A stretch of 64,000 nucleotides of DNA from Hydrolagus colliei (taxonomy: Eukaryota). Numbering within the stretch: position 1 is the stretch's first letter; each line of letters opens with the position of its first letter. Location of the stretch: the NCBI GenBank assembly GCA_035084275.1, contig CM068771.1:4030001-4094000 (forward strand). The letters run 5' to 3'. The translations under genes were made by a program, and so were the position numbers. The notes beneath the pieces are model-generated. The model searched no databases, was not told the origin of the DNA, and saw nothing but the letters and a program-made list of their open reading frames with translations. Below, piece by piece: positions 1 to 64,000 of this stretch.

Positions 1-906
1 GAGCGCATCTTTTTCCATCTGTTCCTGTAACGCTGAGAGTTGTTGTTGGACTGAATCTAAATTTCTCTGAATCTCTCGCAGATTATTCTCCATCCGGTGT
101 AAAATCTCCCCCTCTCGCTGTCTGAGCTCTCGGATTACACGCTGCTCTCTGTCAGTGAGGCTCTGGTGCAGTTTAGCAAACTCAGCCGTGACATTGTTCT
201 CCAGACTGTTCGCCTGTTCCTGCAAAATGAAGTGTCAGACATCACACTGCGCACGGTAAAGAGAGAAACACGACTGAGATTCTAGACATCAGCCCCAACA
301 CAACTTACCTTAACTTGTGAGATCTTTTGCTTCTGTTTAACTTCAGCTGCTAGAGCAGCGGCCTTGCTCTGTGTGAGAGAAGCTAAGGAGGATTTCACTT
401 TCTCCTGGGAAAAAATACAAACGGTGAGAAAAAGCTTATTTATGCAAACACAGACTGAGATCAGACTGAGCAGAATCGATAAGATGGTGTTCTACCTTAC
501 AAACCTGAACAGCCTCCTGTATTGGTATGAAATTGTGATTTCTGTGTTTCGAAGCATCTCTACAAATCACACAGATCAATTTTTTATCAGTTTGGCAAAA
601 CAACTTCAGTTCCTTCCGATGCTCCTCACAGTGACGCTGACTGTCCCTCAGTGTCGCAGTCAACTTTAGACGTTGAGCTCTCTCCACCAGTCTCGCCAGA
701 GCCCGATTAACCTTCAGGTTACTTTTACCAACAACCTGTCGACATTCAGGACAGGAGTTTGTCCCCTGTGTTTCCCAGCTGCATGTGATACAGGAGCGAC
801 AGTAGTTGTGGCCACACTCCAGGATAACAGGTTCAGTAAAGAGAGCCAGACAAACAGGACAAATTAACTCCTCTGTCCAGCTTTGATCCTGGTGTCTAGA
901 CGCCAT
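1..906 (-). CDS. TRIM protein (RING, B-box 2, coiled coil; TRIM39/A33/NF7-like), 5' partial model. Exons 906-496, 404-309, 219-<1; continues off the window
   Basis: The ORF encodes a C3HC4 RING (CPVC..CGHNYC..C..CPEC) and a B-box (CEEH..LFC..D..LIC..C...H..H). GT-AG junctions give a 411-nt exon, a 96-nt exon (EKVKSSLASL...) and a helical exon (EQANSLENNVTAEFAKLHQ...), all phase 0, as expected for class IV TRIMs. Confidence 0.92.
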
Positions 907-938
907 GTTCACCTTCAATTCCCCCTGGTTGTAACTTT

Positions 939-951
939 ACTTTCAGTTTCC
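939..951 (-). promoter_or_regulatory. ISRE/IRF element GGAAACTGAAAGT, 33 nt upstream of the TRIM ATG
   Basis: Exact GAAANNGAAA match on the coding strand. Confidence 0.55.
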
Positions 952-2664
952 AATATGTATATGCCCTGCCCAGTGACAGAGTTCACTTCACTCTCTGATC
1001 GATGTATTTTCTCCTTTGGAACTGGGATTGTGAACAAGGTCCAGGATTTAAATTATCCTCGGAAAAGTGATCCGATAATTGACTGCCAATTGGATTCCTG
1101 ATTATGTCCAGGTAAAAAGTGGCATGCAGAGTTGGAATCTTCAAAGCCCTCCATGGACTTGCTTGCCCCCTACCTCTCCAAACTTCTAAGACAAGGCAAA
1201 TTTCTGTCCGCCTCTGCTCGGCAGACACTGGCCTGCTTCATGTCCCCCATACGTCATGCTCCACTATCGGCGGTCGAGCATTTAGCACCGATGCCTCCAC
1301 ACTCCAGAACTCTCTTCCACATTCCTTCTGCTTACCCCTCTCTTGCTCCCACTCTTGCCCCTTTGAAGTCCCATCCAAAGACCTTCCCCCGCAAACAATC
1401 AGAAACATCAAAACGCTACACTTCATTCTCTTTATACTGCCATCTCCTTCCCCTCCCTTCCTGGCCTCTCTCACTCTCTGACTCCCTCCATCTCTCTTCT
1501 CTCGCAATCACTTAACCGCGCGTTCCAACCCTCAAGATCTGCCTGGAGCTGAATCCCCGTACACCACTATGATCCAACCCAAGGGTCAAGGAATGTACAG
1601 TCCGACTTGAGAGAACTTTTCAATAAAAAAGTTTAAATTTCTGCAACTTTTTTTTACCCGTTTTCTGTGAACACTATTTATCAAGGTATCAATCACCTTC
1701 TTGGTTTGTAAATGACAGTGAGCATTGTGTTCAGGGCTTTACACATCAGCAATTGGTGACAGTGCCTCGGGACTTCCTCCTGACGTCAGAGGTGCTATAT
1801 GTTGTAGTAATTGGCGTTACTATGTTGTCAGTAATTGGGTTAAAACAAAGGATGAGATTTAATACATCGATAGCGGTCAGCCTCAGAAGCTGCTTATTTC
1901 AGATTAAATGCCCGGCTCTTTCGTGTCCGATTTAACCGGCGTCCATTGTATCCACCCAGTCGGTCAATTTAACCCTCAGTAAATGATTCTGTTTCTGATA
2001 TCGCACTCTAACTTACCTACATCGGGAGACACGAGGGAAAGGTAAATTTGCTCGGGTCCAGGTGTGATGTAAGCAATAATACTGATGTGAATTTTACTGT
2101 TTAACCATGTCCTAGAAGTTCTCAGCTCTTATGTTTATGGTGTAACCTCTTTGAGATGTCCACCTGACACGAAAGGCGCTTCTCAAACGTCAGGATTATT
2201 ATTGATGTTTTACTGTGAATAATAGGGTGAAGTTTCCCCATCAACACCGCCATTCCACAAGCCTCTGTTTATCCAGCAGGGAAAAGGACCACAGTTCTAG
2301 GGCGATTTCCGATCACTTTACTGGGGTCACAATCCCTTAACAATAATAACATTTGCTCACGAAATCCACAACTGTTTGTGAAACACTGCGCTGACAGGAG
2401 CTCACTTTAATGTTTTGTTTGATGAATGCCAGTTCTGACGATGTCGCAAACCCCACACTCCACCCTCCCCCTCCCCCACCCAACGCCCCCCTCCCCACCC
2501 AGCGCCTGCATTCAAGTGTCATGGTAGACTGTGGTTCCACGGCCCAGTGTGTGGCTTCCACCCACAACCTTCTGACTCAGAGTTGAGGGCCCCAGTGTTT
2601 GAGCCAGTATGAATCTCACACACACACACACACACACACACAGAAGTACATCGGGTACAAACAG

Positions 2665-2670
2665 TTTAAT
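2665..2670 (-). terminator. Probable HSP70 polyadenylation signal (ATTAAA) with a downstream GU-rich tract
   Basis: ATTAAA on the minus strand about 300 nt after the stop, followed by TGTTTGT and a (GT)n tract (2617-2641). Confidence 0.55.
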
Positions 2671-2967
2671 AAAATAAAATTCAGAGTCCAGCTGCTGTCG
2701 CTGTGACATACATTCATAGCAGATCATTAGTTCAAAATATACATAGAATCATTCAATCTTACCGCAAATAAGTAGACCATTAGGCCCATTGTATCTGCGC
2801 TGGCTGTTTGAAAGATCTACCCAATCAGTCCCACACCCTTACTCTTAACCCATAGCCCTATACGTTTATCATTTATACATATATCCCAAAGTGTCTGAAG
2901 GTGGGAAAGGTTAACACCTGAGCAGGTACAGAAAAGCCAAAGGGGCAGGAAGTCCATCGGCTGACGT

Positions 2968-4872
2968 TTAATCGACTTCCTCCACGGTTGGGCCGGTAGA
3001 TGGGCAGCTCTTGCCTGATCGCTGACCGCCCTCTGCCCCTCCCTGCCTCAGCCTGGCCATGACAGCACTACACACCCTCTCCAGCTCCTTCAGCTGGTGC
3101 TCAAACTCTTCCTTCTCCGCTGTCTGGTTTCCATCCAGCCAGTTGATGACCTGTTTGCACTTGTCCAGCACCTGCCGCCTGTCCTCCTCTCCCACCTTGC
3201 CCTCCATGCTCTTGTCCTCCATCGCGCTTTTGGCTGTGTAGACGAACGACTCCAGCTTGTTCTTGGCCATCACCCTCTCCCGCTGCGTCTCATCATCCGC
3301 CTTGTACCTCTCAGCCTCCTGCACCATCCTCTCGATCTCCTCCTTGCTCAGCCGGCCCTTCTCGTTGGTGATGGTGATCTTGTTCTCATTACCAGTGCTC
3401 TTGTCAGCGGCCGAGACACTAAGGATGCCGTTGGCATCGATGTCGAAGGTAACCTGGATCTGCGGGACCCCGCGGGGAGCCGGGGGGATTCCACTCAGCT
3501 CAAACTTGCCCAGGAGGTTGTTGTCTTTGGTCATGGCTCTCTCGCCCTCGTAGACTTGCACCAAGACATCGGACTGGTTGTCGGAGTAGGTGGTGAAGAC
3601 CTGGGTCTGTTTGGAGGGTATGGTTGAGTTTCTCTTGATGAGGGAGGTCATGACGCCTCCCGCTGTCTCCAGACCCAGGGACAGAGGAGTCACGTCCAGC
3701 AGGAGCAGATCCTGCACATTCTCAGACTTGTCGCCCATCAAGATGGCGGCTTGCACAGCTGCCCCGTAGGCCACTGCCTCATCCGGGTTGATGCTCTTGT
3801 TCAGCTCTCGGCCATTGAAGAAATCCTGTAGAAGCTTCTGGATCTTCGGGATGCGAGTGGAGCCACCGACGAGGACAACTTCGTGGATCTGAGACTTGTC
3901 CAGCTTGGCGTCTGTCAACGCTTTCTCCACTGGCTCCAGGGTTCCTCTGAACAGGTCTCCATTGAGCTCCTCAAACCGTGCCCTGGTGATGGAGGTGTAG
4001 AAGTCAATTCCCTCAAACAGTGAGTCGATCTCAATGCTGGCTTGGGTGCTTGAAGACAGAGTCCTCTTTGCTCTCTCGCAGGCTGTCCTCAGCCTCCTGA
4101 CTGCTCTCTTGTTCTGGCTGATGTCCCTCTTGTTTTTCCTCTTGAACTCCTGGATGAAGTGGTCGACCATACGGCTGTCAAAGTCCTCGCCCCCCAGGTG
4201 GGTGTCACCGGCTGTGGATTTGACCTCAAAGATCCCGCCGTCGATGGCGAGGATGGACACGTCGAAGGTGCCTCCACCCAGGTCAAAGATCAGGACGTTC
4301 TTCTCCCCCTGGCCCTTCTTGTCCAGACCGTAGGCGATGGCGGCTGCCGTGGGCTCATTAATGATGCGAAGGACGTTGAGCCCCGCGATCATCCCGGCGT
4401 CTTTGGTGGCCTGGCGCTGGGAGTCGTTGAAGTAAGCGGGCACCGTGATGACAGCGTTGGTGACTCTGGAGCCCAGATAAGCCTCGGCGATCTCCTTCAT
4501 CTTGGTCAGAACCATGGACGAGATCTCTTCGGGGTTGAACGTCTTGGACTCTCCCTTGTACTCAACCTGCACCTTGGGCTTGCCCCCCTGGCTCACCACC
4601 TGGAAAGGCCAGTGCTTCATGTCCGCCTGCACCACAGGGTCATCGAACTTCCTCCCGATCAGCCTCTTGGCATCGAAGACGGTGTTGGGGGGGTTGAGGG
4701 CCGCTTGGTTCTTGGCGGCTTCGCCGATCAGCCTCTCGGTGTCGTTGAAGGCCACGTAGCTGGGTGTGGTGCGGTTGCCCTGGTCGTTGGCGATGATCTC
4801 CACCTTGCCGTGCTGGAATACACCCACACACGAGTAGGTGGTGCCCAGGTCGATGCCAATCGCTGGGGCCAT
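2968..4872 (-). CDS. hsp70: Cytosolic heat-inducible HSP70 (HSPA1-type), intronless CDS, 634 aa
   Basis: Single ORF with [67 protein letters not shown] and C-terminal EEVD. No introns and no GGMP repeats. HSEs lie upstream. Confidence 0.98.
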
Positions 4873-5081
4873 TGTCCTGCCGTCTGTACGTGAGCGCGTC
4901 TGTACGTGACTTAGATCCTTTGGCTCCGAATCGCTGTCCCAATGTCAGTGAGTCTTGGACTGAAGTCGCCGCGAAGGTGTTTTCCTCTTTATGTCTTCTT
5001 CTTGTAGCTCCGTCCTTCGCTCTCTCTCTTCTTTCTCTCGCTCTCCCTTCTTGTTTCTCAGGCTTTCAGTCTCTCAGCCCC

Positions 5082-5468
5082 TCTCAGTGTCAGTCTGTCT
5101 CAGTGTCAGTCTGTCTCAGTGTCAGTCTGTCTCAGTGTCAGTCTGTCTCAGTGTCAGTCTGTCTCAGTGTCAGTCTGTCTCAGTGTCAGTCTGTCTCAGT
5201 GTCAGTCTGTCTCAGTGTCAGTCTGTCTCAGTGTCAGTCTGACTCAGTGTCAGTCTGTCTCAGTGTCAGTCTGACTCTCAGTCTGTCTCAGTGTCAGTCT
5301 GTCTCAGTGTCAGTCTGTCTCAGTGTCAGTCTGTCTCAGTGTCAGTCTGTCTCAGTGTCAGTCTGTCTCAGTGTCAGTCTGTCTCAGTGTCAGTCTGTCT
5401 CAGTGTCAGTCTGTCTCAGTGTCAGTCTGTCTCAGTGTCAGTCTGACTCTCAGTCTGTCTCAGTGTCT
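5082..5468. repeat. 16-bp tandem repeat (GTCAGTCTGTCTCAGT)n, about 24 units, inside the predicted HSP70 5' UTR
   Basis: Directly visible, with occasional variant units (GTCAGTCTGACTCTCAGT). Lies between the TATA box and the ATG. Confidence 0.95.
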
Positions 5469-5493
5469 GAGCCTGGCTTCACTCCTCGCCCTG

Positions 5494-5654
5494 TATATAA
5501 AGGCTGGTTTCTTGGTTGTGGGCGGGGCTTGGCAGCCTCGGGGGGAGGGGCAATCAGTGGGCGTCAATGTGACGTCACAAAGAGGGCGTCACCTTGACGC
5601 TTCCGGGTCGGCGGCCAATCGGAGCGCGTGGAACGTTGTGGAGACTTCAGGAAG
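5494..5654 (-). promoter_or_regulatory. HSP70 proximal promoter: TATA (5494-5501), GC box (5520-5528), CRE TGACGTCA (5570-5577), CCAAT (5615-5619), HSE GGAGA-CTTCA-GGAAG (5640-5654)
   Basis: Motifs read directly; the combination matches vertebrate HSP70 promoter organisation. Confidence 0.8.
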
Positions 5655-5712
5655 GAACCCAGTCCAGAAACAGCTGGAAATCAGAGGAACTTCATTCCCA
5701 GCTCTGGGAGAT

Positions 5713-6062
5713 CTGACCTGGGGGAGGGGCTCAGACCTGGGGGAGGGGCTCAGACCTGGGGGAGGGGCTCAGACCTGGGGGAGGGGCTCAGACCTGGGGG
5801 AGGGGCTCAGACCTGGGGGAGGGGCTCAGATCTGGGGGAGGGGCTCAGACCTGGGGGCGGGGCTCAGACCTGGGGGAGGGGCTCAGACCTGGGGGAGGGG
5901 CTCAGACCTGGGGGAGGGGCTCAGACCTGGGGGAGGGGCTCAGATCTGGGGGAGGGGCTCAGACCTGGGGGCGGGGCTCAGACCTGGGGGAGGGGCTCAG
6001 ACCTGGGGGAGGGGCTCAGAACTGGGGGAGGGGCTCAGAACTGGGGGAGGGGCTCAGACCTG
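5713..6062. repeat. 19-bp G-rich minisatellite (GACCTGGGGGAGGGGCTCA)n, about 18 units
   Basis: Directly visible; two units carry GGGGGCGGGG variants. Confidence 0.95.
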
Positions 6063-6254
6063 TGGGGGTCAACAGGGAAAAGGGGCTCAAACGCCTCAAA
6101 ATCAGCCCCAAACTTCAGTAAAAAAACAATGTCTCCAAACTGCTGGCAATCTGCTGAGAATTAGCGGGAAAAACAGCCGGAATCAACCGCGAATTCGTGT
6201 GGAATTATTATTGTTGTTGTTGTTGTGATTGTGCGGAGACGTCCGGGATCAACG

Positions 6255-7250
6255 GGAATCGGGTTAAACTTCCAGAACGATCAGCTGGCCACGTGCCAGA
6301 GGTTCATGCGAAATTACCAGGCGCGGCCGGTAGCTTCTGGAAAGTGCTGGATGTGTGCGAAAGCTTCCGGAGAGTTCTGGAAACCATCGGGCGTTCAGAT
6401 ACAATTGCTTGGAACTTTTGCTGAAACTGGGGAAAGAGTTAAGACACTTTGGGAAATCAGCCAGAGATTCATTAAGTGCAATGTAAATGTGTAAATGTGT
6501 CAAAAACATCTTGAAGTTGAATGTAAGTTTGCGTGAAGTTGTAATTATTATCTTAATATGAAAATAATAATAATAATCCTCGCATTTGATCTGGTGCTTT
6601 TTCATGTCTTATCGACGTCACAAAGCGCTTCACAGAATGTACTGTAAAGTGAATTGAAATGTGCTAACTTAATGGAAATCAGCAGATATTTCAAGAAAGT
6701 GCAGCTGGAAATGAGCCAAAAGTTCACGTGAAAGTGGGCTGGGCACTATTGGTGACTAATGTAACTTCTAGAAAGTGCTGGAAAAACAGCTGAAAATTCG
6801 CTGAAACTCCTGGAAAGTGCTCTAATAAACTGGAAATTCAGATCAAATTGTTCTGAATATTTGTTGAAATTTTGGGAACGTTTTAAGACACAGCTGGAAA
6901 TCAGCCAAATCTTCATTAAAATTGTTCAAAACACCTTGACGTTGAACGTAAGTTAATGTGAAGTTATTATTATTTCAATGTGAACATGTGTGAAATTTAT
7001 GCAAATCAACGGATGTTTCAAGATGGAAGTGCAGATGGAAATTAGCCAAACGTTCACGTGAAAGTGTCTACTGATGATCAGCTGTAACTTCTAGAAAGTG
7101 CTGGAAAAAAGCTTTAAACTTTGAATAAGCTTCCAGAAAGTGCTGGGGTTGGTTAGAAATACATATCAAACGGTTTGCAATGCGAACTGACTTTCGGGGG
7201 AAAGTGTTTGAAACAGCTGGAAATCAGACAAAGCTTCAAAAAGAAGTACA
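6255..7250. promoter_or_regulatory. Distal heat-shock element cluster within three degenerate tandem units
   Basis: nTTCnnGAAn arrays at 6269-6278, 6334-6343, 6364-6383, 6765-6784, 7088-7107 and 7130-7139; CACGTG at 6290, 6725 and 7055. Confidence 0.7.
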
Positions 7251-10159
7251 AAAATGGCTTGAAGGCAATGATAAGAACAACTCGATCAGCCACGCGTTTG
7301 ATATAGTGGCTCATTACATTGTTGAGACAAGGAGAACAACAACAACATTACAGTGATAGAGCGCCTTTCACGTTGCTTCATACAATGATGCAAGGTGAAT
7401 TTAGATATACTTTGTGGGCGAAACCCAACTGCACACAGTGGTGTCCCATAAACAGTCCTGGAATGAATGACTCATTACTATTAATATAATTGTTTGCTTA
7501 TTTATTTATTGGTCTGTTTATCTATTTACTTTTTGAAGGGATTATCACCCACTGAAATGTGCCTCCTGCAAAGTTGTTTTTGTTATATTATTATATGAAG
7601 GGGTGATAACATCAGTCATTCTGTGTATTGGAACAAATGGGAAGAAGATCAGGACTTACAGAAGGTGGGAGGCTGTGAGGCTGAGCGCTAACTTCTTGTG
7701 ATTGAACTTTGACGAGATGGAAGCCATACTCACTCATTGGCTTGTATCACCATCTCCTATCCTATAGTTTTGACTTCCTCAACCTCCCCTGGCCTATCCC
7801 TCAGACTCACCGAACCTGTATGCACCTTGGTGTCAAGCTGTCCACAAGTGTCCTTCATTCCCCACGTCCTGTCGCTAGACTTGTGTGGGGTGGGGACAGA
7901 TAACTAGAACAACAACTTTGATTTCCATAGCTCCCTCACTCCACACCGGACGGTGTCTCAGAGCGCTTCACAATAATGGATCCTGGGCCCAAGCCAGGGG
8001 GGGAAAAAGGTGACTGAAGGCATCGTAGTCGAAAAGAAAGGTCTTCATATGAGACCTGAAACTAGAAGGAGAGGGGGCGAGGTGAAGGGAGTGATGAAGG
8101 GAGTTCCAAAGCCTCGGGGTGTAGTTGCTGAAGGCACGGCTGCCGATAGTGGAGCGGAGGATTCGGGTGACCAGGAGGACACCAGAACTGGAGGAGCGAA
8201 GGCAATGGGTGTGTGTGGGGTCGGGATAAATGCGTATGGGGCGGGGACAGGTCTTACTGTGAACTGTCCTCAGGAGAATGAACAAGGAGGAGTTGCCATG
8301 GGCGGAGGAGAGAAATTCTGATATTTAATGAGAAATGCATATTGTTTGTCAATGACGAGAGAACCGATCGACCTGGAACCAACAGCAGCAAGAAACACAG
8401 GTCCGACATTGCAACCCAGGGGTTCGAGACTAACAACAACAACTACAACACAAGCACCAATATGAGTGAGTGAGTGAGGGAGGGATATACAGAGAGTTTT
8501 GTGCTGGTGAGTAGATACCTCCCAACCATCTCTACCAATCTGTTCGCCCCCTTCATCGCAGCGGCTCCTGTCTGCTTCATGTCTCCGCCAGACCCGCCCT
8601 ACCACGGCCGGGCTTTCAGCCCCTCTGCCCCCACACTCTGGAACTACAATCCCCCAGTCCCTTTGCCTCACTTCCTCCCTTGCCTCCTTTACGGCCGGTC
8701 TCAAGACACTCCTTTCCGATCGTGCCATCTGCTGCCCTCCCACCTCTCTCCGTACCCACCGCAGTACCCTGCCCTTCCCCCCCTGCTCGGGTCCCAACCC
8801 CTGAGTGTCGCGGGCATACCTTGGGACGTACGCCTGACGCAGGAAGAGGTTGGTGGGTGGGAGGGGAGCCAGAGGGTTGGGGACCGACAAATAATATATA
8901 ATAATAATCCTTGCATTTGATATAGCGCTTTCCACTTCTTATCAACGTCTCAAAGCGCTTCATAGAGTATACTGTGAAGTGAAGTGACTGTATATATTTG
9001 TGGGCGAATCGCGGCAGCCAATTGCGCACAGCAGCGTCCCCCACACACAGTCGTGGATTGAAATGACCCATTTTAATTGTCATTTATTCGTCATAAATCA
9101 TCCAGGTCACTGTCCTCTCTCTCTCCAGGCTCCGTGAGCCTTTCACCCCCATCCTCACCTGACTCCACCGGCCTCCCATCACACAGAGGATTGTGTACAG
9201 GATTCTTTACTTCACCTTGAAAGCCCTCCATACCCCCCCCCCCCCCCCCCCCTCCCCAGCTTCTCTGACTTTTTCTGTGTGCCCACAAAACACACAATCA
9301 GTTCACTTCATGGTATATTCTGTTAAGTATTTTGTGGTGTCTCGAAGCTGTGATAAGGTGCTCTGTCAAACACAAGGATTAATTAAGTTTCAATACTTTC
9401 ATTTATTCACGCAAGCTGTCCACGATTGAAACAGAATTATTCGGCAATTTTAAGCGCGACTGTTTGTGGGACACATTGCTGTGTGCGATTGGCGCCAGTA
9501 TTTCCTGAGATCACCTCGGGCAGTCCTCCCATCAATTACTCCAACCGACAGAACACTTTTGATCCAAATCAACAACAACAGCAACAACAAGATTACATTT
9601 GTATAATGGCTTTCACGTCAGGAGGACGTCCCAAGGCTCTGGACAGTTACTGCTTCAGACCTGACCTGAGCATGGAGGAGGTGTGGGGGGGTGGGGGGGG
9701 GGGGGGTGGAAGGGGGAAGGGGAGAATAAGGAGTTGCCAATGAGTCCATCGAAGAGGAGAGTCTTGAGGCGAGACTTGGAGGAGGCCAGGGAATCAATAA
9801 GAACTTTTAAGAGAAATAGATAGTTGTTTGGGGAGGAGAGTTTTTGCAGGGATATGGGGAGAGAGCGTGGGAGTGGGATTGCTTTGGACAGCACACATGA
9901 TAAGCCGAATGGCCTCCTTTTGTGCCTTAAAATTCTATGATCCTATGACCCTCACCTACCTTGCCAGCAGCTGTTCGTCTGGGAATCCTCAGCTACGTTT
10001 GGCTGATGGACATCAGAGGCAACATGTAGAAGAGTGAAGAGCGGCCATCTTTGTTGCTGGCATAGAGCCCTGGCCCATTTTAAAGGGACGATCCCGTGTC
10101 CCCCTACAAAGAATATTTTTACCCACTGCCTAGTTAATGGCTGAGGGCTGACCGCCTTA

Positions 10160-13100
10160 TTAAATTCTCACCGAGCAGATGGTCAGGGGCTCCGAATTTC
10201 CTCCCTCCTCGTTATACCAGGGACTGAAGAGAGGGTAGAGTTTCTCAGTGAAATTGTGGGTGAAAGTGTGCAGATGAGACATGTTATCGGGGTTGTAAAA
10301 TGACACCTGTCCCCCCTCATAGTCCAGGAACACTCCGATCTTCCCGGGTCTCACTGTCAGGGGCAGGCGGCTACGATGGGAGGTCAGAGCGTAATAGTCC
10401 ACACCGATCAAACACACGCACCAGACCCCACCCTCTGAGATTGGTTCTTTCCTGTCGACGGACTCTCTGGCCACCCCCACAATCCAGTCAGTCTTGTTGC
10501 CCACCCGCACCTCCCAGTAGTGTCCCCCCGACATGAAGCCTTCAGTTCCCAGCACAAACGGCCAGTTACTGAACCTCTTCGGGGTGTCGGGGAGCAGCTG
10601 CTGCTCATCTCCGGCTCTTACACCGGTCAGGTCCTCGGACAAGATCAGCTGAGGATGGGCAGTGTCAGGATCCAGAGTGATTGTAACTAGAGTGAGAATC
10701 AGACCATTACTCGAACAGTGAAACACATTTACAGCAATCAGTTCCTTATTTTGTTTCCGCCGCTTGGCTAGGTGTGTGCTCTGAGTGTCTGGCGATATAT
10801 CGATATATCGGTTATATTGGTATAATTTGTTATGCCGATATTGGAAATTTGAATATATCAAAAAATTCAGTATTTTAAAAAATCGATATATCACAAATAT
10901 CGGTATATAGTGTCCGCCGATATATCGATACATGGTTATAATATAAAATATAATATATAAAAGTATAATATAAAACTTTTTCAACATACCTTGTCGCCGG
11001 CATTGCAATCCTCCTGGGCCTAGAGCACGCACCTCCGAATGCGCGCGCATACACAGGTGATATCGATATATCGGTATACAACGATATGAGCCCACCAATA
11101 TATCGATATCGGAAAGTTTCCATATCGACGGACCCTAGTGCTCTGTGACGCTGGATGCCACAGTGCCATGGTCAGCCAAAGTGGCCAGAAGGTGTAATTG
11201 CTTTGCATGTGTATGTACCAGGGATGTGCAGGCGGGGTAGGGCAGGGTGGGGCAGTGCCTCGCCTTATGAAAATAAAAACTGTAACTTGCGGATGACTAT
11301 TTAATGGTTTATATGATTACAGTGCACATTTTTACATAATGCAAACGATTTTTAGTAGAAACTGCCAAAGTTATTCAACTAATTTTATTTAATAATTATT
11401 TAAATTGTCTAACTGTGATTTGATACGCCTGCGCCTTAAAAGCAACAGAAAGGCAGCGAGATGCCGTGCCTTTTCTACCCATTGAGTTGAATGTAGTTCC
11501 GACGCGCAGGCGCCTTCCTTTCTCAGTGTCTCAGTGACGGGAGACGTAGGCACAAGCCGCCGCGTGCCTTTCCTCTTTCCGTCCATCGATATCAGATCGC
11601 ATTGAAATGCCATCTCCGTGCAGGCGTATTTGCGGAACAAAACGATTGCGAAAAAGGCAGAGTCCGCTGCTGCCTTTGCCAAAGGTTAGTGACGGACTGA
11701 GGGAAGGGCCTACCCTGTCATTTTACCTACCGCAAGTCACTGGTTTGTACCTATGTATGTAAGAACGTATGTAAGTATGCGCTTTGTGACACACACTTGA
11801 CGCTTTGTAAGTTTGTAAGAGATTCCAGGAGCTACACTCAGACTGGTCAGTCCCAGTGTTTGTCGATGAATGCGGGGCAAGGTTATGGGCACAGTACGTC
11901 TTTTCCTGGTTACTGAGACTCTTACCTGCGTAGGGGGTAAACTTCCTCCTCTCTGGAAACAAGAAGAAAGGAGAAGGTGATCAGGAGACTGACAACTGCC
12001 AGCATATGCAGGTAAGGAACATTTTCACGTTTGAAGGTAATGTACAATCGGTGAGTGTTTGGAAAGCCTCTGACTCTTATCAATCAATCAAAACGTACAT
12101 TTATGTGGCGCCTTTCACGTCGAGAGGACGTCCCAAGGCACTGTACAGTCAGGTAGGGACAAGAGCAGGGGGGTAGGGGTCGGGGCAGGATTAAGGAGAG
12201 TAGGAGAATTGACTGTATATCTGTGGGCTTACACTGTTAAGAGCACTGAGATGTCACCCAGCATGGCGGGCGCTGTACAAGTGCAAGTTGGGCAGTTGCC
12301 GTGAAGTGAATTTTACAAGCCAAGAAAAGATGCTCATTCCAGTGTTTAAATCCCTCGATGCCTTGGAATCTCCCATCTCTCCAAACGCGTCTCCCTTCCT
12401 TCGCTGACCTGCCAAGCCTTAAGCCACAAAAGCCCCAAAGCTATGGAACTCCATCCTTCAAACCCTTCGCCTTTCCCCTTGATCTTCATTTTCAGGTTGC
12501 GTCTGAAGACCTTCCTCTTTGACCGTGTCTCTGATCACCTTCAGGTTCCACCAATATTAAGTCCCGTGGGTTACTGCCCCTCATGGATGGGATTATATGA
12601 ATGCAACTTGTTGTTGCTGTCAACTAACATTTATCTCTCTGGCTCTCAGATTTTATGCTGTTTGGAGTTCAGGTGATCTTATATCAATTAGCTTTTATGA
12701 CAACAAGGACAGCCATATATGATTTTACTTACCCAGTCTTCTCTGAAGATCTGTTGAATACAAAAAATGAAAATTGTTACCCAGCAAAAATTGTAATAAT
12801 AATAAAATAATAAATACTGTTTATGAATACAGTTTCACGCTGATGGATAATCTAAATGGTGTTTAAAAAAGTCATGTTACCCCACCATTTTTGTTCCCCT
12901 TACAATATGAATTTATATTTTGTCAGACTGCGCAGTAGCTGAAACAATCTATTGGAGATCCATTTCACCGCATCACTCCATCGTGTCGCAGAAGGTGNNN
13001 NNNNNNNNNNNNNNNNNNNNNNNNNNNNNNNNNNNNNNNNNNNNNNNNNNNNNNNNNNNNNNNNNNNNNNNNNNNNNNNNNNNNNNNNNNNNNNNNNNNN

Positions 13101-16100
13101 NNNNNNNNNNNNNNNNNNNNNNNNNNNNNNNNNNNNNNNNNNNNNNNNNNNNNNNNNNNNNNNNNNNNNNNNNNNNNNNNNNNNNNNNNNNNNNNNNNNN
13201 NNNNNNNNNNNNNNNNNNNNNNNNNNNNNNNNNNNNNNNNNNNNNNNNNNNNNNNNNNNNNNNNNNNNNNNNNNNNNNNNNNNNNNNNNNNNNNNNNNNN
13301 NNNNNNNNNNNNNNNNNNNNNNNNNNNNNNNNNNNNNNNNNNNNNNNNNNNNNNNNNNNNNNNNNNNNNNNNAAATACAATTAGTGTGACAATTGTTCCA
13401 TCAAAATTTGCTCCATCAAAACAAACAATGTTGTGGGACTTATTGAGAGATGTTACTGATGGAAACGTACCTTTGATCTCTCTGCGCTGTTTTACACTGT
13501 AGCCGACAAGAACACTCATCACCATTATGGCAAGTCCTAAGAGCAGTGAGGAAACCGTCAAATCCACTGGCACTTTGGGAAAGAACTCGTCTGTCAAGAA
13601 ATATAAAGAGACATTTAATGGATGCAGAGTGGCAGCCTGACTCAGCCATATTGCTCTTCTCTCTGAGTCAGAACATTGTGGATTTAGGTCCCCACGTTGA
13701 GATTTTGGATCACCTAGTCTAAGCCACTGGTTCCCAACCTCGGGTCCCAACCCAAATCAGGGTCGCGGGGGGTCCTCAGTTGGGTCGCGAAGGGTCATCA
13801 GAAATTTTTGTTGCTTTTTTTTAATGTTGTAACTTTTGCTTAATGTGGAAAATGCTTTTTTAGCGCTAAAAAAAAGTACCCGAGGAGATACCGCTGACCA
13901 ATTTGAGTGAAAGGCCGTATTTACGAGTTGCGCTGAGTCCACAAAAACAGATGGAGATAATGTTTTGGCTGAGCTACGCTTCAGTCACAATGCACGCATA
14001 CATCACCTCACGGCTGGACTATGGAAACTCTCCTCGTCGGCCTCCCCAGTTCCTCCATTCACAGGCTGCAGGTCATTCAAAACTCTGTAGCCCGTGTACT
14101 ATCCCGCACCCGCCTCCGCGACCACATAACCCCCACCCTCGCCCGTCTCCACTGGCTCCCCATCCTCCAGAGGATCGAGTTCAAGATCCTCGTCCTCACC
14201 TTCAAGGCCTTACACGGCCTTGCCCCGCCCTATTTAACAGATCTACTCTCCCCCTACACGCCCACCTGGACCCGTTCAACAGGACTTGACCTGCTCCAAG
14301 CCCCCGCCCGAACCGCCCCACCATCGGAGGCCGGGCCTTCAGTTTCTCCGCTCCCACCCTATGGAATGCCATCCCTCAATCCCTCCGTTTCGTCTCTTCC
14401 CTTTCCTCTTTCAAGGCCGGTTTGAAGACTTTCCTCTTCGATCGTGCCTTTTGTTCCACCCCGAACTCTTTTACCTCCCCTTCGTGTTTCACCCCTTCCC
14501 AAACACTCCCCTCCCAGCTCGGGTCACACGCCTCCTGTGCAGCGCCTTGGGACGTCCTCCCGACGTGAAAGGCGCTCTATAAATGTAATTTGTTGTTGTT
14601 GTTGTTGTTGTTGTCCACAATGTCGCCCCCTAAGGGTGGGAGGACCTGTTGGAGGCTAATTTGGGTTGCAGCAAAAATAAATGGGGACGCGAGGACCTGT
14701 TGGTGGTTAATTTGGATCACAGTGAAAAAATGTTGGGAACCCAACGTTGTGTTAGGTCTAAGCTGAAGTGTAGTGCTGGGGGTGGGGGGTGCTACATTGT
14801 TGGAGGTGCCATCCTTCAGATAAGACTGACGTCCAAAATTCTACCAGTTAGGCTGGTTCAATGGTTGAGTTCTATTTGGGTTTTAATACTGAAGAGACTT
14901 TCGCAATCCTCTCTAGGATTCCGAAAGTCAGTTACTGAGTGTTGTTAAGCTAATTAATTGTTAATGTTGTACAGTGCGAATTTCATCCAACGTGAACGAA
15001 AAGGAGATGTAAACATTACCGACCTGTAACTTTCAACTCGATCACTCGCTCCTCATACCATCCAGCGTACTCAACGAAACAGGTGTACGTTCCGTTATCT
15101 GACACCCGCACGTCTTCCAGTCTGAGAGACACATTGCCGTTCGTAAACTCCGCTGCAAACAGCTGTGTTCTGCCTCTGTAGCTTTGCTTCTGTTTGTCCA
15201 GTTGATCGCGTCCCGCCTTGTATAAGTGCACAGGGGGTTCGTATCTCAACCTGAACCATCTCACCTCCACACCCACTAGTGGCAGGTTTGTGGAACACTT
15301 ACAGTCCAGGACAACATGCGAACCAACAGTGGCTGGGACAGGGAGGGCAGGGCCACTGACTGTGAATCTCTCTGTTTAGTAACAAACATTGGATAGATTT
15401 AGGATTCATAAAAACATAAGAATTAGGAGCAGGAGGAGGCCATTCGGCCCCTCAAGCCTGCTCCGCCATTCAATAAGATCATGGCTGATCTTCTGACCTA
15501 ACTCTGATTACCTGCCCTATTCCCATATCCCCTAATCCCTCTATTTCTCAAAAATCTCTCAGTCTCAGCCTTGAAAATGTTCAAGGACTGAGCGTCTACA
15601 GCCTTCTGGGGGAGTGAATTCCATAAATTCACTACCCTCTGAGTAAGAAATGTTTCCTCAACTCTGTTCTAAAAGGCTGACCCTTAATTTTAAGACTGTG
15701 ACCCCTGATTATAAGATTCTCCTATCAGGGGAAACAGTCCCTCAGTGTCTATCTAGCCCTTTAAGAATCTTATATGTTTCAATAAGATCCCCCCTAATTC
15801 TTCTGTACTCTAGAGAATACAGCCCTAGTTTATTCAACCTATCCTCATAGGTCAGTCCCCTCATCCCAGGAACTAACCTAGTGAATCTAACCTAGTGAAT
15901 TCACTCAGACAAAGGCTATTTAGAATAGTGAAGGGCTTGGTTCAGGATAATTCCCTTCACTCATATAAGTGAATAAACATGTTTCTGCTTAAGGTTGATA
16001 AACAGAGTACGGAGGAGAAAGGAAACGTGCCTTTGGTTTAGCCCCACCTGTATTTGGAACCTAAATGCCTTTGTTCATCCGCTGGCATATATATTATCAG

Positions 16101-16255
16101 CTGCCAGTGTGTGAATCACACTCACTCCCAGCCACCGCCTTTGCCTTCAGCAATTTAACACAAACAGAAATCAAACAGATACAACATGTTTCCTTACCAG
16201 CCAGTGAGAGGGGGAGCGCGAGCCAAAGGACCCGAATACAGAGTTTCCAGATCAT
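10160..16255 (-). CDS. Butyrophilin-like gene A, predicted 365 aa. Signal peptide 16255-16198, IgV 15371-15024, TM 13590-13471, 18-nt exon 12750-12733, 27-nt exon 11952-11926, PRY/SPRY (B30.2) 10686-10160
   Basis: All junctions are GT-AG phase 1 and join in frame: [19 protein letters not shown] / RFTVSGP..DCKC..VRW..GNVSLRL..DNGTYTC / EFFPKVP..TM / LQRRL / RRKFTPYA / [36 protein letters not shown]. Each exon has a counterpart in gene B. An assembly gap (12998-13372) in one intron could hide extra small exons. Confidence 0.85.
10785..11138. mobile_element. Non-autonomous DNA transposon (hAT-like MITE rich in GATATCGATAT subterminal repeats)
   Basis: Imperfect inverted ends (gtgtctggcgatat / atatcgacggaccctag) and repeated atatcgatat motifs, in the last intron of gene A. 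Confidence 0.55.
11219..11742. mobile_element. hAT-type MITE
   Basis: CAG...CTG ends flanked by an 8-bp duplication GTATGTAC/GTTTGTAC (7 of 8 match). Confidence 0.6.
12998..13372. other. Assembly gap (N run)
   Basis: Run of N. Confidence 1.
13725..14755. mobile_element. hAT-Charlie-like MITE interrupted by an L2 insertion
   Basis: CACTGGTTCCCAACC left end; exact 8-bp TSD GTCTAAGC (13717-13724 and 14756-14763); related copies at 23369-23702 and about 57885-58145. Confidence 0.8.
13991..14614 (+). mobile_element. 5'-truncated young L2 LINE
   Basis: Nearly identical by eye to 63497-64000; (TTG)n tail; CACAATG duplication on both sides. Confidence 0.85.
14850..14947 (-). pseudogene. Decayed remnant of the 3' half of the IgC exon of butyrophilin-like gene A
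   Basis: Aligns by eye to gene B IgC (about 27447-27536): ggttcaatggttgagttctatttgggttttaatactgaagagac vs ggttgaatggattatttctatttgacttttaacactgaagagac. TGG>TGA and TCA>TGA stops, a 7-nt length difference, and no 5' half or acceptor. Confidence 0.85.
15408..15900 (-). mobile_element. CR1-clade LINE 3' fragment
   Basis: CATAAGAATTAGGAGCAGGAG..GGCCATTCGGCCCCTCAAGCCTGCTCCGCCATTCAAT tail typical of shark CR1/HE1-type repeats; similar piece at 57545-57600. Confidence 0.7.
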
Positions 16256-18649
16256 CTTCTCAGGGCCTGCCCAGTGAGATCACAGCTAGTTATAACACAG
16301 CAGCAAATCAGATCATTACACACAGAGGTTTGTGATCTAGCTATACTAATCAAGATGAAATCTGTGTGTGCGTATATCCCTAAGTCAAGCCAATAACACA
16401 ATAATTGATTGATGTAGAGACATGATTTATACCTCATCAGAAAGTTCTTGCAAAGTGAGAGTGCCATGGGCATATTTTTTCAGAGAACCTCCTATGGTTG
16501 CTGAGCTTTATTTAAAAACATACTTTAATTTAGACAACTATATAACGTATGCGCGTCATACTGCAACAAAGCTGCAACAGAAGAAATCACACAGGAAGAC
16601 ACGTCTATACTTGTTCCAGAAATATATTATATTCTGAAACAAAGCTGCGACAGAGAAAACACAGGCATATTTTAAGGGGCGATCTCCTATCATTAAGTAA
16701 AGCGTAATAATCTAATATAAAATCTAATAATATGATGTAAGTACAATAATATAACAGAAAGTACAATAATATTGAAATGTACATTCCCTGTTTGATCCTT
16801 CGGTTGCAAATGCAGCTGTACACGAGCAAAGCTGGTAATTAGTAAAAAATATTCAAATGTAAATGAACAATTCTGTGATCTTACAATATTTACTTGGCAT
16901 TTACACACACAGCAGAACAAACTGCCTTCTCTGTTGGAATAATGATCTGGGCTGTTTAATGTGACAGACCCCCCCCCACACTGGGGGGGTCTCCATGAGG
17001 TAGTTTTGAGGAAGAAACATGTTATTTTTAACTGCTATAATGTGCTCCTCTCCTCCACCTACTCAGAGCTGCTCCTTATTCACCTCCAGCGAGGTCCATG
17101 TCGGAGACGAAGGCAGGTCCCATTCCCCTCACTCCTCACTGGCCTCCAATTCTCAGCGTTTAAAACAACGAACTGGTAATAAACTGACTGCAGCCGCTCT
17201 GGCTTTATCATTTACGCAAACCTGACGTCCTCAATTTACATCAACGATCTTAAACACAGAGAGCATCTATTTCAGATTTAAACTCTACATCACCTGAGGT
17301 AAAGAGAAAACCAGACATTCCTATCACTGCGATACAGTAAAAAGTATTTTTTGCTCGTAAACAATTCCAATGTCATTTTAGGCAACAATTTCTGATGCGT
17401 ACCTGTTGGTGCTTTGCCTTCAAAGAGAAAGAATCTTCACAGGCAAATCCAGTATTCAACGTGTGACCGGGAATGTGATGATTCCCCGGTTTGTCAAAGC
17501 GTCCCGTGAGTTTCCGCGGGTATCACATCACAAAAGAATGTACAACAAACAAACAGGCGATTCAGTCAAACCGGTCCGTGCAGTGATTATAGTCCGCAGG
17601 CATCTTCATTCATTCTTTGGCTCCCTCCCATACCCATCTATTCACCTCTACCTCACATTAAGCTCTAGCTTTGTCTTACACACGCCTGATAATAACCCTT
17701 CCACCCCCCAAAAAAAACCAACCAATAAGAAATATTGGTCATTTCAATCTACGACTGTTTGTAGGGGGGGGACGCTGATGTGCGCAATCGGCTGCCGCGT
17801 TTCGCCCACAAATATCCAGTCGATTCACTTTACAGTATATTCTGCGAAGCGTTTTGAGACGTCGATAAGATGTGAAAAGTGTTGTATCAAATGTGAGGAT
17901 TATTATTATTATTATTATTATTATTAGCTAAACATTTTGTCCGCAGAATATATGGTCAATCCAACTTACAATCTATTGTCAAAGTCACGTGCTATATCGA
18001 AAGCAAGGATGACTGTAACTTGTGATTCAACCATCACTTCAGGCAGCGGGTTCCACAATCTCTCTCCCTGCCCTCTCCCCCACCTTGCCTCTCCCCCACG
18101 CTCGGGTCCCAACTCCTGACTGTTCAGCACTTTGGGATGTCCCCCCGACATGAAAGGGGCTCCATAAATATAATTTTGTTGATGCTGTTGTTATATAGTG
18201 TTGGTTACAATGTGTGACAGTGTTCATACGCGCAGTGTGTGTGAGACAGTGTGTCTCAATCTGAAACAATCTGGGCAGGGAGGTATACACTTAATTGAAA
18301 AACTGATCCGCAAAACATGTACAGCACAGAAACAGGCCAAACTGGTCCGAGAACACTGCACATCAGTATCCACCCATTCCTTACTCCCTCAGCTTCCATT
18401 CAGTCCTCCTCTCTTTTCATGTGACTGTCTCCTGACTGTGCTCAAAGGGAGTGTCTTAAAAATATTTGCGCTTTCCTCTGTGTGTTATTAAACTGTCTAC
18501 ACTCCCAATAAAGGCTGTGAGTGGAGTAGAAACAGGGAGGGTATTCAAGACCCACCTTGTGTAGTGTTATTTAAAACGCAAAATGCAATGTAGATTCAAT
18601 TGGTCCTTTAATTCAAACTTTACAAGTCAACCTTTGCTTCAAACAAATA

Positions 18650-19316
18650 CTGTATATCTCCGCGTATAAGGCGCACTTTTTTGCACGTGGGAAGATCTCG
18701 AAAGTTGGGGGTGCGGCCTTTTCGCAGATACAAGAAATTTTGAGCCTCGGAAACACAGTAAACAGGAGGGGCGGCCGGCGCGCTGTCAGCCGGGGTTTGG
18801 TCAGTGTCCGGCGGGGGTTGGGGGGAGCGGGTGACGGGGCTTCGGCCTCGGCCGCCCGGGCAGCGGCAGCAGCAGCGGACTTCAGTGCTGTGCCTGCTGC
18901 CTGCCTTCTGCCAAACCCAGTCTGCCTGCCTCACTCCCCGCCGCTCTCCCTCCCTCCCTCCCCTGCCGCTCTCTCTCCCTGCCTGCCTGCCTGCCTCTTC
19001 CCTCCCTCCGTCCCTCCCTGCCAGCGTGCCGGCCCGCCTCTCTCCCTCTCCCTCTCTCTCTCCCTGGCTGCCGGCCTGCCTCTCTCCCTCTCTCTCTCCC
19101 TGGCTGCCTGCCTGACTGCCTCCCTCCCTCCCTGCCTCCCTCTCTCCCTCCCTGCCTGTCTGCCTCTCTCTCTCCCTACCTACCTGTCTCTCCTGACTCT
19201 CCTCCCTTCTGCCGTCAATATCATTGAAAATGCTTCAGTTTTTGTTCACCAAGAAAAGGTCAAAAGTGGGGGGTGCGCCTTATACGCGGGTGCGCTTTAT
19301 ACGCGGAGATATACAT
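18650..19316. mobile_element. Tc1/mariner-superfamily (Tc2/pogo-like) MITE with a GC-rich, (CCTG)/(CT)-repeat interior
   Basis: 26-bp TIRs with one mismatch (tgtatatctccgcgtataaggcgcac / gtgcgctttatacgcggagatataca), flanked by TA. Confidence 0.8.
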
Positions 19317-21129
19317 TATATATTGATCGATATAAAAACATATGTTTATTTCTATCCCAAAATAATTAAATTGGAAACGCACTCGTGACAGAAAACAAAC
19401 AGCGCCATCGTTTAAACTGTGACAAAACGCAAAATCCAGGCCGGACGGCATCTCAGCGCACTTCACAATGGCGGATCCCGGGACCGAGCCTGGAGCAAGG
19501 GGAGAAAGGTGACCAAAGGCGCGGTCGGAGAGACGATCATACACTAATCCCAACCGCAGCGTCCGTTGGAACTTGGTGCTGGACTTTACAATCACCCACA
19601 TTCCCCTTATAGGACCAGGGCCCTCCTCGCTTCTCTACGTTGCTGCCTTTATCTACAGGGAGTAGTTACAAACAGAATAATCCCAGCTCTGTCATCCGTC
19701 ACTTACCGGATGGCAAGTCAAACAAAAAACCCACACTCCGATGCTCCCCCCCCTCGGCTCAACTGTGGTTAAATGGTCCAGCTTCTTGGGTGATTGATAT
19801 CCTCCCTAAATCTGTGACCTTCTAACCCCCACCAAACTGTCCGCTCCCTCTGCTCCCCACCTTGTCCACCCTCGGGTTTTTATGAGGTATGACCCTGAGG
19901 TAAGGTAGTACATTGATGGGTGGGAATCAGCCCTTCATCCAGCACGCCACCTTCAAGTCCCATTTCAAGACTGTCTACTTCAACCGTGTCTTCAGTCACC
20001 TGCCCCACAATCCTGATCCCAATCAAACAGCTTGGGTGTGGATCCCTGTCTATCCAGGGCCTTTGGATGCCTTCCTGATCAGAAAGCCGCCATGTAAATT
20101 TAATTTGTTATTGCTGTTTTTGTATGTATCAGGGGTTGAGGGTTAAGGGTAGGTGTAGCAGAGTGTGTAGAGTATGGATAATGAGAGGACATCAGATAAT
20201 GACGTAACATGATTTAATGTAAATTGATCTAGTATTTTACAATTGTATTTGGGATATTAATATCACAGACGGGACCACAGTTTAATGAACGATAAAAGTC
20301 TAGCTTTTTGGGTGATTGCTACAGTAAATGAGAAATGTTATAAAGTATAGCACTGAAAATACACATGGTTTGTACTCAATGAAGTGAGGCCGAAAGTGTG
20401 GTCAAAGTGGAGGGTCTGAGGTTTGCGTTGGTATGCAACGGGAAGGGAATTTGTACTTCTGCTCCTCAGTTAACGTTGGGGATGTGTTCTTGAAAAATGC
20501 GATTTTAACTGAAACGACTGATAATAAAACCCAAATTACCATCGTCATAATGATATGAGTAGGGGTTACCTGCCCTTGGTACATTTCTTGTCTAAATATT
20601 CTTATACAAACAGTAAATAAAGAGCAAAAACAACACTACCACTATTGAGAATTGAAATAAATGTTTAATGAATACCAATATACCACTTAGATAATAATAC
20701 AACAACGAGAAAACTTATTGTGTTGGGCAGGCTGGAGCCTGGTGAGTGCCAGGAGTGGACAGGTTGCAAGCCCCTGCAGCCCCTCCACTTGCCCCCTTTC
20801 CTCCTTCAAGGCCGGTCTCGAGGCCTTCCTCTTCGACCGTGCCTTCTGCTGTCCTCCTAACTCTCCTTCCCCCTACCCCTACCCTCCCACCCCCACTCCG
20901 ATCCCAACCTGACTGTTTAGCGCTTTGGGACGTCCTCCTGATGTGAAAGGCGCTTTATAAGTGCTATTTTGCTGTTGTTGTTGTCGTCGTTGTAGTGAGA
21001 TACGAGGGGCGAGCTGGTGGGAGACTCTACAGCAAGGGCTGGTGCAAATCACTTTCCGTCACAAACTCAGCTCAAAATGGGCTGGGGGAGAAGCACAGAA
21101 TCAAAAGCTCCAATCCATTCTCCTCCTCA

Positions 21130-24100
21130 TTAAACTATCACTGGGCAGATTTTCAGAGGCTTGCAATCACAACCAGGGCGGAAGAGGGGATAGAATTTCC
21201 CAGTAAAAGTGTGGGTGAAAGTATAGAGATGAGACATGTGATCGGCATTGTAAAATGACAACTGTCCGCTCTCATAGTCCAGGTAAACTCCGATCTTCTC
21301 CGGTCTCACGATCAGGGGTAGGGGGGTGAGAGGCGACGTCAGAGCCTGATAGACCCCGGCCACCAGCCACAGCCCCCAGACCCCACCCTCTGTTGACCAT
21401 GTGATTGGTTGTTTCCTGTTGACAGATGCACTAACCATTCCTACAATCCATTCAACATTGTTCCCCACCTGCGCCTCCCAGTAATGTCTCCCTGATGTGA
21501 AGCCCTCAGACCCCAGGACAAAGCGAGATTCACTAAACCTCTTTGGGTTGTCAGGGAGCGACTGCTGTTTGTCTCCGAGTCTCAAACTGGTCAGGTCCTC
21601 AGACAGGATGAGCCAGGGATGGGCTGTGTCAGGATCCAGAGTGACTGTAACTAGAGTGAGAACCAGACCATTAATGTCGGACACATTGACAATTGTAAAT
21701 AAGATGATCTTCAGCTTCGGGAGAGAAGCCTTTGTGTCAAACACTGACATCTCCTGGGAACAGAATCCAACACAAAGGCTCAGAGTCTGTGGGGGGGGGG
21801 GGGGGGGGGGGTTGTATGTGGGGGGTAGGAGGAGTTTGAGAGGGTGTATGTAGGGGAGGGATATGAGGGTATGTGGGGGAGATGTGAGAGTGTGTGTTTG
21901 GGTATGTGTAATGGCGTGTGTAGTGGGGAGAATGTGAGGGTGTTTGTGTGTAGTAGGTGCTGAGATGTGTGTGCGTCGCAGTGGCAGTGTGTGCAGGGTT
22001 GGGCAAGTGAGGGTCCGAGCATGAGAGGAATGTGAGGGTGTGGGGGGATTGTGAGGGTGTGGGTGTGAGGAGGGCGTGAGGATGAGTGTGTGTAGAGGGT
22101 GAGAAGGTGTACATGTGGAGAATGTGTGGGTCTGTGAGGAGAGATGTGAGGGTTTGTGGGGTGGGGAATGTGAAAGGTGTTTGTGGGGGGTTTGGAGTGT
22201 GTGTGGGGTGGGGGGGGGGGGTTGGTGATGGGCAGCTGGGATTGCGCTGGATGTTTGTTGCTTGGTTACTTAGACTCTTACCTCCACAACTGCGCATCCT
22301 TTTCCACTCTAAAACAAGAAGAAAGAAGTGATCAGACCTTTGGCGGTTCCAATCTCAGTCACGTTCCTCTCTCACTCTCACCTGCCCTCCTCCCTCATTC
22401 CCTGATTGATGCACTCCATGACATGCTCGCTCATTCACTCTCCCTCTAAATGTGTGTGGTGTTCACAAGACAATGTTGTCTAAGGGAAGCAAAGTTAAAG
22501 GTGTGAAACAGCCCAACGTTTTGAATTAAATAGTCCTTTAGAGTCACGTAGCTCAGTGATTAGAGCACTCGCCTGACAAGCGAAAGACCTGGGTTTGATT
22601 CCAGGCAGGGCAAAATCTTGTGCAAGTGTCCTTATTTCACTCGCCTGATAATAATCCCTCAAAAAGTATTGATCATTCCAATCTACGACTGTTTGTGAGA
22701 CACTGCTGTGCACAATTGACTGCTGCGTTTCTCCCACAATATATACAGTCAATTCACTCTAGAGCATATTCTGTGATGCGCTTTGAGACGTCCAGAAGAT
22801 GTGAAAAGCGCTATTATCAAATGCAAGGATCATTATTATTAATAATTCGTGGAATAGAATCATCGAAATTTACATCCCAGAAGCAGGCCATTCACCATCT
22901 AGTCTGTATGGGCTCCCTTAGTACGATGTTCATACAAAAGCTTCCCTGCCCTATCCCTATAGCCCTTCAATCCTCCATGCATCATATACCTGTCTACTTC
23001 TCTGATTACTTCCCTTCTGTTCTGCCATTGGAGGTTATGAGGGAGTCAACCACTACACTCTGAAACTCTGGAACAGTGTCCCTCAATCCCTCCACCTTGC
23101 ATCCCCTTCCCCCTTTTTCAAGCCCCGCCTGAAAACCTTCCTTTTCCTTTTCCACCCACCATCCCCAGACTCAGAATCAGGCTCCCTGTTACCCTGTGTG
23201 AGGCTGTTATATAAGTGTACGTTGTTGTTGAGAATGAGATTAATCACAACATGAGATTGTCATTATATTTTGATGACTTACCCAGACTCTTCTCAAGATC
23301 TGGAGGACACAGAACAAAACAGTTAGAAACCAATCCTGAATACAATGCGTTTAGTGATCATTCTACATCAGTGGTTCCCAAGCATTTTTTTGCTGCGACC
23401 CTAAATTGGCCACCAACAGGTCCTCCTACCCTTAGGAGGGGAAACGACATCGCAACAGAAGCGAAGCTCAGCCAAGACGATATCTCCGTCTCTTTTGTGG
23501 ACTCAGCGCAACTCGTTAGTACGGCCTTTCATACAAATTGGTCGGCGGTGTCACCTCGGGCACATTTCAGCATTAAAAAAAAGTATTTTCAGCGTTAGAA
23601 AAAGCCAAAAAAAATTCTGAAGACCCTTCGGTCTTCAGACCTGAAGACCCCCCCCCCCCCGCGACCCTGATTTGGGTCGGGACCCAAGGTTGGGAATCGC
23701 TCTTCTACGTGTTTATCACATTAACCAGCTCTAAACAACGCAAAGTAAACCTCAACACAATTATATGAGGTTTGAAGTACAATAAAATGTACATTTACAC
23801 AGCGCATTTCACTGTGGGGAGACATCCCAAAGCATTGGCAGCAGTGTTGTGAGGGAGGGGTTGAGTCAGACGGTCTCTCGGATTGAGTTGCAGAGAGTAG
23901 GGGTGGATAGGCCGAAAGCCTGACCTGCTGATGGTGGGGAGGCCAATGAGGCGACATGAAACAGGTCATTGAGAGCATGACCAATTGTTTCATAAACTTA
24001 CATTCTTACGCAAATCCAGTGTTATGATAAGAGATGTTACTGCTAGGAACTTACCTTTGATATCTCGGCGCTGTTTTACACTGTAGACAACAAGAACGCT

Positions 24101-27100
24101 CAGCACTATTATGGCAAGTCCTAAGAGCAGTGAGGAGACCACCAAACCCACTGGCACTTTGGGGAAGAACTCATCTGTCAAGAAGTGTGAATAGACATTT
24201 AAACATATATAGTGTTATCAAACAGCAAATGCCTTTATTTTCAAGATCCTTGTGCTCATCTTGAAAGCCCTCCATGGCCTTGCTGCCCTCTACATCTGCA
24301 TCCTCGTAACTTGCCCTCTGCCTCTGCTCCAGGCTGCTTCATATCCCTCACCTCACAGACGGGCCTTCGGCCACTTTGCCCCCACTCTCTGAAACTCCAT
24401 CCCAGAGTCACTGTGCCTCGCCCCCTCCCTTGACCCCTTCAACACGTATCTCAAGACCTCTTTAACCTTGCCTTTGGGTACCCTCCTTCCCCCCTCTGCC
24501 CACCACTCTCTCCAAGCCTAAACCCCAGCTCGGGTCCAAAACATCAAATTGTCCTCCCGATGTGAATGGCTCTATACAAACGTAATTTTTATGTTGTTTA
24601 TTTATCCCCATGACACAGTATTACACACAGCTCAGTAGCTGTCACAGGCTCAATGTACTTTTGAGGGGAGAGAGGTTGGGTCTTCTTTGAGCGAAACTGG
24701 CTCCAATGGTGCTGTGCTTGGTGACGGAATGTCAGAATAAAATTCATTCCTTGACACCGTATCCCCGAGAGGCAGATGGGTGAACGTGTGGGTCAGAAAA
24801 AGGTGAACACCAAACACAGAGCGGGGAAGAAGCCAGTTTGGAGAGACTTTTACAAGAAATGATGGGAGAGGAAGAAATGGAACTCATTGTAGCTCCTTGA
24901 GAAGAAGGCAGGGTGGGCAGCTCCACAGCTTTTGAGGAGTTAGTTCAGTAGAAGATTTTTGAGAAGAAGGTGATTGGCAGCATTTCTGAAAGATGAATAC
25001 CGTGCCAGAGGAAAGTAAATCATTCCTAACGTCTATTTTATTTCAGTTTACAAACATGATTTCTGGAAGAATCTCTAACGTTTATTGCCAACAAAACAAA
25101 TTAGAGACCCCAAAGAGAAGTGAAAATGGGCAATGGAACAATTGTTAGACAGAATCCCAACATATTCTTCAAATCATATAGCAACAAGAGGGTAATCAGG
25201 CAACAAGTTAAATCTAAAGGGACCCAAAGTGTATTGAAGAGAAGGCTGATCAGGAGATAGTGAATCTACCAAATGACCACATTTTGGCATTAATTAAACA
25301 GGAAGTTCACTAACATAGCAATGATGACAGAGCGATACCTGGCAACTCATGAACCTAAGATCAGTGAATTGAATGGTTGATATGGATGGAGCAATAAATA
25401 GAAGCAAATCATTGAAATAAATGAAAAATGTATATGTTGATCTTAAAACTGACATTCAGAACGGTGAACCTGTGACTTCTTACCCTGCTGCCTCCATGTG
25501 GATGTGTCTAATTATTTTTCAGCTCTTCACTGAGAAGTGAATAAGATAACATTGATAATAAAATCATAAGAATCCTTGCCTTTAATATAATGCCTTAATG
25601 TGTCTTTGAGACATCTGAAAGCACTTCACAGAATATGCTACAGGGAATTGATTGTATATTTTGCATGGCCAACGTTTCGCCCGGCCGGGAATCAAATCCA
25701 GATCCTCTTGTGAGCGAGTTGACTGCTCTAACCACTGAGCTACTGGACTCCACTGTTGCAATGTTGGCTGTGAGTTATAAAGTATTTGTTCATTCAGAAT
25801 TAGCAGCTTGAATAGGTTAGCAGGACGGGTGGGTAAGTGGGAGTACTCAGGTCAATTCAGAATTCATTTCAATTTGGTGTTATAATGGGAAGCTGGTGAA
25901 TTTGCTATTTGAAAGAAAGAGATTAGGTGAACCGCGTCTTCTAGACTGATCTTACTTTAGTTAACAAGTTCTACAAATCTTCATCATAGTTATCAGACTA
26001 TTATTAGTATAGTGGACCTTGCAAGCACGTGACATGGGTTCTATCCTTGGTAGGGTGTTGCGCAAGTTTTCTTAGTTCACGCGTCTCTTTTTAATCTGGG
26101 ATTAACAACAACAACGATAACAAAATTACACTTGTATAGCGCCTTTTAAGTCAGAAATGGGAACCTGGTTGATTGTCGATTGGCAGATCAATAATAATAA
26201 TAATCCCTAAAAAAAAATCTTAATAGAAAATAAATAGTTTTGATATTGGGTCATTATTGGGACCATTGCTCCTTATGATCTGTGTAAATGGTTGTACTTG
26301 AGCATAGGGAATTATATTTCTAAGTTTACAGATGATAAGAAGCGAGGAAAAGTAGTAAACAGTGAGGAGACTAGTAGCAGACTGCAAGAGGATAGAGATA
26401 GGCTGGTAAAATGGGCAGACACTTGGCAGATGAAGTTTAATGTGGAGAAAAGCAAAATGGTGCATTTTGGGAGGAAGCATGAGCAGAGGCAATACAAGCT
26501 AGATGATAAAATCTTAAAAGGGATGACGGAACAGTGAGACTTAGGGGTTCCAAAAAGTAAATTGTTGAAGGTGACAGGAAAGGTAGGCAAAGCTGTTGAA
26601 AAAATATACGGATACTAGGCTTTATTCATAGAATATGAAAGTCAGGATCTTATGATAAATCTTTGTAAAACACTGGTTAAGTTTCAGCTAGGGTATTGTG
26701 TTCAGTTCTGGGCACCACACTTTAGGAAAGACGTCAAGGCATTGGAAAGGGTGCAAAGGAGATTTACCAGGAGAGTAGGGAATGAGGGATTGGCAAAATG
26801 AGGGACTTCATTTGTGAGGAAAGGCTAGAGTTTTGCCCACAAATATACAGTCGGTTTCCCTGCTCTCCTTCCCCCTACCCCGATCCCTCCCCTTGTCATC
26901 TTTCCCCCCTTTCTCCCCAAATCCCACTTCCATTAATGTTTGCTGTGAACAATTTGGCTGCTGGAAAGTGAGTTGTTCTGATCTGGAATACATTGCCTGA
27001 AACAGTGGTGGAAGTTGATTCAATTACAGCTTTTACAAAATAAGAAGAAAAATGATTTTGTGTGGTCAAGTTTGTAGAGTTATGGGAGAGAGTGGAGGAG

Positions 27101-29366
27101 TGGGATTGATTTGGACAGCTCTTTTCATTTCAGAGTTGGCATCGACATGATGGGCCAAATGTCCTCCTTCTGAGTTGTACAATTCCAGGATTCTCCGATC
27201 GTTTGGGCACTCAATCCACGACTGTTTGTGGGATCCTCTGTGTGCAATTGGCTGCCACGATTTTCGCCCACAAATATAAAGTTAATTCACTTGATAGTAT
27301 ATTCTGTGAAGTGCTTTGAGATGTCTTGAAGACATCAAAAGCGCTATATCGAATGAAAAAATTATTATATTTTAGTATTTGCTGACCTGAGATTTGGAGT
27401 TTTCCTTCTTGTTCATATTCTGATTTGCCAACCCGACACCTGATCTTGTTGGTTGAATGGATTATTTCTATTTGACTTTTAACACTGAAGAGACCTTTAG
27501 AATCCTGTTTGACTGTCCAGTTACTGAGTGTTGATAATTTGTTTCCCTGATCATCAACCCACAGAACCTCTGGTGCTGGGAACCATCCACTGGATTCACA
27601 CAACAGCCTCACACCATCATTGTGTTGTCCTTCAACATGAATCCAAGGCTGACTGCCAAGGCCTGGAAGAGACAGGAGATGTGAAGCCGACAATGTTGAT
27701 ACTTAAGCATTAGACTGAATTATAGATTTTACTGAAGGCATGTTTGTAACATTCTGAAAGAATATGCATGTAGCTTTTTTCTTGTTTCTAATTTGTGACG
27801 TTGTCATCGTAAGATAGCTAACAAATAATAAGGATTTTTACAGATATGTCATATATAAAAAAGGTAAACGTTAATTACCCAGAACCTGCAATATTATCGC
27901 TGCTTCTTCATACCATCCGTCATAGTCAACGAAACATGTGTACTCGCCTTGATCTGTCCCTCGCACATTTACTAGTCTGAGAGACACATTGCCATTGATA
28001 AACTTCTCTACAAACAGATGTGTTCTGTGTCTGTAGGTTTCATCCTGTTTCTCTAGTTGATGACGTCCCTCTTTGTATAAGTACACAGGGGAGTCATATC
28101 TTGTTCTGAACCATCTCACCTCCACACCCTCTAGAGGCAGGTCTGTGGAACACTTACAGTCCAGGACAACATCCGAGCCAGCAGTGGCTGGGACAGGGTG
28201 GGCAGGGCCACTGACTGTGAATCTCTCTGTTTAACAACAAACAATGGACATAGTTAGGACAAACTCAGACAAACTGAAACGGACAGTCACTGACCTATTA
28301 CAGTAAAAGCCCGTTTATCCGGCACCCGACCAACTGTAACTTCCGTATAACCGGCACATCAAAAAACAGGTCCGCATTCGATTAACCGGAATTTATCCGG
28401 AAAAATGCATTTTAATATTTTGTTTTCATTTTCAGCCAAATATCCAGCATGCGCTTTAACCGGCATTGGCCATTCTCTAAAGACCGGCCTTGAAGGAGGT
28501 GAAGGAGGGAGCGAGGCGAAGGCGAAGGTGAAGGGACTGTGGGATGGAGTTCCAGAATGTGCGAGCAGAGAGGCTGAAAGCCCGTCCGCTGATGGTAGGG
28601 GGTGTCAGGCATGGGATATGGAGCAGGTCGAAGCCCGCTAAATGGAGGGGACGGGGGGGGTTGATAGGGGGACAGCAGGTCGGTGAGGTAGGAGGGGGCA
28701 AGACTGTGAATGGCCTTGAAGTTGAGGACGAGGATCTTGAATTGGATCCTCTGCAGGATGGGGAGCCAATGGAGGCAGGCGAGGGTGGGAGAGATGTGGT
28801 CACGGAGCCTGGTGAGGGTGAGGACATGAACTGAGGAGTTCTGGATGATCTGCAGTTTGTGGAGGGAAGAACGAGGAGGGAATTTCCAAAGGGAAACAAT
28901 GCCCAGGCTCCTGACACAGTGGCACCCAGTGGGAACTGCAATCCGCTATTCCGAATTCTGGAGGATTTGATCGGACATCGGAAAAAGCGTACGGATTTTG
29001 AGATCTTGCTGGTTTTAGGGAGTTGAATTTCAGAATGTCAGATTATCGGGGTTTTCCTGTACTGTGTGGGTGAAAAGAACACAGCAGTGTCCAACAAACA
29101 GTTGTGGATTGAGTGATGAAATGATTATCATTTAAAGAAATAAGGGCAATGTCAAATGCAAGGATTATTATTAATAATCCTTATAGCAGTTAGCGGTTAT
29201 CAGCGTGTGAATCACACTCACTCCCAGCCACCGCCTTCAGCAGCTCTCCCTTTACCTTCAGCAATTTAACACAAACAGAAATCAAACAGACATAATGTGT
29301 TTCCTTACCAGCCAGTGACAGGGGGAGCGCAATCAATAGGACCTGAATACTGTGTTTCCAGCTCAT
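21130..29366 (-). CDS. Butyrophilin-like gene B, predicted 455 aa. Signal peptide 29366-29309, IgV 28226-27879, IgC 27662-27387, TM 24174-24055, 18-nt exon 23299-23282, 27-nt exon 22308-22282, B30.2 21650-21130
   Basis: Canonical BTN architecture; all junctions GT-AG phase 1. IgC reads [38 protein letters not shown]; EWKRMRSCG precedes [19 protein letters not shown]. Confidence 0.9.
21790..22230. repeat. GT/G-rich low-complexity tract in the last intron of gene B
   Basis: Degenerate gtgagggtgtgt-like units and poly-G runs. Confidence 0.8.
23369..23702. mobile_element. hAT-Charlie-like MITE, same family as 13725-14755, opposite orientation
   Basis: CAGTGGTTCCCAA start; TSD TTCTACAT/TTCTACGT; interior is the reverse complement of the other copy. 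Confidence 0.8.
26250..27180 (+). mobile_element. Degenerate CR1 LINE, RT C-terminus plus 3' end
   Basis: [41 protein letters not shown]; later [12 protein letters not shown]-like sequence; stops and frameshifts. Confidence 0.85.
28301..29059. mobile_element. Tigger/pogo-like MITE with a nested L2 fragment (about 28475-28880)
   Basis: TA|CAGTAAAAGCCCG ... GGGGTTTTCCTG|TA ends; family members at 59940-60140, 60855-60931 and 61810-61910. Confidence 0.7.
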
Positions 29367-29442
29367 CTTTTAGGACCTTCACAATGAGATCACATCCGGT
29401 TACAAAAGCAAATCAGATAATTACACACAGAGGTTTGAGTTT

Positions 29443-29773
29443 GATAATAATAATAATAATCATCCTTGCATTTGATACAGCGCTTTTCACATCTTTTAAG
29501 CGTCTCAAAGCGCTTCACAGAATAAGCTGTCAAGTGAATTGACTGTGCGTTTGTGGGCGAAACGCGGCAGCCAATAGCGCACAGCGGCGTCTCCCACAAA
29601 CAGCCGCGGATTGAAAATGACCGGTTTTATTATTGTGATTTTTGGAGGTATTATTATTAGGTGTGGAGTAAGGAAACATGCCCAAGGTTTCGCCCTGACC
29701 TACTGCCTGGATTCGAACACAGGTCTCACGCTTTTAAGGCGAGTGGCTCTAACCACTGAGCCACAGGACTCCC
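29443..29773 (-). mobile_element. Full-length Deu-type SINE, just upstream of the gene B signal-peptide exon
   Basis: Same head/core/tail layout on the minus strand. Confidence 0.85.
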
Positions 29774-30619
29774 AACATCAATAATAAAATATAAAACAGA
29801 TTCTGTGAACTTATAACATGTACTTTGCATTTACACACACACAGCAGAACAAACTGCCATCTCTGTCGGAATAATGATTTGGGAAGTTTAACTGTGACAG
29901 TGAGGCCCCCCCCCCAGCCCCACACTGGGGGGTCTCCATGAGGTAGTTTTGGGGAAGAAACATGTTGTGTGTGACTGCTCTATGTGCTCCTCCCCTCCCT
30001 CTCCTCAGAGCTGCTCCTTATTCACCCCCAACAAGGTGCAGGTCAGAGACGAGGCTCCCATTCCCCTCACTCCTCACTGGCCTCCAATTCTCAGCGTTTA
30101 AACAACAAACTGGGAATAAACTCACAGCAGCCGCTCCCGCTTTACTATTTACACAAACCTGACAATGGAGAACATTTATTTCATAGTTAAACTCAACATC
30201 ACAGGGTGCGAAAGTGAATCCTGTGAATCCTGCAATTGCGATAAAATATAAAAGTAAATATTTTTTTAATCGCGATCTAATTTCGTTTCAGGAAACAATT
30301 TCCGACACTGACCTGTTTAGGTTTTGTCCCGAAAGAGAAGAATCTTCACTGTTAAAAGTAAATTAAACTTGTGTGCGATGTGGCGATGCCCAGCGTCTAC
30401 TTCTGCTTTTAATTTCTGCGGAAATCATATTAATAGACACACAAACAGGGAAAGGACTGTTCAAATATTCTCTAGAGTACAGGGTGAGGAACAGTCATGT
30501 GATTTTCACTGTGAGTGTTAACAGTAGCTCATCACATTGCTGTCTGAGCCTCATCACAGCCTCAACTTTTCCCTCAACAAACAATAGCCTAGTTGTAGTA
30601 ACATAATCACTTCCTGTGT

Positions 30620-31090
30620 ACAGGTAAACCTCTATTTAGGACGGGGTTGCGTTCCTGAAAAACTGTATCTAGATCGAAACATCCTAAATCGAAACGCGAT
30701 TTCCCATGCGGTCCCAATATATAACCAGAGATGTGTTCTTTTCACAAAATTTTCGGACCTTAACAACACACAAAACCCCGCAACATAACACACAAATCAA
30801 CACACATGGGCAAGGAGGGGTACTTGGGGTAACTGTACAGTATTGTACTTTAATACTGGCAAACGTTAATACTGTACACTACTGGCAAACTTTAATACTG
30901 GCAGTGTGACAGTGACACTTGCAGCTTCCCCCCTCATCTTGATGTTGTGGAGCCCATAGCGTCTTTTAAACCTTTGAAACCACCCTGTGCCAGCACTGAA
31001 AGATGGCGCCGTTGAGCCTTCTCCTTCCTGATCATTTAACTCCCTAAACAATGATTTTGCCTTCTCTTGGATAACCAGGGTGTTGAGTGG
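30620..31090 (-). mobile_element. Tigger/pogo transposon fragment: terminal repeat plus a CENP-B-type HTH transposase piece
   Basis: IQEKAKSLFREL..FSAGTGWFQRFKRRYGLHNIKMRGEAAS. The end CAGGTAAACCTC..GGGGTTGCGTTCCTGAAAAA matches the inverted end of a short related element at 34136-34398. Confidence 0.8.
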
Positions 31091-34000
31091 CATATTATGC
31101 TGGTTCTGATCCTCAATCCAGACACCCTTTCCATGTTTTCCTTCACATCACTCCTATGTTTTGCTAATCTCCTTGCACCCGTAGCTGTAACACACCTCGA
31201 ACTTGCCAGTGTATTGTCCTTATTCTGTTTTACAGTAGCCACCATTGGCCTGGCCTAGCTAGCCCTAAAGCCCTCCCGACGTCTGTACATTTTCTGCCAG
31301 ACTCAATGCGCTTTATCACCTCCAATTTGGTATTTAAAGTGATGACTTTGCAGGGTTTCTGGCCGCTAGAGGTATTACCGCTGCTCATTTCACTTATTGC
31401 TCTCTTTCCCGACTTGCCATAAACGAGGTAGAGGCTGTAAATCGCTGGAAGTTGCTCGGGAATGTTTGGAAATTACTGTAATGTTGACGTGGCGTGGTGT
31501 CGATTCAAAATCAGCTGCTTTTAAACGATGATGTGGCGACATGCTATTAGCTAGTTCAAACGCTTGGGTTTACCCCCGAATAAGCTATGGACTGTGCGTA
31601 TGGACAAAAAGGACGCGCAAAATACGACCGCTATATTCAAAATATGCACTGCGCAATAAAGCACTGTACCAAATGCAAGGATTAGTATCATTTATCAATC
31701 AATCAATCAATCAATAATTACATTTATGTAGCGCCTTTCACATCCCAAGGAACTGAACAGTCAGGTAGGGATCAGAGCGGCTGGGGGGGGGGGGGGGGGG
31801 GGGGAGGGGTTGGGGGAAGGAGAGGAAAGTAGGAGAATTGACTGTATATTTGTGGGCGAAAATCGGCAGCCAAACTGCGCACAGCAGCGTCCCACAAACA
31901 GTCGTGGAAGTGAGGTCAGGGGAGAAAGGGGGGAAATATGGCCAGGGGAGGGGTCAGGGGAGGGGGGAAGGAGAGCAGGGAAACCGACTGTATATTTGTG
32001 GTTTATGTAACAGGATTTCGATGCCTTGAATAATAACAACAATACTGATCCTCGCATTTGATGCCGTCTGCCTTATCGTAAACGCTCTGAGACACCGCCC
32101 GGCGTGGAAAGCGCAATGTAAATCAAAGTTGTTGTTGTTGTTGTTGCTATCACGTCATTGAGACGCCTTGAAATGCTTCACAGAATACACCGTAAGGTTG
32201 GGTTTCGGGGAGAAATGTGGTAGCCGATCGCGCACAGCAGCATTCCACAATCATGGATCAAATGAATCGTGTTGGAGGGGATTATTCTCCACGGAAAGCG
32301 AAGAAACTTGCCGAAGAGATATCATCGTACCAAATCGGTCGGCTGTCTGATAATAAAACACAACAAAATGGTTGTGATCAAACGTACCGCGAACGGTAAT
32401 ATTAATAATTCTTGCATTTGATATAGTGCTTTTCACATCCTGTAGATGACTTAAAACGCTTCACAGGGTATATTTTAAAGCGAATTGACTGTATATTTAT
32501 GGGCAAAACGTAGCAGCCAACAGCAGCGTCCCCACATACAGTTGTGGATTGAAAGTTATTGAAATTGAAAACATTTAACACATTTTTTTATTGAGGGATT
32601 ATCCTAAGTCTTCGCCCTCTCCAACTCTCTTTTCCCCCGACCCTACCCTGACCACCCCCCACCACCCACCCCCCCAACTACCCCACCACCCACTGCTCGG
32701 GTCCCTACCCAACTGTTCAGCCCCATGGGACATCCTCCCGACGTGAAAGCCGTTCTATAAATGTAATTTTGTTGTTGTTGTGGGCGTGCGGAGTTAGGAA
32801 ACTTGCCTCACGTTTCCGCCCTGACCTGCCTGGAATCGAACCCGGGTCTCTCGCTTGCGTACCAGCTACAGGGCGAGAGTTTGGGATCAGTTTGGAATGG
32901 TAGAAGACCAATAAAAGGTTATACTTTCATTTGGACAGTAGGTGGCGGTGAAATACAGACTGTAAAGTCTTTCACTTTGCAGTGCGTAAGTAAAGTCAAA
33001 CCAATTTTCAGCGACGACATGTGACCAGACCAAAGTGACCTTTATGTTAGTTAGTTCAGTGGCTTTGAGTGAGTGTTTTGTTGGTTGGTTCGTCGACTGG
33101 ACAGGCTTGTTTTTTTTTAAAAAGTTACACAAAAAAATTCACAAACCACGAAATTCCACTCGCGGTTTGTAAACTTCGTCAACATCGTCCTCACCAGTGA
33201 AGCTGTGATGTTATCAACGTGAGCATTGGTAACTGTGCGAGGAGTCTGGCAGGAGTCTATACTTGGGCTGGCAGAAATTGGTAATTTAATAATATCAATC
33301 CTTGCAATTGATGTATCGCTCTTCACGGCTTCTAAGACGTCTCAAAGCGCTTCACAGAATATACTGTGAAATGAGTTTTATATTCCACAAGGGCATGTAC
33401 TCTATATAAGTATTACCAGTGTTTAATAATAATAATCCTTGCGTTTGAGATAGCACCTTGTTACATCGTTGAGGCACTCGACTATATATTTGTAAAGTGG
33501 ATTGAATGTGTATTTGGTGGATAGCCAATTGCACACAGCAGCGTCCCTAAATTTAATGCAATTCAACTTTAAATTTTAAATACACCAACATTCACTTAGA
33601 ACTGGGCATTGTATACCTTCTCATTGTATCATTCTCACCCGCACCAAGCTTCGCTCCCCCGTTAACCCCCAGTCCTTGCCAGGCTTCACTGGCTCCCTGT
33701 CCCGAAGAGGATCGATTTCGAGATCCTCACCCTGGTTTTCAAATCCTTCCACTCCTCTGCACCCCCCCATCTCTCTGATCTCCTCTCTCCTCAAACCAGC
33801 ACCCGTTGCCTTCGCTCCACCAGATCTGGCCTCCTCGATGTCCCCCCCCCGAATACTCCGCTCCACCCCCGGCGGCCGTGGCTTCAGCCATTACGCCCCG
33901 AGGCTCTGGAAATCCCTTCCTCACTCCCTTTGCCTCGCCACCCCATAAACTCCATCCCATAATCCCTTCGCCTTGCTCCCTCCCTTGCGTCCTTCAATGC

Positions 34001-35299
34001 CCGAACTCAAGACCTTTCGTTTCAACCGTGCCTACAGCTGCCTTCCTACCTGTCTGCCCGCTCTCATCCCAACCCCTTTATTCACCGTGCAGAGAACACG
34101 TAGATAATGTACCGCTGAAATACCAAATCCAACAATACAGGTATCCCCCTATTTACAACGTTTCTATTTACACTGTTTCGGTTTAACGCGCATTTTTTTT
34201 AACACCTTTTCAGTCAATATACGACATTTGGTTTCGTTTTGAACGACCCCAAAAAATTTGGCGCGTCTTTTTTTTCGCACGCGCAGTACGCAGTGCATCG
34301 CGTGGGACCGAATGGGAAACCGCGTTTGGATTTACGACGTTTCGATTTGCGTGACTTTTTTCAGGAACGCAACCCTGTCGTAAATCGGGGTCTACCCCCA
34401 GCAACAAACTGTGTTTGGTTTAGCGCCTTTTGCGTCCCTCTCCTTGCAACAATGACCCACAGAGTTCAACGGTTTGTGGGGGTCTGAGTCTGAACAAAGA
34501 ATAACACCAGCAACCGGTATAGGAGAGGGGGTGGGGGGGGGGGGGGGAATTCCTGTAAACTGGGACTTGCACGTTAATTACTTTGACCCACTTCCTCTTT
34601 CTGGATGTTTAAACCAGTTTGAGACAGGAGAGGATGTTTATCTCAGTAAACGGTTCTTTCCTCTTGCATTGCAGTCCCACCCTGACCCGAGCTCTGGAGG
34701 AGATACGGTCTCCCACTCTTCGCGGCGAAGACTAAGGACGATGCGAGGAGCGCCTGGGAAGCTGAACCCTTGTTCTTGAAGTGTGTTCATTAAAGTCACC
34801 AACCACAGGGCATCAATGTGTCTGCCTCGAGTTCGATTCTGATGCCAACGCCTCTAATAAATCCCCCTACAAAGCGTTCTCCCCAATATAGCCCCCCGGC
34901 CCCACCACCACCAATTTCGACTTGATGTGAGAAATTTCTCCTGCCCAGTTCGAAGACAAAACAAGTCCTCACAAATTAAGACGAGGTGCAATTTCACTTG
35001 AGACCATCACGAAAGCTCATATGTCACACCCCGCCATCGTGTTTTCGCCCACAAATATATATACAGTCGATTCGCTTTACAGTATATTCTGCGAAGCTCT
35101 CTGGGACGTGAAGATGAGATGCGAAAGGCGCTTTATCGAGTGTCCCGCGATGTCCCAAAGCGCTTCACAGATTATGCCGTTAAGCGAATTGATTGAATAT
35201 TTTGTGGGCGAAAAGCCGCAGCCGATTGGGTAGAGCAGGATCCAGCAATTTTTTTTAAAAGGTATTATTAAACTCATCAAGTGATTTGCCAGTCGGTCT

Positions 35300-35790
35300 C
35301 CAGGTGTGTGTGTGTGTTTGTGTCAGTGTGTCTGACACAGAGTGTGTGTGTGTGTGTGTGTGTGTGACAACGTGTGTCTCAGTGTGTGTGTGTGTGTGTG
35401 TCTCAGCATGTGCAGTGTGTTTGCACAGGGTCGTGCAAATGTGTGTGACAGTGGGTCTCATTGAGTACAGTGTGCGTGTGACACCGTGTGTCTCAGTGTG
35501 TACAGAGCTGCGAAAGAGTTGCCTGAGTGTGTTCTGTGTACGTGACAGAATGCGTCTCAGTGTGTGACAGTGTGTCTCAGTGTGTACAGTGTGTGTGTGT
35601 GTGTGTCATAACGTCTCTCAGTGTGTGTGTAAGACAGTGCGTCTCAGTGTGTACAACAGTGTCTCAGTGTGTACAGTGTGTGGGTGTGTGTGTCATCGTG
35701 TCTCTCACTGTGTGTGTGTGTGACAGTGTCTCTCGGTGTGTGCAGTGTGTGTGTGAGACAGTCCGAGTGTGCGTACAGTGTGTGTACAGT
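35300..35790. repeat. Complex (GT)n-based satellite-like tract with recurrent GTGTCTCAGTGTGTACAGT units
   Basis: Directly visible. Confidence 0.8.
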
Positions 35791-36180
35791 TGTTTAACAG
35801 ACAAGTGCCTACTTGCTGCTGGTGTGTGAAGTAAAGAGAGTTGCCCGAGGTTTCTCCCCCGTCCCTGGAATCGAATCCAGGCTTGCGAGGTGAGTGAGGT
35901 GAGTGCTCTAACCATTATGCTACAGGCCTTCACTGGGCAAACAGTGGACACTGTTGGTCTGTACATTTTGGTGGAAAGGGCTGCGGCTTAAACATTTTTT
36001 AAAACAGTTTCTCACCATCTACGTTGCAAACATCTGTGACTGGCTGTGTAATGCCTGGCATGGAATACGCCTGCGATTGGAAAAAAAAATGCATTGTACA
36101 CCTCTGTACCAAACACTGCTCGTATCGTTTCAACGCCTAGGGACGTCCTCTCGACGTGAAAGGCGCGAGATAAATGTAAG

Positions 36181-36541
36181 NNNNNNNNNNNNNNNNNNNN
36201 NNNNNNNNNNNNNNNNNNNNNNNNNNNNNNNNNNNNNNNNNNNNNNNNNNNNNNNNNNNNNNNNNNNNNNNNNNNNNNNNNNNNNNNNNNNNNNNNNNNN
36301 NNNNNNNNNNNNNNNNNNNNNNNNNNNNNNNNNNNNNNNNNNNNNNNNNNNNNNNNNNNNNNNNNNNNNNNNNNNNNNNNNNNNNNNNNNNNNNNNNNNN
36401 NNNNNNNNNNNNNNNNNNNNNNNNNNNNNNNNNNNNNNNNNNNNNNNNNNNNNNNNNNNNNNNNNNNNNNNNNNNNNNNNNNNNNNNNNNNNNNNNNNNN
36501 NNNNNNNNNNNNNNNNNNNNNNNNNNNNNNNNNNNNNNNNN
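36181..36541. other. Assembly gap (N run)
   Basis: Run of N. Confidence 1.
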
Positions 36542-38384
36542 GTCTTCTACAACATGATGGAGTGATGCGGTGAAATGGATCTCTGACAGATTGTTTCAGC
36601 TACTGCGCAGTCGGCCAAAATATAAATTCATATTGTAAGGGGAACAAAATTTATAACGTGGTATTTCATCCCAACAATTTCACCTTGGGAAATCTTACTG
36701 CCCCCTCCCCCTCCCCCCCCCCGCCCTCACACCCTCCACAATGAAGGGATCTCCTCTCCCGCCCGCTCAGTGTTCCGCTAATATTTTAAAATATATTTCA
36801 AAATGTCACAGAATCATATCTTTAAAAATATGATTTTACTGGAAACAGATTTTTTCAAATGTTATATGAATGCAATTTGCTGCTGTCGTTTCTGTTCTTG
36901 CCCCCTGCTGTCCCTACTCCCTGCCTCTTTGCCAGCCTGCCTGCATATCTGCCTGCGTTCCTGCCTGCGTATCTGCCTGCCCGCGTGCCTGGCTGCCTGC
37001 CCTGCCCTGCCTGGCCAGGGAATCTACTGCCTCCTCCACCGCCGGGGGGCATCGAGTCGCTTCCCAGCTACAGGAAGTCACGATAAGTGGCTTGTGATAA
37101 GATAAGGTTATTTAAGGAGTTGGTAAACACTCCATCCCCCTCAGAAAGGGCAGCGAGCGCTGGAAGAGAGGGCCTCAGAGCTCACCTCCCGATCACAGGC
37201 GTCAAACGTAAGTAGTTTGATTCCAACTTCTGTGAGTTTAACTCGCTGGCTTTGCAGCCTGGACATAACAAAGACACATGAACCATTCACTGCCAGCGAT
37301 GTTAAGAGTCATTATAATAGCAATCCTTGTACTCGATATCGCGGCTTATGGCGTCTTGAAGAGACGTCTTAAAGCGTTTCGCAGAATGTACTGTAATATA
37401 CTATAAAATGGAGTGACTGTATATTCTGTGAGGAGAACACGACAGACAGCAGTCTCCCACAAACAGTCATGGGTTGAAGTGACACCATTTTTTGGGGGGG
37501 GAAAGAATGATTACCCCATCTCCCCACCCCCGGAAAAATGATCTGCCAAATGACTAGCAACCGGGCTCCTACATACCGCTAGATAAACAGAGGCGTGTGG
37601 AGTAAGGAAACTTTCCCTTACCTGGGAGTTCAACCCGGGTCCTCGCTCACTTGCGAGGCTTGTGGAGTAAAGAATCTTGCTCAGTGTTTCTCACTGCCAG
37701 GAATCAACCAGGTGAACGCTCTCACCACTGAGCTACAGGACTTCACTGGGAGCTATAATAATAATATATTCTTCCATTTCATATTGCTCCTTATTATATT
37801 TTATTATATTGTATTATATTATGTTATATTTCATTATATTATGTTATATATTGTTATATTATATTTTATTATATTTTATTATATTATGTTAGATTTTATT
37901 ACATTATATTTTATTACTTGTCTCTAATAACACATGATAGCTGCTATGTGCCGTTTCTGTACATGTGTCATTTGAGTTAGCGATTAATGGGCTGTAGGTA
38001 TATTTCATATTAATATAATAATAATCCTTGAATTTGATATTGCGTCTTACCAGTCTTTGAGGCATCTCAATGCACTACACAGAATGTACTTTAAAGTGAA
38101 TTAAGTGTATATTTTGTGGGTTTAACGTGGCAGCCAATTGCACACAGCAGCGTCCCACAAACAGTCATGGATTGAAGTGACCAATTTATTTATTTTTTAT
38201 TTTTGCAGAATAAATTATTACTACCGGAAAATGATCCGCCAATTGCACAACAGCTGGGTTTCTATTTTTTTATATACTGAGGTAAACAGAGGCATGTGGA
38301 GTAAGGAAACTGGCCTGAGGTTTCACCCTCCCCAAGAATCTAACCCAGGGAAGGTGCTCTATAATAATATATAATAATAATAAT

Positions 38385-38745
38385 ACTCCTTGCATTGATA
38401 CAGCGCGTTTCACATCTTATCGACGTCTCAAAGCGCTTCACAGAATATACTGTAAAGTGAAGTGACTGTATATTTGTGGGCGAAAAGCGGCAGCCGATTG
38501 CGCACAGCAGCGTCCCCCACAAACAGCCGTGGGTTGAAATGACCAATTTTATTATTGTGTTTTGTTTTGTGGAAGGATTATTATTAGGCATGCGTGTGTG
38601 CGTGTGTGCGTGTGTGCGTGTATGCGTGTGTGCATGTGTGCGTGTGTGTGTGTGTGCAGTAAGGAAACTTGGCCAAGGTTTCGCCCTGACCTGCCTGGAT
38701 TCAAACACAGGTCTCACGCCTGTAATGCGAGTGCTCTAACCACAC
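38385..38745 (-). mobile_element. Full-length Deu-type SINE with an internal (AC)/(GC) microsatellite
   Basis: Same layout; expanded dinucleotide tract at about 38590-38657. Confidence 0.85.
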
Positions 38746-41164
38746 TGAGCACCACAAGAGCTCTAATCACTGAGATACAAGATCCCCAGATTGCTTGGAC
38801 ATTCTGGCAATGTTTCATATCTCTGGCACGTCCCTGTCGCGTGAGCCAGGGTTTCACAGAACAGATGAAGGGTGTTCCTCAAACAACCCTTTGATCTGGG
38901 TCCATAATGCTGCTAATGACTCCCTCACTGCTGAGCGAGGGTAGTACATTAACACTGGAATGTGTAGCCTCCCTCCCCAGTGAACATTTGGTCAAAACAT
39001 TGGATTCAGCCAATTCCTGTATTTACGTGTGGTGGAAAACAATCACAAATCACATTAACCCCTTAAAGGAGCTCTATCAATGTAATCTTGTCACAAATGT
39101 AATTTTCATGTTGGTGTTCTGGTCATCAGTGGTTCTGGAATGCTGTGGACCTGCCTAGCTCAGGAACCAGACTGGAGACCGTCACAGAGGGTGCACAAGT
39201 AGAACTCTTTCCAATATTCACAGGTTCCTCAGATACCAAATGCACAAAAAGAATCCTTTATCCGGCTTTGATAGACGAATGTCTAAATGTTATGATGGTG
39301 AGCTCTCAGTGATGCCTTCATCATGTCCAGGCTTGACTATACTAATGCCCTCTTTGTTGGCCTTGCCAACACCTCCCTCCTTAGGCCGCAGATCATTCAG
39401 AAACCTGCAGCCCGTGCCCTCTCCCACACCAAACTCCGTGACCCTTTCACCCCTATTCTCGTCTGCCTCCACTGGCTTACCATAATTCAGAGGACTCAGT
39501 TCAAGATCCTGGTCCTCACCTTTAAAGCCCTCCATGGCCTTGTCACACCCGACCTCTGTGACTTCTTAACCCCCCCACAAACCTGTCTGCTCCCTCCGCA
39601 ACAACAAGTAAAATTACATTTGTATATTGCCTTTCACATCGGGAGGACGTCCCCAAGGCCCTGGACAGTCAATGTTTCAGACCCGAGCTGAGGTTGGGAT
39701 CGCGGAGGGTGGAGGGAAAAGAGGGAAATGGGGTGACCGATGGGACCATCGAGGAGGTGGTTCTTGAGACGGGATTTGATGGAGGCGAGGGAGGGGGTGA
39801 GACGGAGGGACTGCGGGATGGAATTCCAGAGGTTAGGGGCAGAGTGGCTGAAGGCTCCAATGCCAATATTGGGGCTTGTGGGTCGGGGACATGGACCTGA
39901 GCTCACTCAGTATAGAGAGAAGGCAGGTTGGTAAGGGGTTAGGAGGTCACGGGGCTAGGGTGAGGCCATGGATGGGCTTTGAATGTGAGGACCAGGATCT
40001 TGAATTGAATTCTCTGGGTGACGGGGAGCCAATGGAGTAGGTTGAGAAATGGGGAAATGGGTCACGGAGCTTGGAGGGGTAGAGGACACAGGCTGTAGAC
40101 CTCTGGATGATCCGCAGCCTAAGGGAGGGAGGAGTTGTGAAGGCTGGCAGGCAGGGCATCGGCTTTAATCGAGCCTGGACATGATGAAAGCAGCGCGAAA
40201 CCTTGAGTAAGTTTTCTTACTCCACACGCCTGATAATACTCCCTCAAGAAAAAAAATACTAAATTGGTCATTATGTTCAAGTGGATATTAAAGATCCATG
40301 GCACGGTTCGCAAAGAGAAGGGAGTTTCTCTCCCTCTTACTCGTTCTGGCCAACAATTCCCCCAAATGAAATGGTTCACTCACTTTGTGGCTCATTGAGG
40401 GACACCACTGTGCGCCACTGGCTGCTGTGTTTCGCCCATTAAAATAAACAGTCAATTCACTTTAAATATATCCCGTGAAGAGGCTTTGAGATGTGGTCAG
40501 GCTGCTGCACCAAACGCAAGGAGTCCCGTAGTTCAGTGGTTAGAGCGCTCGCCTTAAGAGCGTGAGAGACCTGTGTTCGAATCCAGGCAGGTCGGGGCGA
40601 GTTTCCGTACTCCGCACACACGCCTAATAATATTAATCCGTCCCCAAAAAAACCACAATGATAAAAATCTGTCATTTTAATCCACGACTGTTTGTGGGGG
40701 ACGTTGCTGTGTGCAACCTTTCACCCACAATTATACAGTCAATTCGCTTTACAACACATTCTGTGAAGCGCTTTGAGACGTCTAGAAGATGTGAAAAGCT
40801 CTATATGTCAAAATGCAAGGATTATTCTTGTTATTCTTATTTCTTGTTTGTTATAACTTAGTGACCCTGAGCGAAGTGTGTTACCAACTGAGCCAGGCTG
40901 ACCCTTGGAAGCTGCACATTGACTGTACGGTTAATATTGCACTTTTTATTTCGGTGACTTTCAGCAGGAATTTTAAATTTCAAGCAGAACAGACGGCAGT
41001 AAGAGAAAGATAAAGAGCAAATAACTGCTCTGTACAGTGTGTCCCATCCGAGCAGCACAGCCTCTCATGAGAGTTATGTACATTGCATCCCTGATCAAGA
41101 TCGTTTCATCACTTGTGCGACTTTTTTGCAACAAGTTTCAACACTGTTTGATTTCACTGAATAA

Positions 41165-41945
41165 AATATCTAATAATAATATAATAATAATAACCCTTGC
41201 ATTTGATGTAGCGCTTTTCACATCTTATCAACGTCTCAAAGCGCTTCACAGAATGTACTGTAAAGTGAATCGACTGTATAGATTTGTGGGTGAAACGCGG
41301 CAGCCAATTGCGCGCAGCAGCGTCCCCCACAAACAGCCGTGGATTGAAAATTACCAATTTTATTATTGTGTTTTTTTGGGAAGGATTATTATTAGGCGTG
41401 TGTGTGTGTGTGTGTGTGTCTCACACTTGTAAAGGTCTCACACTTGTAATGCGAGTGAGCTACAGGAGCTCCACAAATAAATATCAATAGACAAAGCTCA
41501 CCCCAGGAACAAATCTGGAACTGTTTTTGGTAAATGTAAATTCATACAATGATAATCCTCGGATTTGATGTAGAGCATTATCAGTGGTTAGAGCCACTCG
41601 CCTTTCAAGCGTGAGGCCTGTGTTCGAATCTGGGCAGGTCAGGGTGAAACCTTGGGCAAGTTTCCTTACTCCTCACACAAACACACGCACACGCACACAC
41701 ACACACACACACACATACACGCACGCGCCTAATAATAATCCGGCCCCAAAACCCACAATAATAAAAAAAATCGGTCATTTTCAATCCACGACTGTGTGTG
41801 AGGGACACTGCTGTGCGCAATTGGCTGCCGCGTTTCGCCTACAAATATACAGTCACTTTACAGTCCATTTTGTGAAGCGCTTTGAGACGTCGATAAGATG
41901 CGAAAAGCACGACATCAAATGCAAGGATTATTATTATTATTAATA
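41165..41945. mobile_element. Two oppositely oriented Deu-type SINEs (41165-41470 minus, 41580-41945 plus)
   Basis: Both show head, core and (TAT)n tail. Confidence 0.8.
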
Positions 41946-44900
41946 TAGTGTTTCACAGAATATATCGTAAAGTGAATTGGCTGTATATTTTGTGGGTGAA
42001 ACACAGCTGCCAATTGCGCAAACGGGGACTAAAAATGATGACTTTTCTTTCAATGGACTGCTTCACACGAAATTCTAAATTGGAATTGAGAAAGGCATTC
42101 AAAGTCAAAATAAAATATAATAGCGCGACGAGCGGGAAATGTTGGCGGGAAAAATTGGGGTTAAAACAAATGAAATCAACTTTTTTTTTATCTTGATGCA
42201 GTTGAATTGTCCAGTAAACCAAAATGGAAATTGTCTATCTATGGACTATTCATATACAGGAGGAAGTGTATGTAGAGGCAGTTATTATTAATGCAATCTA
42301 TCGGGTGCGACTGACGACATAATGGTCAGGATGGGACACATATGCGAGGGGTAGATCAGGATGCAGTCTTGCAAAGTCACGTTTATTTCCATTCAAGGCA
42401 ATCTCACTTCCAGGAACCACCTCAGATACACACAAACGTCCTTCCTGTGCAGGATGGGAGGTGAGGGCATTCATTCAATCAATCAGTCCAAACTTGCATT
42501 TATACAGCGCCTTTCAAACCACTTCCCTGACAGGATGGTCTCAGGGATATTGACAGTCGTACATCCGATCTCCTTTTCCCGGTGGGGTAATCTCTGGAAA
42601 ACTCCAGCTTGATCCCCCTGCCTCCGTGTCCCCCGAATACCCCCCCACTCCACCCCCGGCGGCCGTGCCTTCAGCCACTACACCGCGAGGCTCTGGAACT
42701 CCCTCCTTCGCTCCCTTCGCCTCGCCCCCTCTCTTCCCAGTTTCAGGTCCCAGCTAAAGACCTTTCTCTTCGACCGTGCCTTCGGTCACCTTTCTCCCCC
42801 CCTGTCCCCCACTAGCTCGGTCCCTGGGATCCGTTCTTGTGAAGCGCTCTGAGACACCATCCAGCGTGGAGTGAGGCCCCGATATAAATTGGAGTTGTTG
42901 TTGTATAATCCTTTCTTCCAAAAACTATTTATCACAACGAATATATACCGGTAATCTAATTTGGTCATTTTCAAATCCACAATTATTTCTGGGCCACCGC
43001 TGTGTGCAATCGGCTGCCGCATTTTGCCCAAAAATATATAGTCAACTCACTTTACAGTATATTCCATGAAGTGCTTTGAGACATCTTGGAGATGTGATAA
43101 AGGCACTAAATCAAATGCAAGGATTATTCTTCTTCTTACCCTACATCCACGACCTTCTAACCCCTTTACCAACTTGCCTGCCCCCTCCGTTCAGCAGACT
43201 CTGGCCTGTTCCGCGTCCCTCGCCCCCATCTGCCCCACCATTAGTGGGCGAGCCTTTAGCCACTTTGCCTCCAACCTCTGGAACTCCATCCCACAGACCC
43301 TCCTCCTCGCCCCCTCCCTGGTCCCCTTCAAGTCTCTCCTCAAGATTCTCCTCTTCGATGGTCCTATGAGAACTCCTAATCCCTCTCCCCTTCCCTCCCC
43401 TTCCCGTCCCCATCTTGGGTCTGAAACAGTGACTGTCCAGTTTAATTTTGTTGTTGTTGTTATTATTATTAATATTATTAAATGGCATGAACACAGGCAG
43501 ACTTGGTTAAGAATTTGAAGCGAAGTAAAGGTGCAGGGATTGGGATTAGATTATGGTGTAGGTAGTGGTTAGAGTGCTTGCCTCACAAGTGAGAGAACCC
43601 GCATTCGAATCCCAGGCAGGGCAAAACGTGAGGCAAGTTTCTTTGCTTCTGTTTACCTAGCAGTAAATGCCAACCTGGTTGCTAGTTGCTTTCCCGGAGG
43701 TAATGATTCCCTTAGAAAACACGTCAACGATAATGTTGTCACTCAATCCACGACTGTTTGTGGGACACTGCTGTGCGCATTTGGCTGCTGGGTTTCACCT
43801 ACAAAATACACAGTCAATTCATTTTACAGTACATTATAGTAATAATCCTTGCATTTGATGTCCCTCCCTATCACGTCTTGAAGATGTCTCAAGGTGCTTC
43901 GCTGAAGCTCTGTCTTGTGAATTGACTTTGTATTTTGTGAAGGGCTTTGAGAGGCCTCGACGACGTGATAAGGAACTATATCAAACACAAGGATTATTAT
44001 TAATCTATTATTATAAAGGCAAGTTGAACTACTATTGTACTGCAACAACAACAAAAACTTCGATTTATAGAGTGCCCTCCATACTGGACAGCGTCTCAGA
44101 GCGCTTCACAATAACGGATCCCAGGCCCGAGCCAGGGGGAAGGGGGGGAGAAAGGTGACTGAATGCCCGGTGGAAAAGAAAGGTCTTTTAGGTGAGACCT
44201 AAAACTAGGAAGACTGGGGCGAGGCGAAGGGAGTGAGAGTTTCGGGGCGTGGTGGCTGAAGGCACGGCCACCGATAGTGGAGCGAAGGATTCGGGCAGGA
44301 CAAGGAGGAGACCAGAACCGGAGGAATGAAGGCAACGAGTGCGCGTTGGGGGGGAGAGAGAGGAGGTCAGAGAGGTAGTTGGGTGGGTGGGGGGGTGCAG
44401 TGGAGTGGAGAGATATGTAAGGCACTAAAGTGGGCCTCTTACGTACAGGGGCTGCTAGGACTGCTGACGTGGGAATAGGAAATGTACACCAGCCCCCCTG
44501 GGAAGCGCGAGGCCGTGATAAAAAGAAACAAAAACACACAGGAATCCTGGAAGTCGCTAATGGGCTTGGAATGTCGGCCCTGACTCCATGGCCAACCGGC
44601 CCCTGGAAGGTAAAGATAAGGCAGAGTTCTGGGTGTGACCCCTTCAGATTCAATTGTGTTCGGTTCACATTGAGCAATCTTGTCTGGATAGACTGGGGGC
44701 GGAAGTAGCAAGGGTGTGTGTATGTGTGTTTGTGTGTGGGGGGGTTGGTGGGGGGTTCTTGTTTCTCTACATGACTTATGTGTATATATAATATATATAT
44801 ATACGTATGCTGTATATATATATATATATATACACAGTATACGTGGAGTCCTGTCGCGTGCTGGTTAGAGCACTCGCCTCTCAAGCGAGACGACCCGGGT

Positions 44901-47900
44901 TCGATTCCCAGGCAGGCGAAACCTTGGGCAAGCCTCCTTATTCCACAGGCCTCACAACAATAGAATAAAAATATTAATAATCCCTCGAGAACAAGAAACA
45001 ATCATAAATTGGTCGCTTCAATCTACGATTGTTTGCGGGGGGAATTCCGCTGTGCGCAATTGACTGCCAGGTTTCACCCACAGATATACAGTCAATTCAC
45101 TTGACAGTATATTCTGTGAAACGCTTTGAGACGTCTCGAAGACGGACGGGAAAAGCTCTACGTCAAATGCAAGCATTATTATTAGGCCGGTTTCCTTATT
45201 CCACAAACCCTCTCTTTACCGACCAGTGAATAGGAACCCGGTTGTCAGTTGATTTTTGCTTCTCCTGGAATAATAATGGGACTTTTGTGGACTCGCCCAC
45301 AAAATCCACGGTTAATTCACTTTACGGTATAATCTGCAACGCGCTTTGGGACATCTCGATGGCTCGATAAGGCATTGATAGGATACGACAGGATTATTGT
45401 TATTCGAGCTGCACGAACCGTTGCCACGATATAAAAAAAAACTTCTCGTTTTCACCAGCCAGTAATTCCCACAGAACTAAAAATACATTGGGCTTATATT
45501 AGAATGGTGTCATGTTAGTGACAGTTCACCATTGTTCAGTGCATCCAAACGTTTCCTGACGATTATTCTACAATGTGCCTCTCACCAGATCGCATTACCT
45601 CGCTGACGTTTCTCGTGGGGCACCGTTTCTCAGCAAATTACTCAGCTCCCACTGGCAGAGTCTCATTTAAACGGGACCTTTCTTTGTGCAAATCCGTCCT
45701 CGCGCGTGGCTTTCGACGCACATTGTTACGCGTCATTTATTGTACCTGCCTTTCTCGGTGTCACCTCCCGGCCTGAATCCCAGGAGGAACCCAAATGTTC
45801 CCGAGTCTCGTCGGGCCGATGTCAATATTTTACTGAAGCCTTGAGCTCAGGGTCACTAGCCTGTGTGAAGGGTGCGAGTACAACAACAACAACAACAACT
45901 TGCACTTTAGAAGCGACTCAGAGCGCTTAGAAGTAACGGAGCCTGACTCTGACCATAGTTGAAGAGGGGGGATATATGCAAGTTGCTGTCGTAGATCCAT
46001 TTACAACAACAAGTGGCATTCACGCAGTGCCTTTGTTTGAGGACGTCCCAGCGCACTGGACAGGTATCGTGGAAGGCCTAGGAGGGCAGGGGAGGTGGGG
46101 GTAGGAGACATGGTCAAAGAGGAGGGTTTCGAGATGGGCCTTGACGGAGGCAAGGGAGGTAACGAGATGGAGGGTCTCTGGGATTGAGTTCCAGAGGGTA
46201 GGGACCGAGAGGCTGAAAGCCTGACTGCTAAGGGTGAGCTAGACTGGGTGTGAGAATTCAGACAACTGTAAACCTAATGCCAACACTTTCTTTCTTAGTT
46301 GCTCTGTCCATAGATATTACAGCATGGAATTCCTTCCCATCTTAGCCTGTGAAGCCACGCTCTCTCTTAAAATGTACGATCGCATTTAATACGGAGGAAT
46401 ACATAATCCTTTGAAAAAAATGAATAATTTGGTCACTCAATCCAGGACTGTTTGTGGGGCAATTGACTGCGCAATTGATTGCCGCGTTCTTCCCGCAAAT
46501 TGTTATTATCTTATTACAGTATAAATCACTCTTTGGAGGTCATTTCGAGCTTGTTTTCTGTGTTGGGTCAGCCAGACCAATAATGAACACGTTGCCATTT
46601 TGTAATTCCTTCCCAAACAATAATGAAATGTCGAAAAGCGCAAATAATTTGGACATGCAAGTCCTCAAAGATTATATATATATATATATATACTGCATAT
46701 ATAGCTGTGTAAATATGCACAGAGGCTTGTGAATTATGACCTGCCCATCCATCCTTCCACTCACCCTCCCACCTGAAGCATTATTATCATAATAATCATT
46801 TTTGATTTGATATCAGTTTATCACTGAAGTGTTTCACAGCATGTAAATTTTTTAATGAATTATTAACCACCACCCCCAAAAAAAACAATCCAACTGACAA
46901 CCGGGTTCCTGCTTTCTGCAAGGTAAACAGAGGCAAACGTAGTGAGAAAACGTGCCCAATGTTTCGCCCAGCCTGGGAATCGAACCCTTGAAAGGTGAGT
47001 GTTCTAACCACTGAGCTACAGAAGTATATCCGTGTGTAAACCTGTGCTTGTATTTTTCAGCCCCACGATGACTGGATTCTGCTCGCCCGCCACGGCTTCA
47101 AGTCTGGGGAAGATGTCAGATCTACTTTGCGGACACACTCACCCGATCTTCTGTTCAGTAAGTCACGAAAGCTGCTCTCGAGAGTTCAAGCCTTTCATTC
47201 CAGATATTTATTTTTAATAAAAAAATACTCGTGGAATATTTTATTTAATAATAATCCTTGCATTCGATATAGTACCTTATCATGCCATCGAAACGTCTAT
47301 ATTAATAATCCTTGCATTTGATATAGCGCTTTTCACTTTGTCACACAACTCGAAGCGCTTCACAGAATAGACTGTAAAGCGAATCAACTGTGTGGTATGG
47401 GCGAAATGAGGCAGCCAATAACACACAACAGTGTCCCACAAACAGTCATGGACTGAGTCAACAAATTCTAATTTTAAAAAGATTATTGAAGGGATTATTA
47501 CCCCCCCCCCCCCCCCCCCACCCAGGAACAGGGAACCGCCAATCGACTGACGTCCAGGTTGCTATTTACTGCTCAGTCAACAGAGGCGAGTGGAGTAAAG
47601 AAAGCTGCCTTACGTTTTGACTCCGCCTGGGATTCGATCCCAAATTCCTCTCACTTCCAATGCTCTAACCATTGAGTCAGAGGACTCCGATGGACCGTTT
47701 CCCAGAACTGGTGAATGGTACTGCGATCTGCCTGTAATTTTGCAAGACAAGCAATGTCTTGCAATCGGCTACCAAGCGATTGAGGGATTTTATGATAGTG
47801 TATCATTATCCTAAACCTTTACAAGGCTCGGGGCACATTTTCCACATAGAGTTCCTGGTGAACTTTCCCGGAGATTAAGGCCGGTGGAATGTGGGCTGCG

Positions 47901-50900
47901 AGCCTCACCCGAGGAGGGAACGGCATCCGGGCGGGAGCGAAACAGCGAATCGGAAAACGGACTCGGATCGAAAAGGGGAAGCGAAAGGGAAGCCAAGGGC
48001 ACGGAGAGAGGCTTAGAGTTCAAAAGGAATGTAGGGGAATTCAGTCTGTGGTGACGGTGGGCGAGTGGGGGGGGTGGGGGGGTAGGGTTAGTGGGTGGCT
48101 GAAAAGAGCATTTAAATCTCGAGGGTCTCTCATTCCTCAATGCCGTGGTCCATGGGAGAGTGAACTCGTTAAGTGGAATGGGGTTCTGCAGCTCAGTGGT
48201 TAGAGCACTCGCCTTACAAGAGCAAGAGGACCTGGTTTCTCAAGCAGAGCAAGACATCCAGCAGATATCCTTCCTCCACACACACACTCTCAGTTCGTTT
48301 TTAGCAGTGAGCAGGAACCCACCCAGTTCTTGATCGATTGACAGATCGCTTTTCTGGGGGTAATAATTCCTTGTCGGCCGTGTCTTCAGCCACTACGCCC
48401 CGAGGCTCTGGAATTCCCTTCCTCACTCTCTCCGCCTCACCCCCTCTCTCTTCCCAGTTTCAAGTCCCAGCTGAAGACGTTTTATCTTCGACCGCGCCTT
48501 TGGTCACCTTTCTACCCCCTGCCCCCCCCCCCCCCCCCACCCCGGCTCGGTCCCGGGATCCATTACTGTGAAGCGCTCTGAGACGCCGTCCGACGTGGAG
48601 GGCTCTATACAAATCAAAGTTGTTGTTGTTAATAATAATAAATTGGTCACTCAATCCATCATTGTTTGTAGGACACTGCTGTGTGCAGTTGTCTGCTGTG
48701 TTTCGCCCACAAAATACACAGTGAATTCACTTTATGGTATATTCTGCGAACCACTATGAGATGTCTTGAAGACGTATCACCGCTGGAAAAGTGATTCGCC
48801 ATTTGATTAACAACTGGGTTCCTACTTACTGCTAGGTGGACAGAGGCATGTGAAGTAAGGAAACTTGCCCAAGGTTTCGGCCTGCACGTGAATCGAACCG
48901 AGGTCTCTCGCTTGCGAGTGCTCTGAACCACTGAGCTACAGGAGTCCACATCCTGCAACACAGACTTGTAGGAAATCCTTAAAATTCAGTCTTCATTCAG
49001 AAGCTGCTTCTCGTCAATTCTCCTCAATTTTTCTCGTCAATTTTTCTCGAGAAATTTGCTTCCAAATTGAGACACAATTTAAGTATTTGCTCCTCTCCGG
49101 TTAGCCAAAGTCTAGGAGCCTATTGTCGGACCTTGGCAGGCAGGCAGATCTGTGCCTCTCTCCTGGACAGGCCTGTGGGTATTGGGCACCTCACATACAT
49201 CCACACACACACACACATAAACACACTCCCACACACACAGACTGATTATGCTCCTGGGAATGTGCTCCCACACCCAACACCAGTAACGGACACATCTACA
49301 GCATGACGGCGTCTCTCCTCCCAATAACATCCCATTCCTGTCACGCAAACATTGGCATTTCCAAAGTACGTACATCGCCTCTCATCTTTGGAAACACAGC
49401 GATTTGAAGTTTAACCAGCGCTTGGAAGGATTGAACAAACCAATAATCCTTGCACTTGATGTAGTGCCTCATCAAGTCTTCGAGATGTCCCAAAGCGCTT
49501 CACTGAAGATACTGTAAAGTGAATCGACTGTGTATTTTGTAGGTGAAACGTGGCAGTTAATTGCACACAGCAGTGTCTCACAAACAGTTGTGGATTAAAG
49601 TGACCGATTTACCATCATAGAACATTTTTTTGTAGGAATTATTTACCCTGGAAAGCGATCCACCAATCTAGCAACCTGCCTTTAAAAAAGTAATGTGTAA
49701 TTATTTTTTCCCCCCAATTGTCTCCCCATATCCTCCCTCTACTCCCTGGTCTGGCCTAATTTACTAGTGGGTAGTTCCGCGAACATTTAGTTGGCCTTCG
49801 GTCTAATAGCCCCTCAACTACGGCGGTGGTGGCGAGGGGGAGATTGGGTCTCTCTCCCCACCCTTGGCTGCCATATATAGTTGCTGTGTTCGGCCTACAA
49901 AATATAGTCAATTCACGGTACAGAAAATTCTGTGACGAGCTTTGAGACGTGATATGGCGCTATATCAGATGCAAGGATCATGATCGTGTAACCTCCCTTT
50001 GCCCTGGTTGTATGGATGGAGCCATTGGCCTCAGCCACTGAGAGGGCCTCAGAGGGCCTCTGCTCCTTGTTACTCCTGCACTCACCTTACAAAGGCCTAA
50101 TAATAATCCCTCCCCCCCAAAAAAATTGGTAATTTCAACCCACGACTGTTTGTGGAGGACGCCGCTGTGCGCACAATTGTTTGTCGCATTTCGCCCACGA
50201 CTGTAGTCAATTCACTTCACAGTTCATTCCGTGAAGCGCTTTGCGACGTCTGGGAGCTGTGAAAAGCGCTAAATCAAATGCAGGAATTATTAATTAGTAT
50301 TATTATTATCGTCACTTTAACTGGAAGTTGTTGGCTACAGTTACATGATTCCGAGCCCTAGAGCAGAGAGTGAACACAGTCGGCTGACATTAAATATTGC
50401 TGCTGAATCAGTGTGTAACCAACGTGACTGATCGATTCTACCCGCTACATGTAAACGTGCTTCGTAAAGCCTCACTGTGTAACCTACCCGAAAGCTTTCA
50501 CCTCCAGTGAGTCTCAATTCCAGACACCGAATGCTAGCAGCGTTCAAAGTATATTAGCTGCTCTTTCGCCTGCAGGTAGGCGACCACCAAACTTTACAGA
50601 AACCTCTGTGAAGTCTTTCAAGACATTTGGAAGTTATAATAATAATAATAATGCTCGCTGATCGATATAACACTTAACCACGTCTTCGAGACGTTCTCAA
50701 AGAGTTTCACAGAATACACTGTCAAGGGAATTGACTGGATTTGGTGGCGAAAACATGGCAGCCAACTGCGCACAGCAGTGTCCCACAAACAGTTGTGGAA
50801 TTGCGTGACTCAACTATTCTTATTCTTATTTATTTATCGGAAGGGATTATTTTACCCCCAGGAAAAACGAACTGCCAATCGACTAACAAACCGGGTTCCC

Positions 50901-53691
50901 ACTTATTGCAATATAATCAGAGGCGTGGGGAGTAAGGAAAGTTGCCCAACATTTCGTCCTGTCCAATACAGAACCTTATCACACTGTTGAGATATCCTAA
51001 AGTGCTTCACAATATACTGACTGCGTATTTTGCTGACACTTTGAAAGAACCATCTCTGCAGTCCCACTCCTCCGCACAACCCCCTCGCCCACACACATAC
51101 AATTTTATATTTTTTCCTTCTTCACTACTTGACCATTCTCCCTTTCCAAACCCATTATGCATTCAGCTTCAACCAGCAATTTTGGTCTCGTGTTCCATAT
51201 CCTAATAACCCTGTGTGTGTGTGTGTGTGTGTGTCTGTGTGTCTGTGTGTGTGTGTGTGTGTGTAAAAAAAATCCTTTAATCTCTTGCTTCTCTTCGATA
51301 ATCATCTTAAATTGATGCCCTCTGGTTCCCGACTCAGAGACCGGCAGAAATAATTTCTTCCTATTTATTTTATCAGTCCCTCTCCCCCCCCTCCACCCCC
51401 CTCCTCAAATCCCCCCAACTGCAGTTGGCTGCAAGTCACTAGTGACCGGATTGCTGCTTTGAATGGGAAGCAGTGGTGAGAATAGGAAGTGGGGCAGACT
51501 CGTGTGGTTTGTTTAGTTAATGAGCGATTGGCATCTGCGACAGAGACGGCCCTCACAGGTAGTGAAACAAGGGAACTGTAAGGGCTTCAAGTTGACGTTT
51601 CCTGTCAACCCAAAGGGACGCAGGTTATTTTGATTGGGAGATAGACACATGGAAAGAATCTTGCAGGAAGCTGGACTGACTCTGACTCTTCTGATGTTCC
51701 TCTAAGTTGCGGCGTTAACTCAATCTCGTTTTAGTATTGCTTCCCTCCCACCCCCAACACACACATCACCGTTCACAAAGCCAATCTCTCAGGACTCCCT
51801 CCCTCCCTCCCTCCCTCCCTCCCTCCCTCCCTCCCTCGACTATCCCAGGAAAGTTGTACAAAAACCTCTCTAACTTAGTTCTAAAAGAATAATAATAATA
51901 ATACGACTAATAAGAATCCCTAAAAAAAAAGGTTTGTTTGCAATCCACGGCTGTTTGTGGGGGACGCTGCTGTGCGCAATCGGCTGCCGCGTCTCGCCCA
52001 CAAACGTACAGTCACTTCCCTTCTCGGTATATTCTGCGAAGCGCTTTGAGACGTCTGGAAGATGTGAAAAGCGCTGGGTCCAACGCAAGGATGATTAGCT
52101 ATTGTTACGATGAAGAAATTTCCATTCCACCAACTTGCTTCTTTCTGGCCTGGAGACGGTTGCTCCTGACAGTGACTGTTGACGTCTTGGTGCCGGTCGG
52201 AATTGGCCTTTTTCCCTTATAAGGCGATTGCAAAACTACTGACTTGAATGATTGTCCCCAAACCATAGAGAGAACTTCCTCTATTGATTGCGCGGAGATG
52301 GAATTCCTCCCTCCCCGTCATCAAGGGCGTTCAGATCAGTCGCCAAGATAAGACAATTGTGTCTTTCACACAATGAGTCTCTTGCAAAGCCATTTCCCTC
52401 GGCTGGAATTGCACAGTGGAAATGGTGTGTCGAGCTATCCATCAAGCTTTCCTGCTGCTTGTCCAGCTGAGACCACTCTATACCCATTAGTGCTTTGGCT
52501 TGTAGGGTTAACAGGGGCTGAGTGGGATGACTCCCTTCCCCTAGAGACTTGCAGGCATTTCCAGGACCTGCCTCTGAGCCAGGGCTGGGCTGTGCTGTCA
52601 TCGGCAGTGACCTGGAATCCAACACACGCCTGGCTCAGGAACCAGACTGGAGACCGTCACAGAGGAATTTTCCTTTGCCAAACGTAACAACGCTTGCGTT
52701 TGATATGGCACATTGTCAAATCTTTGCGATGTCTCACAGCGCTTCACAGAATAGACTGTATATCTCTGGAACTCCCTTCCTCACCCCCTTCATCTCACCC
52801 TCCCCCCCCCCCCCCCCCCCCACCACGCACCCCCAACCCCACCCCCTCTCTTCCTCGTTTCAGCTCTCAGCTGAAGACCTTTCTCTTCGACCGCTCCTTC
52901 GGTCACCTTTCTCCCCACCCACCCTCCCCCTGGCTCGCCCCCGGGATCTGTTATTGTGAAGCGCTCTGAGACGCCGTCCGGGGTGGAGTGAGGGCGTTAT
53001 ATAAATCCAAGTTGTTGTTAAAGTGAATTGACTATATTTTGCTGGCGAAACACGACAGCCAACTGCGTATGGCATTGTCCCACAAACAGTTACCGATTGA
53101 GTGACCAAATTATTATATATATTTTTTTGGGGGGAAGGAATTATTACCCTTGGTAAAGTGATATGCCTATCGATTAACGACCGGGTTCCTACTTATTGCT
53201 GGGCAAGCAGAGACTTGGGGAGTGAGGAAATTTGGCCAATGTTTCGCCCTGATGGGAATCGAACCCAGGTCCCTCGCTTGCGAAGCACGTGCTCTAATCA
53301 CAGAGGTTTCCACAATATCACCTTGGAGCCAGTTCAGCTTCAATGAGACTTCGCTTAACCCCCACCGCCCCACTCCCACCCCAGGGAGCATAGAATTGTT
53401 GTGTTGTGTGTGTGTGTGTGTGTGTAGTGAGTGGGATGTACCGGGAGAGGGCGCCACTGTGCCGCGTTGTGTGTGTTGGGGGGGGGTGGGGAGACATAAT
53501 TGAGTGAGCGGCACAGATTTGTTGTGTGAGTTTCATGCTGTCAGGAGACACTGGCCAGAGCTGTGCAGAAAGGAGATCTTTAACATTAACTCGCCTCCCG
53601 AGAGAGAGAAGGAAAGGCTGGAGGCTCTACTCGGATACAATGCATTGGAGCCTGGAGGTGGGAGAAGTGTAGCCTCACAGCCCTGAGCGCA

Positions 53692-53770
53692 CAACATCAG
53701 CCAAACAACATCAGCCAAACAACATCAGCCAAACAACATCAGCCAAACAACATCAGCCAAACAACATCAG
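53692..53770. repeat. 14-bp tandem repeat (AACATCAGCCAAAC)n, about 5.5 units
   Basis: Directly visible. Confidence 0.9.
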
Positions 53771-54043
53771 CAACAAAAACAGGGGGAAGGAAAGTTTGGT
53801 GGACAGTTTCCAGATTTGATTGTTCTCCTGTCCGGACAGAGAGTCTCAGTCAGAGAAGCTTCAGGACAAACCGGGGAGAGACAAAGGTAAGCCTGAGATG
53901 GTCAGGGGAGAACAGGGGAGGAATCATCGTTGATGTGAGTCTTTTTGATGTGAAAGGCGCTCTATAAATGTAAATTGTTGTTGTTGTTCGAACCTTGTCG
54001 GACGAGGGGAATTCTACTCGGTCTCAGCTCGTAGGGATCATTT

Positions 54044-54360
54044 GAGCTCCTGTAGCTCAGCGGTTAGAGCACTCGCCTTGCAAGCGTTGAGACCTGTGGT
54101 TCGAATCCAGGAGGGTCAGGGCGAAAGCTTGGGCAAGTTTCCTTACTCTAATAATAATCTCTCAGAAAAGAACACAACGATAATAAAAATTGGTCATTTT
54201 CAATCCACGACTCTTTGTGGGGGACGCTGCTGTGCGCAATCGGCTGCCGCGTTTCACCAACAAATATACAGTCACTTCAATGTACAGTATATTCTGTGAA
54301 GCGCTTTGAGACGTCGATAAAATTTGAAAAGCGTTATATGAAAATGTAAGGATTATTATT
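54044..54360 (+). mobile_element. Full-length tRNA-headed Deu-type SINE, representative of dozens of full and partial copies across the window
   Basis: Head with A/B boxes (tagctcagcggttagagc..ttcgaatcc); core GCTGCTGTGCGCAATCGGCTGCCGCGTTTC resembling the Deu domain; tail AAGCGCTTTGAGACGTC..AAGGATTATTATT. Confidence 0.85.
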
Positions 54361-56712
54361 GTTATTTTGCGTTTTCCAAAATACTACAGGGATCAGGAAT
54401 GCTATAGAGAAATTGTGAAAGCGTTCGTTTCTGAAGTCTTACTTATGAAAGGTTTTCTTTAGGATTACAGATTAAGACTGGAATTTAAGAACTTTCCACA
54501 TTTCTTGAATGGTTTAACACAAAGCCTTGAGACACAGGCTAAAGTGGAATTCCATTGTGTCATAAATTGCACAGAAAAGTTAGGTCGTTCTGTACTTCGA
54601 TTGGTGGAGTGTTTCTCTGGAGGGGTAATAATCCCGTCAAAAACAGTAACAATCAATAATAATCCTGTCACTCAATCCACCCTCTGTTTATACGAATAAT
54701 AATCCTTGCATTTATACAGCACTTTTCACATCTTATCGACGTCTCAAAGCGCTTCACAGAATGTACTGTAAAGTGAATTGACTGTATATTTGTGGGCGAA
54801 ACGCGGCAGCCGATTGCGCACAGCAGCGTCCCCCACAAACAGCCATGGATTGAAAAGGACCAATTTATTCTAGGAATTTTTTGGACGGATTATTATTGGG
54901 TGTGCTGACCTGGCTGGATTCAAAACACAGATCTCACGCTTGTAACGCGAGTGCTCTAACCCCTGAGCTATACGAGCACTACTGTTTGTGGGTTACTACT
55001 GTGTGCAATTGGCTGCTGAGTTTTCACCCATTGAATTGGCTTTACGGTTTATTCTGTGAAGCGAATTGAAATGTCTCGATACATGATAAGGCGCTATTTC
55101 AAACACAAGGATTATTATTGGGTAAGAAGTCTGATCGATGTGTTTTAATGTCCTATAGAGACTGAAGGTAGCTTGGAGCTCTATCAGTAAACATAGCAAT
55201 GTTTGTGGGGGACGCTGCTGTGCGCAATTGGCTGCCGCGTTTCGCCCACAAATATACAGTCAATTCACTTTACACTATATTCTGTGAAGCGCTTTGAGAC
55301 GTCTGGAACACGTGAAAAACTTTATATCATATGCAAGGATTATTATTATTAGTACCCGTAGTTTGCGCATTTTGAACGCCGCGTTTGGCCCGCAAAATAC
55401 GGAGACACTACACTTTACAGTGTATCCTGTGAAGCACTTTGAGATGTCACAAAGACTTGAAAACATTTACCGAATTAAAAATATATATATTTAAAATAAT
55501 TATAGCCAGAGTCTGCCAGAGGAATGAAATATGAGTGTTATGAGGAGAGAGGCTGTGTAGTCCTGTAACCATGGAATCCTATTGATTAGAGCACTCGCCT
55601 CGCACGCGTTTCCTGGACAGGGTGAAACCTTGGGCATGTTTCCTTACTCCACACGTCACCGTTTACCCAGCAGTAAGAAGGAACCTAGTTTTTCATTGAT
55701 CAGCAAATTGCTTTTCTGGGGTTAACAACACAAACAAAATGATACAGTAATTTGGTCACTCATTCCACGATGGTTTGGAGGAATCGTTGGGTGCCGTGTT
55801 TCCCCCATGAAATACACACTGGGTCGTATATTCTGCAAAGAGCTTTGAGACATCTCAACAATATGATAGGCGCGTGAACAGTTTGGTTTGGGGGATTGTT
55901 TGGGCCAGAAAGGGTGCCTTCGCTTATTTAACCGTCCACCTCTACAGTTTAAGAACTCATCCAAAGAACAGGACCTTTGATAATCCTTCAGAGACTCACA
56001 ACTCTGAGAGACGAGAGCGCAGACTGAACACACTGACCCAGCAAGTCAGTGTGCCAGTGCGTATATCAGTGTGTTTTTGCTGATTCACTGACTTGAGGGA
56101 AATAATCTATTATTGTTAACGCTTGGAAAACCCTCTGTTATCTTGAGGACCCTTGTCGAGACTCCTCTTAACTTTCTCAGTCAGATAATCCATCTGTTGA
56201 ATACCCAGTGGGCAGGTCAGTAAACCAGACTTTGGCTACAGTCAGTTGTGTGCTCTGAAGAACTATTTATTTTGCTGAAAGCTCCAGTAACCGACATTGT
56301 TCTGAAACATTTTCACACACAGAGTGGGGCCAGAGTGTGTAGTTCAGGTAGAGTCCATCGATTCCTTGTAAAGGGAAATGTGGAATCCTGAAGCTCAGTG
56401 GATAGGGCACTTGTCTCGCAAATGAGAGAACCTGGGTTTGACTTCTGGTCAGGGTAAAACCTTGGGCACGTTTCCTTCTCCATGTGCCTTTGTTTACCAG
56501 AGGTCACTAAGACCCCAGTTGTTAGACGATTGGCGAATCACTTTTCTTGGGATAATGATTCCTTTGAAATAAATAACACTAATTTGGCCACTCAATCCAT
56601 GACTGTTTGTGGGACACTGCTGTGCGCAATTGGCTGCCGCGTTTCGCCCACAAAATATAGAGTCAATTCAATATATTCTGTGATGTGCTTTGAGACGTCT
56701 CGATAAGACTCC

Positions 56713-57438
56713 ATATCAACAACAACAACAACTTAAACTTATAAAGCGCCTTTCACGTCGGGAGGACGTCCCAAGGCGCTGCACAGGAGGCGTGTGACCC
56801 GAGCTGGGAGGGGAGTGTTCAGGAAGGGGTGAAACACATAGGGGAGGTTGAAAAGTTCGGGGTGGAACAAAAGGCACGATCGAAGAGGAAAGTCTTCAAA
56901 CCGGCCTTGAAAGAGGAAAGGGAAGAAACAAGGCTGAGGGATTGGGGGATGGAATTCCACAGGGTGGGAGCGGAGAAGCTGAAAGCCCAGCCTCCGATGG
57001 TGGGGGGGTTCGGGCGGGGGCTTGGAGCAGGACAAGTCCTGCTGAACGGAGGGTCCGGGTGGGCTTGTAGGGGGAAAGTAAATCGGTTAAGTAGGGTGGG
57101 GCAAGGCCGTGTAAGGCCTTGTAGGTGAGGACGAGGATCTTGAACTCGATCCTCTGGAGGATGGGGAGCCAGTGGAGACGGGCGAGGGTGGGGGTTATGT
57201 GGTCGCGGAGGCGGGTGCGGGATAGTACACGGGCTGCAGAGTTTTGAATGACCTGCAGCCTGTGAATGGAGGAACTGGGGAGGCCGACGAGGAGAGAGTT
57301 TCCGTAGTCCAGCCGTGAGGTGATGTATGCGTGCACGAGTGTTTTGGCAGCGCGGGGGGTGAGATAGTTGCAGAGCCTGGCAATGTTACGTAGGTGGAAA
57401 TAAGCAGTGCCGGTCAAGGCGCGGCTGTGGGGGAGGAA
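56713..57438 (-). mobile_element. 5'-truncated young L2 LINE inserted in a SINE tail
   Basis: Encodes [29 protein letters not shown]..; (CAA)n tail on the plus strand; nearly identical to the other two young copies. Confidence 0.9.
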
Positions 57439-59248
57439 ATCAAATGCAAAGATTATTTTTTTCAGGTAAATATTTATTCGAAGAGGAGAAATATTAAAGG
57501 GTGGGGAGCAGGGAGCAGGAGAGTTCATATGAAGTAGTTAGCTACATAGAACATAAGAGTTAGGAGCAGGAATAGGCCATTCAGCCCCTCGAGCCTGGCC
57601 TGTGATATCTCAGAAATCTACCTTATCTGTGCCTTACACCTTGGCATGACCACACTGTCTTTCATTTTCTGAGTGTCAGCTCCATCTCACAACCATGTCT
57701 CCTGAATCCATCTAGACCCCGCTAGCTCCTGTAGCTCAGTGGTTAGAGTCACTCGCCTTACAAGCGTGAGACCTGTGTTTCGAATCCAGGCAGATCAGGG
57801 CCAAACCTTGGGCAAGTTTCCTTGCTCTACGCGTACGGTTCACTTCCAACAACGTAGCGCTTCTCCCGACACTGTGCAGGAGGGTCAGTTTACCAACCCA
57901 AATCAGGGTCTCGGGTGACCTCAGTAGGGTCGCAAAGTGCTTGTTTCTTTGTTAATGCTGAAAACTGCCGACCAACTTGTATGAAAGACCGTACTAACGA
58001 GTTGCGCTGAGTCCACAAAAGAGACGGAGATAACGTCTTAGCTGAGCTGAGCTTCGGTCTTCGCAGTCGCACCCTAAGGGTCGGGAGGACCTGTTTGTTG
58101 GTGGTCAATTGAGGGTAGCAGCCAAAAAAAGATTGGGAACCACTGGTCTAGACTGTGTGTTTCCCTATTTGTCTGTCACTACACTACATGGCTAGCGGTA
58201 CGGGGTGGGGGTGGGGTGGGGGGAGAGTGGAGAGTGGCGGAGTACAGTGATTCCTGGATTGAAGTGAACCAGCTAATCTTGTTAGATTTTGGCTCATCTT
58301 TTGCCTCTGGAGTATTTATTGGATTAAATCAAAATGGAATTGGCAGAGAAATAGGTCATTGCTGGCCACCAGGAGATGTAATTACTGATACAAAGGCCAG
58401 ATGTGCTTAAACCATCCCATCTGTATTGATCCCAAACTGCCCATCAAGATGTCTCCCTCACACTCAAACTCTCACCCATACTCACCCACACACGCTCTCA
58501 AACTCCCTCACACACACACACTGTCACTCACGTCCACCCACACACTCACTGAAATTCTCTGACACACATTCAAACTCTCATCCACACCCTCCCTCCCTCC
58601 CTCCCTCCCTCCCTCCCTCACTCACTCATTCACACTCTCAGATACATTCAAGCTCTCCCCCACACCCTCACTCAAACTCGTACACTTTCAAACTCTTACC
58701 CAAGCACACTCACTTAAACTCTCACTTATGTTTAAACCCTCCCTCCCTCACTCACAGACACACACACAAACACACACATACAAACATAGATACATATTTC
58801 TGCATATGCAGCGTTCAGTAGAAACCTGGTCAATTGGTGGATCGCTTTTCCGGGCGGTAATAATCCCTTTAAAAAATGATCATTTGGTCACTTCAATCCA
58901 CGTCAACCCAGTTTATGTGCAACTGCTGTGTGCAATTGGCTGCCGCGTTTCGCCCACAAATATACAGTCAATTCACTTTACAGTGTACTCTGTGAAGCAT
59001 TTTGAGACGTCTCAATGCGCTTCATAGAATACACTGTAAAGTGAATTGACTGTATATTTTGTGGGCAAAACGTGGCAGCCGATTTATTATTGTTTTTTTC
59101 GCGCAGGATTATTATCAGGTGTGTTGGAGTCAGGAAACATGCCCAAGGTTTCGACCTGCCTGGAATCGAACCCAGGTCTCTCGTTTGTGGGGCGGGTGCT
59201 CTAACCACAGAGCTACAGGGTTCCTTCCTGCCTTTTTACAATAAAAAC

Positions 59249-59286
59249 AGAAATGGCTGGGAGCACGCAACAGGTCAGGCAGCATC

Positions 59287-59319
<33 letters not shown>

Positions 59320-59450
59320 AGAGAGAGAGGAAAATCAGTTCAATAAATTTTGGTCAGAACTCTGGCAATTCCGTAATCGACCTGAAACGTTAACTCATCT
59401 CCCCCTCTCTCCATAGACGCTGCCTGACCTGCTTTGTGTTCCCAGCTGCT
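59249..59450. mobile_element. Inverted pair of Penelope-like terminal fragments around a (GA)n tract
   Basis: CTCTCTCCATAGA(C/T)GCTGCCTGACCTG occurs in both orientations, with GACCTGAAACGTTAAC. Family assignment is from recall of shark repeats. Confidence 0.45.
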
Positions 59451-60960
59451 TGTGTTTTCATTCCAACGTCTGCAATATTTCGCTTTTCGTCCTCAGACCT
59501 ATTCCCCCAGCGATGTTCAGGGAATTGTGCCAAGCCTCGCAGTGAGCTGGACATCCAGATTTCCCCATAAGCCTCTCCCTTCGGACCAATGAAATATTCC
59601 ATAAAGGTCAAAGAATCTTTGTGCTGACTCAATGTGAATATAACTGTGTGTGAGAGAGAGAGAGAAAGAGAGAGGGGGAAAGGGAGCACTGAGCCAGCCA
59701 GCCCACACATCGCTAACGTTCCTCTCTCTTCCCAGTGGATGCCCTAAGTATCCCACTGACGCTGCTCCCTCTTTATTTTTGTCTCTGTTTCTTTTCAACG
59801 CTGGAAGGAACAACTCACAAACAATCGTCCCGACGTTACAATTGCAGGGATTATTTTGTGGGGGAAAAAATGCCAGCGTTTTTGCGTACATCTACAAGCA
59901 AACCCGTCGATAATAATAAACATCCTTGCATTTGATATACAGCAAAAGCCCATTTATCCGGCATCCAATCAACAGCAACTTCCGTTTAACCGGCATCGCA
60001 AAAAAAAAGGCCCACATTCGATTAACCAGAATTTATCCGGGAAAATGCATTTAAGATTTTGTTTTGTTGTTGTTATCGATCGAATATCCAGCATTGGCCA
60101 GGTCCCTGATTAGATTTTGTGCCAGATGCAGAAGCCTATTATATATCATTTATATTATAATATAAATAATCCTTGCATTTGATATAGCGCTTTTTACGTC
60201 TTATCGACGCCTCAAAGCACCTCACAGAATATACTGTAAAGTGAATTGACTGTATGTTTTGTGGGCGAAACACGACAGCCAATTGCGCACAGCAGCGTCC
60301 CCCACAAACAGTCGTGAAATGATCAATTGTGTTTTTTATCACCAATCGTTTTGCTCTATCCCCCGAGAAGCGAACCCAGCGTCCTCTCGCTTACAAGATG
60401 AGCGCTCTGAGCACTGAGCTACGTGACTCCTGAAACAAGGATGTCAAATTGTCAGTTTCCTGCCTGCGGCTGAAGTTGTTAAAACAAACCTCTCTGCCAC
60501 GCTATCTGTCTCATCAAGCGGTAATTCTCAGCTCAAGGACAGCACCCGATGAAGAGTAAACACTGTGTAGACACTGATGACCCTGAGAGGGGCCTGCACT
60601 TTGGCTCCATTCAGTCAATAGGTCCCTCCCCCATCACCCGGGCTCTCACCAACCTGCAACAAATAGACCCCCAAGGCAACAAACCATACTTTGTATGTCA
60701 GAAAGATGTCCCAGATTACTGGATAGTCAATCAATCAATCAAAACTTGCATTTATATAGCGCCTTTTACATTGAGAGGACATCCGAAGGCGCTGTAGAGT
60801 CAGGTAGGGACAAGAGCAGGGGGGAAGGGGTCGGGGCAGGATGAAGGAGAGGAGGAAAACTGAATATCCAGCACAATCTTTAACCGGCATTGACCAGGTC
60901 CCGAGGGTGCCAGATAAATGGGCTTTTACTGTATTATTATCTCTCTTTCCATCATTGCAG

Positions 60961-61746
<786 letters not shown>

Positions 61747-62609
61747 TAAGAGAGATAGAGAGTGAATCACATTCTTATAGCACGTCCTCACGTTGAAATA
61801 ATAATTCATTAAACCTGTTTATCCATGACCCGATCAACCGTAACTTCCGTATAACCGCACCTCAAAATAAAGGTCTGCATTCGAACAACCGGATCTTATC
61901 CGGCACAATCGTGGTGGCCCATTTTTTTCCCTTGTATCGGTATTTTGGCTGCTACTAGTGCCTGAAGGTGGTGCTGCCGTTTTTTCCCCTCGCATTGGTA
62001 TTTTGGCTTGCCGCTTGTAGAGCCTTAAAGTCTTGCTGCCGTTTTTTTCCCCTCGCGTCGGCCATTGTAGAAGATAAACTGTACACCTCTACTCCAGCAT
62101 CATGGCTTCAAACCAGGCATCTACCAGCAAAGGTGATTTTTAGGTGAATTGTTACGTGAATAACAAAGGTCAGTTATTATCCGCCGTCTGTAGTCCGGCC
62201 TCCTGCATGTCCCTTGTGCCCTCCATCCCGTCATTGGCGGGCGAGCGTTCACTAAACTCCCCGAAACTCTCCCTCTACCCTTCCACCTTGCCCTTACCCT
62301 CCCCATCTTCTGGTCGCGCCTGAAGACCTTCCTCTTCACCTCTTAGTTGGTGGTTTTGGTGTTGTTGGTGTTGTTATTAGTGTTGTTGTTGTTGTAGCTA
62401 TTGGTGATGGCATTGTTGGTCTTGTATTGGTCCCAGTTTCAGGTCTCAGCTGAAGATCTTTCTTTCCGACCGCGCCTTTGGTCACCTTTCTCCCCCTCCC
62501 ACTGGCTCGGTGGGTCCAGCATCCGTTATATCTGAGGTGCCGTCCGGCGTGGAGTGAGGGCGCTATGTAAATGGAAGTTGTTGTCGGTGTTATTGGTGTT
62601 GTTGGTCTG

Positions 62610-64000
62610 GGTGCATCCCTTGATGCGTCGCAACCATCAAGCTATCGACCCATCTCCAACCTCCCGTTTTTATCCAAGGTCCTTGAAAGAGTGGTTGCCT
62701 CTCAGCTCCGCTCTTTCCTTTCAACTCACTCACTCCTTGAACCCCTCCAATCAGGTTTCCCGCCCAATTCACAGCACAGAAACTGCCCTGGTTAAGGTTA
62801 CAAATGACATCCTAACCACCTGTGACCAGGGCTCCCTCTGCCTCCTCATCCTCCTTGACCTGTCTGCTGCGTTTGACACAGTCGATCACACCATCCTCCT
62901 TCAACGTCTTTCCTCCCACCTCAACCTTCAAGGCACAGTCCTTGACTGGTTCCATTCCTACCTGACCCACCGTTTACACTTTGTATCTTCCAATGGTTTT
63001 TCCTCAAACCCCCGCACAGTTTCTCACGGCATCCCTCAGGGCTCTGTCCTCGGCCCCCTCCTTTTCACCCTTTACACGCTCCCTCTGGGCGATGTCATCC
63101 GCAAACATGGGGTAAATTTCCACATGTATGCGGACGACACCCAGCTGTACCTTTCTGCCTCATCCCTCAACCCCCAGACCATCGATGTTCTGACAGCATG
63201 TCTGTCCGACATTGAGTACTGGACGAGGGACAACTTCCTCCAATTGAAAGTGAGTAAGACCGAGGCCCTCCTGATCGGCTCAAGCCAGCGCCTCCGCACA
63301 TTGGGCGCTGCCAGCCTCAACATCCAAGGCTGCACTCTCCACCTCACAAAGCCAGTCAGGAACCTCGGCATCACGTTCGACCCAAAACTCTCCTTCCTCC
63401 CCCACATCCGTGCCTTGACCGGTACCGCTTACTTCCACCTGCGCAATATTGCCAGGCTCCGCAATTATCTTACCCCCCGCGCTGCCGAAACACTCGTGCA
63501 CGCATACATCACCTCAAGGCTGGACTACGGAAACTCTCTCCTCGTCGGCCTCCCCAGTTCCTCCATTCACAGGCTGCAGGTCATTCAAAACTCTGCAGCC
63601 CGTGTATTATCCCGCACCCGCCTCCGCGACCACATAACCCCCACCCTCGCCCGTCTCCACTGGCTCCCCATTCTCCAGAGGATCGAGTTCAAGATCCTCG
63701 TCCTCACCTTCAAGGCCTTACATGGCCTTGCCCCGCCCTATTTAACCAATTTACTCCGCCCCTACAAGCCCACCCGGACCCTCCTTTCAGCAGGACTTGG
63801 CCTGCTCCAAGCTTCCGCCTGAACCGCCCCACCATCGGAGGCCGGGCCTTCAGTTTCCCCGCTCCCACCCTATGGAATTCCATCCCCCAATCCCTCCGCC
63901 TGGTTTCTTCCCTTTCCTCTTTCAAGGCCGGTTTGAAGACTTTCCTCTTCGACCGTGCTTTTTGTTCCGACCCAAATTCTTCGACCTCCCCTTCGTGTTT
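62610..64000 (+). mobile_element. Young 5'-truncated L2 LINE with reverse transcriptase domain, in an EGFL8 intron
   Basis: YRPISNLPFLSKVLERVV, one frameshift near 62760, then [51 protein letters not shown]. Confidence 0.95.

Follow-up and report, generated by a model that had tools for sequence, protein, structure and literature searches.

The HSP70 locus and its promoter

The window, that is, the whole 64-kb stretch of Hydrolagus colliei DNA analysed here, carries on its minus strand an HSP70 gene (start codon at 4872-4870) that combines an intronless, full-length open reading frame with a C-terminal EEVD, as is typical of HSPA1-type genes, and its relatives belong to PF00012. Upstream of the predicted leader, an inverted CCAAT box, TGACGTCA, a GC box and a TATA box follow one another in the canonical order. 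The features of the gene, its leader and its promoter are as follows.

2665..2670, minus strand: poly(A) signal ATTAAA with a GU-rich (TG)n stretch after it; predicted from the sequence
2968..4872, minus strand: intronless HSP70 coding sequence, 634 amino acids, C-terminal EEVD; stop codon TAA at 2970-2968, translation without internal stops
4873..5468, minus strand: predicted 5' leader, 596 nt, no ATG, 37% A and 12% T; start site predicted from the TATA box and the Inr-like element
4873..4979, minus strand: unique leader segment of ~107 nt with the Kozak context GACAATGG at its end; alignable with Callorhinchus milii
4980..5081, minus strand: degenerate tract rich in purines (GA / CTGAGA), adjoining the array on its 3' side; aligns with a GA-rich tract of C. 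milii
5082..5467, minus strand: 16-nt minisatellite, unit ACTGAGACAGACTGAC, 24.6 copies, 67 DRACH, 47 CUG
5465..5471, minus strand: Inr-like CTCAGAC; A 5468 is the predicted +1; distance to the first T of the TATA box, 31 nt
5494..5499, minus strand: TATA box (TATATA); ATATACAG is invariant in C. milii
5517..5526, minus strand: GC box CCCCGCCCAC; CCCGCCCACA is invariant in C. milii
5570..5577, minus strand: CRE/ATF-like TGACGTCA; invariant in C. milii
5615..5619, minus strand: inverted CCAAT box (ATTGG) within GATTGGCCGCC; invariant in C. milii
5640..5654, minus strand: proximal HSE-like site CTTCCTGAAGTCTCC; the TTCCTTCCTGA block is conserved in C. milii
5715..6066, minus strand: second minisatellite, sense TGAGCCCCTCCCCCAGGTC, 19 nt x 18.5 copies; splits the promoter
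6277..7143, minus strand: distal HSE-like cluster of degenerate repeated modules, 18 HSE-like matches

HSE-like sites, defined as nGAAnnTTCnnGAAn with at most one mismatch and counted across the 64-kb window, are strongly concentrated in this region, with 19 of the 30 falling within 5469-7200, where 0.8 would be expected. These elements lie upstream of the TATA/CCAAT/GC-box core, the arrangement of heat-inducible HSP70 promoters, and, judged by its elements, the promoter is a real heat-shock promoter. Its distal part (6277-7248) consists of degenerate modules (CAGCTGGAAATCAGCCAAA..TTCA), each with HSE-like sites, including a pair of 62-nt modules that are located 323 nt apart and share 77% identity, which suggests an old tandem amplification of HSE-bearing units; similar 'gctgatttccag' modules are found in the C. 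milii promoter. The distal cluster is separated from the core promoter by the second minisatellite (5715-6066, 96% matches), a young array of 19-nt units that reads CCCCTCCCCC in the sense direction and GGGGGAGGGG on the plus strand, is absent from the C. milii orthologue and may form structures of the GC-box/CT-element or G4/i-motif type. The core promoter of HSP70 is flanked by the two largest arrays that the 64-kb window contains.

Elsewhere in the window, we identified a TRIM-type RING/B-box exon (minus strand, 439-918), two PRY/SPRY exons (minus strand, 10163-11098 and 21133-21750) and a reverse-transcriptase ORF (plus strand, 62554-63819). Three plus-strand ORFs (4872-5597, 5323-6228 and 5628-6164) were rejected as genes, being stop-free repeat artefacts that extend over both arrays; the antisense frames of the 16-nt array contain 0-2 stops. 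An Rfam match resembling SCARNA7 in the 3' UTR/poly(A) region (2577-2743, minus strand) scores 29.8 bits against a gathering threshold of 65, overlaps the (TG)n tract and is probably due to chance.

A 16-nt minisatellite makes up most of the predicted leader

Tandem Repeats Finder (TRF) delineates the leader array on the minus strand at 5082-5467, with 24.6 copies, 94% matches and a score of 695, far beyond chance. The copies are arranged head to tail with a period of 16, within the range of minisatellites (~10-100 nt), and 19 units match the sense consensus ACTGAGACAGACTGAC exactly. The array accounts for 386 of the 596 nt (65%) of the predicted leader, in good agreement with the ~24 units and ~385 of ~596 nt given in an earlier note on this DNA, and its edge at 5467 adjoins the Inr-like A at 5468. 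The same note proposed that the HSP70 5' leader consists mostly of the array. Both this position of the TATA box and the Inr-like element at the array edge and the comparison with C. milii described below lend support to the proposal, the leader itself being predicted.

When rotated, the consensus unit reads GACA-GACT-GACA-CTGA. Classification as a period-4 GACA/GATA (Bkm-type) microsatellite was rejected: the period is 16, and only two of the four tetramers are GACA, so that the array is at most a derivative of such a repeat. A dimer of the unit yielded 0 matches in a metagenome scan, and a search of 2400-7400 against Rfam 15 at a permissive E-value returned nothing near a gathering score, the two matches in the array region having E ~0.7.

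The units of the array are not all alike. A variant block of 28 nt (ACTGAGACAG + ACTGAGAGTCAGACTGAC) is present twice, at 5464-5437 and 5292-5265, and this repetition, with a spacing of 172 nt, is a higher-order duplication within the array, indicating that unequal exchange is ongoing. The array is likely a young, homogenized minisatellite of the VNTR kind. Its copy number may differ among individuals, with the 172-nt duplication and the complete turnover of the unit relative to C. milii as indirect hints drawn from the one haplotype at hand. The degenerate purine-rich tract at its 3' side (4980..5081) is the probable seed sequence from which the array would have grown.

The orthologous gene of C. 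milii carries a different array at the same site

The protein closest to the window HSP70 is the C. milii 'heat shock 70 kDa protein 1B-like' (P0017; 94% identity), with the remaining vertebrate HSP70s being at most 89% identical and other full-length ones ~84%. In the phylogenetic tree, the two form a sister pair with a support of 100/100. Identity between the two genes amounts to 94% at the amino-acid level and 76% at 4-fold sites, a difference that signifies purifying selection on HSP70. The flanks of the C. milii locus (L001) are collinear with the window, a TRIM RING/B-box exon lying to one side of HSP70 and PRY/SPRY exons to the other, and TRIM and V-set/PRY-SPRY genes are arranged around HSP70 in the same way in both. 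On the strength of protein similarity, phylogeny and gene order, the window holds the locus orthologous to L001. Expression of the C. milii gene is indicated solely by the deposited cDNA-derived protein AFK10521.1. The C. milii protein ends in EEVH (in both the genome- and the cDNA-derived protein; L001 11890-11905), whereas the window protein retains EEVD (2971-2982), the canonical co-chaperone-binding motif. No further holocephalan HSP70 proteins were recovered by a search with the N-terminal region, and an exact-protein look-up with the window HSP70 and the cDNA-derived C. milii protein (P0122) matched no contigs.

The similarity extends to the regulatory region. The core promoters are 79% identical, with TGACGTCA, the GC box and ATATACAG being invariant; both species have an intact first CCAAT box, and the second reads ATTGC in the window. 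The last ~200 nt of the leader are 81% identical. At the same place as in the window, immediately after the TATA box, the C. milii locus contains an array (L001 9162-9816, 655 bp, 84% matches), which would make up ~80% of the C. milii leader. The unit differs, however: it is GAGAGCACAGCCACAGCCACAGAGTGACC with a 23-nt variant (23/29 nt, ~24 copies). The window unit aligns best with degenerate sequence at the 3' edge of the array in C. milii (9790-9920, ACCGAGAGAGACCGAGAGACTGAGAGAGAGACTGAGAGTGAGACAGA), with a score of 23, compared to 7.5+-2.7 for shuffled units, none of 500 of which reached 23; the match to the array proper is weaker (17 versus 8.4+-3.0 for shuffled units). The arrays of both species are poor in T (13% of the sense strand in the window and 3% in C. 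milii), contain 35-37% A, lack ATG and fold weakly.

Minisatellites of this size are scarce in both loci, amounting to only 1.5% of the sequence in the window and 3.5% in L001. Two arrays at one position are therefore unlikely to have arisen as independent accidents and point instead to an inherited repeat-prone tract. The retention of an array at one site in two holocephalans, with complete turnover of the unit and with no such array in the sharks compared below, is a small new fact.

Elasmobranch HSP70 genes lack a leader array

For comparison, we considered four intronless HSP70 genes from three elasmobranchs, namely Heptranchias (L002 and L004), Carcharodon (L003) and Heterodontus (L005). 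All have the same promoter layout, with predicted leaders of ~66-226 nt (TATA-based estimates), and their folding energy per nucleotide is similar to that of the window leader. No leader array was found in any of the four (L002-L005), so that the array appears to be holocephalan-specific, as judged from four array-free genes that may or may not be 1:1 orthologues of the holocephalan gene. Positions 1-3369 of the Heterodontus francisci locus L005 are taken up by a minisatellite with a 20-nt unit (AATGGGTGAGCAGAGGGGGA; at least 166 copies, more than 3.3 kb) that runs off the locus at one end and terminates ~630 bp upstream of the hsp70 ATG at the other. Large arrays beside HSP70 promoters may be recurrent in cartilaginous fishes.

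A probable reading: a tolerated minisatellite with a passive filter on its units

The explanation that we consider somewhat probable, and lean towards here, is that the array is a lineage-specific minisatellite, still turning over and tolerated in a slippage-prone, purine-rich HSP70 leader, with its DRACH motifs arising as a by-product. In the ancestor shared with C. milii, the stretch just after the TATA box probably consisted of simple sequence rich in purines and prone to slippage (GAGAC/CTGAGA/GACW). Replication slippage and unequal exchange would then have expanded one unit in the lineage of the window (16 nt x 24.6) and another in that of C. milii (23/29 nt x ~24). Expandable units would pass a filter that admits those with no AUG, stops in all frames, few T residues and weak folding; units of this kind would leave 43S scanning to the conserved Kozak ATG unblocked, and the array would therefore persist. 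The high DRACH count would follow from the GACA-GACT-GACA-CTGA make-up without being selected, and any effect on expression would be exerted through leader length and composition, and through copy number if the array is polymorphic. We infer both the slippage origin and the near-neutrality from sequence comparison.

Motifs of this class arise by mutation in the Hydrolagus colliei genome, given that a degenerate tract derived from (TG)n, with a period of 87 nt (35300-35760), ~30 kb away and in an unrelated context, resembles the array with a similarity score of 21 versus 8.3+-2.7, the GTCTCAGTGT..CAGT core being common to this tract and the plus strand of the array. The tract adjoins an N run (36181-36541). 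Two observations count in the other direction. Three DRACH motifs per unit are rare for the base composition, being found in 0.17% of shuffled units, and the retention of an array at one site over a divergence of ~0.29 substitutions per 4-fold site (the 76% identity after Jukes-Cantor correction) could reflect selection for having a repeat there.

The properties on which the filter would act were assessed directly. Neither the array nor the rest of the leader contains ATG, which bears out the earlier remark that the unit lacks AUG. The array has 47 CUG codons, which could open only tiny uORFs because UGA stops occur in all three sense frames (15-17 per frame, with at most 18 codons between stops). 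AUG-freeness was rejected as more than a weak sign of selection: 78% of shuffled units are likewise free of ATG, the non-array parts give P = 0.33 and 0.12, and the P of ~0.002 for the whole leader is inflated, because the shuffles break the repeat. The claim that the unit has little self-complementarity held in part. Pairing between CUG and CAG of different units gives a minimum free energy of -140.1 kcal/mol, lower than that of dinucleotide shuffles (z = -4.4), which contradicts it, but the centroid structure is almost unpaired, and the energy per nucleotide (-0.235, and -0.26 kcal/mol/nt for the array) is considerably weaker than that of the coding sequence (-0.352).

Does the composition of the leader aid translation under stress?

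Instead of being tolerated, a leader that is long, rich in A and purines, poor in T, free of AUG and weakly structured could lower the need for eIF4F and helicase activity under stress independently of its sequence, a property classically credited to the Hsp70 leader of Drosophila. In that case, composition, rather than the unit, would be the shared property under selection. The two holocephalan arrays indeed share position, T-poverty, A content, absence of ATG and weak folding, that of C. milii reaching only -0.10 kcal/mol/nt despite 62% GC, and according to a review, HSP70 mRNA is translated in a non-canonical manner that does not depend on an IRES but requires the 5' UTR during heat stress (PMC9065632). 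However, the window array folds better than its own shuffles, and the HSP70 genes of elasmobranchs do without such length, their predicted leaders being much shorter at a similar energy per nucleotide. Moreover, AUG-free, T-poor and weakly folded arrays are as well accounted for by a passive filter as by positive selection. We regard a selected role of this kind as unlikely.

DRACH motifs and m6A

The earlier note had counted ~70 DRACH motifs in the array, three per unit (AGACA, AGACU and UGACA), and the count holds up well: we found 67 in the array, 45 of them RRACH, and 76 in the predicted leader. The note also quoted correctly that m6A in the mammalian Hsp70 5' UTR promotes cap-independent translation, an effect that involves a single site, A103; methylation of this position in the HSP70 mRNA leader supports eIF3/ABCF1-dependent initiation during heat shock (PMC9065632). 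Like the mammalian leader, that of the window contains the DRACH consensus expected of an A103-type element. DRACH densities, per 100 nt, are as follows.

Window array: 17.4
C. milii array: 3.5
Non-array leader parts (window, C. milii): 3.8-5.4
Elasmobranch leaders: 2.8-3.1
Coding sequence: 1.9

The array might serve as an m6A platform, in which METTL3/14 would methylate the ~67 DRACH sites, initiation factors would be recruited in the manner of eIF3/ABCF1 and copy number would tune cap-independent translation during heat shock. The excess of motifs over the coding sequence and the rarity of units with three DRACH, noticed post hoc, are in keeping with this proposal, as is the gene structure. 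Exclusion by exon-junction complexes blocks m6A, a constraint that would not apply to an intronless gene. The mammalian precedent is real as well, although the effect there needs one site rather than ~70 (PMC9065632).

The comparison with C. milii does not favour this proposal. The DRACH content of the orthologous array is at background, although a shared density would be expected if DRACH content were under selection at this site. The GACW substructure of the unit accounts for the motif count without selection: DRACH richness results from the GACA-GACT-GACA-CTGA make-up, a derivative of GACW-type simple sequence, which is always dense in DRACH, and shuffling of the array with dinucleotides preserved already yields 60.7 sites versus the 67 observed. 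Furthermore, GGAC is absent from the array, and one third of the sites are of the weak UGACA type. The direction of the m6A effect on the stress response is not universal either; in Drosophila, Mettl3-dependent m6A is reported to be enriched in 5' UTRs and to dampen the heat-stress response of the brain (PMC9474545). A copy-number-tunable m6A element selected for its DRACH sites gains no comparative support, and we consider such a platform quite unlikely.

A broader proposition is that the repeat-built HSP70 leader of holocephalans would be a long-kept functional module, that is, a long, AUG-free, purine/A-rich platform that recruits initiation factors cap-independently and, through rapid changes in copy number, tunes heat-shock translation heritably. 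We judge it decidedly improbable, and the same judgement covers it jointly with its extension to Hydrolagus colliei, where the module would also be an m6A target with ~67 sites.

Start site, splicing and a role as DNA

All readings at the RNA level presuppose that the array is transcribed and retained. The earlier note had placed the start near 5468 on the basis of a TATA box and an Inr-like CTCAGA, and we concur, locating these elements at 5499-5494 (TATATA) and 5471-5465 (CTCAGAC); the start remains a prediction. A 5468 lies 31 nt downstream of the first T of TATATA, at canonical spacing, and both a start at this position and the presence of the array in the mRNA are what this geometry would predict.

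If transcription instead began downstream, or if a leader intron removed the repeat, the array would lie outside the mature mRNA and act, if at all, as DNA, for example, as a promoter-proximal spacer, a nucleosome-disfavouring tract or a cluster of AGAC/CAGAC (SMAD-type) motifs with one TGAGTCA (AP-1-type) site. The array does contain ~48 AGAC and 24 CAGAC motifs as well as one perfect TGAGTCA (5248-5233), and the second array within the promoter (5715-6066) indicates that the region is repeat-prone as DNA. Against a downstream start stand the canonical TATA/Inr geometry and the conservation of the TATA box; the alternative TATA-like CATAAAG in the leader was rejected, because it reads CACAGAG in C. 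milii and is thus unconserved. An intron that removes the array was likewise set aside as unlikely. The consensus unit has no GT, and those in the array belong to three variant AGA|GTCAGA sites, which are poor donors. There is no real polypyrimidine tract, the best acceptor-like AG being preceded by 65% pyrimidines and none within the array by more than 47%. Nor are candidate acceptors shared by the two species: where C. milii has cttcgcAG, the window has cttcgcGG, and gacttcAG of the window corresponds to gactccAC in C. milii. The SMAD and AP-1 readings were also rejected, since CAGAC and TGAGTCA are absent from the C. milii unit and the AP-1 site is single. Overall, an array outside the mRNA seems highly doubtful.

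Mis-assembly of the length or the very presence of the array is extremely improbable: perfect short tandem repeats are error-prone in assemblies, but the independent C. milii genome has an array at the same site, the internal variants follow an orderly higher-order pattern and the unique flanks are collinear with the orthologue.

Comparison with known systems

Most simply, the array is an ordinary minisatellite in an unusual place. If it is part of the mRNA, the leader would be among the most repeat-dominated known for an inducible HSP70 (two thirds here and ~80% in C. milii), would serve as a natural experiment on the amount of unstructured repeat that can be accommodated in an mRNA translated under stress and would offer a natural multi-DRACH substrate for ideas on 5'-UTR m6A outside mammals. 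The combination of the same site with different units and different DRACH densities separates the retention of a repeat from the retention of its motifs.

The closest known kind of element is the 5'-UTR VNTR, such as the 28-bp repeat of TYMS. Copy number of this human repeat (TSER, 2R/3R) is linked to the expression level (PMC3320636, PMC2528158). Both are minisatellites located in a 5' untranslated region (predicted in our case) near the start site, but TSER consists of 2-3, rarely more, GC-rich 28-bp copies with documented polymorphism, whereas here ~24 copies of an A-rich 16-mer make up 65% of the leader. The A103 system of mammalian HSPA1A concerns the same gene family and the same region of the mRNA and likewise features DRACH; unlike its single mapped site in a short unique leader (PMC9065632), the motifs described here are repeat-borne, predicted and unconserved in the orthologous array. 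With the Bkm-type GACA/GATA repeats, the array shares a unit that decomposes into GACA-GACT-GACA-CTGA, but its TRF period is 16, not 4, as in a higher-order derivative; GACA repeats are known within transcripts (PMC2346481).

The window leader, as predicted, is A-rich, AUG-free and weakly structured, in which it resembles the Hsp70 leader of Drosophila. The latter comprises ~250 nt of unique, A-rich sequence with little structure and is needed for heat-shock translation, a function that has been shown experimentally; the leader described here is built of a tandem array instead. The nearest counterpart is the leader array of the C. milii 1B-like gene, which belongs to the orthologous gene, starts after the TATA box, precedes a GA-rich tract and a conserved leader segment and is also AUG-free and T-poor, but differs in its 23/29-nt unit GAGAGCACAGCCACAGCCACAGAGTGACC, its length (655 bp), its lower homogeneity (84% matches), its DRACH density (3.5 per 100 nt) and its much weaker folding.

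Follow-up and report, generated by a model that had tools for sequence, protein, structure and literature searches.

Gene A, one of two butyrophilin (BTN) genes that lie in tandem, 4.9 kb apart, on the minus strand of the window (the whole 64-kb stretch of DNA analysed here), is most probably an intact, selectively maintained butyrophilin without an IgC domain, which would have arisen by destruction of the IgC exon in an ancestor with the IgV-IgC-TM-B30.2 layout. Its neighbour, gene B, has that layout in full (leader, IgV, IgC, TM, two mini-exons and B30.2), and the gene B IgC exon served as the reference for reading what is left of this exon in gene A. The features of the two genes and of the intron in question are as follows.

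16198-16255, minus strand: gene A leader exon, with the ATG and a signal peptide (19 residues), ending in phase 1, donor gtaagg
15024-15371, minus strand: gene A IgV exon, 348 nt, with Cys43, Trp58 and DxGxYxC117 (Pfam V-set, E 5.4e-13)
14949-15023, minus strand: intron stub after the IgV donor, ~73 nt, homologous to the start of the gene B IgV-IgC intron
14854-14948, minus strand: IgC exon remnant, 95 nt, in the IgV-to-TM intron of gene A
14742-14853, minus strand: 3' part of an antisense tRNA-derived SINE, abutting the remnant
13731-14741, no strand assigned: nested transposon insertion, in which a LINE 3' fragment interrupts a MITE-like element
13627-13730, minus strand: 5' part (tRNA-like head) of the same antisense SINE
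13471-13590, minus strand: gene A stalk and TM exon, 120 nt, phase 1/1
12998-13372, no strand assigned: N run of 375 nt, within the TM-to-mini-exon-1 intron of gene A
12733-12750, minus strand: gene A juxtamembrane mini-exon 1, 18 nt, D-LQRRL
11926-11952, minus strand: gene A juxtamembrane mini-exon 2, 27 nt, E-RRKFTPYA
10160-10686, minus strand: gene A B30.2 (PRY/SPRY) exon with the stop codon (Pfam PRY, E 5.7e-23; SPRY, E 9e-22)
21130-29366, minus strand: gene B, a full IgV-IgC-TM-B30.2 butyrophilin, 455 aa
29309-29366, 27879-28226 and 27387-27662, minus strand: first three exons of gene B, the third being the IgC exon
27387-27662, minus strand: gene B IgC exon, intact, 276 nt (Pfam PF22705, E 4.6e-22)
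24055-24174, 23282-23299, 22282-22308 and 21130-21650, minus strand: remaining exons of gene B

Gene A has the exon set of gene B minus IgC, and its spliced ORF of 365 aa is fully open, with all splice sites ag/gt and every junction in phase 1. Because the ectodomain exons are all phase 1, the IgV exon joins the TM exon directly and in frame; the junction reads ...ELKVT-D-EFFPK, with ...AAAGTTACAG joined to ACGAGTTC... at the exon boundary. The translation contains the canonical Cys-Trp-Cys IgV core (C43, W58 and DNGTYTC117) and a single TM helix with a hydropathy maximum of 2.43 at residues 146-164 (Kyte-Doolittle, 19-residue window), and the B30.2 domain is encoded by one large 3' exon. The IgC family PF22705 (C2-set_3) has no Pfam match in gene A and matches gene B with E 4.6e-22. 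The first-pass annotation had described the IgV, TM, linker and B30.2 exons of gene A as open, with an in-frame phase-1 splice from IgV to TM, and the 276-nt IgC exon of gene B as intact; the gene models bear out both descriptions. The N run at 12998-13372 is expected to hold no coding exon, since the model, 365 aa long, and a 365-aa record from Callorhinchus milii are colinear, with no gaps. The predicted product is a type I membrane protein in which a signal peptide and IgV are followed by a ~10-residue stalk, a TM helix, ~25 juxtamembrane residues, contributed in part by the two mini-exons, and PRY/SPRY.

Gene A shares with butyrophilins a signal peptide followed by IgV, a single TM, a one-exon B30.2, the domain-per-exon phase-1 structure, the short juxtamembrane exons and its placement in the tree. 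It lacks the membrane-proximal IgC, a domain that is typical of the family, not obligatory, since the accepted members ERMAP and MOG are also without IgC (PMC6017450). The nearest solved structures are BTN2A1, BTN3A1/3 and BTNL3/8, with two matched stretches each, IgV and B30.2; in the PDB, BTN2A1 and BTN3A1 match best, with IgV as a second stretch.

The missing exon is still represented in the IgV-to-TM intron of gene A. The remnant at 14854-14948 aligns to gene B 27450-27537 in 96 columns, of which 74% are identical; E is 4e-11 when 8 kb are searched against 10 kb, and 1e-13 for the local comparison. The gene B IgC exon is its sole other match within the 64-kb window. The first-pass annotation had located it accurately (about 14850-14947) and had taken it for the 3' half of the exon; it corresponds instead to the middle third, nt 126 to about 200-220 of the 276-nt gene B exon. 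Reading in the gene B frame reproduces the lesions claimed there, two in-frame stops, a frameshift and no acceptor: a 1-nt deletion produces the first stop (TGG to TGA), and the second falls after the 8-nt insertion that follows. The remnant is also without a donor and without either Ig cysteine codon, the last ~60 nt of the IgC exon and the donor being gone from gene A. Its 3' limit is uncertain by about 25 nt, because the weakly aligning stretch downstream is antisense SINE; the extension of the remnant to the 3' end of the exon, suggested by a global alignment and by MAFFT, was rejected, that stretch being antisense SINE with copies in the C. milii locus (L001). In an enumeration of possible cryptic exons, the open phase-1/1 AG..GT intervals that overlap the remnant zone reach 51 nt at most, and those around the remnant are only fragments, 30-51 nt long, with no Ig content.

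The segments that flank the remnant suggest how the exon was lost. The intron stub at 14949-15023 is also present in C. milii, as is the 3' part of the SINE, which has further copies in L001; a search of 13400-15100 with ARAGORN returned no tRNA-like SINE head. The ~1-kb nested transposon insertion is specific to the window and absent from the C. milii intron, and the 36 nt at 13591-13626, which share homology with gene B, form the TM-acceptor region. The ancestor of gene A would have been a butyrophilin of the holocephalan cluster with the IgV-IgC-TM-B30.2 layout still seen in gene B, which lies upstream. A deletion of ~270 nt took away the first 125 nt of the IgC exon together with its acceptor and the greater part of the intron before it. 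On the other side, where the antisense SINE abuts the remnant, the final ~60 nt of the exon and its donor were lost with nearly the whole next intron, either with the SINE or in a deletion event, and the IgV exon would then have been spliced straight to the TM exon, in frame. The earlier description of an exon decayed in place holds as regards the visible fossil and fails as regards gradual decay, given the upstream deletion and the abutting downstream SINE.

The closest relative of gene A is a 365-aa C. milii protein with 82% identity, which is already known in RefSeq and UniProt. XP_042200766.1 (365 aa) has no IgC Pfam match, and NP_001279822.1/AFK10745.1/K4FSR3, 'butyrophilin subfamily 1 member A1-like', is 365 aa long too and has the IgV-TM junction of gene A. 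From its type of accession, we take AFK10745.1 to belong to the 2012 C. milii full-length cDNA set. Butyrophilin entries are absent from the supplements to the C. milii cDNA paper, and literature searches on C. milii butyrophilins and on IgC exon loss turned up no account of this gene or of its missing IgC.

At the C. milii locus the exon sizes (58/348/120/18/27/527) equal those of gene A and the junctions are phase 1. The IgV-TM intron, 387 nt long, is likewise IgC-less and holds the same remnant, reading LTTLSNWMVREDFEGLLSVKSQMEKKP followed by a stop, with the 5' breakpoint and the SINE of gene A. Unlike the gene A remnant, that of C. milii is free of frameshifts over its first 27 codons, and the C. 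milii counterpart differs from gene A in a nucleotide identity that is 13-28% lower. The gene order B-like, A-like, HSP70 is conserved between the window and C. milii, although in C. milii, unlike in the window, the 3' exons and HSP70 are duplicated in a 17.5-kb segment. Because the remnant, the 5' breakpoint and the SINE are common to both, the IgC loss predates the divergence of the window and C. milii copies (dS 0.31), which are either orthologues from two species or old paralogues. The first-pass annotation had seen a conversion in progress; exon destruction is instead old, preceding the split of the window lineage from the C. milii copy.

Since that loss, the remnant has drifted neutrally, at the synonymous rate: its K2P distance between the window and C. 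milii is 0.27, vs a coding dS of 0.25-0.31 and dN of 0.095. The coding exons of gene A have been under purifying selection, with a dN/dS against the C. milii counterpart of 0.31 (bootstrap 0.21-0.45), 0.42 in IgV and 0.22 in B30.2. By branch, omega is about 0.53 for the window (p = 0.011 vs neutrality) and 0.34 for C. milii (p = 0.0002), with nonsynonymous:synonymous changes of 42:24 and 27:24, respectively; among 116 residues that are invariant in IgC-bearing relatives, gene A retains 104, the 12 changed comparing with 7 in C. milii. The weaker constraint and the greater number of changed invariant residues make a recent relaxation on the window branch possible. Along with the 1-kb transposon insertion in a gene A intron, they speak for a young pseudogene, i.e., a gene that was functional after IgC loss and is now unexpressed or decaying, its ORF not yet damaged. 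We regard this as unlikely: the six exons are all open, with canonical splice sites, the window-branch omega is still below 1, the motifs characteristic of Ig and B30.2 domains are preserved, and the transposon insertion is intronic. A maintained gene A is the preferred reading, and the claim of the first-pass annotation that it is functional gains indirect support from the open ORF, the intact splice sites, the overall dN/dS and the C. milii record. Gene A is presumably expressed in the window's species.

The tandem arrangement of genes B and A, only 4.9 kb apart, would also suit a gene A that is expressed chiefly within a B-A read-through product, of which it supplies the 3' part, and XP_042200683.1, an 838-aa C. 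milii protein, fuses a B-like to an A-like protein. Such dependence on gene B is very unlikely, however: gene A is equipped with a separate ATG, signal peptide and leader exon, which are conserved with the gene B leader region, the NP_/AFK record is a stand-alone 365-aa protein, and the 838-aa model is a computed one whose internal signal peptide is biologically implausible.

Hardly credible is the descent of gene A from an ancient single-IgV lineage, as an ERMAP orthologue in which the remnant is a chance similarity or a gene B conversion patch. ERMAP, a BTN family member, does have the IgV-TM-B30.2 layout with no IgC (PMC6017450), and shark 'ERMAP-like' proteins are found among the matches of gene A, at 44% identity. 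In the phylogeny, however, the A clade (100/100) nests within an expansion of holocephalan BTNs, all the others of which bear IgC, far from the shark 'ERMAP-like' proteins, which alone represent ERMAP in the tree. The Stegostoma 367-aa 'ERMAP-like' protein itself comes from an IgC-bearing gene, as an isoform with predicted exon skipping, and the remnant has the correct place and orientation, E-values of 1e-13 to 1e-18 and the same position in C. milii. Judged by the tree, with shark ERMAP-like proteins standing for ERMAP, and by the remnant of its own IgC exon, gene A is not an ERMAP orthologue and represents a separate, lineage-specific IgC loss, in keeping with the independent origin of the single-Ig layout that had been proposed. 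An assembly artefact, in which the real genome has an IgC exon that was collapsed or lost, as the N runs in the window and the repeat-rich intron might suggest, is equally implausible, since the IgV-TM intron of the independent C. milii assembly GCA_018977255.1 is IgC-less and free of N runs, the 365-aa record is without IgC, and the window's N run sits in another intron.

Gene A is no new kind of molecule. It represents a clean, datable case of an immune-receptor family member losing a domain through destruction of the exon, with the fossil still in the intron, lesions common to two lineages and measurable selection on the shortened product, and it shows that butyrophilins have evolved the IgV-TM-B30.2 (ERMAP-type) layout on more than one occasion. 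In the predicted protein, IgV would be membrane-proximal and the ectodomain shorter. The IgC domain of human BTNs forms an IgC-IgC dimer interface (PMC7083227), and, by analogy with the human proteins, gene A may have lost this mode of dimerisation. A sensing or signalling role of the cytoplasmic B30.2 is probably retained. We can offer only tentatively the idea that holocephalans have kept, from a time before the window lineage and Callorhinchus separated, a convergent ERMAP-like butyrophilin beside its IgC-bearing parent, possibly as a distinct partner or decoy with an IgV close to the membrane, unable to form IgC-IgC dimers, and B30.2 signalling preserved; if true, gene A would be a natural experiment on the contribution of IgC to butyrophilin function. 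Genes A and B form a natural IgC-less/IgC-bearing paralogue pair in which the role of IgC in dimerisation and ectodomain height can be addressed.

Architectural plasticity is well known in the butyrophilin family, e.g., in ERMAP, MOG, BTNL2, BTN3A2 and Skint, and chicken BG proteins are family members with a single IgV ectodomain. MOG, of the BTN family, likewise has a single IgV ectodomain (PMC6017450). Unlike gene A, MOG and chicken BG proteins are without B30.2, and they are likened to it by layout. The canonical butyrophilins BTN1A1, BTN2A1 and BTN3A1, together with gene B, share IgV, TM, PRY/SPRY, phase-1 exons and mini-exons with gene A but have the IgC domain that it lacks. Stegostoma XP isoform X3 (367 aa) and turtle isoforms arrive at a gene A-like layout through predicted IgC skipping, which is possible because the IgC exon is symmetric, in phase 1. 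These isoforms are computed models in which the IgC exon is intact and its skipping optional; in gene A, by contrast, the exon is physically destroyed, so that the short form is the sole product. ERMAP (erythroid membrane-associated protein) has the IgV-TM-B30.2 layout of gene A but differs in lineage, gene A standing among the IgC-bearing holocephalan BTNs and keeping the remnant of its own IgC exon.

The window is vertebrate DNA with abundant SINE and LINE debris. Its minus strand carries, in order, part of a TRIM gene, an HSP70 gene and two tandem butyrophilin-like (BTN) genes, A and B, whose models were constructed from the window sequence. Nearly all best protein matches come from the elephant shark, Callorhinchus milii, and DNA identity to the homologous locus of that species (MU249860.1, assembly GCA_018977255.1) is just 72-90%.

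Genes and exons of the window
1-906, minus strand: TRIM gene, 5' coding part (RING, B-box, coiled coil), remainder beyond the window edge
2968-4872, minus strand: intronless HSP70, 634-aa ORF, directly downstream of gene A
A 16198-16255, B 29309-29366, minus strand: leader exon
A 15024-15371, B 27879-28226, minus strand: IgV exon
A none, B 27387-27662 (276 nt), minus strand: IgC exon
A 13471-13590, B 24055-24174, minus strand: stalk/TM exon
A 12733-12750, B 23282-23299, minus strand: mini-exon 1
A 11926-11952, B 22282-22308, minus strand: mini-exon 2
A 10160-10686, B 21130-21650, minus strand: B30.2 exon
A 365 aa, B 455 aa: protein length

The TRIM gene resembles 'zinc-binding protein A33-like' as well as 'nuclear factor 7' of C. 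milii. Two tandem arrays lie between HSP70 and gene A (5082-5467, 24.6 copies of 16 nt, 94% match; 5715-6066, 18.5 copies of 19 nt, 96% match), and a 361-nt N run (36181-36541) falls outside genes A and B.

Gene A has ag/gt at all exon boundaries, phase 1 at all junctions and an open spliced frame; the junction ELKVT-D-EFFPK, proposed by the first-pass annotation, matches the spliced model exactly. Gene B follows the same exon plan with an IgC exon added. Pfam detects V-set, PRY and SPRY in both products; that of gene B also matches PF22705, the IgC family of butyrophilins (E 4.6e-22). The TM helix of gene A shows up as a hydropathy peak at residues 146-164. Among solved structures, the nearest in sequence are BTN2A1, BTN3A1/3 and BTNL3/8, all full-length and each matching over two stretches, IgV and B30.2.

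The leftover of an IgC exon lies at 14854-14948, in the IgV-to-TM intron of gene A, and aligns to gene B 27450-27537 with 74% identity over 96 columns (E 4e-11 when 8 kb was searched against 10 kb, E 1e-13 at the local scale); the gene B IgC exon is its sole other match in the window. This alignment bears out the fossil exon of the first-pass annotation, which placed it accurately but mislabeled it the 3' half: the remnant spans nt 126 to ~215 of the 276-nt exon (gene B numbering), its middle third. It carries, in order, a 1-nt deletion (TGG to TGA), an 8-nt insertion and a second stop, and lacks an acceptor, a donor and either Ig cysteine codon; enumeration of AG..GT intervals found no usable open one overlapping it.

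The top database match of gene A is C. milii XP_042200766.1 (365 aa, 82% identity, 100% coverage), which has no IgC family match. Its 90% cluster includes NP_001279822.1/AFK10745.1/UniProt K4FSR3 'Butyrophilin', also 365 aa, with the junction NVI-D-DFFPK; judged by accession type, this entry is transcript-derived, and the AFK series presumably stems from the C. milii full-length cDNA project (PMC3466250). The C. milii locus has the exon sizes of gene A (58/348/120/18/27/527) and shares with the window the order B-like, A-like, HSP70. Its IgV-TM intron, 387 nt without N runs, opens with the same 5' stub; the remnant begins at the identical base (TTAACAACACTCAGTAACT...), still reads LTTLSNWMVREDFEGLLSVKSQMEKKP*, and precedes the SINE and 36-nt acceptor region known from the window. 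These shared features indicate that the IgC loss predates the divergence of the two A genes, and an IgC-less intron free of N runs in C. milii removes the alternative of an assembly artefact hiding an IgC exon. Given this counterpart, a coding exon would not be expected within the N run at 12998-13372, in the TM-to-mini-exon intron of gene A.

The C. milii locus also contains a 17.5-kb duplication of A-like 3' exons (14327-18066 vs 31860-35603) and HSP70 (21923-24090 vs 39287-41480), which may reflect either a recent segmental duplication or faulty assembly. The window HSP70 has 89% DNA identity to both HSP70 copies, and the duplicated B30.2 exons encode identical protein sequences; the NCBI model stretches 25.6 kb to the second copy because only there is the exact mini-exon 2 peptide found. 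XP_042200683.1 (P0123), an 838-aa computed read-through of B-like into A-like that contains a signal peptide in its interior, is probably an artefact of annotation, but it does confirm the tandem B-like/A-like order.

In gene A the remnant starts only ~73 nt after the IgV donor, and this stub resembles the start of gene B's 216-nt IgV-IgC intron. Upstream of the remnant, a deletion of roughly 270 nt has thus taken the remainder of that intron together with the acceptor and nt 1-125 of the IgC exon. A weak apparent continuation of the remnant downstream was rejected as exon, being an antisense tRNA-derived SINE with further copies in the C. milii locus. Beyond the SINE just 36 nt, homologous to the gene B TM-acceptor region, precede the TM exon, so that the last ~60 nt of the IgC exon, its donor and essentially the entire next intron have been lost. 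Structural events destroyed the exon first, and what remained then drifted; a symmetric (phase 1/1) exon such as IgC can drop out without shifting the frame. The proposed decay in place was therefore not a simple point-by-point process: the exon lost its parts to deletion and the SINE. Nor is the gene still converting, because C. milii A has the same lesions. A nested transposon insertion of ~1 kb (13731-14741) splits the SINE in the window but not in C. milii. It comprises a MITE-like element (13731-13985 and 14623-14741; unsplit copy in a gene B intron, 23373-23696) interrupted by a LINE 3' fragment (13986-14622) of the same family as RT-containing ORFs at 56896-57528 and 62554-63822.

Between window A and C. 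milii A, dN is 0.095, dS 0.31 and omega 0.31 for the whole gene (bootstrap 0.21-0.45), 0.42 for IgV (0.21-0.79) and 0.22 for B30.2 (0.12-0.34). The remnant and its surrounding intron (K2P 0.27 and 0.34) diverge at the synonymous rate. Polarized with gene B, the window branch has 42 nonsynonymous and 24 synonymous changes (omega ~0.53, p = 0.011 against neutrality) and the C. milii branch 27 and 24 (omega ~0.34, p = 0.0002). Window A keeps 104, and C. milii A 109, of the 116 residues invariant among nine IgC-bearing holocephalan BTNs; the IgV Cys-Trp-Cys core and PRY/SPRY motifs of gene A are intact. Together, these values show purifying selection on the IgC-less gene since the loss. Constraint is somewhat weaker in the window lineage, where gene A may, with low probability, have been recently inactivated; the open frame, omega below 1 and intact motifs favor the functional single-Ig BTN first proposed.

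Synonymous divergence between genes A and B is a mosaic (IgV 0.33, TM 0.32, B30.2 0.55), a pattern suggestive of gene conversion or swapped exons in the BTN cluster; dS between window A and C. milii A is 0.31, and the 5' halves of A and B look younger than their B30.2 exons. Compared with the B30.2 of C. milii TRIM A33-like proteins, those of A and B show 73-76% identity, and other C. milii BTN B30.2 domains (70-72%) are no closer, a hint of B30.2 exchange or homogenization between BTN and TRIM genes of the region.

Maximum-likelihood phylogeny groups window A with the two C. milii IgC-less proteins in one clade (100/100), nested in a holocephalan BTN expansion (100/100) whose every other member has IgC, and distant from shark 'ERMAP-like' proteins, which alone stood for ERMAP in a sequence set that excluded true mammalian ERMAP, MOG and chicken BG. 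With the remnant, this nesting supports independent derivation by exon loss, as anticipated, and makes the loss lineage-specific and convergent on the ERMAP layout. Predicted isoforms of IgC-bearing genes in one shark (Stegostoma tigrinum, proteins P0100 vs P0114) and turtles (P0049, P0061) skip an intact IgC exon to yield an IgV-TM-B30.2 product, one named 'erythroid membrane-associated protein-like' yet encoded by an IgC-bearing gene; this fits the idea that the short form may have been tolerated even earlier than the loss of the exon.

Our literature search found no description of the shared fossil exon or of ERMAP-layout convergence, and both appear undescribed there; the 365-aa C. milii counterpart is already catalogued. 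In the gene A product, about ten residues are predicted to separate the IgV from the membrane. Human BTN2A1 and BTN3A1 use their IgC domains as the interface of V-shaped homodimers or heterodimers (PMC7083227); if that interface holds here, the gene A product could not dimerize that way and would keep its cytoplasmic B30.2 module. ERMAP and MOG likewise lack IgC (PMC6017450), and the layout of ERMAP equals that of gene A.
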